From Caecitellus pseudoparvulus (taxonomy: Eukaryota > Protista > Bigyra: Bicosoecida): a stretch of 64,000 nt of DNA. Below are positions 1-64,000 of this stretch, in pieces. The notes under the pieces were generated by a model. That model saw nothing but the letters and a program-made list of their open reading frames with translations, made no database searches and was not told the origin of the DNA. Made by a program: the position numbers and the translations under genes. Each line of letters opens with the position of its first letter. The stretch's first letter is position 1. The stretch is taken from NCBI GenBank assembly GCA_965644315.1, contig CBFFRQ010000042.1, positions 496,001 to 560,000 of the forward strand, read 5' to 3'.

Positions 1-1332
1 CAGGTGCGTTGCTGGCAGGGGCTGTGGTGTGCGGGGCGTTTCCGCGCCGTGTCCAGACCTGCCCGGCACGACTTGTGCCTTCCCCTTCTGTGACCCCAGG
101 CCTCTAGCAAAAAGTGGGCTGGGTGGCAACGGCGCTTCTGGCCGACATGGATCGGGCTGGCCTTCTTCTTCTCTCTCATCTACTTTGGGCGGCAGGAGGG
201 CCTGGCGCTGATGGTCCTCTGCTCCCAAGCCAAGATCTTCCAGGAACTGGTGAGCATCCAGATCAACTACAACAAGGAGCGCGAGCTGCCCGGCTTTGCG
301 GGTTTCTACTTCTACTGGTTTTTCACCGCGACATTCTGGTTCTATGGGCGGCAAATCCTGCCCCAGCTGGAGTTCAACCCTTGGGTTTTCAACGTCCCCG
401 TGCTGGGGTGGCTGCTGAGGAAGCACAGCGCAGTCGCTTTCGGCCTGTACGTGGCCGGCATCGTCGCGTTCGTTATCTCCCTGCGGAAGCAGAAGATGTT
501 CCAGTACCAGTTCTCCCAGTTTGCGTACTGCCACATGGCCTTGTTCATGGTGGTGTGGAACTCCACGTTCATCGTGGGAAACCTGTATCACGGCCTCATC
601 TGGATGTTCTTGCCAGCGTCCATGGTCATGTGCAACGACATCTGGGCCTACGTCTTTGGCTTCTTCTTCGGTCGCACGCCGTTAGTACCGTACATCAGCC
701 CGAAGAAGACCGTAGAGGGCTTTGCCGGCGCGTTCGTTGCCACCATCATCTGGGCTCTGGGCGTGTGCTGGATCGTGGAGCAGGCCACCTCCTCTTCGGT
801 GGCCCAGATCATGCTGTGCCCCAAGCAAGGCGTCTTCCCCGCCTTTGCCTGGTCCACACCCACCTGCGACGTGACGACGTTGTACGGCGGCATCCACGTC
901 CAGCACCCCCTTCGCACATGGTGGTTCGCACGTGCCGTTCCATGGTGGATGGAGGAGGTGGAGATCTCAGAGATGCAAGCACACGCGGTGGTGATGGCTG
1001 TCCTGGCTTCGTTCATCGCGCCCTTCGGCGGCTTCTTCGCCTCTGGCTTCAAGCGGGCATTCAAGATCAAGGACTTTGACCAGGTCATTCCTGGCCACGG
1101 TGGCATCTTGGACCGCATGGACTGCCAAATCGTCATGGGCTCCCTGGTGTACATGTACTCTTGGCACTTCCTCGGCCTGAGCGCGCCCGCTGTTGACGAG
1201 AGCCACCTCGGTGCACACGGCCCTGCCTTTGCCTCCATCTGGGCACGGGCGGCGGCACTCCCCGAGGAAGGCCAACTGGCACTCTTGCACAAGTTGGCTG
1301 GCACTTTGAACGCCACAGTGTCAGGCGTGTGA
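1..1332 (+). CDS. CDS1: Phosphatidate cytidylyltransferase (CDP-diacylglycerol synthase), 5'-partial
   Basis: Motifs NDIWAYVFGFFFGRTPL, ISPKKTVEGF and APFGGFFASGFKRAFKIKDFDQVIPGHGGILDRMDCQ. Intron 4..99 (GT..AG); the exon from 100 is in frame with ORF 211..1332. Confidence 0.95.
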
Positions 1333-1471
1333 ACCGCCCGCCGCTGCGGCGCCCACCTTCGTTTCAATGCACCGCTCCACGCACAATTGCTTGGCAGGGT
1401 GATTGCTCGACTTTGGGCCCTCGAGCACAGTGGTGGTCCGCCTGCCCCAGGTAAATGCGGCTGCGCCCAAC

Positions 1472-4400
1472 ATGGCAGCTCAGGAGGCCTGGCAGCGGGT
1501 GGCGCGTTCACTGGCCGAGGCGTCGAAGCCCACGACCTTAGCAGCAGCCCTTCACTCCTTCGCCACCCCTCCACCCTGCTCGCTGGCCGAAGTTCTTCAG
1601 GCAGCGGTGTGCTCCCCGAACTGCAACTTGCTGTGTGAACTCTCCTTATCATGTCCCGAGAGCCGGGGAGCCCTGCGGGCCGTTGTGCGGGGCTCGCCCG
1701 ATCCAGCAGTCCGGCGGGCGGGTGCGGCCATGTTGTTTGCTTGGCTTGCTGCGGAGGCTGCCGAGCCGGGGAACCTGGATAGCATCCCGACGGAAGGCGT
1801 CAACGACCTTCTCAGTGCATTAGTCGGTTCCCTACTGGATATTTGGTCCCAGGTGCGCAAGGACGCTTCCAAGGCATTCTTCACTCTGCTGCCTCAGCTC
1901 CCGTTGGATTGGGTGCGACGAGCGGCCCATGCTCTCCAACGGGTGCTGAGCATGCCCAGTGCGAGTACCCCAGCTGGATCATCGGCATCCGCAGTAGATA
2001 TCGTCTGCTCTGTTCCCCCAGACTGGAGGCAGCTGGAGGGTGCCGTCCTGGCCCTGGCCATGATGGTGAAACGTTTCGATGTCGAAACGCCAGGTGACGC
2101 CAGCGACGCATGGGGCGGCCTGAAGGGCCCAGAACTATGGCAAGCCCGGCGCGAGAAAGGAGCAATTGAGCCAGCACCCACTCTTTGCGCTGGCCTTCCT
2201 TCATGGCTGCTCCCGGCCGGTTTCCTGCAGGCCAGCGTGCTGCCCCTGCTGGCTCACCAACAGAAGACTCTGCGTGACACAGCCGTGCAGCTGACTGCCT
2301 CTGTCGTCGTGAGGTCCCCACCCCCCGTGCACGAGCACGTGCTGCACATCATGCTGAGCACCCTCATCAGCCCACAGTTTGAAGGTCTGCCCGTGCACTC
2401 CATGCCACATCCCGACCAGCTCCTGCCTCCAGCTCACGCAGAGGGTTGTCTGGCCTGCTTGGTCCTTGTGCTCCGACACCGCGGCATGCCTTCCCCTGGA
2501 CCAGAAGACATGGAAACGCCGGGGCTTTGGCAGCGCGTGGGGCGGGTCATCGTTTGGTACGCAGGGCACGCTGCCAGCACTGTGCGGCAGGCTTGCAGCA
2601 GGGTGGCACTACAAGCAGCCCTCGCCCGTGTGCATGGCGGTGGTGCAAACCTGCCCCTGCGCCTGCACCGCGCCCAGTCAGTGCAGCGCGTGCTAGGCGT
2701 CCTAGTGGGCGCTTGGCAGCAGTTAGTGTCTCCGGGCATGAGCCCGGTAGCTGGCGGCGACCCCGGCGCTGCGTTCCTATCCCCTGCTGCGTGGAAGCTG
2801 CGGGAGGGGCTGCTGTTCGGCTACGAGCTCATCGCACACTACCTCATCGAAGACCATGCCAAGGTGGTGGGGCCTTTGTTGGCCCAAGAGGGCAGTGTTG
2901 GCCCTGTCCCAGCCAACGCGGATGGGGACCACAGCTCACCCTGCCTGCCCCAGCACGCGGTGAGGGCCTTTCCGTTCGGCGTGCCAGGGCTATCGTCGGG
3001 ATCTCAGGGAACCAGGCTGCCGTTGAGCCCTCCAAGGTCGCCTGTCCGGGCCTCGTCCAGCGCCTTCAGCACGCCACGGCCCAGCGTCTCGACGCACCGC
3101 CCTGAACCGGCGGGAAAGGCTGCCCCCTCGCCGTGGGCGCCCTACACGCCCACTCTAGACACACCAGGCCCACGCCACAATGTCAGTGGAGGCCAAGAAG
3201 GCGCGCTTGATCCAGCCTGGGTAGCCGATTCCTTTCCACGCGAAGTGCTGCCAAGCTGCGAGGCGGGCGAGCTTGAGAGCGAGGCAGCGGGGTGCACTGC
3301 CGGGTACCATGGGCCGCTTCCCGTGCCAGTCTGTATCTTGAGTGCCATGAGCGCCTCCCCGGCGTTCCAGACAGCCCTGAGACACTTGGTGCGGCACCTG
3401 CAGCTGTGCGTGGACTGCCCTGTGTTTGAGCTGCGCCGCATGGGGGAGCAGCTGCTGCCGCTCATCGTGGACATCTTGTTGTGGGCTGCACCTCGCCTTC
3501 TCATGGAACTTGCTTCCACCTTGGGCTTGGCCATTCCCCTGCGCATTGCCGATCCAGTGCTTACAGTTGGGCGGCTGCTGAACTCGGCCTGCCGCCGCGC
3601 TGCATCTGTGCGGCAGCGGCTTCAAGAGAGCCTCGCAACTCCCCGGCCCCTGGTAGCTGCTGACCTGTACGTGGCGGCATGTTTGTCCCATGCCCTCGGT
3701 GCTCTGAGCTCTGTTGGCGTGAGGGCTGCCTGTGCCGGCCTCGCGGTGCGGGCGCCCACCGACAAGTGTCTCGCCTTGGGACTGGACACACTCAGCTTCG
3801 TGTTCTGGCTGGACCTACCCCAGCGCGATGCGCCGCCACCTGCCTGGGCCCTCGCGCTGCCACTGCATGTGACTCTGGAGCGTCTGTGCAAGGTCATGCG
3901 CTTGGGCAGTGTGCTGCAGGGGCTGGGCTTGCCTGGCAGTCCGGTTCACGCACAGCAGGCGGTGCGTTGCCTCATCGCCCGTGCTGCCTCCCTCCGTGGC
4001 CAGGTCGACCCTTCTTCGCCACTGCCCATGCGTCCCTCAACCAGCGTCTCGGCCTTGCAGCACCTCTTTTCCAGACGCATGCTGCCTGCCTGGTATGAGG
4101 CTGCCTGTGCAGGTGGCCAGGTGGCCACACTTCAAGTTGGCGGAGCCGCCCTGCGCACTGCAGAAGCTGCCCAGACGCCCTCCTTAGTGTACACCACACT
4201 GCTGCCAGCCCAAAGTCAAGCCAGTGCCGTACCAGCTGACTTGTCGACGGGTGCAGAGGCAGTGCTGGTGTCTGGCTGTGCGGCGCAGCGGTCTGCAGGG
4301 AAGCAGCCGCTTGCCCCAGCTGCAGCGGGAGAGGGTGACGCGCAGACGGGAGAGATCCTGGTGCGGCATCAAGGCACCCTGCCCTGTCCTCCCCAGTCAA

Positions 4401-5962
4401 CTGACTTTATGAGACTCCCAGCGGCTGCTGCGGCCACCCCCCACGCGTCCGCTGCCTCTGCCAGCTCCGCCATGGACGCAAACACACCACTGCGCGCTCA
4501 CCGAGCATCTTCCATACTGTCCGTGTCCACTTCAAACACTGGCGAGGAGGAGGATAGGCCCCTGTCCCCCGCCGCCGTCTCACCGCCCTCTGCTCCGCCA
4601 CCGCAGGCTCAGACACCCACGTCGCAGCCACCCCCACCCGCACCGACACTCACAGTGCTACCACCATCTGCCCCTCAGCCATTCTCCATCCCGTTGAGCC
4701 CCGCTGTGGAAGTAGTCGCAGCACGCAGCAGCGAGGCCATGACCAGGGCACGCCAAGCAGCGGTGCTGCTGGACGGCGCCGCCACCGCTGCGCTGCAGAG
4801 CCTCGTGTTGGCTTCTGACCACACCCGCCTGCTGTCCACTGCGGAAGCGTGCCTGCTCGCGCAGCTTGCAGCCACAGCAGCCCTGCGCATCCAGCATCAG
4901 CAGCTGGGCTGCGATGCCTGGGAGCTGGCAGCCGCCTGCCTGCACGAGCTGCAAGCGCGAGTGACAGAGGGGGGAGGCGAGCTCGGGCCCGCTGCGCGTG
5001 CTCCGACATCTTGGGGCCGCCAGCAAGTGCTGCAGGTGTACAGTGTTGCAGTGGCTGTGCCGCACAGCCCGCTGGCCCACGCGCAGCCTGGCTCGCTGCA
5101 GGCTTGCCTCCTGGACACTTGTGCCGTAGTGGTGGTAGCTGCGGTGGCCACCTTGGCCCCTAGCACACCCCTGGAGGTGCCAGACAGCCCCCCCCTCTCT
5201 CTGGCCTTCCTAGCACCAGCGCCTGTGGGCTGGCGGCGCAAAGATCTGCGCGTGCTGCAGGCAGTGCTGGCCGCTGGACTGGCTGGCGTTCGGGCCGCGA
5301 CTGCCCTGTCTGGCAGCCACCCGGGGGGGTTGGCAGGTACACTAGCGCATCTGCTGCAAGGCGCTGTGCAGATCCGCCTGGAAGAGTGTGACTCGGCAGT
5401 GCAAGGTTCCCCGGCTCTTCCAGGGCGCACTGCCACACCACCACCTGGCGTAGATGAGCTGCCAGGGGTGGCGGTGACGGTGGAACCCAGCCTGTGGAGG
5501 GGGCGTGGGGGTGGTTCCGACACCTTTCATGCCTCCAGACACTTGCTGGCGCTTGCTGCAGCATCCCACGGTGTGCAGGGAGTCCATGGCGAGGACGCAG
5601 GTGCGGACGCGGGTGAGCTGCGGGCGGCCAGCATGTCGTCCACAGGCGGCCGCGACGTGTCCATTGCCTCGGCAAACTCGACTGGGAAGTGCCAGACAGG
5701 TGCGGCGCAGGTGGAGCGGCCAGAAGTGGTGGCCCCCTCCCCTGTGCAGGAGCGTGACTCTGATGGGGGAGGGGAATGGGATGACTGGGATGACTGGGAC
5801 GAGGCTAGCTCGCACTCCAGCGGGCTGTCCCCCAGTGTCACGGGCTCAGAGCTGCGCGCCGACAGTTTGCCACTGCAGTCGATGACGGGCCATGCCGAGT
5901 GCTTGGCTGAGGCGGCTGCTGCTCTCGCCGGCCTGCTCGCAGGAGGATCTGCCGCCGAGTAG
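1472..5962 (+). CDS. Large HEAT/ARM-repeat-like hypothetical protein
   Basis: Open frame of about 1500 codons, first ATG at 1472. HEAT-like segments (WSQVRKDAS, WRQLEGAVLAL, KTLRDTAVQL, STVRQACS, WKLREGLLFG, FELRRMGEQLL) are separated by P/S-rich linkers; acidic WDDWDDWDE near the C-terminus. Confidence 0.65.
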   Translation: MAAQEAWQRVARSLAEASKPTTLAAALHSFATPPPCSLAEVLQAAVCSPNCNLLCELSLSCPESRGALRAVVRGSPDPAVRRAGAAMLFAWLAAEAAEPGNLDSIPTEGVNDLLSALVGSLLDIWSQVRKDASKAFFTLLPQLPLDWVRRAAHALQRVLSMPSASTPAGSSASAVDIVCSVPPDWRQLEGAVLALAMMVKRFDVETPGDASDAWGGLKGPELWQARREKGAIEPAPTLCAGLPSWLLPAGFLQASVLPLLAHQQKTLRDTAVQLTASVVVRSPPPVHEHVLHIMLSTLISPQFEGLPVHSMPHPDQLLPPAHAEGCLACLVLVLRHRGMPSPGPEDMETPGLWQRVGRVIVWYAGHAASTVRQACSRVALQAALARVHGGGANLPLRLHRAQSVQRVLGVLVGAWQQLVSPGMSPVAGGDPGAAFLSPAAWKLREGLLFGYELIAHYLIEDHAKVVGPLLAQEGSVGPVPANADGDHSSPCLPQHAVRAFPFGVPGLSSGSQGTRLPLSPPRSPVRASSSAFSTPRPSVSTHRPEPAGKAAPSPWAPYTPTLDTPGPRHNVSGGQEGALDPAWVADSFPREVLPSCEAGELESEAAGCTAGYHGPLPVPVCILSAMSASPAFQTALRHLVRHLQLCVDCPVFELRRMGEQLLPLIVDILLWAAPRLLMELASTLGLAIPLRIADPVLTVGRLLNSACRRAASVRQRLQESLATPRPLVAADLYVAACLSHALGALSSVGVRAACAGLAVRAPTDKCLALGLDTLSFVFWLDLPQRDAPPPAWALALPLHVTLERLCKVMRLGSVLQGLGLPGSPVHAQQAVRCLIARAASLRGQVDPSSPLPMRPSTSVSALQHLFSRRMLPAWYEAACAGGQVATLQVGGAALRTAEAAQTPSLVYTTLLPAQSQASAVPADLSTGAEAVLVSGCAAQRSAGKQPLAPAAAGEGDAQTGEILVRHQGTLPCPPQSTDFMRLPAAAAATPHASAASASSAMDANTPLRAHRASSILSVSTSNTGEEEDRPLSPAAVSPPSAPPPQAQTPTSQPPPPAPTLTVLPPSAPQPFSIPLSPAVEVVAARSSEAMTRARQAAVLLDGAATAALQSLVLASDHTRLLSTAEACLLAQLAATAALRIQHQQLGCDAWELAAACLHELQARVTEGGGELGPAARAPTSWGRQQVLQVYSVAVAVPHSPLAHAQPGSLQACLLDTCAVVVVAAVATLAPSTPLEVPDSPPLSLAFLAPAPVGWRRKDLRVLQAVLAAGLAGVRAATALSGSHPGGLAGTLAHLLQGAVQIRLEECDSAVQGSPALPGRTATPPPGVDELPGVAVTVEPSLWRGRGGGSDTFHASRHLLALAAASHGVQGVHGEDAGADAGELRAASMSSTGGRDVSIASANSTGKCQTGAAQVERPEVVAPSPVQERDSDGGGEWDDWDDWDEASSHSSGLSPSVTGSELRADSLPLQSMTGHAECLAEAAAALAGLLAGGSAAE

Positions 5963-6207
5963 GCGTGCTTGTGCCCCCCCTCCCGCACATTGATTCAGCA
6001 GCTCTGCCCTCAGCGTTGCTCACGAATACAAACTCTAAACCACACAAAAATTCCTCATTGGCGCACACAGGGCGACGCTGCACTCCCTGCCGCCAGCGGT
6101 GAGCAGCCGCATTCAGGCGCGCTCCTGGGTGGCTTCCAGCACGCACGCGGATCCGCCAGCAACGCCTGGTGTCAGCGAGCTTGTTTCAAGCGTGAAGGCA
6201 AGCAAGC

Positions 6208-8315
6208 ATGGCGGACGCTCCCAAGAAAAAGGTGCTGAAGAAGTTCTTTGGTGGGAAGAAGAAGGGAAGCAAGAAGAAGGCCAAAGTAGAAGAGTGAGTG
6301 TGTGGCCTTCTGCGGCGTGCTGACGCTGCAGCTTCACGGGGTGTCCCCCTCCCCCCACAGGCCTGCCGATGATGGCATGGACGCTTGGAAAAACGTACCT
6401 GATGTGGCACCCATGGGTGTTGCCCCGAAGCCTGCCGTTGCAGTGGGTGCTCTGGAGTGAGTGCGGTTGGAGGTGCTGTGTGCATTCAAAATCCGCACCT
6501 CCACTTTTCCGCCTTGCTCAGCCATGATGATGGCCCTGCCGTGGTCAGCGCGAAGCAGCTCGTGGACACAGAGATCGCATCGTGAGTGGCTCCCTAGCCA
6601 GCTTGCCTCTGCCACGCCTGGCCCCGTTGGACTCGCTTCACCGCTTGGTCGTTCGTGCCGACTTTGTGAGCAGGGCAGCTCTGGAGGAGGCGCGCAAGAA
6701 CGCCAAGAAGCGCGAGCTACTGGGCGACGAGATGCAGACAGGAGAGGTAGCACCGAAGGAGGAAACGCTGATGGAGCGTATCGCACGCCGTCGTCGCGAA
6801 GCAGCTACGGCTGGCCTGCGGGATGAGACCAACTTCCCCAGCCTTGGCGGCGCCAAGGCCAGCCGAAAGCCGGCTAGCTCCAGCAGCAAGGCATCTCCAT
6901 GGGATTTGTCAAAGGTGGAGATTGCAGAGGAAGAGCTGGAGGCAGCTCGGGCACCCAAGCTCGAGGGTGAAGGCGACACTGGGCTGGGCCTGAAGGCCAC
7001 GCTCTTGCCCGGCACCAAACCCATCGAGACGTCCGAGGAACTGGACAGTGCATTGAAGGCAATCGCAGGGGTGAGTGACCTTGTTCATCGCTGCGTCTTG
7101 TCACACGCGTCGTTTTATCGGAGGTGGGGTGCAGCTCCCACCCCCCCTCCTTCATGCCGGCGCCAGAAGAACTGTCACCGCCCCGCACACGGCTGCTCCG
7201 CGGGCAGGCGCGCCCCCCCAGGCGTTTTGCTAGGGGGATGACGTGTCTGTCCTGGCTTGGGTAGCTCGCTGCCGGTGGCTGCGTGCGGGGCGGTTTCGTG
7301 GCTGTAATTAGCGGGCCTGCCCTGTCCCTGGCTTCCCCCGTCAGTCCTTGCCTCCACACCCCTCTCCCCCCCCCTGTCACAGGACTACGCCATGATGCAA
7401 AGCGCAGACAGCCTGTGCACGTCTCTTGCCGAGTTGGCGCCCGTCGCCGAGCTGGGCGGCCTGCGCGCACGCGCCTTCATCCTCATCAACTTCCTGCACG
7501 ACAGCGTGGCGGAAGACTGGGAGGAAAAGGAAGTTAAGGCGGTGGAGGCAGGGCTGCTGGCCTTGCTGGAGCGCCAGGTCGTGGACCGTGAAGGCATTCG
7601 GGAGGCCTTCACGTCCGCCATGACCGGTTGGTTCGACGACACGATCAAAGACTTCCCTCACCTGCCCAAGCGCGTGAAGGACATCACGCAGGGCCTTGTC
7701 CTTAAGCGCGTCATCCGAGCATCACAGTTGCCGAAGAAAGTCGTTGATGCCTGCGTGCCGCGTGTGAACCGCCTGGTGGAGGAAGAGGCGGCCAAGGACA
7801 GGGGCGAGGAGCCACCCTCCGCCATGGCAGCCCCAGTGTCAGCCTCCTCAGCTGCTCCTCGTGTGTCTGCAGGCCCCCCTCGAATCAGCGCACTGGCATC
7901 CCTGGGCAGCTTTCTGGAGGAGGCGGCGAAGGAGCGGAAAGGGGATGTGGAGGCGCCGACAGCTGCGAAAGCCGCAAGCGGCCCGGCGGTCTCCGCGCCT
8001 GCTGCCGCCTCAGCTGAGAGCGCGGCAGCTTCTGCCGCTCCCGCTGCAGGTGGCGTTGGCGATGAGGCCGAGGCGGATGGCTTGGATGACTTGTACGCAG
8101 AGGCATCCAAAAAGAAGGGCAAGAAGGGCAAGAAGGTCAAAAAGAAGAAGAAGGGCGCTGACTTCGCCCTGGAAGGCGAAGGCGAAGAGGAGACTGTCGC
8201 CGCCCCAGCTGTGCCCGTTGTGGAAGTGCAGGCTGATGCTGCTGCCGAGCTGGAAGACCTCTATGCTGCAGCTGGCAAGAAAAAGGCCAAGAAGGCCAAG
8301 AAGAAGTCTGCGTAG
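6208..8315 (+). CDS. Lys-rich protein with probable MA3/MI-like helical domain (5 exons)
   Basis: ATG 6208 (MADAPKKKVLKKFFGGKKK). GT-AG introns at about 6294-6360, 6457-6521, 6583-6673 and 7071-7382 join the frames. Contains NFPSLGG; ...GIREAF..GWFDDTIKDFPHLPKRV resembles the end of the MA3 consensus. K-rich tail. Confidence 0.6.
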
Positions 8316-8542
8316 GCTTGAAATGCAGCGTTGTCTCTGGCTTTGGGCCCCCTACTTGTTTGGAGTGGAAGGCCCCCGTCCTGCGAGGGGGCCTGGTGGA
8401 ACAAACCCAACAGCTCGAGCTGAATGTGAGGAAGTCACTGGGTCCCCCCCTCGGTCTTTCCATTGGCCAACTCGCCAGATCAGAGGAGCCTGCTTATTTG
8501 TGGGAAGCGTGTAACGCCGGCGAAACACCTGCCGTTGCCGGC

Positions 8543-11500
8543 ATGTCGACTACCCCGACCCAAGAGCAGCTTGTGCACCACTTGTGGAATGCAACACAGA
8601 GTGCAAATGCCTCTGTGCAACGGGAATCAAATGCCTTTATGAAGGCAGCCTTGGAACGGGCGGACATCTGGCCCGTTCTGCTGACGACGCTGCAGACAGT
8701 GGTCAGTGCCCCAGACGCCCGCAGCCCGACTCTGGGTTTCCTCATCGCAAACAGTCTTCTAACCAAGGTGAGACCCAAGTCCTATCTCCATGTGTGCATC
8801 TGTGCCCCCACCTCTTCTCTCTGCTACATCCTGCTTCCCTGCCCCTCATCAGACGCGCCGAGACTGGGCGCAGCTCACCGTCGCCGACCGCCAGGCTGCC
8901 AGCACGTGCATGGCAGAGTGCTTGGCTGCGCTGCCATCTGGTCACGACAAGATGCACGAGCGCCTGGCCGCTTGTGTGGCTCGGGCGGCATCCTACGGCT
9001 CAGTGCAAGACATGCAGGCGTTCTTGCAGCGGCACCTGGCGCTGGCGTCGGCAGGAGTCACGGGACTGCGTGTGGTGGCCGAGTTCACGCTGGAGACGCT
9101 GGAGCAGGCACACCCGAGATCGGGCGACGCAAAAGCGGCCCTGAACGGAGTGGCAGAGGCGGTGCTGGCAGGCATCCGGAGCTGTCTTGGCAGTGAGGAC
9201 CTTTCACGAAACCAGGCCCTGCTGGCACTGGCCTTGCTCAAGGGGTTGGTGGCCGCTGGCACTTGCCTGGGGGCGGTGCACGCCGCTGACAGTGCGCTTC
9301 TCCCTGCTTTTGTGCGGCTGCTCCCCAGCTCATTGGGTGGCCCATGCAGCTCCACCCTGTGCGGTGTGCTGGAGCCACTGTCGAACCGCTTCTGTGGGCG
9401 TGAGGACGGTTTACTGCGGTTATCGGCTGCCCCTGCAGTCCAGGCAGTGGCTGCCCAGTGTTGCAGTCTGCGAGAATCCTTCCTCTCCAGCCTAGCCAGC
9501 GATGACACCGACACGGCCCGCCACATCCTGCCGGTTGTCGTGTCGGTGGTGGCAGCTGGCCTTGCATCCTGGCAGCAGGTCCGCCGGGCGGCAGACCACC
9601 AGAGACAGGCCAGCGCAGGTCTGCAGGTGCCTTCGACTCCGGCATTTCGAGAGGGGCTCGAGCCTGCCGCTTGGATAGGGGGCTCCGCCGTGGGGCAGGG
9701 CGGAGCGGGCGCCACAAGTGAGGCCACGCCGGCCCGCAGTTGCCACCATGTTGAAGGGCTCCTGGGCATGCTGCTGGCCGCGACAGAGGGCCCAGACATC
9801 CGCTGTCGAGCTTTGGCTGCAGATGCATGGATGTGCATGGGCCAGGCACACCCGACATTGGAGGGGGTGCCGTGGTATGGGGCAGAGCTGCTGCACCGTT
9901 TGCTGGCATCCACGCTGCGGGGTGTAGCGTTTCCTGCTGCCTTTTCCTCTTGGGAGGAGGAAGCCACCATGGATGAAGATGCTTTTCACCAGTACCGTGA
10001 GCAGCAAGCAGTGGAGGTCTTGGAAGTGGTGTGGCAGGGGGTGGGCCCCTCGCCGTACTGCGACTCCATCACCGACCTCCTCGCTCGCAGCAACACTGCC
10101 GGTGCCACGTGGCAAGATGCTGAGGTCGCATTTTTTGCCCTCAGAGCGGTGCACCTGCAAGTCAAGAGTGCCTTGCGAGCCGCCAGGACAGCAGAGCGCA
10201 CACACCTGCCAGTTGGTACAGAGAGTGGTGTGGTGCCCTCCATCGACGCTGCGTTGGCAGCTGCGCTTCGCGGGCTCTCACCCGAGATCGCTGCCCAGTG
10301 GACCTGGCCGCTGTCAGTTGCTGCAGCCAAAACTGCAGCTGTATATGCACCGTGGCTGAGTGCGCACCAGCAGTTCATTGGGGCCGTAGGGCAGTTTGCA
10401 CTGGCTGCGCTGCACATTGAGCAAGTTGCCCTGCCTGCCTCTCAGGCTCTGTTGGGGCTGTGCGTGCGCTGCGGCAAGGCGTTGGCGACAGCTGACTCAC
10501 TCCAAGCCTTGGCAGGAGGCGTGCTCACCTGCTTACATCACTCGGCGGGCGACTTAGAGAGCAGCTCCAACGTGCTGACAGGCATCTTGCGCGTTCTGGC
10601 GCATGTCAGTGCTGCAGAGGCGTGTGGAACCCTTCGACAGCTGCTGGGCAGCTTGATCAGTCAGGTGAAGGGGGCCATTGATGCCTTGTCATCTCCTCCC
10701 ACTGCGCCGCAGGTGGCGGCCGTGCACGACGCCGTGCAGCTTGCTGCAGTTGCAGTGCGCTTCAGTGGCAGCATGCAGCGAGCAGAGGCCGCCCAGCTGG
10801 AGGCATTGGACATTGCTGTTGAAGGCAGCAGCAGCATCATCCACTGCATCATTTCCTTATCCTTAACTGAGGCCATGCTGCCCGTGGCACAAGCATGTGC
10901 AGAGCTGCTCGCCGCTGTCCTGGCGGCGGCAGGTGGCCGTCGCGCTGACACTTTGCCCCTCATCTTGCAGTGCGTCGCGCGGCTTTACGAAGGTGTGCGG
11001 GCGCCAGAGTCTGTGCAAGTGCTGAGTAACTGCCTGGAGTACTACGCCAGTGGTTCCATCGCTGCAGGGCAAGGCAGTCTCGACGCAGCCACCCAAACAG
11101 AAGCTGACGCGCTGCTTGCACGCAACGTTCAAGCTGTGCTGCAGCACGGCCTGTCTCAGACGGAAGCCACTGTGGATGTGGGGCCATTGTTTGAGTTGGG
11201 CAGCGAGTGCTTGCGGTGGCACCCGGAGGCGCTCCTGGGCTCCGAGCCAGTGACAAGTGCACTGTATGCAGCTGCAGCGGGAGTCATTGGCGGGGCCTCA
11301 GTGGCCCCTCGAGGGGTCCGTTCAGCAATTGCCTTTACGAGAGACTTGGTGAGAGTTCCCAGTTCTGCAGGTGCGTCTGGGCAGCGAGCCAGGGTCGCGC
11401 AGTGCCTGGCAGCATGCAGAGGCAGCGTACTCAAGGCTGTGGACGCAGCTGGGCGTGCAGTACTTGTGGCACTGCTGAGTGGCGTGCTGGTGGGCGGAGA

Positions 11501-11909
11501 AGGCATTCCCCTCACTGCGACAAGCGAAGCCCTTTACCATCACCTTGTTGCCTTTCACGACGCTGTGGCGCCCCTAGTGATCAGCCTGTTAGCTGAGCCA
11601 CCTGCCACCTCTGGCCTGCCCGTGCCAGCGTCCCCTTTGTGGGGTACCCTGCAAGGCCAGGTTGCACAGCAGCTGGTGCGGTATGCCTCGCCGGCGGTAC
11701 ACGCATCTGCACCCCAGGGTACCGCTGCCTACTTGCAAGTAACGCCTTGGGAGACATACAGCCGGGTGGTGGAGGCTGCATCGTCCGTGGCTCGCGGCGC
11801 TGCGGGGATGGAGGCATTCGCAGCTCTGCCGAGTCCTGGCGAGCAACCACCTGAAGAAGCACCATCTGGAGAGACGAAGGATGTCAGTCGTGTTTTGACG
11901 TTTCTGTAG
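8543..11909 (+). CDS. Importin-beta family karyopherin, importin-13/transportin-SR-like
   Basis: IBN_N-like start (VQRESNAFM...FLIANSLLTK|TRRDW, intron 8768..8852), DEDAFHQYRE and TWQDAEVAFFALRAV motifs, helical repeat composition. Confidence 0.75.
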
Positions 11910-11936
11910 CTCGCTGTGGAGTCGCTGCGATTGCAT

Positions 11937-12524
11937 TCATCCAGCTCTGCGAGGTCGGAGCTTGGACACAGACTTGATCACCTCCAACTCGTCCATGGCT
12001 GCACTGACACGGAAGACGGTCAAGAAGTAGCCCTTCTCGTTGCAGCACTTGAAGGTATACTGGTCTGCCTCCCCATGTTCCGCTGCTCCCTGGTGAATGC
12101 TCCAGTCTGGCCCGAAGCCTGCAGGGACGGTCAACGTCCGAACGGCCTCGAGAAGAGTGGGGTCGGTTGTCGATTCGCCCACTGCGCCCCTCGCTGCGCA
12201 CCTTGCCTCGGCGATGACCCTCTCCTCTTCATCGCTGCTGCTCGCTTGGTCTGCCCCTTGTTGCGTGGGCTGGCCCACACTCTGTGTCTCTGCAGGAGGG
12301 CGAGCATCAGTTGCTGAAGGTGACGTGATGGGCACCTCGAGGCCAGGCTAGTGCGAGGTGGCAGCTGCGCGCAATGCATCACGAACCAGAGGGTTGAGAA
12401 GCAGAGGACCCCATTCTCATACGCCCGGCCTATCGGGGCCAAGAGCCTTCTTGCGCACAGTCTGCGCTTGGCGTGGTGTGGGGCGACGGCTGCGCGACGA
12501 GCTAGATGCTCTTGAAGAAAGCAT
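11937..12524 (-). CDS. Small hypothetical protein (2 exons)
   Basis: ATG 12524 (MLSSRASS...GPDRPG) joins in frame to ORF 11937..12335 through intron 12348..12422 (GTATGA..TAG). The C-terminus looks globular (QYTFKCCNEKGYFLTVFRVS). Confidence 0.5.
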
Positions 12525-12975
12525 GCGGAGCGCCCACTGCACTAAAGAGTTAGAGAGTGGAGAGAGATGGGGGCGATTAAGCTAGCTCAGCTTGCTCGCT
12601 CTGTTTTGTGTGCGTGGCCTCTGTTGACAGGGGCCCCCCTCCTCGCAGCCGCAGCCAAGGTAGCGTTTCGGGTCTGAGTTGTGGTTTGCAGCTGCTGAAA
12701 CGCCTGGTGCGACGAAGCCGCATTCAGAGCTGCACAGCAAAATTGCCAAACAAACGCCACGGGGGATGAGTATGTAGCTTTCTTCCTCCCGGGTATCGCT
12801 GCACGTCACGTTTCTCTGCTGTGGCCAAGGCCAACCCCTTGCGGAATTCGCCAGTGCATTGTACGTGGCCTGGCACGACGTCCACGCTCGGCGCCAAGAG
12901 GCTGTGAGAAAAAGCAAAACAGCCCCAATCTTCCCACATTGCACCCATATTTCGTGCCTGTGCAGCTGTCAAGAC

Positions 12976-14290
12976 ATGGAGGCAATCGCCGTTGCTGCGG
13001 GACTCAGCGCCGCCGTGGTTGTGGCTCTGCGCAAACGCCTTGCGTGGAGTGGCGTGAGAGCAGCACAGGTGAGCTGCCTGCCCCTCCCCTCCTGCCACGA
13101 CCTGCCAGCTCAGCCCAGCATGGAAGTACACATCAACCTGCATTCCCACGTTCGCCCCCAGCTTGCATCCGGCCTCGTCATCCCTCGCCCCAAGGAGTTT
13201 GCTCGAAAACGCAATGCTGTGAGAGGCCGGCCCACGTGCACCGAGCCCCTGGCACGACAGCTGAGCCTTGGCCTCGCCATTTCTTGTCACAGTTGATCAG
13301 CGGTGGAATCGACAAGATCCAAATCGCCACTGACTTTGACAGGACCCTGACAGCGTACCACGCCCCAGATGGTGCGCCTGCGCACGCAGGAGCCTGACTT
13401 GGCCGGTGTCGCGGCACGACCAGGTGCGCTTCTTTGCGCCGTTCACAGGAAGCCGTGGCATGAGCTGCCATGGCGTGATTGAGTCTGCGCCACACTTGAC
13501 GCCGGAGTACAAGGCGGCGGCCGCGGCCCTGTTCGACAAGTACTTCCCCATCGAGACGTCCGCCAACCTCACCAAGCAGCAGAAAACGCCTCTCATGTAC
13601 GAATGGTACCACCAAGGCCACGATCTCCTCATCCAACAAGGCTTCCGCAGGGAACATGTGGAATCTGCAGTCACACATGCCGTGCAGCGAGCTGCAGTCC
13701 AGCTGCGAGCCGGCATGCCTGCAATCTTGACTCTGGCAGCAACGCACCAGGTGCCCACGCTCGTCTTCAGCGCAGGCATCGGCAATGTGCTCACTCGCAT
13801 CATCTCTAAGTTGCACAAACCCCTGGATTTGCACCATAGCTGGGTCGTGAGCAATTTCATGAACTTCCGCGAAGACGGCTCGTTGGAGGACTTCACTGAG
13901 CCGCTCATCCACATGTTCAACAAGAACACAGAACACGTTCCCGACGCATACAAGGAAGCAGTGAAGCAGCGCCCGCATGTGCTGCTCATGGGCGACAGCC
14001 TTGGGGATGTCACCATGGCTGACGGGCAGCCAGTGGAACCCGACATCATCCTCCGCATCGGCTTCTTGAACGCGCAGGAGAAGGAGCTGTTGCCGCTGTA
14101 TGAAGCTGCGTTTGACGTGGTCGTGCTGCGAGATGGCCCAGCGGACGTCGCCCTTGACATCCTTGAGAAAGCTGTCGCAGTGCAGCACGGGGGCAGCTCA
14201 ACCTCGGCCCCCGTCGGCGGGGCTCGAGTGCCATCCGCAGCGTCACTGGCGGGCTCTGCGCCCCCCCAGGCAGCAGACCTGCCCGTCTGA
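12976..14290 (+). CDS. NT5C3: Cytosolic/pyrimidine 5'-nucleotidase III (UMPH-1, HAD family)
   Basis: HAD motifs DFDRTLT, SCHGVIE, KTPLMYEWY, LVFSAGIG, IHMFNKN, LLMGDSLGDVTMADG and LRIGFLN. Three GT-AG introns in the 5' part; hydrophobic N-terminus. Confidence 0.9.
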
Positions 14291-14302
14291 GCGAATGGTG
14301 AC

Positions 14303-14310
14303 AATGCATT
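14303..14310. promoter_or_regulatory. Palindromic AATGCATT, candidate bidirectional 3'-end (poly(A)) signal between convergent genes
   Basis: Lies in the 21-nt gap between the NT5C3 and CARM1 stop codons. The same palindrome occurs at 39354..39361, and AATGCA follows many other stop codons. Confidence 0.4.
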
Positions 14311-14311
14311 C

Positions 14312-15481
14312 TCAGCTCCCTGTGCCAGCGGCCTCCCCGACGTTGTCGTACGTGTACGCGGTGTCCCCCGTCTGCAGGTAGTGGTACTGCTGGTCCTGCA
14401 GGTTCATCTTCTGCTCAGACACGAACGTAGTGCCTGCCAGCTCCAGCCGCAGTGTGACTGCATAGCTGTACTTCTCGTGGGCCACCATGTCCAGGACGCC
14501 CTTGATCTCCTGGGTCTTGTTCACGGCCAAGGGCTCACGCAGCATGAGGCGGCACTGGTACCAGTGAGTACCTGGCGCGGACGGCCCGGTGTCCAAACGC
14601 ACGTGGGCGTCGGTGCCCAGGAAGTCCACATCAAACCAGCACGCCAGGCCGTGGCACAGCGCTGTCTTGGTGGCATGGAAGGACAGGGGAATCGTCACTC
14701 GTGAGAGGGACTCAGGCTCATCCTGCTCAAAGTCCACCAGGTGGGACACGGTGGTGTCTGCGATGAGGATGCTGGGGTCAAAGTACCCCACGACAGGCTG
14801 GGCGAAGTGGTCATTCAGCGCCGCATCCTTCAAGGGTGTCAAGTCCAGTCCATAGAAGTCCTGCGTATCCCAGAACACCATCTTCTGCTCCTGCTCAGCA
14901 TACAGCGCTGCATCGGTGTACGGTGCGCAGTAGATGGTGCCACGCCCGGGGAACATCTTGCCGCCGGGACGCATGAAGCGCTGCCGAGCCACCATGAAGC
15001 TCTGAAGCATCTGCTCGTGCACGAGCAGGAACCCCATGGGCTCAGAGATGATGATGTCCACTGGCTCGGGGATGGTGATCTCCTCCACGGCGCCCTTGAT
15101 CACCTCGATGCGGTCCGAGCCGTACCCGTTGGCCTCTAGCAGTGCTCGAGCACGCTCAGCCATGCCTGATGCCTCCACCGCGTACACCTTGCGGGCACCT
15201 GCTTGAATGGCAAAGAATGCTAGAATGCCACTGCCAGTGCCTACGTCCATCACCACTGCCCCCGAGAAGTCTGAAGGGTTGTCCATGATAGCCTGCCTGT
15301 ACGTCCCCGTGCGCACAGTGTCCTGCAGCATGTTCTGCTGGTGCACCAGCAGACCATAGTACCTGAAGAAGGGGTGGTCCTTGTGCACCTTGCTGTCAGC
15401 GGTCTCGGGCGCGTCAATGATGGTGCCACCGCCTTCAGTTGGGGCTGCCGGCGGCGCGACGCCTGCGGGCTCTGCAGCCAT
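14312..15481 (-). CDS. CARM1: Protein arginine methyltransferase, CARM1/PRMT4 type
   Basis: FFRYYGLLVHQQNMLQDTVRTGTY, VMDVGTGSGIL, double-E loop IISEPMGFLLVHE, THWYQ. Confidence 0.9.
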   Translation of the reverse strand: MAAEPAGVAPPAAPTEGGGTIIDAPETADSKVHKDHPFFRYYGLLVHQQNMLQDTVRTGTYRQAIMDNPSDFSGAVVMDVGTGSGILAFFAIQAGARKVYAVEASGMAERARALLEANGYGSDRIEVIKGAVEEITIPEPVDIIISEPMGFLLVHEQMLQSFMVARQRFMRPGGKMFPGRGTIYCAPYTDAALYAEQEQKMVFWDTQDFYGLDLTPLKDAALNDHFAQPVVGYFDPSILIADTTVSHLVDFEQDEPESLSRVTIPLSFHATKTALCHGLACWFDVDFLGTDAHVRLDTGPSAPGTHWYQCRLMLREPLAVNKTQEIKGVLDMVAHEKYSYAVTLRLELAGTTFVSEQKMNLQDQQYHYLQTGDTAYTYDNVGEAAGTGS

Positions 15482-16030
15482 GCTTTCTTGGTTGCTGCTG
15501 ACAACTCCTGGCAGTGCAGCTGCGACAGCACGCTCCCTCGAACGTGCAGCGACGAGAAAAGCGAGCCCGACAGCGGGGTTGCAAGCGGGACCCTCCGTTG
15601 TTTGGATGCCTCACGCCTGGAGGCAGCGAGGCAGTGTGCGGATTTTGCTGGTGCAGGCACCACTCGGCACTGCAGCACTCGGCTCGTCAACCAGGACACT
15701 CAGTTGGAGTAGATGTAGGGTTGTGGTGTTTTGACCGTGCGCGTGGAGTGATTTAGTGCGCATGCTGGCAACGTTAGCGGCAGGATCGGTCCGCCCTTGG
15801 AAGCATGCAAAACGGACATTGCAGCAGAGCTCTCCACCTGTGCCACGTCGGCGGCACCCCCCCCCCCGAACCGCGGCCCTCGACCCGCATGGCACTACCC
15901 TCACACTAAAACATGCCTGCAACTCGCATCCCTACCACCCGCACCCTATTCAGCCGCCGGAAAGCCCAAGCTCAAGCATCGCGCGGCAGCGGATTTTGAG
16001 CTCACCTACCTCCTCAATTCCTCCCACACC

Positions 16031-16746
16031 ATGGCCACCCGCCGCGTCGCCATGGTCGCGCCACGCACTGGTCGCCTGAGCCTTTCAGACCGCTTTGCTC
16101 TCATCCGCCAGCAAGCCATGGTTCAGGGCGGGGCGGCAGGGACCAGCTTGCGTGTTGGCGTGTCCACTGGCGCCGCCAAGCAACAGCAGCGCTCCGACCC
16201 GGGAGCCGCCAACCGTGCCGGGCGCGCCGCTGCCGCAGCCGTTACTGCCAAGGCCAAGCGCCAGGCAAAGCAGGAAGCCAACCGTGGCAAGAAGGGCTCC
16301 ATCGCAGCCGCTGTGAAGCCGACCAAGAAGGCTGCTGCTGCCGCACGCAAGGCTGCTGCAGAGGCAGAGGCCAAGAGTGGCAAGAAGTCCAGGAGTGTGA
16401 AGGCTGAGACGAAGCCCGGGAAGGCTGCCAAGGCCAAGGCCACCAAGGCCAAGGCAGCTGAGAAGAAAGAGAAGCCCAAGCCCAAGACCCAGGAGGAAAT
16501 GGATTTCGAAATCGCCATGTACCAACACAAGGGTGAGCGCAGACTCGCCCAAGCCGTGCCCACTGCCGTGGAGCAAACACTCCCCCCTCTCTCACAGCTG
16601 GCCGTGGGCCCGACCCCAACAAGGCGAAGATGGACGACGAACTGGCTGCTTACCGCAAGAAGGCAGCTGCTGAGTCCCAGGCAGCAGCGGCACCCGAGCC
16701 TTCCGCGGCTCCTGCGCCGTCTGACGAGGCAACTCAGCCCGAGTGA
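16031..16746 (+). CDS. CHTOP/FoP-like protein (UAP56-binding N-motif plus C-terminal FoP duplication)
   Basis: N-terminal LSLSDRFALI resembles CHTOP MSLNERFTNM. The C-terminal duplicated motif KTQEEMDFEIAMY / AKMDDELAAY appears after splicing intron 16533..16597. The centre is K/A-rich. Confidence 0.6.
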
Positions 16747-17000
16747 TATAGCATCGCGGGCCTATGCCTTGCCCTGCCCGACGAAAAATGCAGAACCGCT
16801 TCCTGACACCCTTGCATTGTTACGGGGGCCAGGGGCCGCGCAGCCACCCCGCAGGCGGAGTGGGTGCTACTGTTGGCTGCAAGCAGCCGCGGGCATGAGG
16901 TCCCCCTGTGGGAGCTGCAGTGCTGGCCAGGCACTGGGGCTCCCATGGAACCACATGCCTCACTAACGCGAAACACATGAGACATTTTTGGCTTTGGTCA

Positions 17001-17190
17001 CTACTGTGGCCCTGGCTGCAATCCACCTTGCTGCCCGAGCAAACCGCCCTGCTGGCCCAGCAAACCGCCTCCTTGCTGGCCCATCATCAAGCCGCCGCCC
17101 TGCAGCCCTCCACCAAGCAGGCCACCGCCTTGCAGGCCACCACCTTGCAGGCCACCACCTTGTTGGCCCATCAAGCCGCCGGAGACTTGG
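17001..17190 (-). repeat. Degenerate coding microrepeat (GGGLQ / GQQGGL units) in the importin-alpha tail
   Basis: Translation [55 protein letters not shown]; 15-21 nt repeat units visible. Confidence 0.85.
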
Positions 17191-19110
17191 GGTCCAGAGC
17201 CCTGTGCCTGCAGTCCACCCATCTGTGGCTGTGCCACGCCCAGCCCACCCCCCAAACCGCCAAATGACAGTGGCGCGCTTGGACCACTTGGGAAGGTGTA
17301 CTCGCCGCCGTCTGTGGTGGGGGCATCCTCCTCATCCTCGGACACCGCATCGTAGTAGGTCAGCAGCAAGTCCTTGGCCTTCATCACAATGTTCGTGTCG
17401 CTGTGGTGCTGCAGCGCCTCGAACTCGTCAGCCCCCCCGGCGGCTTCAATGGCCTCCACGTACGGGTTCTCATCCTGGCCCTGCTCGGCGCAGTAGTCAG
17501 CGCCGACACGCAGGATGTTCTCCAGAGACTCCAGCGACACAGTCACCACCCGTGCATCAGGGACATTCAGAAGCTTGACGAGGCCAGGGATGGCTCCGCT
17601 GGCGGCGATGGCCATGATGTGTTGGCGCGTTCCGCCATGGGTGGCGTTACAGATGCACCAGACACACTCTTTGCGGATCTCAAAGTCGTCCGCCGACATG
17701 CGGTGGATGATGGTCCCCAGCACGCCATGCATGACGACTGCTCCCACTTGGTCGGGGCTGCCAGCGGTGATGTTGGACAGCGCCCACGCCGCCTCCTTGC
17801 GGATCGAACGGCGAGTGGACTGCAGGAGCGTCGCCAGCTTTGGGACGGCCCCAGCGCTAACCACAGCCTGTGTCTGGCCGTCGTCGCCGGTGACGATGTT
17901 GCCAATCGTGCGCAGAGCGGGAGTCTGCACGCTCAGCGCATCGTACGCCATGAGGTCGACGAGGCGGCGCGTTACGCCTGCAGCCACGACAGCGTTCACC
18001 TTCTCGTTGCTGCCATCAGACAGGTAGGACAAGGCCCAGCAAGCGTCCGTCAAGACGTCCTTGTCATCCACTGTGAGCATTTGCGCCAGCATTGGGATGC
18101 AGTGGCGCAGCATTTGGAAGCTGGCAGGGGGCTTGCCGCGGCACATGTTGGAGAGGGCCCAAGTCCCGTTGCGCAGCAGGGACACGCGCTTGTGGGGGGT
18201 CATTACACTCAGCAAGGGAGTGAGGATGCCGCCGTCGAGGACCAGGTTTCGGAACTCCGGGCCATCGCCTGCAATGTTGCCCAGGGCCCAGATGGACTGC
18301 TCCTGCACGTCTGAATGCTCAGACATGATCAAGCTGATGAGGGGAGGGATGGCGCCAGCCTCCACAACGCTGCGCGTCTGGGTGGTGTTTCCGGATGCGA
18401 TGTTCGTCAAGGCCCAGGCAGACTCGAACTGTGGGAGGGGGGGGGGAGTGGCAGGCCGCGAGTGTGTGCAGCGTTGTCCAGGAAGCAGCATGAGGTGGGG
18501 GACGCACCTGCAGCTTGGGAGACGATGTTTCGCGCAGGAAGCGCACAAGAATCTGCACGATGCCAGCATCAATAAAGTCTTGGATGGGTGGGTCTTGCTC
18601 TGCGCGGAGGCACAGATGGCGAGTGCTATGGCGGTTGGCGTGGCCAGTCTGCCGCAGCGCGGCTGTCACAAACCGATGGAGAGGAGCTTCCTTGACAGTG
18701 AGACGGCAGACAGACGCAGCTCCATGCTCTGAGATGACATCTGAGCCAGCAGGCTGCGGACAGTCTGTGGGTCTTGCGCCATCTGGATCAGCGCCATCTG
18801 CTGCTCATGCTTCTTGGCTTGGTCTAGGGTAGGAACTGCTGGGGTAGCACCAGGTACGGCAGGCGGTGCCACAGCCAGGGAGCTGCTTTGCGTGCGGCGC
18901 TTGGCACGGGATTCCTCTCGCTTCTTCTTGCGGAGCTTGATGGTTGTCTGCTCGCGCCGCGCACGGCTGCTATCGAGGCTCAAAGACTGTGGAAAGCAAC
19001 GTCTCCACAGTGGCGCATCGAAGCTGCCTGCCGCAACAACGGGCAGCACGCACCGGCATGAGGTCCTTTGACCTCCGAGAGCTGAGATCATCGGGCTTTT
19101 CAGACGCCAT
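17001..19110 (-). CDS. KPNA: Importin subunit alpha (4 exons) with G/Q/L-rich C-terminal extension
   Basis: IBB domain [24 protein letters not shown]; ARM repeats [42 protein letters not shown] and [13 protein letters not shown]. Confidence 0.95.
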
Positions 19111-19493
19111 GACTGCTTTCTGCCCGGGAGAGCCGCAAGGGAGTGCGTGGCAGCACTGCGGAACGTTTCGGCGCAGTGACACTGGCGCAGTCTGTCCAAG
19201 CAGTGCAAGCTATCAGCGCAGCGGGAAGCAGCAACAGTGCACATGAAATGTATGGGTTGAGATGTGGAAGTGTACCCAATGAGGAACAGCGCCCAGAGCT
19301 TGCTTTCTGCCTTGCGGGCCGCAGGCCCCCCCTCAGTTGGCACTCTGGCTCCGCAGACACAGGCGTTGCTTCAGTGCAGGGTTTTCCAAATCTCACCCGC
19401 TCTCGAAGCACGCTCGCCAGCCTGACAAGGGTAACCATAAGGAGCACTTGCGTTGTCAGGTCGCCCCCGTTCATCTCTCGCTGCCGTGCCGCG

Positions 19494-20668
<1,175 letters not shown>

Positions 20669-20674
20669 ATTCAC

Positions 20675-22848
20675 CTACCGCTTGCTGGCCTTGCTGGCCT
20701 TGCTCCACGGGTTGTCAGCGACAGCTGCCTGGGCTGTGCCAGGCCGAGCCCGCTTGGACCCCCCGGTGCGAGGGGGCAGTGGCGCCAGAGGCGGGGCTGC
20801 AGGGGGGCCATCACACCCATCCAATTCATCCTCTTCTGCGAGGGTGGCCATGGGCTTCACAGGGCTGCTGCTCGTCAACGCTCGGCGTGCTGCGGTGGCT
20901 GACCCCGACCCGGGCCGCGAGCCTGTGGAGCTGGCGGCTGTGGCCCGCACAGGCTTCGCTGGAGACTTGAACAGGTTGGACGCGTGGGAAGGGTCAGCGG
21001 TGGCTTCAATGCCCAGCTTGCGGCACATCTGCCGGAAGGCTTTGTGAATGGCCCGGTGAATGGCTCGGTCTGTGGAACGCGGGGGTGTGCGGGGTGCAGG
21101 CCAAGGCAAGCGCAGAGGCGACTTAGGGGAACCTGACACGCACCTTGGCGACGGGAGTACACGCGGATGACGCGCTCTTCGTACTGCAGGGGGAGGAGGT
21201 AGGACACCTTGCGACTGTCAATGAGGAAAGACTCAGTATCCCCAGCGTTCTTGTAGAAGTTTGTCGTGCTCAGCGGAGACCGGTCCTTGTTCCCGTAGTT
21301 CAGCTTTAGATCGTGCACGATGACGTCGTCCTCGGTCAGAGACACGCTGGTTGGGTTGTTTGTCGTCACATCCACGGCCGTGAGCTTGCGCAGCTCCCTC
21401 GCCACCTCGGCTGGCACGATAGCTTCGTCCACAAAGCGGTACAGCCTTCGCCGGCGCAAGTCCTGCAAGATGCCCCGCGCAGCCTCCAAGCCGGGATCGG
21501 TAGAGTGCTGAATGTCCAAGACGATGGAGTCTGTCAACTTGCAGTACTCCTGGGGGCTCTGGATGGCCTTTGCAAGGCGCCCATCCCACACTGCGTTGGC
21601 CTCCACCATGGCGTCCGTGATCATGTACTCCACAGCTTTGCCAGCGCGGTGCAAATAGCAGTTCTTGAAGAGAGTGTATCGGGTATGGAACAACTCAAGC
21701 ACAGAGTACACTTCCTTGCAGTGGAAGCACAGGTCTCCTGCAGGGGAGGGGTCGGCCGTGAGGCGGCGCAACCCGCACGGCGGACTTGAAGGTCTTACCC
21801 TGCACAACACGGTTCTGAACCATAAGACGGCGGAAGTCAAAGGTAGACTTCAGCCCCATGAAGTATGTGTCACGCGCCAAGTAGTCGAACTTGTCGGTGT
21901 CGATGCTGTTCTTCCCTGCACAGGGAAACACCAGCGCTGCAAAGTCCAGGCATGCAAAGGATAGCGTTGCGGGCGTTGGCCGCTCACCGTTCGCCACAAT
22001 CTGATACAGAAAGTCGCGCTCCTCCGAGTGGCTTGCAGCGGAAGGCTTGGCAGCCATGATCATGTCTCGCACCATGCCCACGCCTTGCGTGTCCAAGACC
22101 TCTACGTTGTTGTCGTCAATGAGCCAGTCCAAGATGTCCAGGCCTGGGGCAGCAGGGAGGGAGCATATCAGCGGGGACACCATGTGAATGGAGGCTGTGA
22201 GCGCCAACTCACCCATGCCTTCATGGGAGAAGGACACTCCCGGAGCTACCCGTGGGATGAACTCATTGTCGAACACGTGGGAGTAAGGCCCGTGCCCGAG
22301 GTCGTGGCAAAGCCCGGCCACGCCAACTGCCGTCGCATCTCCACGCTCAAGACATAACTCGGGCTGGCGGGAGGCCAGGCTGTCCAGGAGTCGCGCCGAA
22401 AGGTGGTACACGCCTGCATGGGTGGATGGATAGCTGGAGAGTGCGGGGAGGTGCCGAGGAAAGCTTGCTCGGCAGGAGGTTACCCACCGACAGAGTGCTG
22501 GAAGCGGTCGTGTGTGGCGCCCGGGAAAATGTAGGAGGTCACACCAAGCTGCTTCAGCTCCCTCAGCCGCTGGAACTGGGGGGTGTCCACGAATGCCAGG
22601 ACATCTGCAGGCAGAGAATCTGCGCCATGCCAAGAAACACTGGCGCCCTGCACGCCCCGACGTACCTTCGGAAAGGCTAAAGAAGCCGTGAATAGGGTCG
22701 TTGTACAGCTTGCTTTTTCCACCGTACGTTGGGCTCCCTGCAGCAGTCGACAAAAGTGTCAGGCTCAGATTCAAACGTAGGTGGCGTTTGGCTGGCGTTT
22801 CGCACCGTCAGCCAGCGAGGCCATGCTTGACTGCGAAAAAGACATCAT
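20675..22848 (-). CDS. SAMHD1-like HD-domain dNTP triphosphohydrolase, no SAM domain (about 8 exons)
   Basis: [80 protein letters not shown] and LTDSI; canonical introns join the frames. Confidence 0.9.
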
Positions 22849-23365
22849 CCTGACGAGAAGCGGCTGCAGGGCGTCTCGATCTAGTCCTGCCTGAGGGCCC
22901 TTCTTGCTGTATCCGGAAAGGGCGAAGGTAGTGAGAAAGGTTGACCACCCAAAGGCTGGCGCCGCCTGCCAGCTTCTGTGCAGCAACCGTGCAGCGAGTT
23001 GCAGGCGCCTGCGGGGAAGCAGTCGGGGATTTGCTCGCGAAAATGCTTTCAATATGATTCGTTCAGAGTGTGGCTGTGGTGCTCAGGATTTGCGCTGACC
23101 GATGTCTCCTCCAAACACCACTGATCGGGCACTCTACCTCCCCTGCTTCTCTCGCCACTCTTGCGGGCACGCGGCGCTCGCACAAAAACAACCTGACGCA
23201 TTCACCTTCAAATTGGCGGCTCCTGCCCTCTCTTGACCTTGGAGCAAGCAGGCTGGGGTCGCATCAGTCACAGAGCGTGAGCTTACCACGAGTTTGCCGC
23301 CCACACCAGGATACTTCCCTGGCTCAGCCTGCGAGGAGTTCGCCGCGGACGGGGTGCCAATCACA

Positions 23366-26300
23366 ATGGCAGGGGCATTTCCTGAGGCTGCATTGTTTGA
23401 AGAAGCAGCAACATGGTGGTGCGTCCCGCACAGTCTCGCTGTACACCTCCCTGTCTCCCAGCACGCCAACACCTACCCCGCCGACTCCTTCCCCCCCCTG
23501 CGCAGGGACAAGACGTTTACCAGAAACCAAGGGACGGTAACATCCTCGCATTTCCTCACTAAGTTCAAGGTGGGTCCTGCTCCCCTTTAAGTTCTCCTGA
23601 GCGTCGTGCGGCGCATGCCTTCGTCCGCTGCCTGGTGCCGCAGCTGCAATACTGCGCTGTGGAGGGCGTGGAGGGCCAGCAGCACAGCGACGATGTCGTC
23701 AGATTCACAATGTTCAGGACCCCTGATGCGTCTGAGGTGAACCGAAGGGAGTTCACTGACTGGGCATGCAGGTTTGGTGGTCTACAAGGCGGCCAAGCAT
23801 ACGGCTGTGCCCTGGCTCTGTTCGAGCCAGTGCCTGACACCCGCGCGGTCGTCATCGCACCGTGGTACCACCACACCATGGGACGCAGCCAAGCCAACGA
23901 GGTGCGCATGAAGTGTGCCGCCCCTGCCCTGTCAGCCTGTGACGCCCTGTGCCCCATTTCGCAGAAGCTGACATCAGACGACAAGGCACCAACCGGAATG
24001 GGGCTGTCTGGCACCTTCCTCATTCGCGTCGGCCGCAACTCCACCCGCTTTGCCCTCTCACACATCGCTGCCACTGGGGCGCACGGGGGTGTTGCGACTG
24101 GCGTGCCGCGCCATAGCGAGCTGTTCTTCGTGCCTGGCCGAGGCTACAGTCTCGCCAGCAACCCAGACCCCAGCCTGATTCTGTTTCGATCAGTCAAGCG
24201 CGCCCTGGAAGTGAACAGCGTGCTGAATAAGTTCCCTCCGTCTGATGCACATGCTCAGAGCTGGGCTGAGATTCAGCGCACCCTGCAGGCCACCAGCCTG
24301 TCCCATACTTCGTCCACAATGAGCGACGAGCCAGGCGTGGACATGGGCGCCCCCTCAACCATGTACATGCCCTTTGACCCCACACCAGGTGGGCATGGAT
24401 TCGACTTGGAGGGGCCCAGGCACAGTGACTTCTCTGGCTCTGGCACTGGTGACGATGGGCCACCTGCCGGCGGCAAGAGCAGTGCTGCAGCAGCTGAAGC
24501 TGCTCCTCTTGTGAATCCGTACGTGGCCTTTTGTGGTGGGCTCTTCATTGCTCGTGGCGTTGAAATCGAAGTCGAGAAAAAAGATGCATCTGTGCTGCAG
24601 GCTGTGCAGGGCGGGGCAGTCAGCAGTGTTCAAGCGTGCTTGGGTGACCCCGGACACCATGACTGCAACATCCTTACTCCCCGGGAGCCCAGCCAGCAGC
24701 ACCCCCCCGCCGCTGCTAGCGAGCCATCGGCATATTCAGTTGAACATGTGCCCCAGTTCCCGGGGCTTGGCCAAGCGCGTGGCAACTCTCAGCAGGCCAA
24801 GTCTGATCCTCAGTTCCAGCCAGCTCAATCCGAGGAGTGTGAATGGGAGCCGGGTGCGGTACACCCTCATACACATGGAGCCCAAGCTGGAGGCGGTGGA
24901 TATGGTGATATGCCTGGCATGGCTGGCGGCAGCAGCGACGGCGGCGGCATGCACAGTGGCGGTGTCTACAGCTCACTGCACAGCAGTGGCGGCGTTGGGA
25001 GTGGCCCCAGTGGCCAGGGCGGCAACCCGTACGGTTCGCTGGACAGCAGTGGCGGCGTTGGGAGTGGCCCCAGTGGCCAGGGCGGCAACCCGTACGGCTC
25101 ACTGCACAGCAGTGGCGGCGTTGGGAGTGGCCCCAGTGGCCAGGGCGGCAACCCGTACGGCTCACTGGACAGCAGTGGCGGCGTTGGCAGTGGCCCCAGT
25201 GGCCAGGGCGGCAACCCGTACGGCTCGCTGCACAGCAGTGGCGGCGTTGGCAGTGGCCCCAGTGGCCAGGGCGGCAACCCGTACGGCTCACTGGACAGCA
25301 GTGGCGGCGTTGGCAGTGGCCCCAGTGGCCAGGGCGGCAACCCGTACGGCTCACTGGACAGTAGTGGCGGCGTTGGCAGTGGCCCCAGTGGCCAGGGCGG
25401 CAACCCCTACGGCTCGCTGCACAGCAGTGGCGGCGTTGGCAGTGGCCCCAGTGGCCAGGGCGGCAACCCGTACGGCTCGCTGCACAGCAGTGGCGGCGTT
25501 GGCAGTGGCCCCAGTGGCCAGGGCGGCAACCCCTACCAAAGCCCTGTCGAGGGACACAGTTTGGCAGGAATGGCCTCAGGTTTGCAGCGACAGTGTGCCG
25601 CAGCTGCCAGTGGGACTGCCGAGGGTGACTCCCTCGGAGTTCCTCCACCTCCAGCCGGTTTGCCAGATGGCCCCAGTTTTGTTCTGGCAGATAGCACCAC
25701 GTGTGCAGATGCAGGGTCTGCCGAGCCATCACACTCGTCAGGGCAGCTCTGGGAGCAGCTGTTGTGCAGCAGGGATACTGCTTTCTCAGACGTTTGGGCG
25801 AGACTTGAGCTTGCGCGAGACTTTGCAGGACGGCATTTGACGCTCCTGTGCAGTGCTGCGCTGCAGATGACGGGCTGTGCCAGTGTATCCCCCGATGGCT
25901 GGCAGCTTGCCTGGCACCGATCGTACCGCGACATCTCGAGCGCACTGGACGCCATCCCCAAAACAGCAGAGAATGCGAACGCTATTTGTGTGCATTCAAT
26001 CGCCGCTGGGATTCTCGCTTGCAAGGAGCATGAAGAAGACTCGGGCGCGCAGGCAGGCAGCCCTGCCGGACGCAAGCTCTTCAACGCAGCCCTCATGTTG
26101 AACAAAGCCCTGCGCTTTGAACAGATTCTCAGCACAAGCAAGCAGCATGTGAAAGGCGTGTCCCTCCTCCTCATGTGCAGCGCACTGAACAGGTTTGTGC
26201 AAGCAGCGATGAATGGGGCCACGCAGTTCTACGAACGCCCCAGCGACGAACAGTGCCGCCAAACCGCACAAGCCAACGCCGAGCTCGCTTTCAAAGTCTC

Positions 26301-26454
26301 AGCTAAGCTGTCTCAAGTGTGGAAAGAAGTTGACACTGCCGGGCCCTGGGAGTCAGCGGGCTTGGCAAGTGAGGTGGCGGCAGCAATGGAACCTGTTGAC
26401 GTGCTGGTGCAAAACGCCCACGTTTCCTTGGACTATGTGAGCCCCAAGAAGTGA
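23366..26454 (+). CDS. SH2-domain protein with N-terminal EF-hand-like (Cbl/STAT-linker-like) region, central Tyr-motif tandem repeats and helical C-terminal domain
   Basis: Removing introns 23419..23505, 23570..23643 and 23902..23964 gives PWYHHTMGRSQANE-KL...GTFLIRVGRNSTRFALSH, an SH2 signature with both Arg residues. Upstream: AATWWDKTF...F...VNRREFTDWACRFG. Confidence 0.75.
24967..25536 (+). repeat. Nine tandem 63-bp coding repeats, Y[G/S]SL[H/D]SSGGVGSGPSGQGGNP
   Basis: Unit TACGGCTC(A/G)CTG(C/G)ACAGCAGTGGCGGCGTTGG(G/C)AGTGGCCCCAGTGGCCAGGGCGGCAACCC(G/C) repeats from 24967 to 25533 and is followed by a tenth TAC. Confidence 0.97.
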
Positions 26455-26480
26455 TGTGTGGACACCAAATGCACCGCGGC

Positions 26481-27818
26481 TCACTGCCCACGGCGGCGCT
26501 TTGCCCCCCCCACAGTCCCGCCCGCTTGTTCACATCCGCTTTCTGGCTCCTCGCCCGTCGGTGTCGATTCTGGGTCTGACTCGATTCGATACCTTGGCAC
26601 AGACAGCTCCATAGTGCCATCAACACTCCACTTTATGTCGTACGTTCCATCTGCGTTCGCCCTCGCGATGACCCCGCCCCAAAAGTCACCCGTGCCCAGC
26701 CAGTCTGCAATCACCGCTTGCCCGACGACGAGCGGTGGCCCCTGCCCGGAAAGGGGCTGCCCCACCATGCCGTGAACATCAGCAAGCAAGAGGCGCTGCT
26801 CGACTGCCGAGGGAGGCTGACCAGTCGGCCAGTACGGAACAGCGATAGGCTTGTGCTGGGCTGAGGACTTGGCAGTCCCCACTGCCGTGGACGGCACCCA
26901 CTGCAGCTCCCCCGGAAACAGTGCAAAGTGCACCCTGCGATGCTGCGGGTCAGCGAACATTTTCCGCTGCAGGGCATCCGCTACGAGGAGGATGCCGAGC
27001 CATGGCCCGGTGGCCAGCGTGTCTTGCACGCGGAACTCGTGCGACACCTTCCGCCTCCCACGCTTGCCGTTGGGCCAGCCACTGAGGTCAAACCACCAGC
27101 CCTTGTAACGGGAGGATGTGCAATGCCGCACGCACATGTACGTGTGGTGGTGGCATGGCGAGGTGTCGGTCAGCTTGGGCGGGAGCCACTCGTGCGGCAG
27201 GTCTGAGGGGCGCAGGGGGGAGCGCGTGAACCACTGCCCCAGCTGGTCGTGGAACGTGAGGTTGGAAGAGACCCAAGCGCACACTGGCTCCTGAGTCCAA
27301 ATGGCCTGGATGTCCTTGGCTGACGACGGCGCCGCGGGGCGGTAGTTCATGGTGGTTGCCGGCAGGTCCATGCCCACCTCGCCTGCGATGAACAGCGCCT
27401 CGCCGTCCACTTCGTTCCAGGTGAAGCCGCTGGCCGCCAGCAATGCCTCTGAAGCTGCGCACACGCCACGGGGCAGTGGAACACCCCGGTGCGTGCTGTC
27501 TGCGACACTGCCTCCCTGCAGCACAGCTGCTGCGAAAGCCTGAGATGAGCCCGCGGCAGCCGGGAAGGGAGCAGCGGAGAACCCGCCCGCTGCAGAGGCA
27601 GGCTCGCACAGCGCAGAAAAGTTATGAATGCTGAGGTTGGAGTGGATGGGTTCCAGGCCCACGTCAACCCCTGCGTTGAACTGCATGCCGCCAAGCTGCA
27701 CCGGCTCGCACAGCGCAGCCAGGGCAGCCTCCAGCTCCTGTGCGTGGCGAGCTTGAAGGTTCTTCAGCTCCGCAAGCTGGCGTCGCTGCAGTTCCTTGAT
27801 ATGTTCAATACCAGCCAT
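26481..27818 (-). CDS. Hypothetical protein with C-terminal Tudor-like domain and possible PWWP-like segment
   Basis: VGQAVIADWLGTGDFWGGVIARANADGTYDIKW..DG is Tudor-like; GPWLGIL...HFALFPGELQWVP is PWWP-like; N-terminal coiled coil; terminal AKRRR NLS. Start uncertain because of an upstream acceptor near 27955. Confidence 0.55.
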   Translation of the reverse strand: MAGIEHIKELQRRQLAELKNLQARHAQELEAALAALCEPVQLGGMQFNAGVDVGLEPIHSNLSIHNFSALCEPASAAGGFSAAPFPAAAGSSQAFAAAVLQGGSVADSTHRGVPLPRGVCAASEALLAASGFTWNEVDGEALFIAGEVGMDLPATTMNYRPAAPSSAKDIQAIWTQEPVCAWVSSNLTFHDQLGQWFTRSPLRPSDLPHEWLPPKLTDTSPCHHHTYMCVRHCTSSRYKGWWFDLSGWPNGKRGRRKVSHEFRVQDTLATGPWLGILLVADALQRKMFADPQHRRVHFALFPGELQWVPSTAVGTAKSSAQHKPIAVPYWPTGQPPSAVEQRLLLADVHGMVGQPLSGQGPPLVVGQAVIADWLGTGDFWGGVIARANADGTYDIKWSVDGTMELSVPRYRIESDPESTPTGEEPESGCEQAGGTVGGAKRRRGQ

Positions 27819-28111
27819 TCCTGAAGATGATCCCCCGGGCAGCGGACCGACAGAGAGAGCGCTGCTGCCAGCTGCAGCGCCTGGTGAAACGCAGGTGAAA
27901 CGGCAACGTGAGCCAGGGGGTGGGTATCTGCGGGGAGCCCTGCAACGTGTGACCTGCAGAGGGCAAAGTATTTCAAATCTTATACTGTTCAATGCCAGGC
28001 TGGTACAATGGTACCTGTCACTCTCACATGTTGCACTTCAGCCTGCTTCTTGCGGGAGCATCGCTCGCAAGTCACGGCTGCACTGCAGGTTGAAAGCGCA
28101 CGCGCTTGGAG

Positions 28112-28724
28112 ATGGAGGACACCACATCCAGCCTGAGGGCCTTCTCTGAGGACCCTGACGTCCCTGATATTCACCCAGGCATCGTCTTGGGGGGACACAT
28201 TGTCTTGAAGTTCGCACAAGGTGTGTCTCGCTCGCAGAACCTCGCCACCGCCCTGTGCACTTGATGCTGGCCCGCCCACAGTGGCGAGTGGCTTGGCAGT
28301 GCTTGCAGCACCAGTCCTTCACCGCCGAGTTCCGAAGCCCGAGATGTTCGCCCGCTGCTCGCGGAGCATTCTGTGGAGCAGCCTGCTGGGGACGGGAGTC
28401 GGCACTGCAGTTGCAGCAGAGAGACTGCACTCCCTGCCAGCTGATGGCGTGGCAGACCGTGCATACAGGCTTTGGTTCAACGCAGGTCAATCCCGTGTCG
28501 ATCGATCCAGTGCAGTGGGTGCTGCCGTGGGTGGCACGTCCATCATGCTGTGGGTGGCTGGGCAGGGCACGGGGGGGGTGGCGCTTCTGCCCCCTGCTGC
28601 AGTGGCCATGGGTTTCGGACTGGGAACAGTAGCGGGGGTCGGTATGGAGGTGGCAACCGCCGCCGTGCAGCGCTTCAGCGGGCGTGCAGAGGAGCTGGGA
28701 GCCAACTCTGACAGCGAGCGGTGA
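28112..28724 (+). CDS. Small membrane protein, DUF1757-like (2 exons)
   Basis: Exon 1 MEDTT...PDIHPGIVLGGHIVLKFAQ is spliced to VASGLAV...; DRAYRLWFNAGQSRVDR motif; Gly-rich hydrophobic helices. Confidence 0.6.
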
Positions 28725-28917
28725 GAGGGGGGGGGCGCTTCGAAGGGTGACATACGCGAGGTACATAGCAATACAGTCCCTCACGATATCGCATTCCTCC
28801 CCAGATGTCTCCCTGCCGCGACGCACCTCCCAGTGCGGGTTTGAGCGCCCACCTACTTGCGTTCGCCTGCAACAAGCACACGGCGTGCCTCCCGCTCAGC
28901 AGCTCCAGAGCTGCACC

Positions 28918-29656
28918 ATGTCCACGACGCGCCCATTTGTGTGCGATGATCTGCTGGCGTTCAACAGTGTGAACTTGGACGTCCTCACCGAGACGGTGCG
29001 CCCCGTTGGGCAGCTCGCCACCAGCACACTGCGCAGCTTGACACCCCTTCGTCGCCATCACCCGCAGTACAACATGAACTTCTATGGCGAGTACCTGTCC
29101 AAGTGGCCAGACATGTTCACGTATCAGGAATCACCTGGACAGCGACCCATCAGTTACAGTGCGTGTGCGAGCGAAGGCATTTGCAGCCCCGTGGTGCATT
29201 GAAACGCCGCTGAAACGCGCAGTTCTTGGGAAAGCTGAAGGCACAGACAAGCTGTGGCACGGCCATGTCTCAGCAGTGACAGTGAGCCCTGAGTATCGGC
29301 GCATAGGCGTCGCCAGGCGGCTGATGGATGGGCTCGAAAGAGTGTCTCGGGACATGTGTGTGTTGCAAAGCTGGTCGTGTCAGGTGCTCGCTTCACGTGC
29401 CTGCCCATGCCTTGTTTCCATGCACAGCTGCAACGCATACTTCGTGGACTTGTTCGTGAGGGTCACGAATACGCTGGCTATTGACATGTACAAACGCTTC
29501 GGCTACACAGTGTACCGCCGAGTGCTGGGCTACTACGGCGGCAAGGAGGATGCGTTCGACATGCGCAAAGCGCTGCCGCGAGACGAGGCGGGCGAGAGCA
29601 CAGTGCCGCTGGCCGAGCCGGTGCGGCCTGACCAGCTGGAGAAATGGACCCAATGA
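28918..29656 (+). CDS. NAA20: N-alpha-acetyltransferase 20, NatB catalytic subunit (4 exons)
   Basis: MSTTRPFVCDDLLAFNSVNLDVLTET|YNMNFYGEYLSKWP, LGKAEG..WHGHVSAVTVSPEYRRIG, YFVDLFVRVTN and YRRVLGYY..EDAFDMRKAL. Confidence 0.95.
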
Positions 29657-29685
29657 CGTGCCACTCAAATGCATGCCGCAGTGCA

Positions 29686-32653
29686 TTACTCCTTTCCCTC
29701 AACTGCGCTGGCCTCCTTGCCCTCTGCCTTGCCCTCTGCCTCCTCCGCCGCCCGCGCCGCGGCCAAGTCCTCTTCCCACGTCCCGAAGTCGCAAGGGGCG
29801 GCCATGCGGGGGTCACTGGGTTGCATGGAGAACTGCTGTGCCCACCTGGCACTGGCGGCCCCCGTGGTCACCTGCTGCGACACGCCCATGTCACGGCGGA
29901 TGGCCTCCGCGTCAGCTTGGTACTTGGCCAACTCAGACTCCGACAGGGACGCACGAGCTGACAGGTTAAAGGCCACTTCGAAGCAGTCTGGGGTGATGGC
30001 CCACATGGCTGCCTCCTCCCCGCGCAGCTTGGCTGCGACCCTGCGCCGGACAGAGATCTGCACCGCCTCCTGCACCAAGAACTGGATGTCGGCGCCTGAC
30101 ATGCGCTTGTCGCTGCACGCCTGGGCCAGGGCCTCCTGGTCCAAGGCGGGGTCCACGGGCATCTTGCGCAGCTTGGAAGCCAGGATGGAGCGCACCGCAG
30201 GGGGGTCCGGCAGGGGGATGTAGATGAACTGGTCCAGGCGGCCAGGGCGCAGGACTGCCTTGTCCACGCTGCCGATGTTGTTGGTGGCGCCGATGACGAA
30301 GACGTTCTTGCGCTCGCCGACGCCGTCCATCTCGGCCAGCAACTGGTTCACGATGCGGTCTGAGATGCCTGGCCCCCCAGTGGTGCTGCCGCGGGCCACG
30401 GCGATGGAGTCGATTTCGTCGAAGAACAGCACACACGGTGCAGAGCCGCGGGCCTTGTTGAAAATCTCCCGCACATTGCCCTCTGACTCGCCAAACCACT
30501 TGGACAGGAGCTGCGGCCCCTTGATGGAGATGAAGTTGGCGCTGCACTCGTTGGCGATGGCCTTGGCCAGCATAGTCTTCCCGCAGCCTGGAGGCCCGTA
30601 CAGCAGCGCGCCCTTGGGCGGCACGGTGCCCATGTCCTCGAACAAGGCAGCGTACTTGACGGGGAACTCGATCATTTCCTTAAGCTCCTGCTTGACGTCC
30701 TCCAGACCACCGATGTCCTCAAACTTGACGTCCGGCACCTGCACCACCACGTCTCGCATGGCGCTGGGTGTGATGCGCTTCATGCCACTGGTGAAGTCGG
30801 ACATGAGCACCTCCAGGCTGGCGTACACGCTGGCGTCCACCATGTCAGCTTCCGTGTCCAGGAGACCCCCTGCCTGACGCCGAGCGCAGGAGAAGCCAGC
30901 GTTGGTGCACAGGGACTTGATGTCGGCACCCACGTACCCATGCGTCTCCTGCGCCAACAGGTCCAAGTTCACTGCGTCGTCGTTGTCCGGGTGGCCAGGG
31001 CCCTTCTCGGGGTCGTACAGCTTCACCTTCATGCCGCCATTCACCACCATGATGTCCAGGATCTCGCGCCGGGCGGCACGGGAAGGCACTGGGATGAGGA
31101 TCTCAGTGTCAAAGCGCCCAGCCCGGCGCAGGGCAGGGTCCAGGGAGTTGGGGCGGTTGGTGGCAGCGATGACCATGACGTGCTCGTCCCCCTTCAGGCC
31201 GTCCATCTCCGTGAGCAGCGTCGCCACTGCACGCTGCAGGACTGGGTCCTGGGTTTCTTCCCGGTTCACGCCAATGGCGTCAATCTCGTCGATGAACAGG
31301 ATGCCAGGGGAGTTCTCCCGCACACGCTTGAAGGCTTGCCGGATGTTCTCCTCCACCTGCGGCCCTGCAGCCATGAAGTCTGCGCCAGTGGTCTGGAAGA
31401 AGAAGGCGCCTACCTCATTGGACACCGCCCGCGCGATGAGGGTCTTGCCCGTGCCAGGCGGGCCATGCATGAGGACTCCCTTGGGGGCCTTCACACCAAT
31501 GGTGGAGAAGAGCTTGGGGTGCCGGATGGGCAGCTCCACTTGCTCCCGGATAGTCACCAGCTGCTCACTCAGGCCGCCCACCTCCGCGTAGCCGGTTTCG
31601 GTGATTTCCTTCTCCACGTCGCTTTTGGGGATGGGGGCGTCCTCCACCTGCACCTCGCACCGAGTGCCAACCGGCTCAGTGGCTGCTGCGGCAACCAGGC
31701 CCCAGTCGTCCCCCACTGCCAGAGCTGCGGCCCCCTCCCCAGATGCGGCTTGGCCACCTCGGTTGCCCGCCTCGGGTCCATGTCCAGGCACGAACTGAAT
31801 CTCCGTCACGCGGAACCAGAGGACGCGGTGGGCACCGGGGATGCGCAGGAGGTCGTTCACTCGCACTGCCCGGGCTGTGGGGTACCCCTCGAAGTAGGGC
31901 TTGGTGAAGAGGGTGTGCAGGTCCCCCGTGAGCCCCTCCAGGGCGATGTCCTCCAGGGCTGCAAGGCGCACAGACGCCAGCTTGGGGCGGATGTCCACCT
32001 TCGTCACCGTCATGCGATCCTGCATCTTCTCCATGATCAGCTCCTCCTTGGTCTTGCGCCCGCCCAAGGCGATAGACATCTTCGAGTCCTTCAGCGTCAC
32101 GGGGAACTTCAGGCGCAGGTTTCGGCGAATGGTCTCATTCACACCGACGCTGCCTGGCTGCAGTGCTGGCTGTGACACCACATTCGCATAAAACCTCCGG
32201 CGCAACTTGCCGCGCAGCTGGGAAGGAGGGGGAGCAGGAGCGTGCACTTGCTGAGTGGGAGCCAGGCAGGACGTGGCCGGGCGCCCTTGCAATGCGCACC
32301 TGGACCAGGTCACCCTCAAACAACTGCAAACAGAGTGCGAGGTGGGGAGTGCTGTCGAGCTCGTGTGCACGCGCATGGCACAAGCGCCTGAAAACAGTTT
32401 GGCGTGGTGGACAGTGCGGAAACGCAAAGCGCAGGCACGTACGTTCAGCGCTGCGAGGTCGTCAGGGTGCATCTCCAGCATGTTGTTGTCGATGGCAATG
32501 TCGACAGGGCGCTGGACGATGAATCTGGGGGGGAGCTTCACCCTGTGCGAGAGTGGCGGGCAGGAAGTCGTGAAGCAGGGTGTGGCAACCACTGAGCTGA
32601 AGCTGTGTGCCTCACCCCGCCAGCTCATCTACTGGTGTTGCGGCCGCTGCCAT
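29686..32653 (-). CDS. CDC48/p97-like type II AAA+ ATPase, divergent (4 exons)
   Basis: D1: GYAEVGG, GPPGTGKT, LFIDEID, ATNRPNSLDPALRRAGRFD. D2: DIGGLEDVK, GPPGCGKT, KGPQLLSKWFGESE, FFDEID, LRPGRLDQ. N-domain remnants (LFEGDLVQ|LRGKLRR, NETIRRNLR). Confidence 0.88.
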
Positions 32654-33015
32654 TGTGCCACGGCGTGCACGTGCTCTGAGAGACCACTTTCCTGCGTGAT
32701 CTTGAGGTTGCGCCCTGCTGGTAGGTACAGTTGAGTTTGTTTGCCGTGTGCTTTGGCGGGCTGCGGCATTTTGCTTTGGCGCTGGCGCTTACGGCAGAGC
32801 TGCCAGCGGCCTGGGGTGCGTCACCCCTCGCCCCACTGCACCACAATTAATTTACAGGCCATTCGCCAGGATCCCACTTTCCGCTGCTGACCCGCCTCCC
32901 ACTTCAGGAATCCACACCAGAACTCCGTGTGCTGCAGCGGAATTTGGGCACGAACCACACCGCTGAGTGCGGGCGCACCCCCTGGTCAGACCAGGCAGTT
33001 CCCAGGCAGCACGCC

Positions 33016-36000
33016 ATGGCAGGCTTGGACTTTGCTGCTGTGGATGCGGCCATGCAGGCGTTGGCCACCTCTGCCCCTGGCTCCCAGGAGGCTGGCTCCG
33101 TTGTCACTCAGGTGCTTGGTTCGTTGGTGCAGACCATCAAGGCTGCGAACCACTTCCCCACGGATGAGACGGGGGACCATGCCCTGTTCTCGAGCCACGC
33201 TGTTTTCCCGGAGGAGTCCAAGACCCAGGCGAACCAGCTCGTGGAGGTGCTGTCCGCCTTGGTGGATCAGGTACGGCGAACGCACACGAAACGCCACACA
33301 GCCCGTGGCAAGCGTTGGACCTTCTTCCCTGCTGTGCAGGTGACTCCTGGCGCCGGTAAGCGCGTAGTCACTGCTTTATTGGAAGATCCATCAGATCCCA
33401 GTGCGTTTGACGACCTGCGAGACGTTCTCGATATGCTGCTGGAAGGCATTGACGTGTGGCTGGACGAGGTGAGCTGGGCAGGCCACTGTGCCCCGCTTCA
33501 AGTGCGCTCCATGGCTTCATGCTTCCCCACACTACACAGGCCAAGGGTTCCACTGCAGAGCGCCAGGTGCATGCGCTGCTACAGCGGTCTAGTGGCGCCC
33601 CTGCCCAGCTGCCTCGCTCCGCCAGCAGCCGCCCACAGGACTCCTTCCCTGCCGGCTGGAAGCCTGACAACAGCCGGAGACCCTTCGTCCCCCGACTGCA
33701 GGCCAAGCACAACGCCATCGCCGCAGTGCCGACACTGAAACCGGTGGACGGCAGCCACGGCCCGCCCCCGCTGCACCTGCACCTATCCGCACCGCACCCA
33801 TACGGGCCTGAGCTAGCGGCATGGGAGGCTCCAGAGTGGCTGTTCACCCCGGCTGTCGAAGCGCCCTTTGTGTCCCCCTTCACCACCCCCTTCGCCTTCG
33901 TGGACACGCAGGAGGCGCTGCAGGAGCTGATGCAGCACCTGGAGTCCCCTGGCGTTCGGGAGGTAGCCATCGACCTGGAGCACCACTCCATGCACAGCTA
34001 CCAGGGCCTGACATGCCTCGTGCAGATCAGCACACGCAAGAAGAACTTTGTGGTGGATGCACTGGCCCTATGGCCCCACCTGCACGTGCTGAACCGCGTA
34101 ACTACCGACCCCCAAGTGCTGAAGGTGCTGCATGGCTGTCGCCAGGACGTCCTTTGGCTGCAACGGGACTTCGGTGTGTACCTCGTGGGCGTTCTGGACA
34201 CTGGTGCCGCAGCCAAGGAGCTGGATGCGCCTGCACGTAGCCTCGCGTACCTCCTGCGCACGTATGCTGGCGTGGAGGCTGCCAAGCAGCACCAGATGGC
34301 AGACTGGCGCGTGCGAGACCTGCCTGACGAACTCATCGCCTATGCCCGTGATGACACACACTACCTGCTCGGCATTGCTGACCGCCTGCGCAATGAGCTG
34401 CTGCAAGCTGCGCCGGTGTGCAACCCGGACGGCAGCCCTGGACACCAGCACGGCCGCCTCCTGCGGGTGCTGTCAGCATCCTCCGCCCTTGCCGCTCAAG
34501 CGTATGAGAAGGACCGCATGGACGAGGCCGCCAGTACCCGCCTGGCTCGCAAGGTGCTGGGGGGTGGGGCTTCAGCCTGTACTATGCGGGTGTTCCATGC
34601 CTTGGCTGAGTGGCGGGACCGCACGGCGCGAGGGCTGGACGTGTCCCCTCACGTCGTGCTGCCCCGCCGCACCCTGGCCAAGCTGGCTCGCAGCCCTCCC
34701 GACTCAGTTGCAGCACTGCTGCGTGCATGCAGGCCGGTGCCGGCAGCCATCCAGCAAGCCTCAGAAACTGTGCAGTGCATCATCGCAGACAGCGTCGCGG
34801 GCAGGTACAGCATCCCCTGGCATGACGCAGTGCTGCCTCCAGCCGGGCATGGGGATGCGCCTCGTGTGTTTGACGGTACGTGGAGTGCGTGGAGCAAGGG
34901 CATCCCCCTCATTCCTCGAGAGGGCGCCAGCGATGCTGAGGCAGCGGTGTTGAAGAGTGGTGGCACTCCTATCGAGGCGCCACCAGGCGCTGCCTTGCAG
35001 TCCACAGCTGTGCAAGCAGCCGGGGAGGGGCACCATCCTGTGCGCGTACCGGAGGGTGGTGATGATGAGCAGCTTGCCCGGCCAGCCAGTGCCACTTCCG
35101 GGGGGGCACCGCTGGATCAAGACAAGGGGGCGCTGCCACCCTTCCATCTACACCCTTCCCTCGGGGAGGTGGGTGTGGCGCCGGAGCCTTGCACTGGCTT
35201 CCTAGCAGGGCACTTCGTGGGCATTTCGCAGGATGTGCTGGTGACGGCGGAGCTGCCTCAGGGCGAGGCCCACGACGTGTCTGGCGCGGGGCCTGTGGGG
35301 CAAGTGCACGCCGTGCTGCCTCAGGCCTGGGTCCGCAAGGTGCAAGCTGGCGTGGGACCCCATCTCCCTGGGGCAAGCCCTGCCCTGCCCCGTGTGCTCA
35401 CGCACTCCCTGGCGACACCTGATGGCCCGACTACAGCCTCCACCACGGCTGCTGAGATCGCTGCCGGGCTGGAGGGCAAGTACTTGCACCAGCTCCTCCC
35501 AGCAGCTGCGCCACCGCGCCAGGCTGAAGCAAGCGGTGTGGTTGCCACGCCGGGAGCCGGCGCACAGGTTCAAGCCCAGGCACAGGAAAGCAAGCATGAG
35601 GAAGGAGGAGGCGTTCAGTCTCTGCCAAAGTCCCTCGCAGAGGTGTACGACTTGTCCATGTCCAGCCGCAAGCGCCACAAGTCCAAACACCGCCGCTCCG
35701 CTGCTGCCCAGCCCGCGCCGGGGGACACTCCAGCTGCGGCAGGCATGCCAGCAGCTGAGCGCCAAGCCCTCGTTGATTCCGTTCACGCCCAAAGCTCCAA
35801 GGACATGACGAGTGACGCGCACTTTCTGGCGGCACTTGGCTGGGGCGATGCCCAGGCAGCGGAAGCGGCTGTTCCCCGCTCTGAGGCACCTCACATTGCC
35901 AAGGCCAGCCGGGCCGCAACCCGAAAGCTGCTGGGGACATCCAAGGCGGCAGGAGCTGGAGGTAGTGGCACGGCCATGAATGCCCGTGGGATTGGGCAGG

Positions 36001-36206
36001 TTGGGCAGCAGACTCTGGCAAGCATCAAGCCCGGCGCGACTTCCATCGCAGACATTTCTAGGGCGCAGGGCAAGCGCCGCAAGGGACGCAAGGCTGGAGG
36101 GTCCAGGACAGTCAAGGCCGCGAGCAGCAGCACCGCTTCCAGTAAAGGCCATGCTGGTGGCAAATCGCGCTCCAAGACAGCCATGGGAGCCTTGCTGCGG
36201 GACTGA
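33016..36206 (+). CDS. RRP6: Exosome component 10 / RRP6 3'-5' exonuclease (3 exons)
   Basis: PMC2NT-like N-terminus; PHPYGPE, AIDLEHHSMHSYQGLTCLVQIST, KVLHG..QDVLWLQRDFG, QMADWRVR and YARDDTHYLL; HRDC WRDRTAR..DVSPHVVLP. Introns 33271..33339 and 33469..33539. Confidence 0.93.
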
Positions 36207-36442
36207 ATGCACGGCTTGCCTGGGAGGTGGGGGGCAGCGTCATTTTCCGCAGGGGGGGGCATCCCTTGCATTCCCCACCTCCACACACATTCCACAGCTT
36301 TCCCTGCCCGTGCTGACACACCCACGTGTCAGTTTGCTGCCCTTCCACAGACTTAGCAGGCTCCTGCCTTGCCTGTCCTCGCGCCCCCGCTGCTCCGGGT
36401 TGCAGTGACTCACGCTCACGTTCTGCACGGCAGAAAAGCACC

Positions 36443-39276
36443 ATGAGAACCATCGCCACGGCGCTGCTGGCCGCAGCAACATGGACTGCAGGTGAGTGTT
36501 GTTCGCTTCTGTGGCTGATTTCGCCCTGAAGCCCCTGCAAGGCTCGGGAAGTGCGAAGGCGCGAACGAGAACTCGCGCGGAAACGCACGTTTCCCTTTCC
36601 CCATGCACGGCCTCCTTGCCCCCACGTCTCTCGCAGCGTCCGCATATGACATGACCAGCTGTGTAGACATGCCAGCTTCCCTGTCCTTGACTGTGGGAGA
36701 CAGCATGTCATGCGTCAAGTGGACCGTGGAGAACGGCAAGCAATCCGCCGTGCCCATCTCTGTTCCTGACGAAGTTGTCACCGCTACCCAAGGACTTTAC
36801 GTGCTTGAGGTGAGTTTCTAGTTCATGGGCCCGTGTTCCAGTCTGGAGCAAGGGCCATGCATCGCTTGGTGTGGCGCGGCCCTCACTCCCCAACTTCCTT
36901 CCCCCGCAGGTGTTCGTGTACAACCTGAAAGCGAAGAAGAACGACCCCACTAAGCCCTCCTGGGTATTTAGCACTCCCTCCATCCCCATTGACATCATCG
37001 GAAACCCTCCTGCAGGCGGCAACTTCAACCTAGACGGGGTGGACCCCACTAACGCCTCAGAGCCGCTGACTTACGGCTCGGCAGTGTTCTCCAATGTCAT
37101 TATGGGAGAGAAGAAACTTAACAATATTAACACCCCCATTGTCTATGGATACTCGGGTGCGGTTGGGCGCTTCCAGGGCTCCATGTACCTCATCGGGCAC
37201 GGCAAGCAGGCCGGCTTCTTCCCCTTTGCCGGGGAGAACATGCAGACGGCCATTTTCTACCGTCTTCTGAACACCAACAACCCTGCCCCAGCTCAGTCTT
37301 TCCCTACCGCGTCCACAGCCAAGTGGGACAAGACCCCCATGCTGTCTGTCGGCACCCCCCAGACTGTAAAGGACGCACTGCTGCCAGGTGGCTCAGTGCA
37401 GTTCAAGATCAACCACGATTTTGTCAAGTACGGATACTCCATTCAGAAGCTGGGCCTGAAGGTTTCCTTCAACGTTGGCACCAGCACCCCCTCACTCATG
37501 AAGGGCAACACTACCTGGGGCGTCTCACTGCCCAGTGGCTGGTCTAGCCCTGGCCTTGCCTCCGTGCCTACCCAGGCGGACACCAAAGTCATCACCATCT
37601 CCGGCACATCTGGCTCCACCACCATCAAGCAGCCTTGGCAGAAGGTCACCAACTACCAGGACTCCTCTATTACCCGCACTTGGACTGGGCTGGTGGATGC
37701 TAGCTCCACCAGCAGTGCTGCCGCTAGCGGCTCGCTGGGTGCTGTTACCGTAACCGCCACAGACCTGACAGGGCTCGCTGGCTCCAACATTGGTCTCGGG
37801 AACGGCTACGATTGGTCAGATGCCAGTCCTTTCTGGGACATCACAGCTGAGCTTGTGGTTGTGGAGGAGTACCCCACCCTGGGCTCTGTCTCGAACCTGG
37901 AGCTGAAGAACCGGCAGATCTCTGGCGAGCCCATCCCAGACATGAGCACGCCCCCTGCATATGCCATGTACATGGTCAAGGTCCCCCTCGGCACGTGGAG
38001 GATGCGCCCCACTTTCGCCAACGTTGTCAACTTGAACTCCTGGTCTGGCAACGTCGCCATGGGCACAACCTTTGAGCCATTCTGGGATGTGCAGCAAGCA
38101 TTCTCTGCCGGGATGAGCAGCTTCGCAGGCCAGTTCTCCAACAACGGTGCGATGGGGTCCTTCACCGGAGCCTCATACTACAACTTCGCCATGTCATCGT
38201 CCAACTTGGTGCAGAAGACCAAGTACTTCGTGGATACGAACCTGTGGGATGTCGGCACCAAGCGCCCAACATCCACGACAGGGCTGTCAAGCGCCACCGC
38301 GGTCGGAAGTCCGGCAACCGTCCTTCCTGGTCAATTCGACAACACGGCAAGCATTTTCTTCGTTCGCGTCGCCGTTGGCGGGGCTGTGTCTGGTTCCTCA
38401 ACGGTCGTCCCCGACCACATCTCCATCGGCCAGCTCGGCTTCACATATGACAGCTACGTCGCCGATTGCCAATCCTTCGTTGACTGCGTCAAGGATTCCA
38501 AGAAGTACACTGACGGCGCTGCAAAGAACTCAGCAAACCCTCAAGGGGCTCGCTTCAACAAGTGCCACTTCGTGCCTACCTTCATGCCAGGTGGCGAGGT
38601 TGCAGCTAAGACCCAGTGCGTCGAGTGCACCACCGGCAGCGACTGCGGCGCTGGCCAGTACTGCCACCTTGATAGCACCGAGGGCACCCGAAGCCCAGGT
38701 GGCTCTTACGACCAAGACCCTGACTCCTCCAAGCTCAACGGTGTCTGCGTCGCCAAGAACCTTGTGGACGTGCTGGGCAAGTTCTGCCAGACCGATGGCG
38801 TCTTCCAGGGCAGCGTGGATGACCCCACCATCGCCTCCAACTTCGGCAGCTGTGGAGAGTACCGCTTTTTCAACGGCTCCAAGGACTCCATTCAGACTAT
38901 GAACGACGCCAAGCAAGTTCGCGCGACGCTGTGGCAAGGCGTGTGCATCGACAACAAGTGCCGCGAGTGCGACGGAAGCTCCGGCGCGCAGGGTCAGATT
39001 TGCTTGAACGGCCGCACGTGGACTCGTCTGGACGTCGACGGCTCAGTCAACTCCTTCGCCCAGAACACTGTGGCTGGCACTGAGCTCGGCACCACCGCAA
39101 TGATCATTCTGCTCATGATCTTCTTCTGCATTCACATGTACGCAGAGAACAACAAGTACAAGCTGTCCAAGGGCATGGGCCCCCTCACTTGCTGCGAAGT
39201 CCTCTGCTGCTGCGGCACTTGCGCCTTCAACAAGGGCCCACAGGGCAGCGCCACTGAGAACCCCATCAAGGCCTGA
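36443..39276 (+). CDS. Type I cell-surface protein with juxtamembrane Cys-rich domain (paralog A, 3 exons)
   Basis: Signal peptide MRTIATALLAAATWTAASA; introns 36492..36636 and 36810..36909; beta-rich ectodomain; CVECTTGSDCGAGQYC...CGEYRFFN...LWQGVCIDNKCREC..ICLNGR; TM TAMIILLMIFFCIHMY; Cys-rich tail. Confidence 0.85.
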
Positions 39277-39360
39277 TGCCGCTCGGCTCACCCTCGGCTT
39301 CCTTGCGAGTCGAGCGTCTTGGATGTGCGTGACAAGACTGCAATGCAGTGTGCAATGCAT

Positions 39361-40967
39361 TCAAGGGGCCCCAGACTGGGCTTGCTCTGGCTCAGGGAGC
39401 GGTGGCGGCGGTTCGGTCGTGTCATGGTCTTGGTCGTGGTCGCCGTCAAAGTGCTCACCCTCAGCAGCGACGCCCTGCCCACCCTGGAGCAGCGTCGGGC
39501 GGGTGTCAGGGTCCAGCTTCCGTGTGTCATCGTCTTCGTCAAGAATGGCCCAGTCAGGAGGGACAGCCTGGAACTGGACTGACGGCGCAGCATCCACTGC
39601 TTTCAGGTTCTCCAGGATTGCCACCAGGTGCCGGTGCAAGTAGGCAGGGGAATTCAAGTTGCTCATGTCGTCGCTGGCGTGCAGGTGCAGCTGGTAGTCT
39701 GGGCGGTAAAACTCAATGTAGTCGTTGGGGGGGATGGCATCTGGGAGCTCCCTGCCCAGCAGGACGCTGGTCTCAAACGCCCAGCACCGCGCCACGTTGC
39801 GGATGGTGTACCCGCCGCCGCCCAGCACCAGCGTGGGCAGGCCAAAGCTCTGCACGTAGGACACGCACTGAGCGTGACCTCGCAGGGTCAGGTTGAAGCA
39901 GCCCAGGCGGTCCCCCGTCAGGCTGTCAGCGCCACACTGCAGCACCACAGCCGTGGGGCGGTACGTCTCCATGATCTTCGCGATGACAGGCTTGAACACT
40001 GACTGGTACGCCTCGTCCGTCACACCCTCTTGCAGGGGGAAGTTCACAGAGTAGCCCTTCCCTGGGCCGTGCCCGATGTCCCTGACGTCCCCGGTGCCGG
40101 GGAAGAAGTCGCCGTACTTGTGGAAGGAGCACGTCATGACGCGGTCAGTGGTGTAGAACGCCTCCTCCACGCCGTCGCCGTGGTGGATGTCGATGTCGAT
40201 GTACAGCACACGAGGGTGATACTTCAGCAGCTCCAGAATGGCCAGGACGATGTCGTTCACGTAGCAGAAACCCGAGGCTTCGCTCTTCTTGGCGTGGTGC
40301 AGCCCGCCGCTCCAATTGATGGCTACGTCCGTGTGCTCGTGGTTCAGGCGCACCGCACCGTCAATGCTGGCGCCAGTGTAGATGCGGCAGAAGTCGTACA
40401 AGCCGTCAAAGACAGGACAATCCGTGTACTCTCCCAGCGCGACTGCTCAGGGAAGGAGAGAGAGGCGTGCGGTACGTGGCTGAGAGGTGGGCAAGGCCAG
40501 CTGCACTCACACTCTTGCAAGGCTTGCCCGAAGTCCCGCGCATTGTCGGGCGACACCCGCCTCAGAAAGTCAATATACTCTTCCGAGTGGAACTGGGTCA
40601 TTTCCTCCGCTGTCGCGAGGTGTGGGCGCTGCGCAGGGCAGCAGTGCGGAAGTTCAAAGCAACTGCGGAATTGGGCGACGCTCAGCAGATTGGCCGAACC
40701 TACGTAGACCGTAAGGTGCTTGTACAGGTCGAAGGAGAGCAGGAGATGGTGTGTCAACTTCAGCCGGTGAGGCTTCATGGGGTGGCCTGGGCCGTAGTAG
40801 TAGTGCCCCACGTCGCCCTGGTAAAAGTACGACACACGGCGCTTCCGTGGGCCAGCCAGGGCAGCCTGGCCACCTCCGCTCAGGACCTCATGCCCAGACG
40901 GCAGCTGCTCCACAGCAGTCTCTCCGTCGGCTTCCCCCGCGGCAGTTTCGTGGGAACAGGCCGCCAT
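39361..40967 (-). CDS. Class I histone deacetylase, RPD3 family, HDAC3/HDA9-like (3 exons)
   Basis: [76 protein letters not shown] and GGGGYT. Confidence 0.95.
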
Positions 40968-41300
40968 GCCCCCGCTGCGAGTGCGCACCTCGGCGTTGAG
41001 GGCATGCTCGAGAATCAAGTTTGAGGGTGAGCATGGATTTGACTGGAGCGCGTGAGTGCGGCGCAGCACGGCGTGATGTAGGGCCACTTCAAGTGCACCA
41101 GCAGGGGGCCGTACGAAAAGGAAGTGTCAAGCATTCAGAGCCCCTTCGTCGACGCATGCCCAGTGGAGCCTGACTTGGAGCGAAATCTGAAGCCACAGCA
41201 GTAACGCGCACCTGACCACCTCGGCAACCGGGAGCAAAGCAACACCGCAGCAAACCAGGCAACAAGCAGAGGCCCAAGTCAGCGTGACAGGGGTGGCTTC

Positions 41301-41672
41301 CTAGCGCTCAGAGACCGGGCGGTTCGGGGCACTGTCTCGCTGCTGCGCATCGCCTTGAGCAGCAGCTCGGTGCTCGTCCACTTCAGCCTCATAGGCCTTG
41401 AGGGCCGCTGAAGCCTTGTGATTTTCTGACACCTCCTTCAGTCCAGGAGCGTAGATGTAGTAGCCTGTGCGGCATGGGAGGGGCTGCGAGTGAGCAGCTG
41501 GGTGTGGGCCAGCACGGCGACAGCCTTGGGCTTGCGCACCGGACACGACTCCAGCCAGGATGACGAGCAGCGCTTCCCCTTTGAGCCTCTTCGGGGCGCG
41601 TTTCATGTCCGCTGCGCTGAATGCGTTCAAGTTGCGCACTGTGTGCGCAGATTTTGACACCCGAGCCCCCAT
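41301..41672 (-). CDS. Single-TM microprotein, PIGBOS1-like pattern (2 exons)
   Basis: MGARVSKS...EALLVILAGVVS|GYYIYAPGLKE... joined by a GT-AG intron of about 75 nt; G-x-YI-x-x-P after the TM, then a charged helix. Confidence 0.5.
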   Translation of the reverse strand: MGARVSKSAHTVRNLNAFSAADMKRAPKRLKGEALLVILAGVVSGAQAQGCRRAGPHPAAHSQPLPCRTGYYIYAPGLKEVSENHKASAALKAYEAEVDEHRAAAQGDAQQRDSAPNRPVSER

Positions 41673-41874
41673 CGTGCTGCGGTAATTGGCCCAGCAGCTG
41701 CTGAGGCTGGATGCTTGACAGGCGTGATTGGGGAGTGCAGCAACAAGGAATGGGCACTTTTTGGGTGCACTATTTCTTCTGTGCATTGTTTTGGGAAAGG
41801 ACACAGTGCCTGTGCAGCGGCGAGCAGGTGCAGGGAGGAAAGGGCAGGAGAAGGCGCTCTGGCCAAGCGGCGGC

Positions 41875-43702
41875 TCACAACCCTGCTTGCACAGCAGCGT
41901 CACAAGCTGAAGCCATGGCAGAGGCGTCCAGTAGGTGCTCAAAGAAGAGAGCATCCTCAGGGAAGATGCTGCCGGCTGGCACGAAAGCCTCCCAGCCTTC
42001 ATGGGCGATGCGCGTGGAGGCCGAGAAATACTGCCACTCGCACCACGACTTCATGTCGGCAGCGCTGAAAGGGCCCTGCTGCTCGCCCTGCTCGTCCAGA
42101 TAAAACCACACTGCGGCGGAAGGGTCCTCCAAGCCTGCGGACTCGCCTGCCGCTGGCTGGACCGGGCTGCCAGCATGCTCTGGCTGCTCCTCGTCGGCCT
42201 CAGGCCCCACACCTGCCCCGTCCAACACCGCCTGCCACTCAGCAGGAGAGCCTGTCATGAACTCTTGCCCGGGGGGGAACAGGGCAGACACAGGCAGGTA
42301 GGCCTCCCAGTGCGGCTGCCTCACCTGCGTATCTCCCCCGAAGTACCCGAAGGCACACCATGCCTGCATGTCCGTACCACCGAAAGGGCCCTGCTCCTCG
42401 CCCTGCTCGTCCACGTAGCACCACTCCGATGCAGCGATGGCTGGGGGGACCACTGCTTCGTCTTCCCCTGCGGTGGCGGGCTCGTCGCCGCCTGCCTCGG
42501 CATGGGCAGCGCCCTCCTCCTCCCCCGCTTGCTCCTGCCCGCTTGCCTCCTCCGCCGGCACTTCCTCTTCGTCCGAGGCAGCAGCCGCTGCTGCCTGCTC
42601 TGCCTCGTACCTGTCCCAGTCCATCTCCTCTGCCTGAGCAATGACCTCCTCCAGCGTGCAGAAAGCATCCCAGCCAAAGTGCCCGATGAGCAGCTTCTTG
42701 TTCCAGAAGTACCCCGAGATCCACCAGCTGATCATGGACTTGCCTGCACAGCACAACGCCAGAGGCAAGGGGTGCAGGACAGTTGCGACGAGTAGAGCGC
42801 TGAGCAATGGGCGCGGCTGTGTCCCCCCTCACGCACCTGGGAAGGGCCCTTGCGTCTCGCCCTCTGCGTCGATGAAGAACCAGTTGTCACCCTGCTCGAA
42901 GTACCGCACCATGTTCTTCTCGTGCGCCTTGAGTTCCTCTGGCAGCAGCTGGTTCTCATCCACCTCCTCCAAGATGTTGCCGATGGCTTCCGGCTCGGCA
43001 CCCAGCTCCTCGGCGGCTGCCAGCGCCTCTGCAGGCAGGAAGGCAGTCTTGGAGTCTGGGAACGCGTCGTCCAGCAGCCTCCACGGAGACCCCTCCGTCT
43101 TTGGTCGCACTAGCAGACGGGCATTCTTGAAGTAGCCTGCAGGCGCCAGGGCACGCGAGAGTGGAGCGGTGACGCCCAGCACGGCTGCTTCGTAACGCCA
43201 GGGCAGCTGCGAAGGTGCCCATGGCATCCCAGGCGCGGCGAGGCGCGGGAAAGGCTACGAAGTGCACGCATGAAGCCTGTCCTGCGTAATGAGCCCTCCC
43301 CACCCGATAATGCGGGTGTACTGCGTCGCCCCACACAGTGAGCAGATCGAAGCCGCCTGCTGATGCCTTGCGTTTCACTGTGCAACACCGCCGACGCTCA
43401 ACACCCACCTGCCTCGTGCCAATGGCGCATCTGCTCCCATGAGAATGGGCCCTCCACCTTTGCATAGTACCAAAGTGTGCTGTCCAGCTGCTCTTTGTCT
43501 TCAGTGCTTCCACCAGAGGTGTCTGAGAAGGGAAAGTCTTCAGCACGTGGGGCGGCTGGAAGGGAAGCACGCCTCCGCGCGGGCACCTACGCAGGCTTCG
43601 CCCCAAGAAGCAGTTCGCGCAGAGTGTCTTGCGCCATTGGTTCGGGACGAAGTTGTCACATGCTTTGACCGAGTCGTCCCTGAACGCCCAGTCAGAATCC
43701 AT
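41875..43702 (-). CDS. Multi-GYF-domain protein with N-terminal C3H zinc-finger-like motif
   Basis: Four GYF-like units: WYYAKVEGPFSWEQMRHWHEAG|YF, WFFIDAEGETQGPFP|GKSMISWWISGYF, WCYVDEQGEEQGPF..WCAFGYF and WFYLDEQGEQQGPF..WCEWQYF. Introns 43523..43590, 43137..43408 and about 42745..42836. Confidence 0.85.
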
Positions 43703-43919
43703 TGCGCTCCGTTGCAGCGGCAGGTGCGCCTTGCTCAACCGTTGCCCGTGGCTGGTGCAGCACGCTGGTGGGCGCCTGCCTCACGATTCACCCAGCGCGC
43801 AGGCTTGAGGAGTAGCGGGCATCAGTTGCAGAGCACTGGAGCACGCACCAAGCAGATGGGGTCAGCAGGGAATGTGTGCCGGGTAGCGCCGTGCAGTGCG
43901 TGCCTCCTGCTCCTGCGCC

Positions 43920-45167
43920 TCACTCAGGCAGCTTCACGGCAGAGTCCGCCAGGGAGGGGAACACACTGAGGACCTTGGACAAGATGTAAGCGCCGTACTG
44001 AATGGCCACGGTCCGGTCCCCTGCCCTGTACGCGTCCACAGCTGCCTGGGCCGCCTCAGGCGTGCGCGCCACGACACCGCCACCCTCTGCCCCGCCTTCC
44101 GCGCCGGGCGCACCCTCAAACGCATGCACCAGCGGCCGCACGATGCAATCGAAAGAAGGGTCGAAGAAAAATGGCGCAGAGAGCCGCCCCCGGGTGCCCG
44201 TGTGCCGCACCCTGTGCGGCGTCGCCACGAACCGGCCGCATGACCACAGCTCCGCCATGTCCCCCACATTCACGACGTACGCCCCGGGGATGAGCGGCAC
44301 GGGCAGCCACGCCTCTTGCCCGCGCACCTTCACCTCCAGCCCCTCGTCGTCCATGGCCAGGATGGTGAGCACGCCGTAGTCGGTGTGCTCCTGCACGCCA
44401 AAGCGCGGCTGACCGTCCTCCTCGTCCACACCCACCGTGTCCGGCGGGTAGTGGAACAGGCGGAAGGGCGTGAAGGGCTCCGACGTGAACTGGTCGTGGA
44501 AAAAGTCCCGCTGCATGCCCAAGGCCAGCGCCATGCCGCCCATGACTGCTTGGCCCAGGCGAGTCATGCCTGCCATGTACGCCAGCACAGCATCCTTCAG
44601 CTCCGGCTGGTCTGCCGGCCATTGGTTTGGCCCGTGCATGGGCACCCCTGCCTGCACTGCTGGGTGGTCTGCCAGCAGCTCTCGCTCGAAGTACAGGCCC
44701 TCCTTCCAGTCTGCAGGCAGGCGTGGGAGAGGCATGTTGAAAGCATGGCGATTGGCCGATGCTGGAGGCAGTCGAACCTTTGCGCCCGCGGGTCAGCTCG
44801 CCTCCCAGGGCGAACCAGCCTCGGAATACCTTGCTATTCTCCATGTGAATGGTCTGTTTCTCCTCCTCCGGCTTGTCAAAGAACTGCACATGCGCATGCC
44901 GTGGCTGGGTGTTTACTGCTCCGCTGGCGGAGCGAATTCCGCAAGGCGCACCTTGTGCCCTTGCACGAACAACGCCTCACGTAGCTCAGGCGCAACCGCT
45001 GCCTCTGTGCCCGTGATTGAAAAGAAGCCTATGGTTTCACATGCCTTGCCGATTGCCTCCGCGACGGCCTGCACATGCTCCCCTTGGGCGTCTGGCTGCA
45101 ACAGCGGGCCAACATCAATCACAGGAATGGAGGCCGGCGCGCCGCCGGGCTGCTCCTGAGACGCCAT
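43920..45167 (-). CDS. 2-oxoglutarate/Fe(II)-dependent oxygenase, IPNS-like (3 exons)
   Basis: DIOX_N IPVIDV...ACETIGFF; DWKEG; GPNQWP; HTDYG.LTIL, NVGDM, ATPHRV and RLSAPFF. Confidence 0.92.
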
Positions 45168-45237
45168 GCTGCGAAGAGGCAAAGAGACGAGGCAAGCAGC
45201 ACAGGGCGTCGTGAAGCATGCCGAACACCGTGAATTG

Positions 45238-48200
45238 CTATTCGCCTCCCTCCTTGCTGCCCTCAGCTGCAGCGCCCTCATCAGAAGGCTCAGTGTCACC
45301 CACTTCCCCCGCCGCGGACGACTCTGCAGCCTCAGCACTGCTCGCCTCTGCCGTACCATCCTCAGTCTCAGCGGCGTCATCCTGTGCAGTCTCACTTGGT
45401 GGACCATCGCCCTGGGGCGAGGCGACCTCGCCCGTGGCGCCGGGCTTAGGCGCCGCGTCCTCCTCTGCCTCGGCACCTGATGCGCCCTCTGAGGCTGCCA
45501 CCTGACCATCCTCTTCTTCAGGAGCCTCTCCGGGTCCCTCCTGCACTTGCACATCACTTGGCTGCACCGATGCGTCTGCTTCGGCCTCTGCTCCTGCACC
45601 CCCCGAGCCGTGCTCGACATCCTCTGCTGCGCTGGCATGCTCGCCCTCACCCTGGCCTGCCTTGCTGGACCCCAAAGGGGGAGCACCGGGCAGGGCCTTC
45701 CCGTGCGAGAAGGCGCCACAACTCAGCCAGTCCACACAAGTGAGGGGGGTGCGCTGGTGGCTGCGGCGCCAGCGCTGAGCCTCCTGGCAAGTGTAGGCGG
45801 CGAACACGAGTGCCAGCACCAGGAACAAGGTCAGCAACGCGGCAGATGACCCGACTTCGGCATTGTACCGCCCGGTGTTGAGGGTGCCGTCCACATCCAC
45901 CGCGTCATAGACCCTGCCGTTCAGACAAACCTTGCCGGGCGTGTTGGTGCCGGCAGCAGCGGCTGCAGCTGCCTCGCCAGGCAGACACTCCATGCACTTG
46001 TGGTTGACACACACGCCCTCCCACAGGGCTGTGCGCACTCGCCCTTCCACGCTCAGGTACGCACCTGAGCCATCAGCAGCAGCTGAGCCAGCCAAGGCCA
46101 GCACTGCGCCCAGTGGCGGCGAGGCGTTGTAGAAGCGGTACTCCCCACAGCCACCCAGCGTGCCCTCCGCAAAGTCGCTGTCGCCAGGGTTGCCCTGCAC
46201 CACCAGGTTGGCGCCTGTGTAGCCTGACACTCCGGGCGCCAGGCCAGGCTTCAGGGACCCCGCCGGAGTCCGGTACGCCACGCCTGGGGCGCAAGCCTTG
46301 CCCACCACGTCGCTGCTCTTCTCCCGGCAGACGCCCCGGCGATTGGCGGAAGGTGCGTCACATGTGTACCAGTTGGGGTATGACCCCGGGTTTCCGTCAC
46401 ACAGGCCGTCATCCAGCCAGCAGAACTGCCCATCGGGGCACTGGTTGTCAGCCATGCACTCCACGCAGCGCGTGGATGGGATGCGCAGCCCCCGCCACGC
46501 CGTGGGAACCACCTGGCAGTTGGCGAAGCGGGTGTAGGCATCGATTTCCTCGCTGTTGTCACTCTCCTTCATCTGAACGTCCTTGGCGGGGTGGTCGTTG
46601 TGAGAGTCCACGAGGCAGGCGGAAGCAGTCCCGCACTGTCCATGTGGGGAAGACTGGCGCCAGCGCACCGCGCCGATCGTGAGATTGTTGCTGCCGCAGA
46701 CGTGTCCGGTGGGGCCCTGGTACAGCGTGTCTGGCACTGCCCCGATGCGGAGGAAGAGGTACACGTGTCGGGCCTGCTGCACATCCGGCAGCAGGTCTCC
46801 CTCGTGCGGGACGCTGTTGGAGACGGGGTCCCACCAGAATGTCTGCACCAGGCTGCGGGGCCTGGAGCTGCCCTGCTCCTCGGCTGGCGTCGCGGCGTAT
46901 GGCATGTAGGCAAAGGCAGACGTGGAGGGGCCCCATGGCTGGCTGTGTCCGTTGGGGTGGGCACCCCGCCCTGCGCCCCCTGCGCTGCCAGTGTAGTCAG
47001 CTGCCACCTGCACCTCCCACAGGGGCGTGCAGGCAGGTCGGATGGGCGGTTCACGGGGCAGGTGCATCATGATGTTGCGGTTCACCAGGTCCGAGAAGGA
47101 CAGCTCCCCCCGCCACCAGTCGGCGTTGGCTTTGACCATCAGCGTCGCGAAAGGGGTGTTGTCTGCCAGGATGCGCTGGGGCGTCTCCTCGTCCTCTGGA
47201 AGGTTCGTGGTGTTCCATTGGTCTGCGTAGGCAGGGTCGGCATTGCGCAGGGTCAGGGGCCCTGAGAACAGCCGGTCTGCGTCAGCAGGGTCAGCGCTGA
47301 AGAGGAGGGGGTACTCCACCAGCTCCTCCACCGTCAGCGTGACATCCCAGAAGGGGCCAGCTGTGGACCAGTCGAAGTCTTGCCCGTACGTGGACATGTC
47401 AGTGAGGGGTGGCACAGTCACGCTGACAATGCCTTGAGCGCTGGAGGTCAAGGCTTGCCCTGTGAAGTCCAAGGGCATGTCCCACGTCACGCGCAAGCGG
47501 CCATCCTCGACGACCTTGGTGATGGTGAAGGCGCGGTAGTACTGGTAGGGGAAGGAGTGCCCAGCAGCCTGGGGGGTGGGGATGGTCATGGTGGCATTGA
47601 GGGAGGTGGGAGTCCACCCAGAAGGGGTGGAAATGCTCCAGGCGCTGTCGGGCAGAATGGCGCCGGGCGCCGACACCTCCACAGCCAGGCGCAGACCCTG
47701 CACCGCGTAGCCCACCCGGGCGAACTCGTCGCCCAGGCGGAACTGCACGGTACCGCCAGGCTGTAGAGCGTTCACGGTCGTCGCAGAGGTGGTGCCGGTG
47801 GCGGACGGCGTCACACGTGGCACCGGCGGCACGAGGGAGCTGCCCACTGGCAAGGCGGCCGGCACGTTGGCCAGTGTCTGGGGAATGACGCGCCACAGGA
47901 GGGCCACGTGCTGGCGAGGAAAGCCGGCAGGGTTAGGGTTGTGCATCCACAGCACGTTGTGCCCTGGGTGTGGCACCGTGTCGGCGCTGTAGGAGTACAC
48001 GAAGGTGTTGCTGAGGCCAGCACCAGCGGCAACGGTCGCCGTGCGCATGTGCCACGTCCAGGGATCTCGCGCCCGGACGCTGGAACTGTCGTTGAAATCC
48101 ACTGCATGGGATCCTATCTGGCCTTGTCTGAAAGTTGGGGAAGCAGAGAGCCGCAAGTGTCGGGGAGGGCGAAGGGTGTGCAAGCTTGCCGCTGAAACTC

Positions 48201-48685
48201 ACTGGGGCGTCACCAACTGCACAGGTGGCGCCGCGGAAACGCGCCATCGGACATCCGAAGCATCTCCAATGGATGGAACTTGACGTCGGTGGTTGTACGC
48301 GACAAGCTGCAGCGCCCACGCACAATGAGGTGCAGCACACACGGTCGAACAGAGGCAACTCGTCGCAGCGACACACCTGGAGCACAAGCCCTTCCCACGC
48401 CGAGGGCCATTCCACTGGGAAGGTCAGCGTGTCGCTGGCGGCGACTGGGATCTTGAAGCAAGACCAGTCCTCGCTTGTGGCTTCGCTGCGGGGAACCGTC
48501 GTGTCCAGCGCCCAGCTGGCTGAAGTCTCACACGCGGAGATGTCAAAATGCCGCTCTGCACAGCCGGAGGGAGCAGGGGGGCGTGTTTTCAGGGCTGCTA
48601 AAGTGGGGGACGCAGACAACGTACGGGCAGAAGCCAATGCCAAAAGCGTTGCGCCAAGGAGCGCCCCTAGGAGCCCTCCGTGCAT
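45238..48685 (-). CDS. Type I cell-surface protein with Cys-rich domain and acidic tail (paralog B, 3 exons)
   Basis: Signal peptide MHGGLLGALLGATLLALASA; collinear similarity to 36443..39276; CVECMADNQCPDGQFC...CGEYRFYN...LWEGVCVNHKCMEC..VCLNGR; TM AALLTLFLVLALVFAAY; E/A/G-rich tail. Confidence 0.85.
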
Positions 48686-49021
48686 GGTGACAGGCGCCAG
48701 GAGACGGTGCGTCGGCGGCGCCGTGGGAGCCGCGTGTCACTCTGCTCTGAGTGCACGCTGCACTTCAGAGAGACGGACCATGGGGCCAAGGTCCAAGTAA
48801 ACAAAAAGGTTTTCTGGCTCGTGGCGCATGTGAATTGCACTGCCGCCGCAAAGTGCCTGCTGCAACTTGGCAGGTGACGCACGGCGCAAACTGATGGTGG
48901 GAGAGCGTCCTCGAGGTGCAGACCTTCAAAGCCCGGCACCAGCCCCGGCACAGCCCACACCAGCAACCTAGATGTACAGTGTGAACTCCAGCTTGATGCA
49001 GGTATCAGGCCTGCCACAGTG

Positions 49022-49948
49022 CTACTCTGCCTCTCCCCCTGCTGCGTGCAGCAGCATGGAGCGTGCCGCCTCGTAAACTGCAAGGGCCGGGCCGACGCTG
49101 ACGGCCACCTTGGCGAGGGCTGGCAGCAGCCCGCGGTACAGGCCACGCACACCTTCGTGCGCGACAGTGTCCTTGAGGCAGTGGGTCAGGCCAGAGTAGG
49201 TCCCCTGCCCTGGCTGCAGGCCCAGGTGCTGGCGCTGGGCGGGAGGGAGGGACGACACCTGCAGCCGCTTGCGGGCAGTGTCCAGGGGGTACGTCACCAC
49301 CTTGGCTGCGAGGCCGGAAAGAGTGCCAGCCACACTGCCCACAGTGGCAGCTTGCGTGGTATCGGGCAGCACCCCCTGCCGCCCTGCAAGCCACCCCCTC
49401 ACGGGTTCGTAGCACGCGAAGAGCACCGCATTGGAGGGCAGGACAGAGGCCAAGGCGGGGGACATGCCGTGGAACAGGCCTGCCACGCCGTGCTGCTGCA
49501 CTTGGGAGGTAAGAATGCGCAGCAGGCGGGGGCTGGCGCCTGCATCGGCCACCGTGCGTGTGCGCAGGAAGTCCAGGGGGTACGTCACAGCGGTGGCTGT
49601 GAGCCCAGCTGCCGCGCCAGCAGCACTGAGCAGGACACTGTGAGCTGCACCCACAGGCGCCTCTGGGAGAGCTTGCTGTAGAGCACGGTAGATGGGGAAC
49701 TGAACCGATGAGTACGTGCTCCAGAGCAAGAGGCCGGGCAAGTTGCCACGCCAGAGGCCCAGAAGGCCACCCTGCTGCACGGCTGCTCTCAGCTGCTGCG
49801 CCAGGCCATGCGAAGGCGAGTGCGACAGCTGTGCTCGGATCTTTACGACGTCGAAGGGCGCCACTAGGGTTCTGGACACAGCTCCAGACAGCAATCCTGC
49901 GACAGCTTCTGTGCGCGCTGATGGGCGTGGGCGGGAGCCGCCTTCCAT
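49022..49948 (-). CDS. Mitochondrial carrier (SLC25), thiamine pyrophosphate carrier-like
   Basis: Three carrier signatures: APFDVVKIR, YPLDFLRTR and YPLDTARKRLQ. LWRGNLPGLLLWSTYSSVQF resembles TPC1/SLC25A19. Confidence 0.85.
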   Translation of the reverse strand: MEGGSRPRPSARTEAVAGLLSGAVSRTLVAPFDVVKIRAQLSHSPSHGLAQQLRAAVQQGGLLGLWRGNLPGLLLWSTYSSVQFPIYRALQQALPEAPVGAAHSVLLSAAGAAAGLTATAVTYPLDFLRTRTVADAGASPRLLRILTSQVQQHGVAGLFHGMSPALASVLPSNAVLFACYEPVRGWLAGRQGVLPDTTQAATVGSVAGTLSGLAAKVVTYPLDTARKRLQVSSLPPAQRQHLGLQPGQGTYSGLTHCLKDTVAHEGVRGLYRGLLPALAKVAVSVGPALAVYEAARSMLLHAAGGEAE

Positions 49949-50207
49949 GGCACGGGGCGTGAAACGAAGGCGAAACGTCAGCGCTGCTTCTTCGACACAG
50001 CCGGCGAGTGTGTGGCGCGCGGCGAAACACAGCAGAACTGGGGCAAGATAACCAATGCAAGGAGGCAGCAGGCCAAGCCTGCGCTGACCCACACCTGATC
50101 TTCCATGGCCGGACACGCCACGAGCTGGAGCAGCGAGCCCCTGATGCAGGTGCCAGAGGCCGGTGCACTCGGTGTTCATTAGGATTTGCCTGGCAGTGGA
50201 AGTGGCA

Positions 50208-53200
50208 TCAGCCTGTGATGCTGCTTGTGCCCCCTCCAGTGCTGGCAGGCCCAGGGGGCGGTCGAGGAGGGGGGGCTGGCCCCGCCGCCTCCACCAAGTT
50301 CCCTTCCACACTCGCCTGCAGGTGTGCCGGCTCCGCGCTGTGCCGCCGGCGCTGCTTGGACCGCTGCGCCGCCCTGCCCGCAGGCTCGGAGCGGGGCGAA
50401 GCGGCCGCAACCTCCGCACTGAGCGCGCCCCCTGACACATTCAGGGTGGGGTACCGCGGTGGCGCCGTCAAGCCGCCCGGTGACGCGGAGCTCGTCATGC
50501 CGTGCAGAGCTGAGCGCGTCGCACGCAGCGCTGACTTCAGGTCTGCCACACGCGCCTCCCGCGCACGCAGCCGGGTTTGGTGCCTGTCCAGGGACTGCTC
50601 GAAGGACCTCGCTTCGGACACTGCCGTTTCGGCTCGGGCTCGCTCCTTGGCAAGGGCGGCGTCGGCAGACTGAGCCGTCGTGAGGAGTTCCTGCCGCAGG
50701 GCACGGACTTTGCCGGCAAGAGACTTCACTTTCGCCTCTGCAGCCAAGGCACGGGGGCGCCACTTGCCCTCCACCGCTGCCTCCGCGGCAGCCACCGCCT
50801 CCTTCGTGTGTGCAGCAGCAGCGGCGGCGGCAGCATCCGCCGCTGCTTCGGTGCGCTGCAGCTCACGCTGTGCGTCTGCGAGTCGCTCCTGCAGCACTGC
50901 AGTGCGGGTGGTGTCTTCAGGAGGGGGTGCAGCTGCAGCAGCAGCTTGTGCAGCGGCCAGTTGAGTCTGCAAGTGAGTGACCTGCGCTTGGAGGGTCTGC
51001 GAGGCTGGGAGTGCGTCGCTGGCCTGGGTCAGTGCCTGCATGCCCCTTGCAAAGACGTCTGGCTCAGGGCTCAGCAGTTCCTGTGCAGCTCCGTGCGGCA
51101 AGTCGGCGATGCTGCAGGCGCTGTCCACGACACGGGTGAAGCGCCTGAACATCGTGCTGAGGCGAGTGCCCGCTTCCTCCACCTGCTCTTGCAGCTCAGC
51201 CAGCTGGCTGTCTGCAGACTGCTTGCGTTGCTGGGCGAGGCCAAGGTCACTCTGCGCCGTTGCAAGCTGGGCTGCCGCGGTGCTGGCTGCCGCCTTCGCC
51301 CCCGCCAGCTCCTCCCGCACCGACAGCAGGTCGCGCTGGGAAGCGTCTAGTTTCTGCTGCAAGGCTTCCAGGCGCTGCTGCGCGATGTCAGCTGCTTCGC
51401 TAGCTGCTTGCGAGGCTTCCTCCTGGACGCTGCGCAGCTGGGCAGCGTGCTTGGCAACTGCTGCCTCCTCCGCACCTCGCGCAGCTGCCTGCACGGCAAG
51501 GGTGGACTCCCGCGCTTGCTTGGTGTGCAGGGTGTGCATGCTGCTGCACAGCGCATGCAGCGCCACGGCCAGGTCGTGTGACACGCCGGACACTTGCCCC
51601 TGCACCTCACCGCGCAGGGCGGAGCAAGCCCCCTGCACCTGCCCCACACCCTGCACCAGCTTTCGCAGGGCCCCACGCTGACGGCTCACACTAGCTGTCT
51701 GCGTGCGCTGGGCCCTCTCTTCTTGCGCTTGCAAGGCAGCCTTGGCCTCTTGCAGTGCTGTGGCAGCCTGCGCCTCCCCCTCTTGTGCCTCTTGCAAGCG
51801 GGTGGTGAGGGAGGCGCACTGCGCCTCGGCAGTGCTGGTCGCCGCACACGCTGCTGCTGCCTCTCGCCGGGCACCATGTGCGTCCTCCCGAGCCTCCGCT
51901 TCCAGCTGCCTGCTCCGCGCCAGGGCAGCTTCTGCCTCCTCTGCGCGGCCTGTGGCTTGCTGCACTGCCGCTCGCAGCTCCGGCACCGCCTTGGCCAGCT
52001 GCGCCTCGGCAGCCTCGGCCCGGGCAGTGGCGGCCGCCGCCTCCTCCTCGGCGGCCCGCACGGCCTGCTCCAAGGCCACCATGCGTGCTGCTGTGCCGCC
52101 TGCCGCCCCCACCTCCCGCAGGCGCCCCTCATAGTCGGTCTGCTGCTCCGCCAGCTGCTTGCTCAGCTGCGCCCGGCGTGCCTCCGCATCAGCCACCTCC
52201 TGCTCCAGCCGGCCCTGCGTGCGCTGCAGCGCCTCCACCTGCGCCGTCGCGCCCGCCAGACTGGAGGCCAGCTGAGACGCCTTGCTCTGGGCAGCTTCGG
52301 CGGCAGCCTCTGCCGTCTCAGCACGACTTCGCAGCGCGGCCAGGTCCCGCGACGCCGCGTCAGCACGCTCCTCGGCACTGGCCGCCTTGGCCCGCAGGGA
52401 GGCGATGGTGTGCTCGCTCGCCTCCGCGCTGCTGCGCATGCGGGTGAGCTCTGCGTCGTGCTGGGACGACAGCGCCCGCCGCGTGGCGGCCTCAGCCTCC
52501 CGCACGGCCGCAGCCTGGGCACTGGCGGCAGCCTGGGCGAGGGCCGCCTCCCGCTCCGCCAGCGCCGCCTGGTGCTGCTTGCGCGGTAGCCACGTCTCCC
52601 GCATGTCTGCCAGCTGCTGCGTGGCGGCGTCGGCGCGCTCCTCGGCAGCCTGGGCCGCCTGTGTCAACTGCCCCAGGCGGCCCGTCATGAGCCCCTGGTA
52701 CTCCTCACGCAGGGCGGCGGACAGCTCCTTGGCCTGGTCATGGGCCTGGGATGTCAGTGCGGACAGGCGCTCCTCAGCTGCCGCTGTGTCAGCCTTGCTG
52801 CGCTGCAGGTCGGACTGCAGACGGGCGTGACTCTCCTGCAGTGCCTCCAGCTGCGCCGAGGCACGCACACCAGCCTCTTGCGCCGCCTGCAGTCCCTCCA
52901 GCCGCTGCTGCACTGCGCTCTCCCGCTCCTGGGACCCCTCCAGCGCACTGCGCAGTCTGTGCGCCTCGTGCTCCGCTGCCTGCTGCCGAGACACCGCCTC
53001 TGCAGCGCTTGCCGCAGCAGAGTCGCGCTCAGCTTGCAGCTTCCGCAGCGCTGCAGCGTGAGCTTCCGACTGCTCCTTCAGCAGAGACTCAACGCGGTCT
53101 CCCAAGGAAAGGTACTTGCCTTGCAGTGCAGTCTGCGACGCCTCCGCTTCCGACAGGCGCTGCTGCAGTGCACTTGCGCGCTCCGCCTGCCCCCTCAGCT

Positions 53201-54332
53201 GAGCCACCTCCTGCTGCAGCGCAGCACACTGCCCCTCCAGGGACGGCACTGCCGCAGCACGCTGCTTGGCTGCGCTGAGGGCGCTCTCAGATGCCTCTGC
53301 TGCTGCCAACGCCTGGGAGAAGCGCGCTGACAGTGCCGCCATGCGCTGCCGTTCGTCCTCCAACGCGTCAGCCAACGCCACGGCGCGCTGTGCCGCAGCG
53401 CGCTCCGCCTCGCCCGCCTCCCGCACGCTGTGCTGCATGTCGGCCAGTGCTTCACTCAGTTGCTGGATCTGCGCGTGGGCTTGCTGCCGAGCGGCCACGG
53501 CAGCGTCCCGCTCCGCCCGGGCGCTGGCCAGGGCGGTGGACAGCTCGCTGCGCTCCTGGGCCGTTTCTTCCAAGGCACCCTGCAGGGACTCCAGGCGCTC
53601 CTGAAACAGCTGCCCCTCACGCTGCCTGGATGCCGACGACTCCTGCAGTGTCGCCTGCAGGTGCTGGGCAGAGGAGGAGGCGCTGCTGCGCTCAGCGTGC
53701 AGCGCGGAAGTCAAGCTGTCAGCGTGGCGCTGCAGGGCCTGCACTTGGGCCGTGGACACTGCCAGGCGCTCCATGAGGGTGTTTATGGTGTCTTCTTGTC
53801 CTTTGCGGAAGGCGTTGTCCACGATCTCCTGCACTCGACCCTGTGCAGTGCGAGCCCAAGTGCCCAGATGCCGTGCGCTGCGCCAGAGCCCAGGCGTTGC
53901 GCTCCCTGCGCACCTTGACATACACCGCTGTGCTGGGATCTTCCTGCAGCACCTTCACCGCTTCATCGATGTTCATGTCATTGATGACTTGCTGGACCTG
54001 CGGGTGCAGTGGCGGCTCACGCGGGCTTCGTCAGGAATGGATGCATGCGACACCCGTTAGCAGTCAACTTCCGCACCTGACCCAGCAGCCCTGCCAGGCG
54101 CTCCTCGTACGCCGATCGCAGCGCATCGAACTTGTCCCTCGCGATAGCCTCGGCAGAAATGGAGCGAGTCTCCACCAACGTCACCTGCGAAGGCACACAT
54201 GCGTGCTTGCGCCAGTGCACCGCACGGTGGCACGCTGGCGCCTGCTCGCACCAGTTGGCCAAATGGCATGGTGGAGGATTCCGCGCCTCCGCGCGCGCCG
54301 GAGACGCCACTGGCATCGTGCGCCACTGCCAT
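50208..54332 (-). CDS. Long coiled-coil protein (4 exons)
   Basis: More than 1100 aa of A/E/Q/L/R heptads. The 5' exons (ARDKFDALRSAYEERL..GQ|VQQVIND..LQEDPSTAVYVK|GRVQEIV) are joined by GT-AG introns. Start approximate. Confidence 0.75.
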
Positions 54333-54430
54333 GGCGGTGCATTTCCCGCTGTGGCGGGGGGAACAGTTCCTCGCCGAGCTCTGGCCTTCTTCAGTGTGGC
54401 TGGAAGCCGCCAATGCCGCCTGGCCCTGCC

Positions 54431-57400
54431 TCACCGACGCGGCGCCTTGGCCCGAGAGGGCCCAGCCCGCTCTCCGCCGGCAGTGGTGGGGCGTGGGCGC
54501 TTCACACCCCCCCCTCTCTCGGCCGTGGTCTGCCCTGTCCCACTGCCCACTGCCGGCAGAGGTGCAGCCTTGGGGCGATGCCCGTGCGCCCAGCCCACGT
54601 GTGTGGCTGCGTGGCGGTGCAGGGTGGAGGTGCTGACGGCCAGCGAGTAGCCGTAGTCAAAGGTCAGCTCCGTGTGGGGCGCGATGCCGGTGAGTGCGAA
54701 GATGCCCACAGCCATGTCGTGGTCCCGCACCCTCACCACCCGCGCCACGCAGTTGGGGTTCGCAGAGTGGTTGGCGAAGCGCAGCTTGCACCCCCTGCGC
54801 GTCGCGTCCAGGCACTGCCCGTCGTTCAGGTGGAAGATGTAGCTGCGGTTGCGGTGGTCGTAAATGCTGCCCCGCCGCTCCGCCTCCAGCTGGGAGATGA
54901 CCTCGCCACTGTACGTGCCGATGAGCTGCCCGGCCGCGACTCGCTGCAGGGCGAAGAGCCCAAAGCCAGCGTGAGGGATGGTGCTGCGCGCCACCTTGGT
55001 GTGTACACGCCAGCCCAGCGTCATGCTGGCATTCCCGCAGTCGGCGCGTGCCCTGCCCTCTGCCCCTCCCTGCAGCCGGGCTAGCAGCGCACCCTGCACC
55101 TCTGCACTCCACTGCGGGCAGGCGGCGGCCCGTTGCTGGCTCTTCAGAGCGTGGTGCCTTGTGACCTGCTGCGCAGCGGCGGCGGCGGCCTGCAGAGCGG
55201 CCGTCGCAGTTGCGCCCTGGGGCAGGCGGCAGTGGCCCAGGCCGGCCTGGCAGGGCTCGTGCTGGGCACAGGCGCACAGGTCGGGGTCGCACTCCCGCTG
55301 GGCCATGCGGCAGGTGCAGCGCGGCCCACACCCGCCCTCACCGCAGTCGCAGCCCAGGAAGCGGCGGGGGCACTCCAGCCAGCAGGCGCAGTGCTTGGAG
55401 CACATGACCCCGGCGTCTGCACAGGGACAGGGCCAGTCCACGTTGCCAGCCCTGCATGGGCCGGGGTGTGCGCACACGGTCGGCGCAGGGCTGCTGGGGC
55501 CAGGCGCGGGGGACAGGCGCGCCTGCCACCGCAAGCAGGCGTTGTGCAGGGACCCCTTGGGCGGCTTACGGTGGCCCCGCAGCACCTTCAGCTGGGAGCG
55601 CATGGTCACTGGAGTGGCGTGGTGAGGCAGGAACACCGCGTCGCTGGGCAGGCAGCCGGCAGTGCCCCAGCGGGCACCAGGCCCCCCACTCACTGCCACG
55701 GCACCGCATGTGTCCTGCACCATCTGAAGCCGCAGCACAGCTTGGGCGCGGACCTGGTGTGGGCGGCAGCCCTCCTCGGTAGCACGGCGCAGGCCTGGCT
55801 GCGAGGCAAGGCCCTCACCCGCCTCATCCTCCGATGCGGCGGCCAGCAGGCGGCCGACAGGAGAGGTCGGTGCCACCCCTGCCCCGTGCACGAGCGCCAG
55901 CAGGTGGCGTGTGGCGGGTGTCAAGGGGGTGTGGGGGGGCGGCACGGCACAGGTGCTGCCCCACACGTCTGCCGCTGCAGTCCAGGGATGATTGGCCACC
56001 CACACGTGCAGCCCCAAGGATGCAGCCGCCACCGCCACGCGCCAGCACGGCACACCCATCAGCTGTGCCAGGGCACACACACAGCCGTGTGCGAGAGGCT
56101 GCACGTGGTGCAGCAGGTGCAGGTGCAGTGAGGAGAGCGGTGCTGCTGGGCTTGGTGGGTGGGGCGTGTCGGGGCGTGCGCGTGGCTTAGGGCGTTGCCT
56201 GCCCACTTGGCTTGCGTGCACGAAAGGTTCGCGAGCAGTGGGCGGCGTGTGGGCCCAGGATGCCAAGCGGGCCGACACACCACGTGCTGCTGCGGCAACC
56301 AGCGGACTGCGCCTGCAGGCTGCCCCACCTCCGCCTGGCGTGAGTGCACGGCACTCCTGTGCATGCCACAGAGCACAGTGAGGGCCACAGCCCCCCCCCA
56401 CTGGCACATGCCGGCAGGCGTGGGCCGTGTCGGCACAGGGCTCGTCCCCTCTGCCACCAGCGAGGGTCGCCAAGTGCTCGGTGCCAGACGTGTCTAGTGG
56501 GGGGTACAGCTCATGTGCGCCCAGCACTGTGCGGGTTGGTGGGCCCACCCGCCGTGCGCTGTACACGCTGGGAAGCCTACCAGGGGGGGGGCTGTCCGGG
56601 GTGCCGAAGGGCGCTGGCTTGCCCTGCAACCGTGCAGCCTCGTGCAGGAGGTGGCACACGACGGGCGGCATGTCCTGCGCAAGGCGCCCCCACTGCATCA
56701 AGTGCAGCTGCGCGCTGACTGCCCCGGCACGCTCCACCCGGCGCCGGAGCAAGTCTGCCTGCCTGGCGCTGGGCACTTGCCTCGTTCGCCGGAGGTGTCC
56801 GCAGTCCCCGCTGTCTTGCAGAGGGCACCCAGCATGCAGGCGGGAAGCGTACGTGAAGTCCTGCCTGGAAAGAAGGTTGTGCAAGCCGGCTTGCAGGGCG
56901 TGGGCGGCTTGCACACTGCATGGGGCCGGCAGCACTGCACGGGACACCCCACCACCACCGCCCTGGCTCAGCCCCGCCGCCTGCAAGAGCAGCACTCGAC
57001 GGGACGTTGGCTGGGGCGCCAGTTGGTCAGGCAGCACGACACGGAAGTCGGGGCCTGACACCAGGTCCATGGTGGTGAATCGGCAGCGAAGCGGGGGGGG
57101 TGGCGGCTGCCCTTGGTGCAGTGCGTCAGTAGAGACAGCGTGGGACAAGGCGCACTCTGGCAGCGCCGAGTCGATGCCTGCCCCCCACACCTCGTGGCTG
57201 GCCGCCTCGTGGCGGCGCTGTGACGCCGATGCCCGCCGGTGCAGGGCGCCCAGGCACGCCGGGCCGAAGCGGGAGGCCAGCCACCGGACCAAGGGGGCGC
57301 TGAGGCCATTCTGACGCAGCAGCGCCACGGCAATGAACCCTTGGCGGGCATGGCTCTCCGCGACCGCCCGCTCAGCCGCCAGGTCTGGGCGGACCCGCAT

Positions 57401-57943
57401 GCGGTATACCCGCGCCAGGCTGTCAGCGGCGACGTCGTCCCCAAAGTACGGCACAAAGCGCAGGACTGCCTGCTCCTTCCCCCGGACGTTGCGTGCGCAA
57501 GGCACAAATGTGAGTTTTGGTGGGAGCTGGGCAACTGCCGGCAGCTTGCATGGTGCAAGGTGCACACGGTGCGCCTTCCGCCGCAGGATGCCTCGGGCTC
57601 CATCTTCGTTGCCCGGCTGAAAGCGGCACGAAAAAACAACGCTGGGAGATTTAGACTTTAGCGACTCGCCTGCATCCTTCTTTACGTTGTCCTTGCGCAG
57701 AAAACGACGGGTGTGCCTGCCTTTCCGCAGCCCCTGGAAGGGGGTGCCTGACGTGCACGTGGAGCGAAACGCGTTTGAAACGACAGCGCGGCGAGCCGCG
57801 GCAGAAAGCGCCAAAGCCCGCAGCGCATATGCCCGGTTCAAGGACAGCACGTGCTCAATGCGTTCCTTCCGCCGAACATCATAGATGATTGCTGCTCGAG
57901 CCGCTTGCAGGCCCACAGCCGGCGCCTCGCTGCCTGCAGCCAT
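54431..57943 (-). CDS. E(z): Enhancer-of-zeste (EZH2/CLF-like) H3K27 methyltransferase, PRC2 catalytic subunit
   Basis: N-terminal LRFVPYFGD; CXC CAHPGPC..CPC..CSKHCAC..CPRRFLGCDC..RECDPDLC; SET AGFGLF..YSGEVISQLEAERRGSIYD..SYIFHLN..DATRRG.KLRFANHS.NPNC..ELTFDYGY. Confidence 0.9.
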   Translation of the reverse strand: MAAGSEAPAVGLQAARAAIIYDVRRKERIEHVLSLNRAYALRALALSAAARRAVVSNAFRSTCTSGTPFQGLRKGRHTRRFLRKDNVKKDAGESLKSKSPSVVFSCRFQPGNEDGARGILRRKAHRVHLAPCKLPAVAQLPPKLTFVPCARNVRGKEQAVLRFVPYFGDDVAADSLARVYRMRVRPDLAAERAVAESHARQGFIAVALLRQNGLSAPLVRWLASRFGPACLGALHRRASASQRRHEAASHEVWGAGIDSALPECALSHAVSTDALHQGQPPPPPLRCRFTTMDLVSGPDFRVVLPDQLAPQPTSRRVLLLQAAGLSQGGGGGVSRAVLPAPCSVQAAHALQAGLHNLLSRQDFTYASRLHAGCPLQDSGDCGHLRRTRQVPSARQADLLRRRVERAGAVSAQLHLMQWGRLAQDMPPVVCHLLHEAARLQGKPAPFGTPDSPPPGRLPSVYSARRVGPPTRTVLGAHELYPPLDTSGTEHLATLAGGRGDEPCADTAHACRHVPVGGGCGPHCALWHAQECRALTPGGGGAACRRSPLVAAAARGVSARLASWAHTPPTAREPFVHASQVGRQRPKPRARPDTPHPPSPAAPLSSLHLHLLHHVQPLAHGCVCALAQLMGVPCWRVAVAAASLGLHVWVANHPWTAAADVWGSTCAVPPPHTPLTPATRHLLALVHGAGVAPTSPVGRLLAAASEDEAGEGLASQPGLRRATEEGCRPHQVRAQAVLRLQMVQDTCGAVAVSGGPGARWGTAGCLPSDAVFLPHHATPVTMRSQLKVLRGHRKPPKGSLHNACLRWQARLSPAPGPSSPAPTVCAHPGPCRAGNVDWPCPCADAGVMCSKHCACWLECPRRFLGCDCGEGGCGPRCTCRMAQRECDPDLCACAQHEPCQAGLGHCRLPQGATATAALQAAAAAAQQVTRHHALKSQQRAAACPQWSAEVQGALLARLQGGAEGRARADCGNASMTLGWRVHTKVARSTIPHAGFGLFALQRVAAGQLIGTYSGEVISQLEAERRGSIYDHRNRSYIFHLNDGQCLDATRRGCKLRFANHSANPNCVARVVRVRDHDMAVGIFALTGIAPHTELTFDYGYSLAVSTSTLHRHAATHVGWAHGHRPKAAPLPAVGSGTGQTTAERGGGVKRPRPTTAGGERAGPSRAKAPRR

Positions 57944-58273
57944 CGTGCCTCGGCATGGGACCCGCGAGCGCACGCCGCGGAGACTGCCGGAAGAGGTGCG
58001 ATTCCTCACAAGAACATGAAAAAGTGGTGCATTCGGCCAGCAGCTGGCCGTCCCCCCCCTGCTGCTGGCCAACCACGGCGGTTTGGTAATTGACCCGTGG
58101 CTCCGAACGCAGCCAGGCAGGGCACAACTGGCGCGTGCCGCAAGGCAGGACGGCGCCGAAGCCGTCCACGCTGGAGCTCTATGTGGCATGTGAAGTTTCT
58201 GTGCGTGGCAGCCCCCCCCGCTTGGCTGTAGCGTGGTGAAGCAGCTAGCTCACGCTGCCAGTGGGTCTCCAGC

Positions 58274-58782
58274 TCACCGCTCGGCAGCGAACTGCCCAGT
58301 GCGGTATGCACCATACTGCACCTTCTTGGGCTTAATATTCGCCGCCTCCATGTCACAAGGACACAGGTGGTGCCTCAGCTTCAAGTAGCCATGCTCACAC
58401 CTGCGCAGGGGGCAGGGCACACGTGAGCAGCAGCCTCACAGGCTGGCCAGCGCCGCCCACTCACTTCGGGCAAGGGTACATGTGCTGCTTGTTGTCCAGC
58501 TGCTTCTCTGGGGCCATCTGCCTGATGCGCTTGCGCCTGTAGGACTTCTGTGCAGCGGGAGGCGCAGCAAGGCAGCGTTCAGCTTGAGCCTTCGCGTGCG
58601 GAAGTAGAGGAACGCACCTTGTGCTTAGGCACTGCCAGCAGCAACGCATCGTGCAGGACGTCCAGCAGCGCCTGTGCACTGGGTGTGGGTGCCGCCAGTG
58701 GGGCGCCTGCCACGGCAAACTGGGGGGCTGCCGGCCGGTGCAGGGCTCGCGCGATACGCGCCACCACAGCTGCGAGAGCCAT
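58274..58782 (-). CDS. MRPL32: Mitochondrial ribosomal protein L32 (bL32m, 3 exons)
   Basis: Presequence, then LLLAVPKHK|KSYRRKRIR...YPCPK|CEHGYLKLRHHLCPC; two GT-AG introns. Confidence 0.8.
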
Positions 58783-59184
58783 GCTTGTGTGGGTTGTGCG
58801 GGAGTTGGCAGCAGCACCACGCAGGGCACAGATGAAGCCAGGCGCACGTAGGGGGACCTGAGCATGCCTTCGCGGGTGACAAGGTACAGTGGGTGGTGGG
58901 GATGTGTGGCGCGCAGGGCAGTGGCGCTCTCCACAGACTTCCCGGCGCAGGGTGTGCCAGCGGAATGCCGGCACAAAGTCACCCCCAAGCAGGAGACTGG
59001 CTCTGGCACTTCGACAAAGCGCAGGCACTTCTCCGGCAGGGATGTGGTGCCAGCACGCCCTCTGCGCACCAATCACCGCGCAGCGTGCCCACGCGAGCGC
59101 CGTGCTGCTGCAGCTGCACTCGACTGCCATCTGTGGCGCTGTGCACACCCCCCCATCTGACCAGCGGCCACGCACTGCCGCGCC

Positions 59185-60985
59185 ATGGAGCTGGCGCCGT
59201 TGTTGAAGCTGTGGCAAGTGGTCCAAGATGAGGAGGATGTGGTGCAGCTCATCAAGGCCACTGCCGAGGGCATGCTGTCCTGCAGGACTGGCAGCTGTGC
59301 GTCGCCGCGTGGCGTGGAAGGTGAAACGCTACCGTCACACGCTCCGAGCGCCCTTCCCCCCCTCCGCAGCGGCCAGGCAAATGGTTGAATTGGTGGAGTG
59401 CATGGTGCATTCCATAGACATGACGCACCCCCAGGCGGCGTTTGCATTCCAAGGCGCCCAGTTCATTGACAGCATGTTTCGGAGGTGCACGCCGGAGGCG
59501 CGGGTGGCCATTCTGAATGGCCTGACAGCCTCCAAGAGCTTCATGCAGGGGGTGGCCAACATCGTCACGTGGCTGTCTGACGAAGTCCTGGCAGAAGTGC
59601 AGGCAGCTGACCCCACCTTCCGCCTCGTGGAGCCGGGCAGCCCCAGCTCGCCCGTTGCTCAGGCGTCCCGCGCCGCCTCGGGCAGCGGCGCCGACACTGG
59701 CTTGCGGCCCCACAGCAAGTCCTCCCTGGCCTCCTTCAAGTTCGTGCCGGTGAAGCACCCCCTGGTGCCTGTGGACGTCATGCCGCACGGCAGCCTGCTG
59801 AAGGTGCAGGCAGTGGGGCAGTGGCTGTGGGCGACGGTGTGGTTGGTGGACGAGAACCAGGGGCGTGCAGCCGACGTGACGTCTGCCTTCCACGCGTCGG
59901 CCACCACTGCCGCCGTGCGCCTGCTGGTGCTGCCGGGCCTCCCAGCCAACGTGCGGGATGACCGCCTGGTGCCGCTGCTGGAGCGCCTGGTGCGGCAGGC
60001 GGGCCAGGCGCAGCACCAGACCGCCTTCGTGAAGGGCCTGCTGGGCACGCCGTACACCCTGCACTGCCTCATGCAGGGGCCGACGGAGGGCCTGCCTGGC
60101 CTGGACCTCATCAGCACCAAGGCGTGGGTGGTGGAGCTCATGCAAGCCTGCGTGACGGGCTGCGAGCTGGCGGCGCTGGAGTACGTCGCCCGGGACGGCA
60201 TGAAGGTGTCTGACTGCCTCGTGCGCAAGTACATCCTGCAGCGCAAGCGCAGTGCCCGGGACGAGCCGGACATCTGCGGCAGGGTGTGCGCGCACACCGC
60301 CAGCACCATCAGCTTCATCGCCAAGAAGACCAGTCTGCGCGTCCTGGCGCTGGAGGAGGACGTGCCGGCGGCCCTGGCCGTCCTGCGGCTGTCCAGGGAC
60401 ATGCTGCAGCTGTGCATCAGGATACGCCACATGGAGGGTGTGCTGTTTGCCCTCAGCCTGGCCTCGGACCTGCTGCTCGTGGAGAAGCCGGCAGTGCTGG
60501 CGTGTGCCGTGCACGAGCTGGACCTGCCCCACCACGTGGCGCGGGCGGCGCATTGGTTTGCCTACCGCCGACGGGGTGACCCCAGCGCGGACCGCCTGGC
60601 GTCCACCTGCGCGTTGTTCTTCAAGAACATGGCGAACGGCCAAGGCATGGCGCAGAACCTCACCCCCCTCATGACTGTGGCCATGCTGGAGCTGGTGCTG
60701 TGCTCCGGCAAGGTGGCCACGGAGGCGTCGGCGGCCGTGACGAAGTTCAGGACTGCCAGCCCCAGCAACGAGTCTCTCATGAACACGGTGCGCTTTGTGG
60801 AGCGGTGGCGACCGGGCTGCCTCTTCCTCATGGACGACACTGGCCTGTCCTGCGCAGTGGCGGGCCGGCACGTGCGCTCTTCTGCGGCCGTCTTCGGCTC
60901 CATCATGGCGGTCTTCGTGCTGCTCGTTGTGCTGCTCGTGTGCCTGGCATTGTGGGCGTACCTCTCTGCCTTTGGGCTGGCTTGA
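59185..60985 (+). CDS. Hypothetical helical protein with C-terminal transmembrane anchor
   Basis: Long ORF with very high GC at third codon positions; C-terminal AVFGSIMAVFVLLVVLLVCLALWAYLSAFGLA. 5' exon structure uncertain and may extend to about 58965. Confidence 0.65.
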
Positions 60986-61164
60986 GGCGGCAAGCGGCAT
61001 AGCGCTGCAGAGGGTCCCCCCCCACGACCGAACTAAGCTGCACAGATGCCACAATGCATGCATAGATGCGACCAGGCTGCACGGGTTCCTTGACGACTGC
61101 CCTTTGCACGTGAAACACGGCTGTTTCTGCGCTCCACGTTTCAGCAGCGTTTCGCTCTACCAGC

Positions 61165-62124
61165 ATGGCGCTGGCAAGGCTCATGCATGTGGCGAGGCGG
61201 GAGGCTGTGTGGCGAGGCATGCGGCGCGCGTGCAGCACCTCCGCTCCAAAGCCCTCGAAGGCCGGCGGGTGGAACCCCTACGCAGAGCACAAGCCGCACA
61301 ACAACGACGTTATGTTTGGCGCGGAGTTCTCGGGCGACGCAGACGCAGCCAAGCAAGCAGAGCTGCGCAGCATGTGGGAGGACAGCATCTTCGCCTCGGC
61401 CAAGGGCGTGAAGAAGGCTGATGAGAGCGTGAAGGAGGATGAGGTGCTCCTGTACCGGGCTTCGTACACCAACCAGATGCGCCTGGCCTTGACTGCTGGC
61501 GTCATCCCCGTCGCGTACGGTGGCATGCTGCTGGTGGGGCGCCTCGCAGCGCTGTTCCCGCCGGAGTATGTGCCTTCCTACGCGCAGATCGCCCTGTGGT
61601 TGGGCGGGGGCGGCGCTCTGCTGGCCCTCACAGGGCGCATCGCCAACTTCAAGGTGCGGGAGGTGATCCTGACGCAGCAGGGGCGGGCGGTGCGCCTGCG
61701 CACCTTCCGTGCCCTCTCAGGCTTCGGCCCCTCCGTGACTGTACCAGTCACGGCGCTGTCTGAGCAGGTCATGGAGTCTGAGGATGCATTCCGGTACTTG
61801 GGCGTGGCAGAGGACGCGCCCAAGATGATGCTGCACCGGCAAGGGGAGGTGCTGCAGCCGCAGGCGCTGGAGCGCATCCTGTCCGGCTTGCCAGTGCACC
61901 TCAGCCACCTGGACACGCCCCCCGCACACACGGAGGGGTGGTTGGCTGGCTCAGCTTCCAGTGACGCTGAGCGGGGCCCCAGCACCGCCTCCGCTGCCGA
62001 GCGGGAGGATTTATCCGCCTGGCGAGTCGCCAAGGATGCCAACGGGCGCAAGTACTACTGGCACGCAGAGACGCGCGAGACGCGCTGGACGCGCCCTGGC
62101 AGTGCGTCTGCTGCCCGGGCGTAA
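61165..62124 (+). CDS. Probable mitochondrial 2-TM protein (TMEM70/186/223-like) with C-terminal WW domain
   Basis: R-rich presequence; LLYRA, then two hydrophobic helices, then VREVIL..GRAVRLRTF; WW: AWRVAKDANGRKYYWHAETRETRWTRP. Confidence 0.7.
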   Translation: MALARLMHVARREAVWRGMRRACSTSAPKPSKAGGWNPYAEHKPHNNDVMFGAEFSGDADAAKQAELRSMWEDSIFASAKGVKKADESVKEDEVLLYRASYTNQMRLALTAGVIPVAYGGMLLVGRLAALFPPEYVPSYAQIALWLGGGGALLALTGRIANFKVREVILTQQGRAVRLRTFRALSGFGPSVTVPVTALSEQVMESEDAFRYLGVAEDAPKMMLHRQGEVLQPQALERILSGLPVHLSHLDTPPAHTEGWLAGSASSDAERGPSTASAAEREDLSAWRVAKDANGRKYYWHAETRETRWTRPGSASAARA

Positions 62125-62139
62125 GGGCTCTCTGTGTGC

Positions 62140-63529
62140 CTAGGCCCGGGCGGGCGCCTCCTGCTGGGAGGATTCCACGCCTGGCTCGCCGGCAGGCACC
62201 GGCTCCGGGCGGAACACCTCAGCAGGCAGGGTGATGGTGGGGAGGGTGACACCGCCGCCAGCACTGCCCAGCTCTGCGTCTCCTGTGGGCGTGGAGGGTG
62301 CCCCCCCAGCCAGGGGGCCTTCCACCCACCGCACGAGGGGCGTGAAGCAGGAGGGGCGCGCGGTGCCCTCCAGGCAAGGCAGGTGCAGGCGGGTGGTGTC
62401 GTTGAGGGGTGCCAGGCGCGTGCCGGGCACGTTCACGATGACGAAGCCCGCGCAGACGAGGAGGGAGGCGGCGATGGTGGGCACGTCTGGCGCCTTGTGC
62501 AGGACGATCCAGTCCCCCAGCATGGCCATGGGGATGGTGAGGGCGATGCCGACAGTGCTGGCCGTCGCGCCGATGAACTGGATGGCGCCCGCCCACAGGA
62601 GGTCGGACAGGACGTTGTCCCCCAAGCCCTTCAGCACCAACCAGCCAAAGACGCTGGCGCTGAGGTGGTGCAGGGGCAGGGAGCCGGTCCAGTGCAGTGC
62701 CAGCAGCACGGGCAGCAGTGCGATGGCGTTGATGAGGCCAATGTACCCAAACACCCGCCGCAGGCTGACCGGCCCATCCACAGGCACCCAGGCATTGAAC
62801 ATGTTGGCGTACACGCCGTACATGCCTGCTGACACGAGGTTCAGCAGGAACCCCAGGGCAGAGGAGGAGCCTGAGCCCTGGGACGCCACGCCCAGCACGA
62901 CAGCCCCCACCACCTGCGCCGCCACGCCCAGCAGATGCAGGCCGTGCAAGGGTTTGCGCAGGACAGACACAGCCAGCGACAGGGTGAAGATGGAGGAGAG
63001 GTTGCTGAGGATGGTGCTGGTGGCGACACTGGACTCCCCCAGCGCCCAGTTGTACGAGCCCTGCGCCGCGAACCACACGCCAGCAATGAGCAGCGCCACC
63101 TTGGCCGTGTACAGCTCGCTGCCGGCGGGATGCTGCAGGCGGCTGGGTGTCGGGGCCAGCAGACCCCGGGTGTCCTCGGGTATCCCAGCGGAGGGCGTGG
63201 CTACGGGGGTTGCGGCGGCAGGCGGCGCAGGTGCCTTGCCGCTCCAAGCCCGCTCCACTGCCAGCCAGGGCAACCACAGCATGAAGAGGGAGTTGGAGAC
63301 GTACGTGAGGAAGAAGGGAGAGTTGAAGTGCAAGTCATCCTGTGGGAAGCGTGTGTGTGCAGTCACTGCCCAGCAGGGCACGCGGCAGCACCGGCGCTGC
63401 ACCCACGTAGATGAACTGCACGAGGTAGCTCGCAGCCGTCCACAGAAGCGCCACAGCCAGGACACACAGGGAGCCCACGACACGCCGCACGGCAGGAGTG
63501 TCGTGCAGCCCACACAGCAGCTTGGACAT
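62140..63529 (-). CDS. DMT/EamA-family transporter, SLC35F5-like (2 exons)
   Basis: VALLWTAASYLVQFIY|DDLHFNSPFFLTYVSNSLF, SSVATSTILSNLSSIFTL, FGYIGLIN and VLSDLLWA..TVGIALTIPMAMLGD; about 10 TM. Confidence 0.88.
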
Positions 63530-63747
63530 GGTAGCGAGTTCGCCCCTCCTTGCCCTCGTCCAACTCACTGGGGTGGACTGGTGGGGGTACAGAAGAGTGG
63601 GGACGTGGAGGAGTCGATTTCCGCAGGGTGAATTCTGCGCTGCAGGCAAATCTCACGACCTGTGACGCAGTCCGCATTTCACCCACAATAGCCCACACAA
63701 GTGCGTTGTAGTGCGAGCGTGGTTGTGTTGAGCACGTGCTTTTGCCC

Positions 63748-64000
63748 ATGGCTGCGCGGGAGGGCGTGCCTGCCGAGGAGGGTGTCCCATCGGAAGGGTC
63801 GGCGCCGCCTGCCTTCAACTTCAAGAAAGCCAAGACGTATGCCCGGCTAGTGGCTCAAATGCTGCCACCTGAGGGTGCCAAGGGGGATTGCGCACGCATG
63901 TCCATCGTGAGCTCCCGCCCTGGCAGCTCAGCCGCTCCCAACCACGACGATGCAAGGCGAAGGTCGCGCCCCCCCCAATCACAGGCACTGTGGGCCTTGG
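63748..64000 (+). CDS. 5' fragment of a hypothetical gene running off the window
   Basis: ATG 63748, MAAREGVPAEEG...FNFKKAKTYARLVAQML...MSI, followed by a GTGAGC donor near 63907. Confidence 0.45.
   Translation, partial: MAAREGVPAEEGVPSEGSAPPAFNFKKAKTYARLVAQMLPPEGAKGDCARMSIVSSRPGSSAAPNHDDARRRSRPPQSQALWAL

Follow-up and report, generated by a model that had tools for sequence, protein, structure and literature searches.

Phosphotyrosine signaling has been worked out best in animals and the lineages closest to them; elsewhere, its readers, writers and substrates are poorly mapped. In animals, it is standard for SH2 adaptors to contain tyrosine docking motifs of their own, as in Shc, SHB/SHD/SHE/SHF, TSAd/SH2D2A and SLP-76/BLNK, and the STAT tail is a further example. 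In STAT proteins, the SH2 domain together with a tail phosphotyrosine results in reciprocal dimers. Docking proteins present whole arrays of tyrosine motifs, such as the 15 YxxP motifs of p130Cas and the YxxM motifs of IRS and Gab, and Dok is another such protein; in Cas, the substrate domain is followed by helical bundles. The tandem SH2 of Spt6 reads the repeated heptad of the RNA polymerase II C-terminal domain when it is phosphorylated on Ser and Tyr, at a low affinity for which multivalency compensates, and what the betaB Arg and the pY+3 pocket do in SH2 domains has been described as well (PMC3507883).

The gene described here, with four exons on the forward strand (23366-26454), belongs to a GC-rich, non-photosynthetic protist and lies in a window of 64,000 nucleotides, which is the whole stretch of DNA that was analyzed. 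Its product looks like a lineage-restricted docking or adaptor protein. The predicted layout starts with a short conserved module, followed by a canonical SH2 domain; next come about 450 disordered, Gly/Ser-rich residues that hold the conserved tyrosine motifs, and the C-terminus is a helical domain, conserved as well. A first-pass annotation had described it as an SH2 protein with its own tyrosine array, and its coordinates and letters proved correct when the exons and introns were re-read base by base. The exons (23366-23418, 23506-23569, 23644-23901 and 23965-26454) give a coding sequence of 2865 nt, or 954 codons, and all three introns (87, 74 and 63 nt) begin with GT and end with AG. As segment 23902-23964 is 63 nt long, in frame and without a stop codon, the ORF track shows a single 939-aa ORF. 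The features are as follows, where the ortholog is protein P0002, encoded in metagenome contig L011.

23366..23418, + strand: exon 1, 53 nt, with the start codon ATG at 23366 and the donor GTGCGT from 23419.
23419..23505, + strand: intron 1, 87 nt, GT..AG, required for the frame; position common to the ortholog in L011.
23506..23569, + strand: exon 2, 64 nt, with 40% identity to exon 2 of the ortholog.
23570..23643, + strand: intron 2, 74 nt, GT..AG, positioned as in the ortholog.
23644..23901, + strand: exon 3, a conserved pre-SH2 module and then the start of the SH2 domain (PWYHH..GR..QA, with the alphaA2 Arg).
23860..24243, + strand: SH2 domain, interrupted by putative intron 3, 55-57% identical to the ortholog module.
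23902..23964, + strand: putative intron 3, 63 nt, in frame, stop-free, GTGCGC..CGCAG.
23965..26454, + strand: exon 4, 2490 nt including the stop codon, with the rest of the SH2 domain, the disordered tyrosine-motif region and the C-terminal helical domain.
24364..24381, + strand: conserved tyrosine motif YMPFDP (ortholog YDEFDP, after an acidic run).
24514..24540, + strand: conserved tyrosine motif NPYVAFCGG (ortholog QPYEEYCPG, in aligned columns).
24961..25545, + strand: tandem array of a GVYSSL unit, eight NPYGSL[H/D]SSGGVGSGPSGQGG units and then NPYQSP.
25738..26451, + strand: C-terminal conserved all-helical domain, 31% identical to the C-terminus of the ortholog.

In a phmmer search of 1.84 billion representatives, P0002 was the only relative found (E 8.4e-19). 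Its contig is syntenic, with a CDC48-like AAA gene, and the two proteins are only 36% identical overall. A metagenome scan added one further contig of the ortholog species and nothing else, and the array copy number differs between the assemblies of that species (3 versus at least 5). Word-based homolog searches gave no match with the whole ORF, being swamped by low-complexity candidates, and with the N-terminus of the ortholog they found only itself. P0003, which came out of the same exhaustive phmmer search as P0002, was rejected as an unrelated low-complexity repeat protein, and a paralog candidate in the protist's own genome (E 0.016) is spurious and contains stop codons.

Comparison with the ortholog and with a second strain confirms the gene model apart from intron 3. 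The exon 1 translation aligns with exon 1 of the ortholog, exon 2 shares the pattern D..F..T.T.S.F..KF with its counterpart, the positions of introns 1 and 2 are conserved, and exon 4 is one open frame that aligns with the ortholog over its whole length. The strain scaffold (L010) is 99% identical and has an N gap at the array, which is unresolved there. Because 10 of the 12 exonic SNPs between the strains fall at codon position 3 (P ~5e-4), the SNP pattern demonstrates purifying selection on the reading frame; 9 of these SNPs are synonymous and 3 are non-synonymous, and introns 1 and 2 contain one SNP each.

The SH2 domain was assigned through the ortholog, in which the module is contiguous. 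This module scores 34.3 bits (E 2.6e-8) against Pfam SH2 (PF00017), where the curated gathering cut-off is 21 bits. It also matches about 150-190 solved SH2 domains, and its PDB matches are SH2 chains only, among them those of ZAP-70, Syk, SHP-1, Yes, BTK and Fyn (best E 1.2e-5). As exons 3 and 4 of our copy are 55-57% identical to this module and collinear with it, the gene encodes a true SH2 domain by homology. Both phosphotyrosine Arg residues claimed in the annotation are kept in the two species. The alphaA2 Arg, in G-R-(S/A)-Q-A, aligns with the Arg in T-R-E-E-A of ZAP-70, and the betaB5 Arg lies in FLIR (24015-24026), which is FLLR in the ortholog and aligned there to FLLR of the ZAP-70 C-SH2. 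Further landmarks are RHSELF and the alphaB stretch LFRSVKRAL. Both species keep the motif R-H-S-[EQ]-L-F, and we take its His to be a candidate betaD4 residue, by its spacing relative to Src-type SH2 domains.

Profile searches, which like all the searches used single exons or the unspliced reference, did not recognize our copy by itself. Pfam searches of the unspliced ORF and of each exon singly gave no match at E<=1, the locus (23366-26454) is absent from the matches of a six-frame search of the genome with PF00017, and a PDB search returned only the C-SH2 of PLCgamma1 (E ~0.1). The best PDB match of exon 3 is the start of that same domain (E 0.1-0.3), and hhalign of the exon-4 half against the other SH2 domains of the genome was not significant (E 0.027, probability 1.8%). 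In a protein-atlas feature search with the SH2 domain, the best ten family-annotated matches all belonged to the SH2 family or clan, with a top score of 0.89. AlphaFold places the elements in the order expected for an SH2 domain (helix 81-92; strands 123-128, 135-141, 156-163 and 167-170; helix 179-190) at a pLDDT of 45, and fold searches with this low-confidence model reached no significance (lowest Foldseek E 0.14; VIA Z <=5), the SH2 chains being scattered among unrelated entries. A Cbl TKB-like or EF-hand plus SH2 module, in which an EF-hand or four-helix bundle would directly precede the SH2 domain, was considered and rejected, as exon 3 has no Pfam match and its PDB matches comprise only the PLCgamma1 SH2 start. 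AlphaFold gives two low-confidence helices in the pre-SH2 part of this exon.

Intron 3 (23902-23964) is putative. In BLASTP, exon 3 matches the ortholog with 57% identity (E 7e-22) and the match stops at ortholog residue 51; the exon 3 and exon 4 matches abut there at residues 51 and 56, and the 21 codons in between have no counterpart. The module of the ortholog thus lacks the 63-nt insert, and therefore the case for this intron is one of collinearity only. Its splice motifs are weak evidence, because such motif pairs occur by chance 0.86 times per kb per strand and 72% of 21-codon windows are stop-free.

Exon 4 is rich in Gly (17%), Ser (14%), Ala (10%) and Pro (8%). Direct reading and TRF recovered the tyrosine contexts and repeats that had been claimed for it (YMPF, YVAF, YGDM, YSSL, eight times YGSL, YQSP and a terminal YVSP), and besides these the exon has YSVE, YRDI and YERP. 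The ten array tyrosines are spaced 21 residues apart, and TRF reports a repeat at 24967-25536 with a period of 63, 9.0 copies, 96% matches and no indels. Each array unit consists of P-Y-G-S amid Gly/Ser spacers, with one Tyr in 21 residues and Gln and Asn once each. There is no frame-breaking change inside the array, the differences within it are all synonymous apart from the His/Asp site at Tyr+4, and it was found nowhere else in the 30.6-Mb genome. The repeat region was said to be in the same reading frame as the SH2 domain, and indeed both lie in one open frame under purifying selection.

In the disordered part, 13 of the 14 tyrosines have L, I, V, M, F or P at +3 (background 23%), where 9 of the 13 are not independent because they derive from one recently amplified unit. 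The bias toward Y-x-x-hydrophobic contexts is present in our copy, as first noted, but in the ortholog it does not extend beyond three motifs: 6 of its 15 tyrosines have a hydrophobic residue or Pro at +3 (background 28%), and the neighboring region contains more tyrosines in Q/N/P/H-rich contexts without a hydrophobic +3 (YPPN, YQAH and YPSH). The three motifs common to both species are YxxFDP, PYxx[FY]C and the repeated [PA]YGS[LM]. Both species have arrays; 3 to at least 5 units make up that of the ortholog, and the YGS[LM] core and a GGV..GP stretch are kept in them. As expected of a docking protein, several similar tyrosine motifs in a disordered region are thus conserved between the species.

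The C-terminal domain shares the motifs TGCA and R.LFNAA with the C-terminus of the ortholog, and AlphaFold predicts about 10 helices at a low-confidence pLDDT of 43. It has no Pfam match in either species and no usable match in the protein-atlas feature search, and no paralog of it was found in the genome. A word-based homolog search with this domain returned nothing but part of this same gene, on a metagenome scaffold of 99% identity. Pfam, AlphaFold and the atlas feature search showed no homology to the C-termini of docking proteins.

The statement that no kinase is encoded in the window was borne out for the PF07714 matches and for all the long ORFs scanned. In the genome, there are kinases with tyrosine-kinase-type catalytic loops (HRDIAARN with PIKWMAPE in L014 and HRDLAARN in L018) and at least five other SH2 loci. 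The kinases with these AAR loops lie at C18:1190908-1191579 and C13:214105-214962. A STAT-like SH2 is found in L001, and the Spt6-type SH2 is a separate locus (L005). Candidate writers and further SH2 proteins, which the annotation had proposed to look for, were thus found, but classical PTPs gave only weak matches (<=30 bits) that cover no more than the catalytic-loop part. A genome search for LHC genes and integrin beta found neither. A second SH2-like protein, L006, carries [DE]Y.S[FC] three times in its tail, where 5 of 7 tyrosines have a hydrophobic +3 (background 13%).

We tentatively propose, at a little short of an even chance, that the protein is a cytosolic adaptor with an SH2 domain, whose tyrosine motifs are phosphorylated and whose array provides SH2 docking sites. 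The organism's tyrosine-kinase-like enzymes would phosphorylate the tyrosines of YxxFDP and PYxx[FY]C and, in the array, the ten Y-x-S-hydrophobic sites, and the phosphorylated array would then offer many equivalent docking sites for SH2 domains, so that phosphorylation would switch on multivalent assembly. These sites could be read by the protein's own SH2 domain, in trans or, as autoinhibition, in cis, and by the other SH2 proteins of the genome. Self-association or condensation may result, and the C-terminal helical domain would give localization or effector contact. The Y.S-hydrophobic motifs in the L006 tail, the kinases with AAR loops and the at least five other SH2 loci speak for this role, as do the SH2 identity established through the ortholog, the purifying selection on the frame, the synonymous variation of the array and the YGS[LM] core found in both species. 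Several points speak against it: our copy alone fails Pfam SH2, its exon-4 half has no significant profile similarity to the other SH2 domains of the genome, the AlphaFold model is of low confidence, the fold searches are not significant, the PTP matches are weak and the Y+3 bias is unconserved beyond three motifs. Moreover, the copy number varies and the units are nearly identical, as in a neutral coding minisatellite, and YGS is also the FUS-type [G/S]Y[G/S] sticker. It is doubtful whether the role goes further, to a phosphotyrosine system of this non-animal, non-photosynthetic protist in which Y-x-S-hydrophobic serves as a common code and in which this protein, being reader and about ten ligands in one, would polymerize or condense upon phosphorylation and form a switchable hub for other SH2 proteins.

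A rather unlikely alternative is that the SH2 domain is a targeting module and that the Gly/Ser/Tyr region acts independently of phosphorylation, as a flexible linker or as a "sticker-and-spacer" domain for weak self-association or reach. The SH2 domain would then bind phosphorylated partners elsewhere (phosphotyrosine, or pSer/pThr repeats as with Spt6) and not its own repeats. This would fit the composition of exon 4, the P-Y-G-S units within Gly/Ser spacers, the ortholog tyrosines without a hydrophobic +3 and the variable copy number, as well as the low affinity with which the Spt6 SH2 reads a repeated heptad (PMC3507883). However, both species retain Leu/Met at +3, for which an aromatic sticker alone has no need, and a similar Y.S-hydrophobic motif occurs in the tail of another SH2 protein. 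Furthermore, 1 Tyr per 21 residues is low for a FUS-like domain, as the FUS LC has roughly 1 per 8. The acidic residues before the conserved YDEFDP of the ortholog also argue against it, since such residues before Tyr are a typical tyrosine-kinase substrate context.

It is less probable still that the array is a neutral coding minisatellite with fast turnover in a disordered linker, with function only in the SH2 and C-terminal helical domains and the tyrosine motif as a passenger. The nucleotide identity of the units (96%) would be in line with this, as would the differences in unit length and copy number between the species, the variation in copy number between the two assemblies of the ortholog species and the failure of the strain scaffold to resolve the array. 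Yet both species keep an array although they have otherwise diverged to saturation level, the spacers have changed around a constant four-residue core, YGS[LM], and our array contains neither frame-breaking changes nor replacements other than at the His/Asp site. The idea of a chance resemblance to SH2, or of a decaying pseudogene read through an insertion, could draw on the missing Pfam match of our copy, the low-confidence structure prediction and the non-significant fold searches, but it is close to refuted by an ortholog above the Pfam cut-off with PDB matches only to SH2 chains, conserved positions of introns 1 and 2, a SNP pattern of purifying selection and an intact 2.8-kb frame.

As an adaptor with phosphorylated docking sites, the locus would be a compact substrate-plus-reader pair of one SH2 domain and one peptide, NP-pY-GSL-H/D (with putative phosphorylation), whose +4 position varies naturally between His and Asp. 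Should the SH2 domain read a phosphorylated array, this would be a natural phosphorylation-switched multivalent assembly that evolved independently of animal LAT, nephrin and Cas, and it would provide the first ligand motif for SH2 domains of this lineage. Otherwise, it would be a lineage-specific SH2 protein of an ordinary kind, with repeats in its linker.

Within the SH2 family (PF00017), the nearest solved domains are the C-terminal SH2 domains of ZAP-70 and Syk and the SH2 domains of SHP-1 and the Src family. Our copy shares with the family a first helix, W-Y-H..R..AE, a strand G.FL[IL]R that holds the phosphotyrosine Arg, two more strands, F-A-L-S and R-H-S..F, and a second helix, L-F..V..AL. 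Unlike other SH2 domains, it is very divergent, has an alphaA-betaB loop that is longer by 6 residues if spliced or by 27 if intron 3 is retained, has longer CD and EF loops and fits no named SH2 subfamily. The protein resembles Shc, SHB, TSAd and SLP-76 in combining a phosphotyrosine reader with disordered Y-x-x-hydrophobic/Pro motifs and no catalytic domain. The architecture had been called unrecognized, which holds for the family, as only one ortholog was found, but not for the design principle, which is standard in animal adaptors. It is related to these adaptors in the SH2 domain only, and it differs in the near-perfect tandem array with its exact 21-residue spacing, in the extra conserved helical C-terminal domain and in coming from an organism that is not an animal. 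As in p130Cas, about ten similar tyrosine motifs in a disordered substrate region are followed by a helical C-terminal domain. However, the reader is an SH2 domain and not the SH3, PH or PTB domain of Cas, IRS, Gab and Dok, the motif is Y-G-S-L and not the YxxP or YxxM of Cas, IRS and Gab, and the units are recent duplicates. With STAT it would share the logic of an SH2 domain that binds phosphotyrosine in another copy of the same protein. Unlike in STAT, no DNA-binding or coiled-coil domains were detected, and as there are many tail tyrosines here versus one in STAT, polymers or networks are predicted in place of dimers. As with Spt6, an SH2 domain faces short Tyr/Ser motifs that can be phosphorylated and that recur identically in a long array, but in Spt6 reader and array are on different proteins. 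Finally, the Gly/Ser-rich spacers, the regularly spaced tyrosines and the Y-G-S triplet resemble FUS-type domains, from which the protein differs in its lower tyrosine density, its conserved hydrophobic +3, the Pro before Tyr and its covalently attached SH2 domain.

We accept, from sequence comparison, that the gene at 23366-26454 (+) encodes an SH2 domain, because the evidence from its orthologue is decisive; the window copy alone fails. Neither its unspliced ORF nor either exon had a Pfam match at E ≤ 1, and a six-frame PF00017 search of its own genome listed six other loci and not this one. Sequence searches of the PDB found only the start of the PLCgamma1 C-SH2 with exon 3 (E about 0.1) and nothing relevant with the exon-4 half of the domain, which also gave no significant profile match to the other SH2 domains of the genome. 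When 1.84 billion representatives were searched exhaustively with phmmer, one true relative emerged, P0002 (E 8.4e-19), the gene for which lies on a 52-kb metagenome contig (L011) with a CDC48-like AAA gene nearby on the opposite strand, as in the window. There the SH2 module is uninterrupted and scores 34.3 bits in Pfam (E 2.6e-8; cut-off, 21 bits). It matches 150-190 solved SH2 sequences (best E 1.2e-5), among them ZAP-70, Syk, SHP-1, Yes, BTK, Fyn, RasGAP, PLCgamma1 and Shc, and in a language-model feature search the best ten clusters were all SH2 (top score, 0.89).

When the orthologue is aligned with ZAP-70, the arginine of G-R-A-Q-A-E falls on the alphaA2 Arg and FLLR falls on FLLR. Exon 3 of the window gene matches residues 1-51 of the orthologue at 57% identity (E 7e-22) and exon 4 matches residues 56-141 at 55% (E 1e-32), and both arginines and the R-H-S-[EQ]-L-F strand, with a candidate betaD4 His, are invariant between the two. 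The SH2 domain with two phosphotyrosine-binding arginines that the first-pass annotation had read here is thus upheld through the orthologue and not through the window copy. Structure prediction placed the secondary-structure elements of the N-terminal part in the right order and gave no confident fold (pLDDT 45); fold searches with this model were not significant (Foldseek best E, 0.14; VIA Z at most 5), with SH2 chains frequent among the top rows.

The long forward frame of the region (23635-26454, 939 aa) lies in DNA of 60-64% GC. Base-by-base inspection gave the following model, with a coding sequence of 2865 nt.

23366-23418 (+), exon 1
23419-23505 (+), intron 1
23506-23569 (+), exon 2
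23570-23643 (+), intron 2
23644-23901 (+), exon 3
23902-23964 (+), putative intron 3 (63 nt, in frame, stop-free)
23965-26454 (+), exon 4

Introns 1 and 2 are needed because the reading frame demands both, and their codon positions are identical in the orthologue. All three introns begin with GTG[CG]G and end with [CT]GCAG, and these motifs are weak evidence for intron 3, because comparable donor/acceptor pairs (0.86 per kb per strand) and stop-free 21-codon windows (72%) are frequent in the surrounding DNA. Nothing in the orthologue corresponds to the 21 codons of intron 3, and the matches to exons 3 and 4 abut there; splicing would lead one to expect this, and a lineage-specific loop insertion would give an identical picture. 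Introns have indeed turned over in this gene, because the orthologue has an intron (L011:1954-2006, between ..TRLD and FVNW.., 39 codons upstream of the putative intron 3 site) that is absent here and putative intron 3 is absent there. The SH2 domain is intact whether intron 3 is spliced or retained, and its alphaA-betaB loop would exceed that of the orthologue by 6 or 27 residues, respectively. A reverse-strand ORF without a Pfam match (26481-27992) converges on the gene; the 3' untranslated regions overlap or are extremely short, because the ends are only 27 nt apart.

A metagenome scaffold with 99% identity over 3.4 kb (L010) represents this strain or one very near to it. Its 27 differences comprise 12 in the roughly 0.7 kb of intergenic DNA upstream of the start codon, 3 in the three introns (the single one in putative intron 3 is uninformative on splicing) and 12 in exons 3 and 4, where the exonic density is 0.5%. 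Nine of these last 12 are synonymous and 10 are at codon position 3 (P ~5e-4 for at least 10, under an expectation of 1/3 per site), and this concentration indicates that the frame, linker and repeat included, is translated and constrained.

Tandem Repeats Finder detected one array in the gene (24967-25536; period, 63; 9.0 copies; 96% matches; no indels), which occurs once in the 30.6-Mb assembly. In translation, a GVYSSL unit comes first, eight NPYGSL[H/D]SSGGVGSGPSGQGG units follow and NPYQSP closes the array, so that 10 tyrosines are spaced exactly 21 residues apart; the tyrosine contexts listed in the first-pass annotation proved correct on reading exon 4. Most of the array falls in an N gap of L010 (L010:2343-2444), and short-read assemblies therefore fail to resolve it. 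Two further long ORFs cross the repeat, one in an alternative frame (24533-25840, +, 435 aa) and one antisense (24716-25945, -, 409 aa); we rejected both as genes and regard them as by-products of the GC-rich repeat.

Of the 14 tyrosines in the disordered region, 13 are followed at +3 by L, I, V, M, F or P (23% expected), a count in which 9 are non-independent because they belong to one young repeat family. The orthologue lacks a general bias (6/15; background, 28%). What the two proteins share are YMPFDP/YDEFDP, the latter preceded by an Asp/Glu run, NPYVAFCGG/QPYEEYCPG and the repeat core [PA]-Y-G-S-[LM]. Units in the orthologue measure 25 or about 35 residues, and their resemblance to the window array is limited to the YGS[LM] core and a GGV..GP stretch. 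An array of YGS-hydrophobic units thus goes back to the common ancestor and has been retained since then, with units duplicated and lost along the way. The orthologue species has three AYGSM units in L011 (3540-3830) versus at least five in L012, a second contig (3800-4274, reaching the contig end), owing to either copy-number polymorphism or assembly collapse.

No kinase was found in the window among the PF07714 matches or the long ORFs scanned, as had been stated from the sequence alone. By Pfam, the gene has the following ordinary neighbours.

211-1329, CDP-diglyceride synthase-type cytidylyltransferase
14315-15481, PRMT-type arginine methyltransferase
17004-18572, importin-alpha (Arm repeats)
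29689-32628, double-AAA CDC48-like ATPase
33456-36203, 3'-5' exonuclease plus HRDC (Rrp6/WRN-like)
49025-50440, mitochondrial carrier
54434-58189, SET-domain protein

Elsewhere in the genome, PF07714 gave 149 exon-level matches. Two of the best 12 carry what we take to be catalytic-loop signatures of tyrosine kinases, HRDIAARN together with PIKWMAPE in the first and HRDLAARN in the second; the other 10 have HRDLK/HRDIK-type or variant loops. Further SH2 loci include STAT-like L001, canonical L002 and Spt6-type L005.

G000:C18:1190908-1191579, kinase domain of L014 (HRDIAARN and PIKWMAPE)
G000:C13:214105-214962, kinase domain of L018 (HRDLAARN)
L002:490-2100 (+), at G000:C68 around 11750-11980, 536-aa ORF, PF00017 32.8 bits
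L006:202-1725 (-), at G000:C18 around 1336373-1336495, SH2-like, PF00017 17.6 bits, below the cut-off

Kinases with tyrosine-kinase-type loops and additional SH2 proteins were thus found, and phosphatases only weakly: PF00102 gave eight genome-wide matches of at most 30 bits, confined to the catalytic-loop part, and classical tyrosine phosphatases may be absent or intron-split. In L002 a stretch resembling a degenerate SH2 (GTFAVTF, no Arg) precedes a canonical SH2 and a tail ending in LLYTNLPG, a layout that looks tandem-SH2 or STAT-like. L006 has Ser at alphaA2 and keeps the YLLR Arg. In its Pro/Ser/Ala-rich tail, EYTSF, DYSSF and EYISC lie at intervals of about 38 residues and VYAPV and AYADF also occur; the +3 residue is hydrophobic for 5 of the 7 tyrosines in this tail (background, 13%). 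Y-x-S-hydrophobic motifs in two unrelated SH2 proteins suggest, without proving it, that the two have a kinase or reader preference in common. Genome-wide searches for light-harvesting (PF00504) and integrin-beta (PF00362) proteins gave no match, and the organism looks nonphotosynthetic and without this adhesion marker.

Our preferred reading, held tentatively, is a phosphotyrosine-regulated adaptor that assembles multivalently through SH2-pYGSL contacts. Past conservation of the SH2 domain and the motifs, every step is one that we infer: tyrosine-kinase-like enzymes would phosphorylate the conserved motifs, the SH2 domains of this and other proteins would then find up to 10 equivalent pY-G-S-L sites on the array, multivalent assembly would follow, and the conserved helical C-terminal domain would add a contact. 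It is rather unlikely, yet worth serious thought, that the Gly/Ser/Tyr region serves as a linker or sticker-spacer domain independently of phosphorylation, with the SH2 domain binding other partners; the absence of a general +3 bias in the orthologue would suit this, and the conserved Leu/Met of the repeat core and the acidic run before YDEFDP sit less easily with it. We doubt more strongly that the array is a neutral coding minisatellite, as its unit turnover might suggest: unit-to-unit differences are all synonymous save one His/Asp site at Tyr+4, and the YGS core is kept in both species. That the locus lacks an SH2 domain or is not a gene, for which the failed searches with the window copy might speak, is scarcely credible beside the orthologue matches and the codon-position bias.

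The domain belongs to the SH2 family, and the whole protein is an orphan family known from two species. The union of a reader with its own docking tyrosines is a familiar design from Shc, the SHB family, TSAd, SLP-76 and STAT, and Cas, IRS, Gab and Dok are well-known carriers of tyrosine-motif arrays. Like the former, the window protein combines a reader with its own candidate docking tyrosines, and like the latter it carries an array of tyrosine motifs. An SH2 domain reading a long phospho-repeat is exemplified by Spt6 on the Pol II CTD (PMC3507883). What is new here is a near-perfect tandem array of fixed spacing in the same chain as the SH2 domain, the YGS[LM] motif, N- and C-terminal modules outside assigned families, and a nonanimal host.
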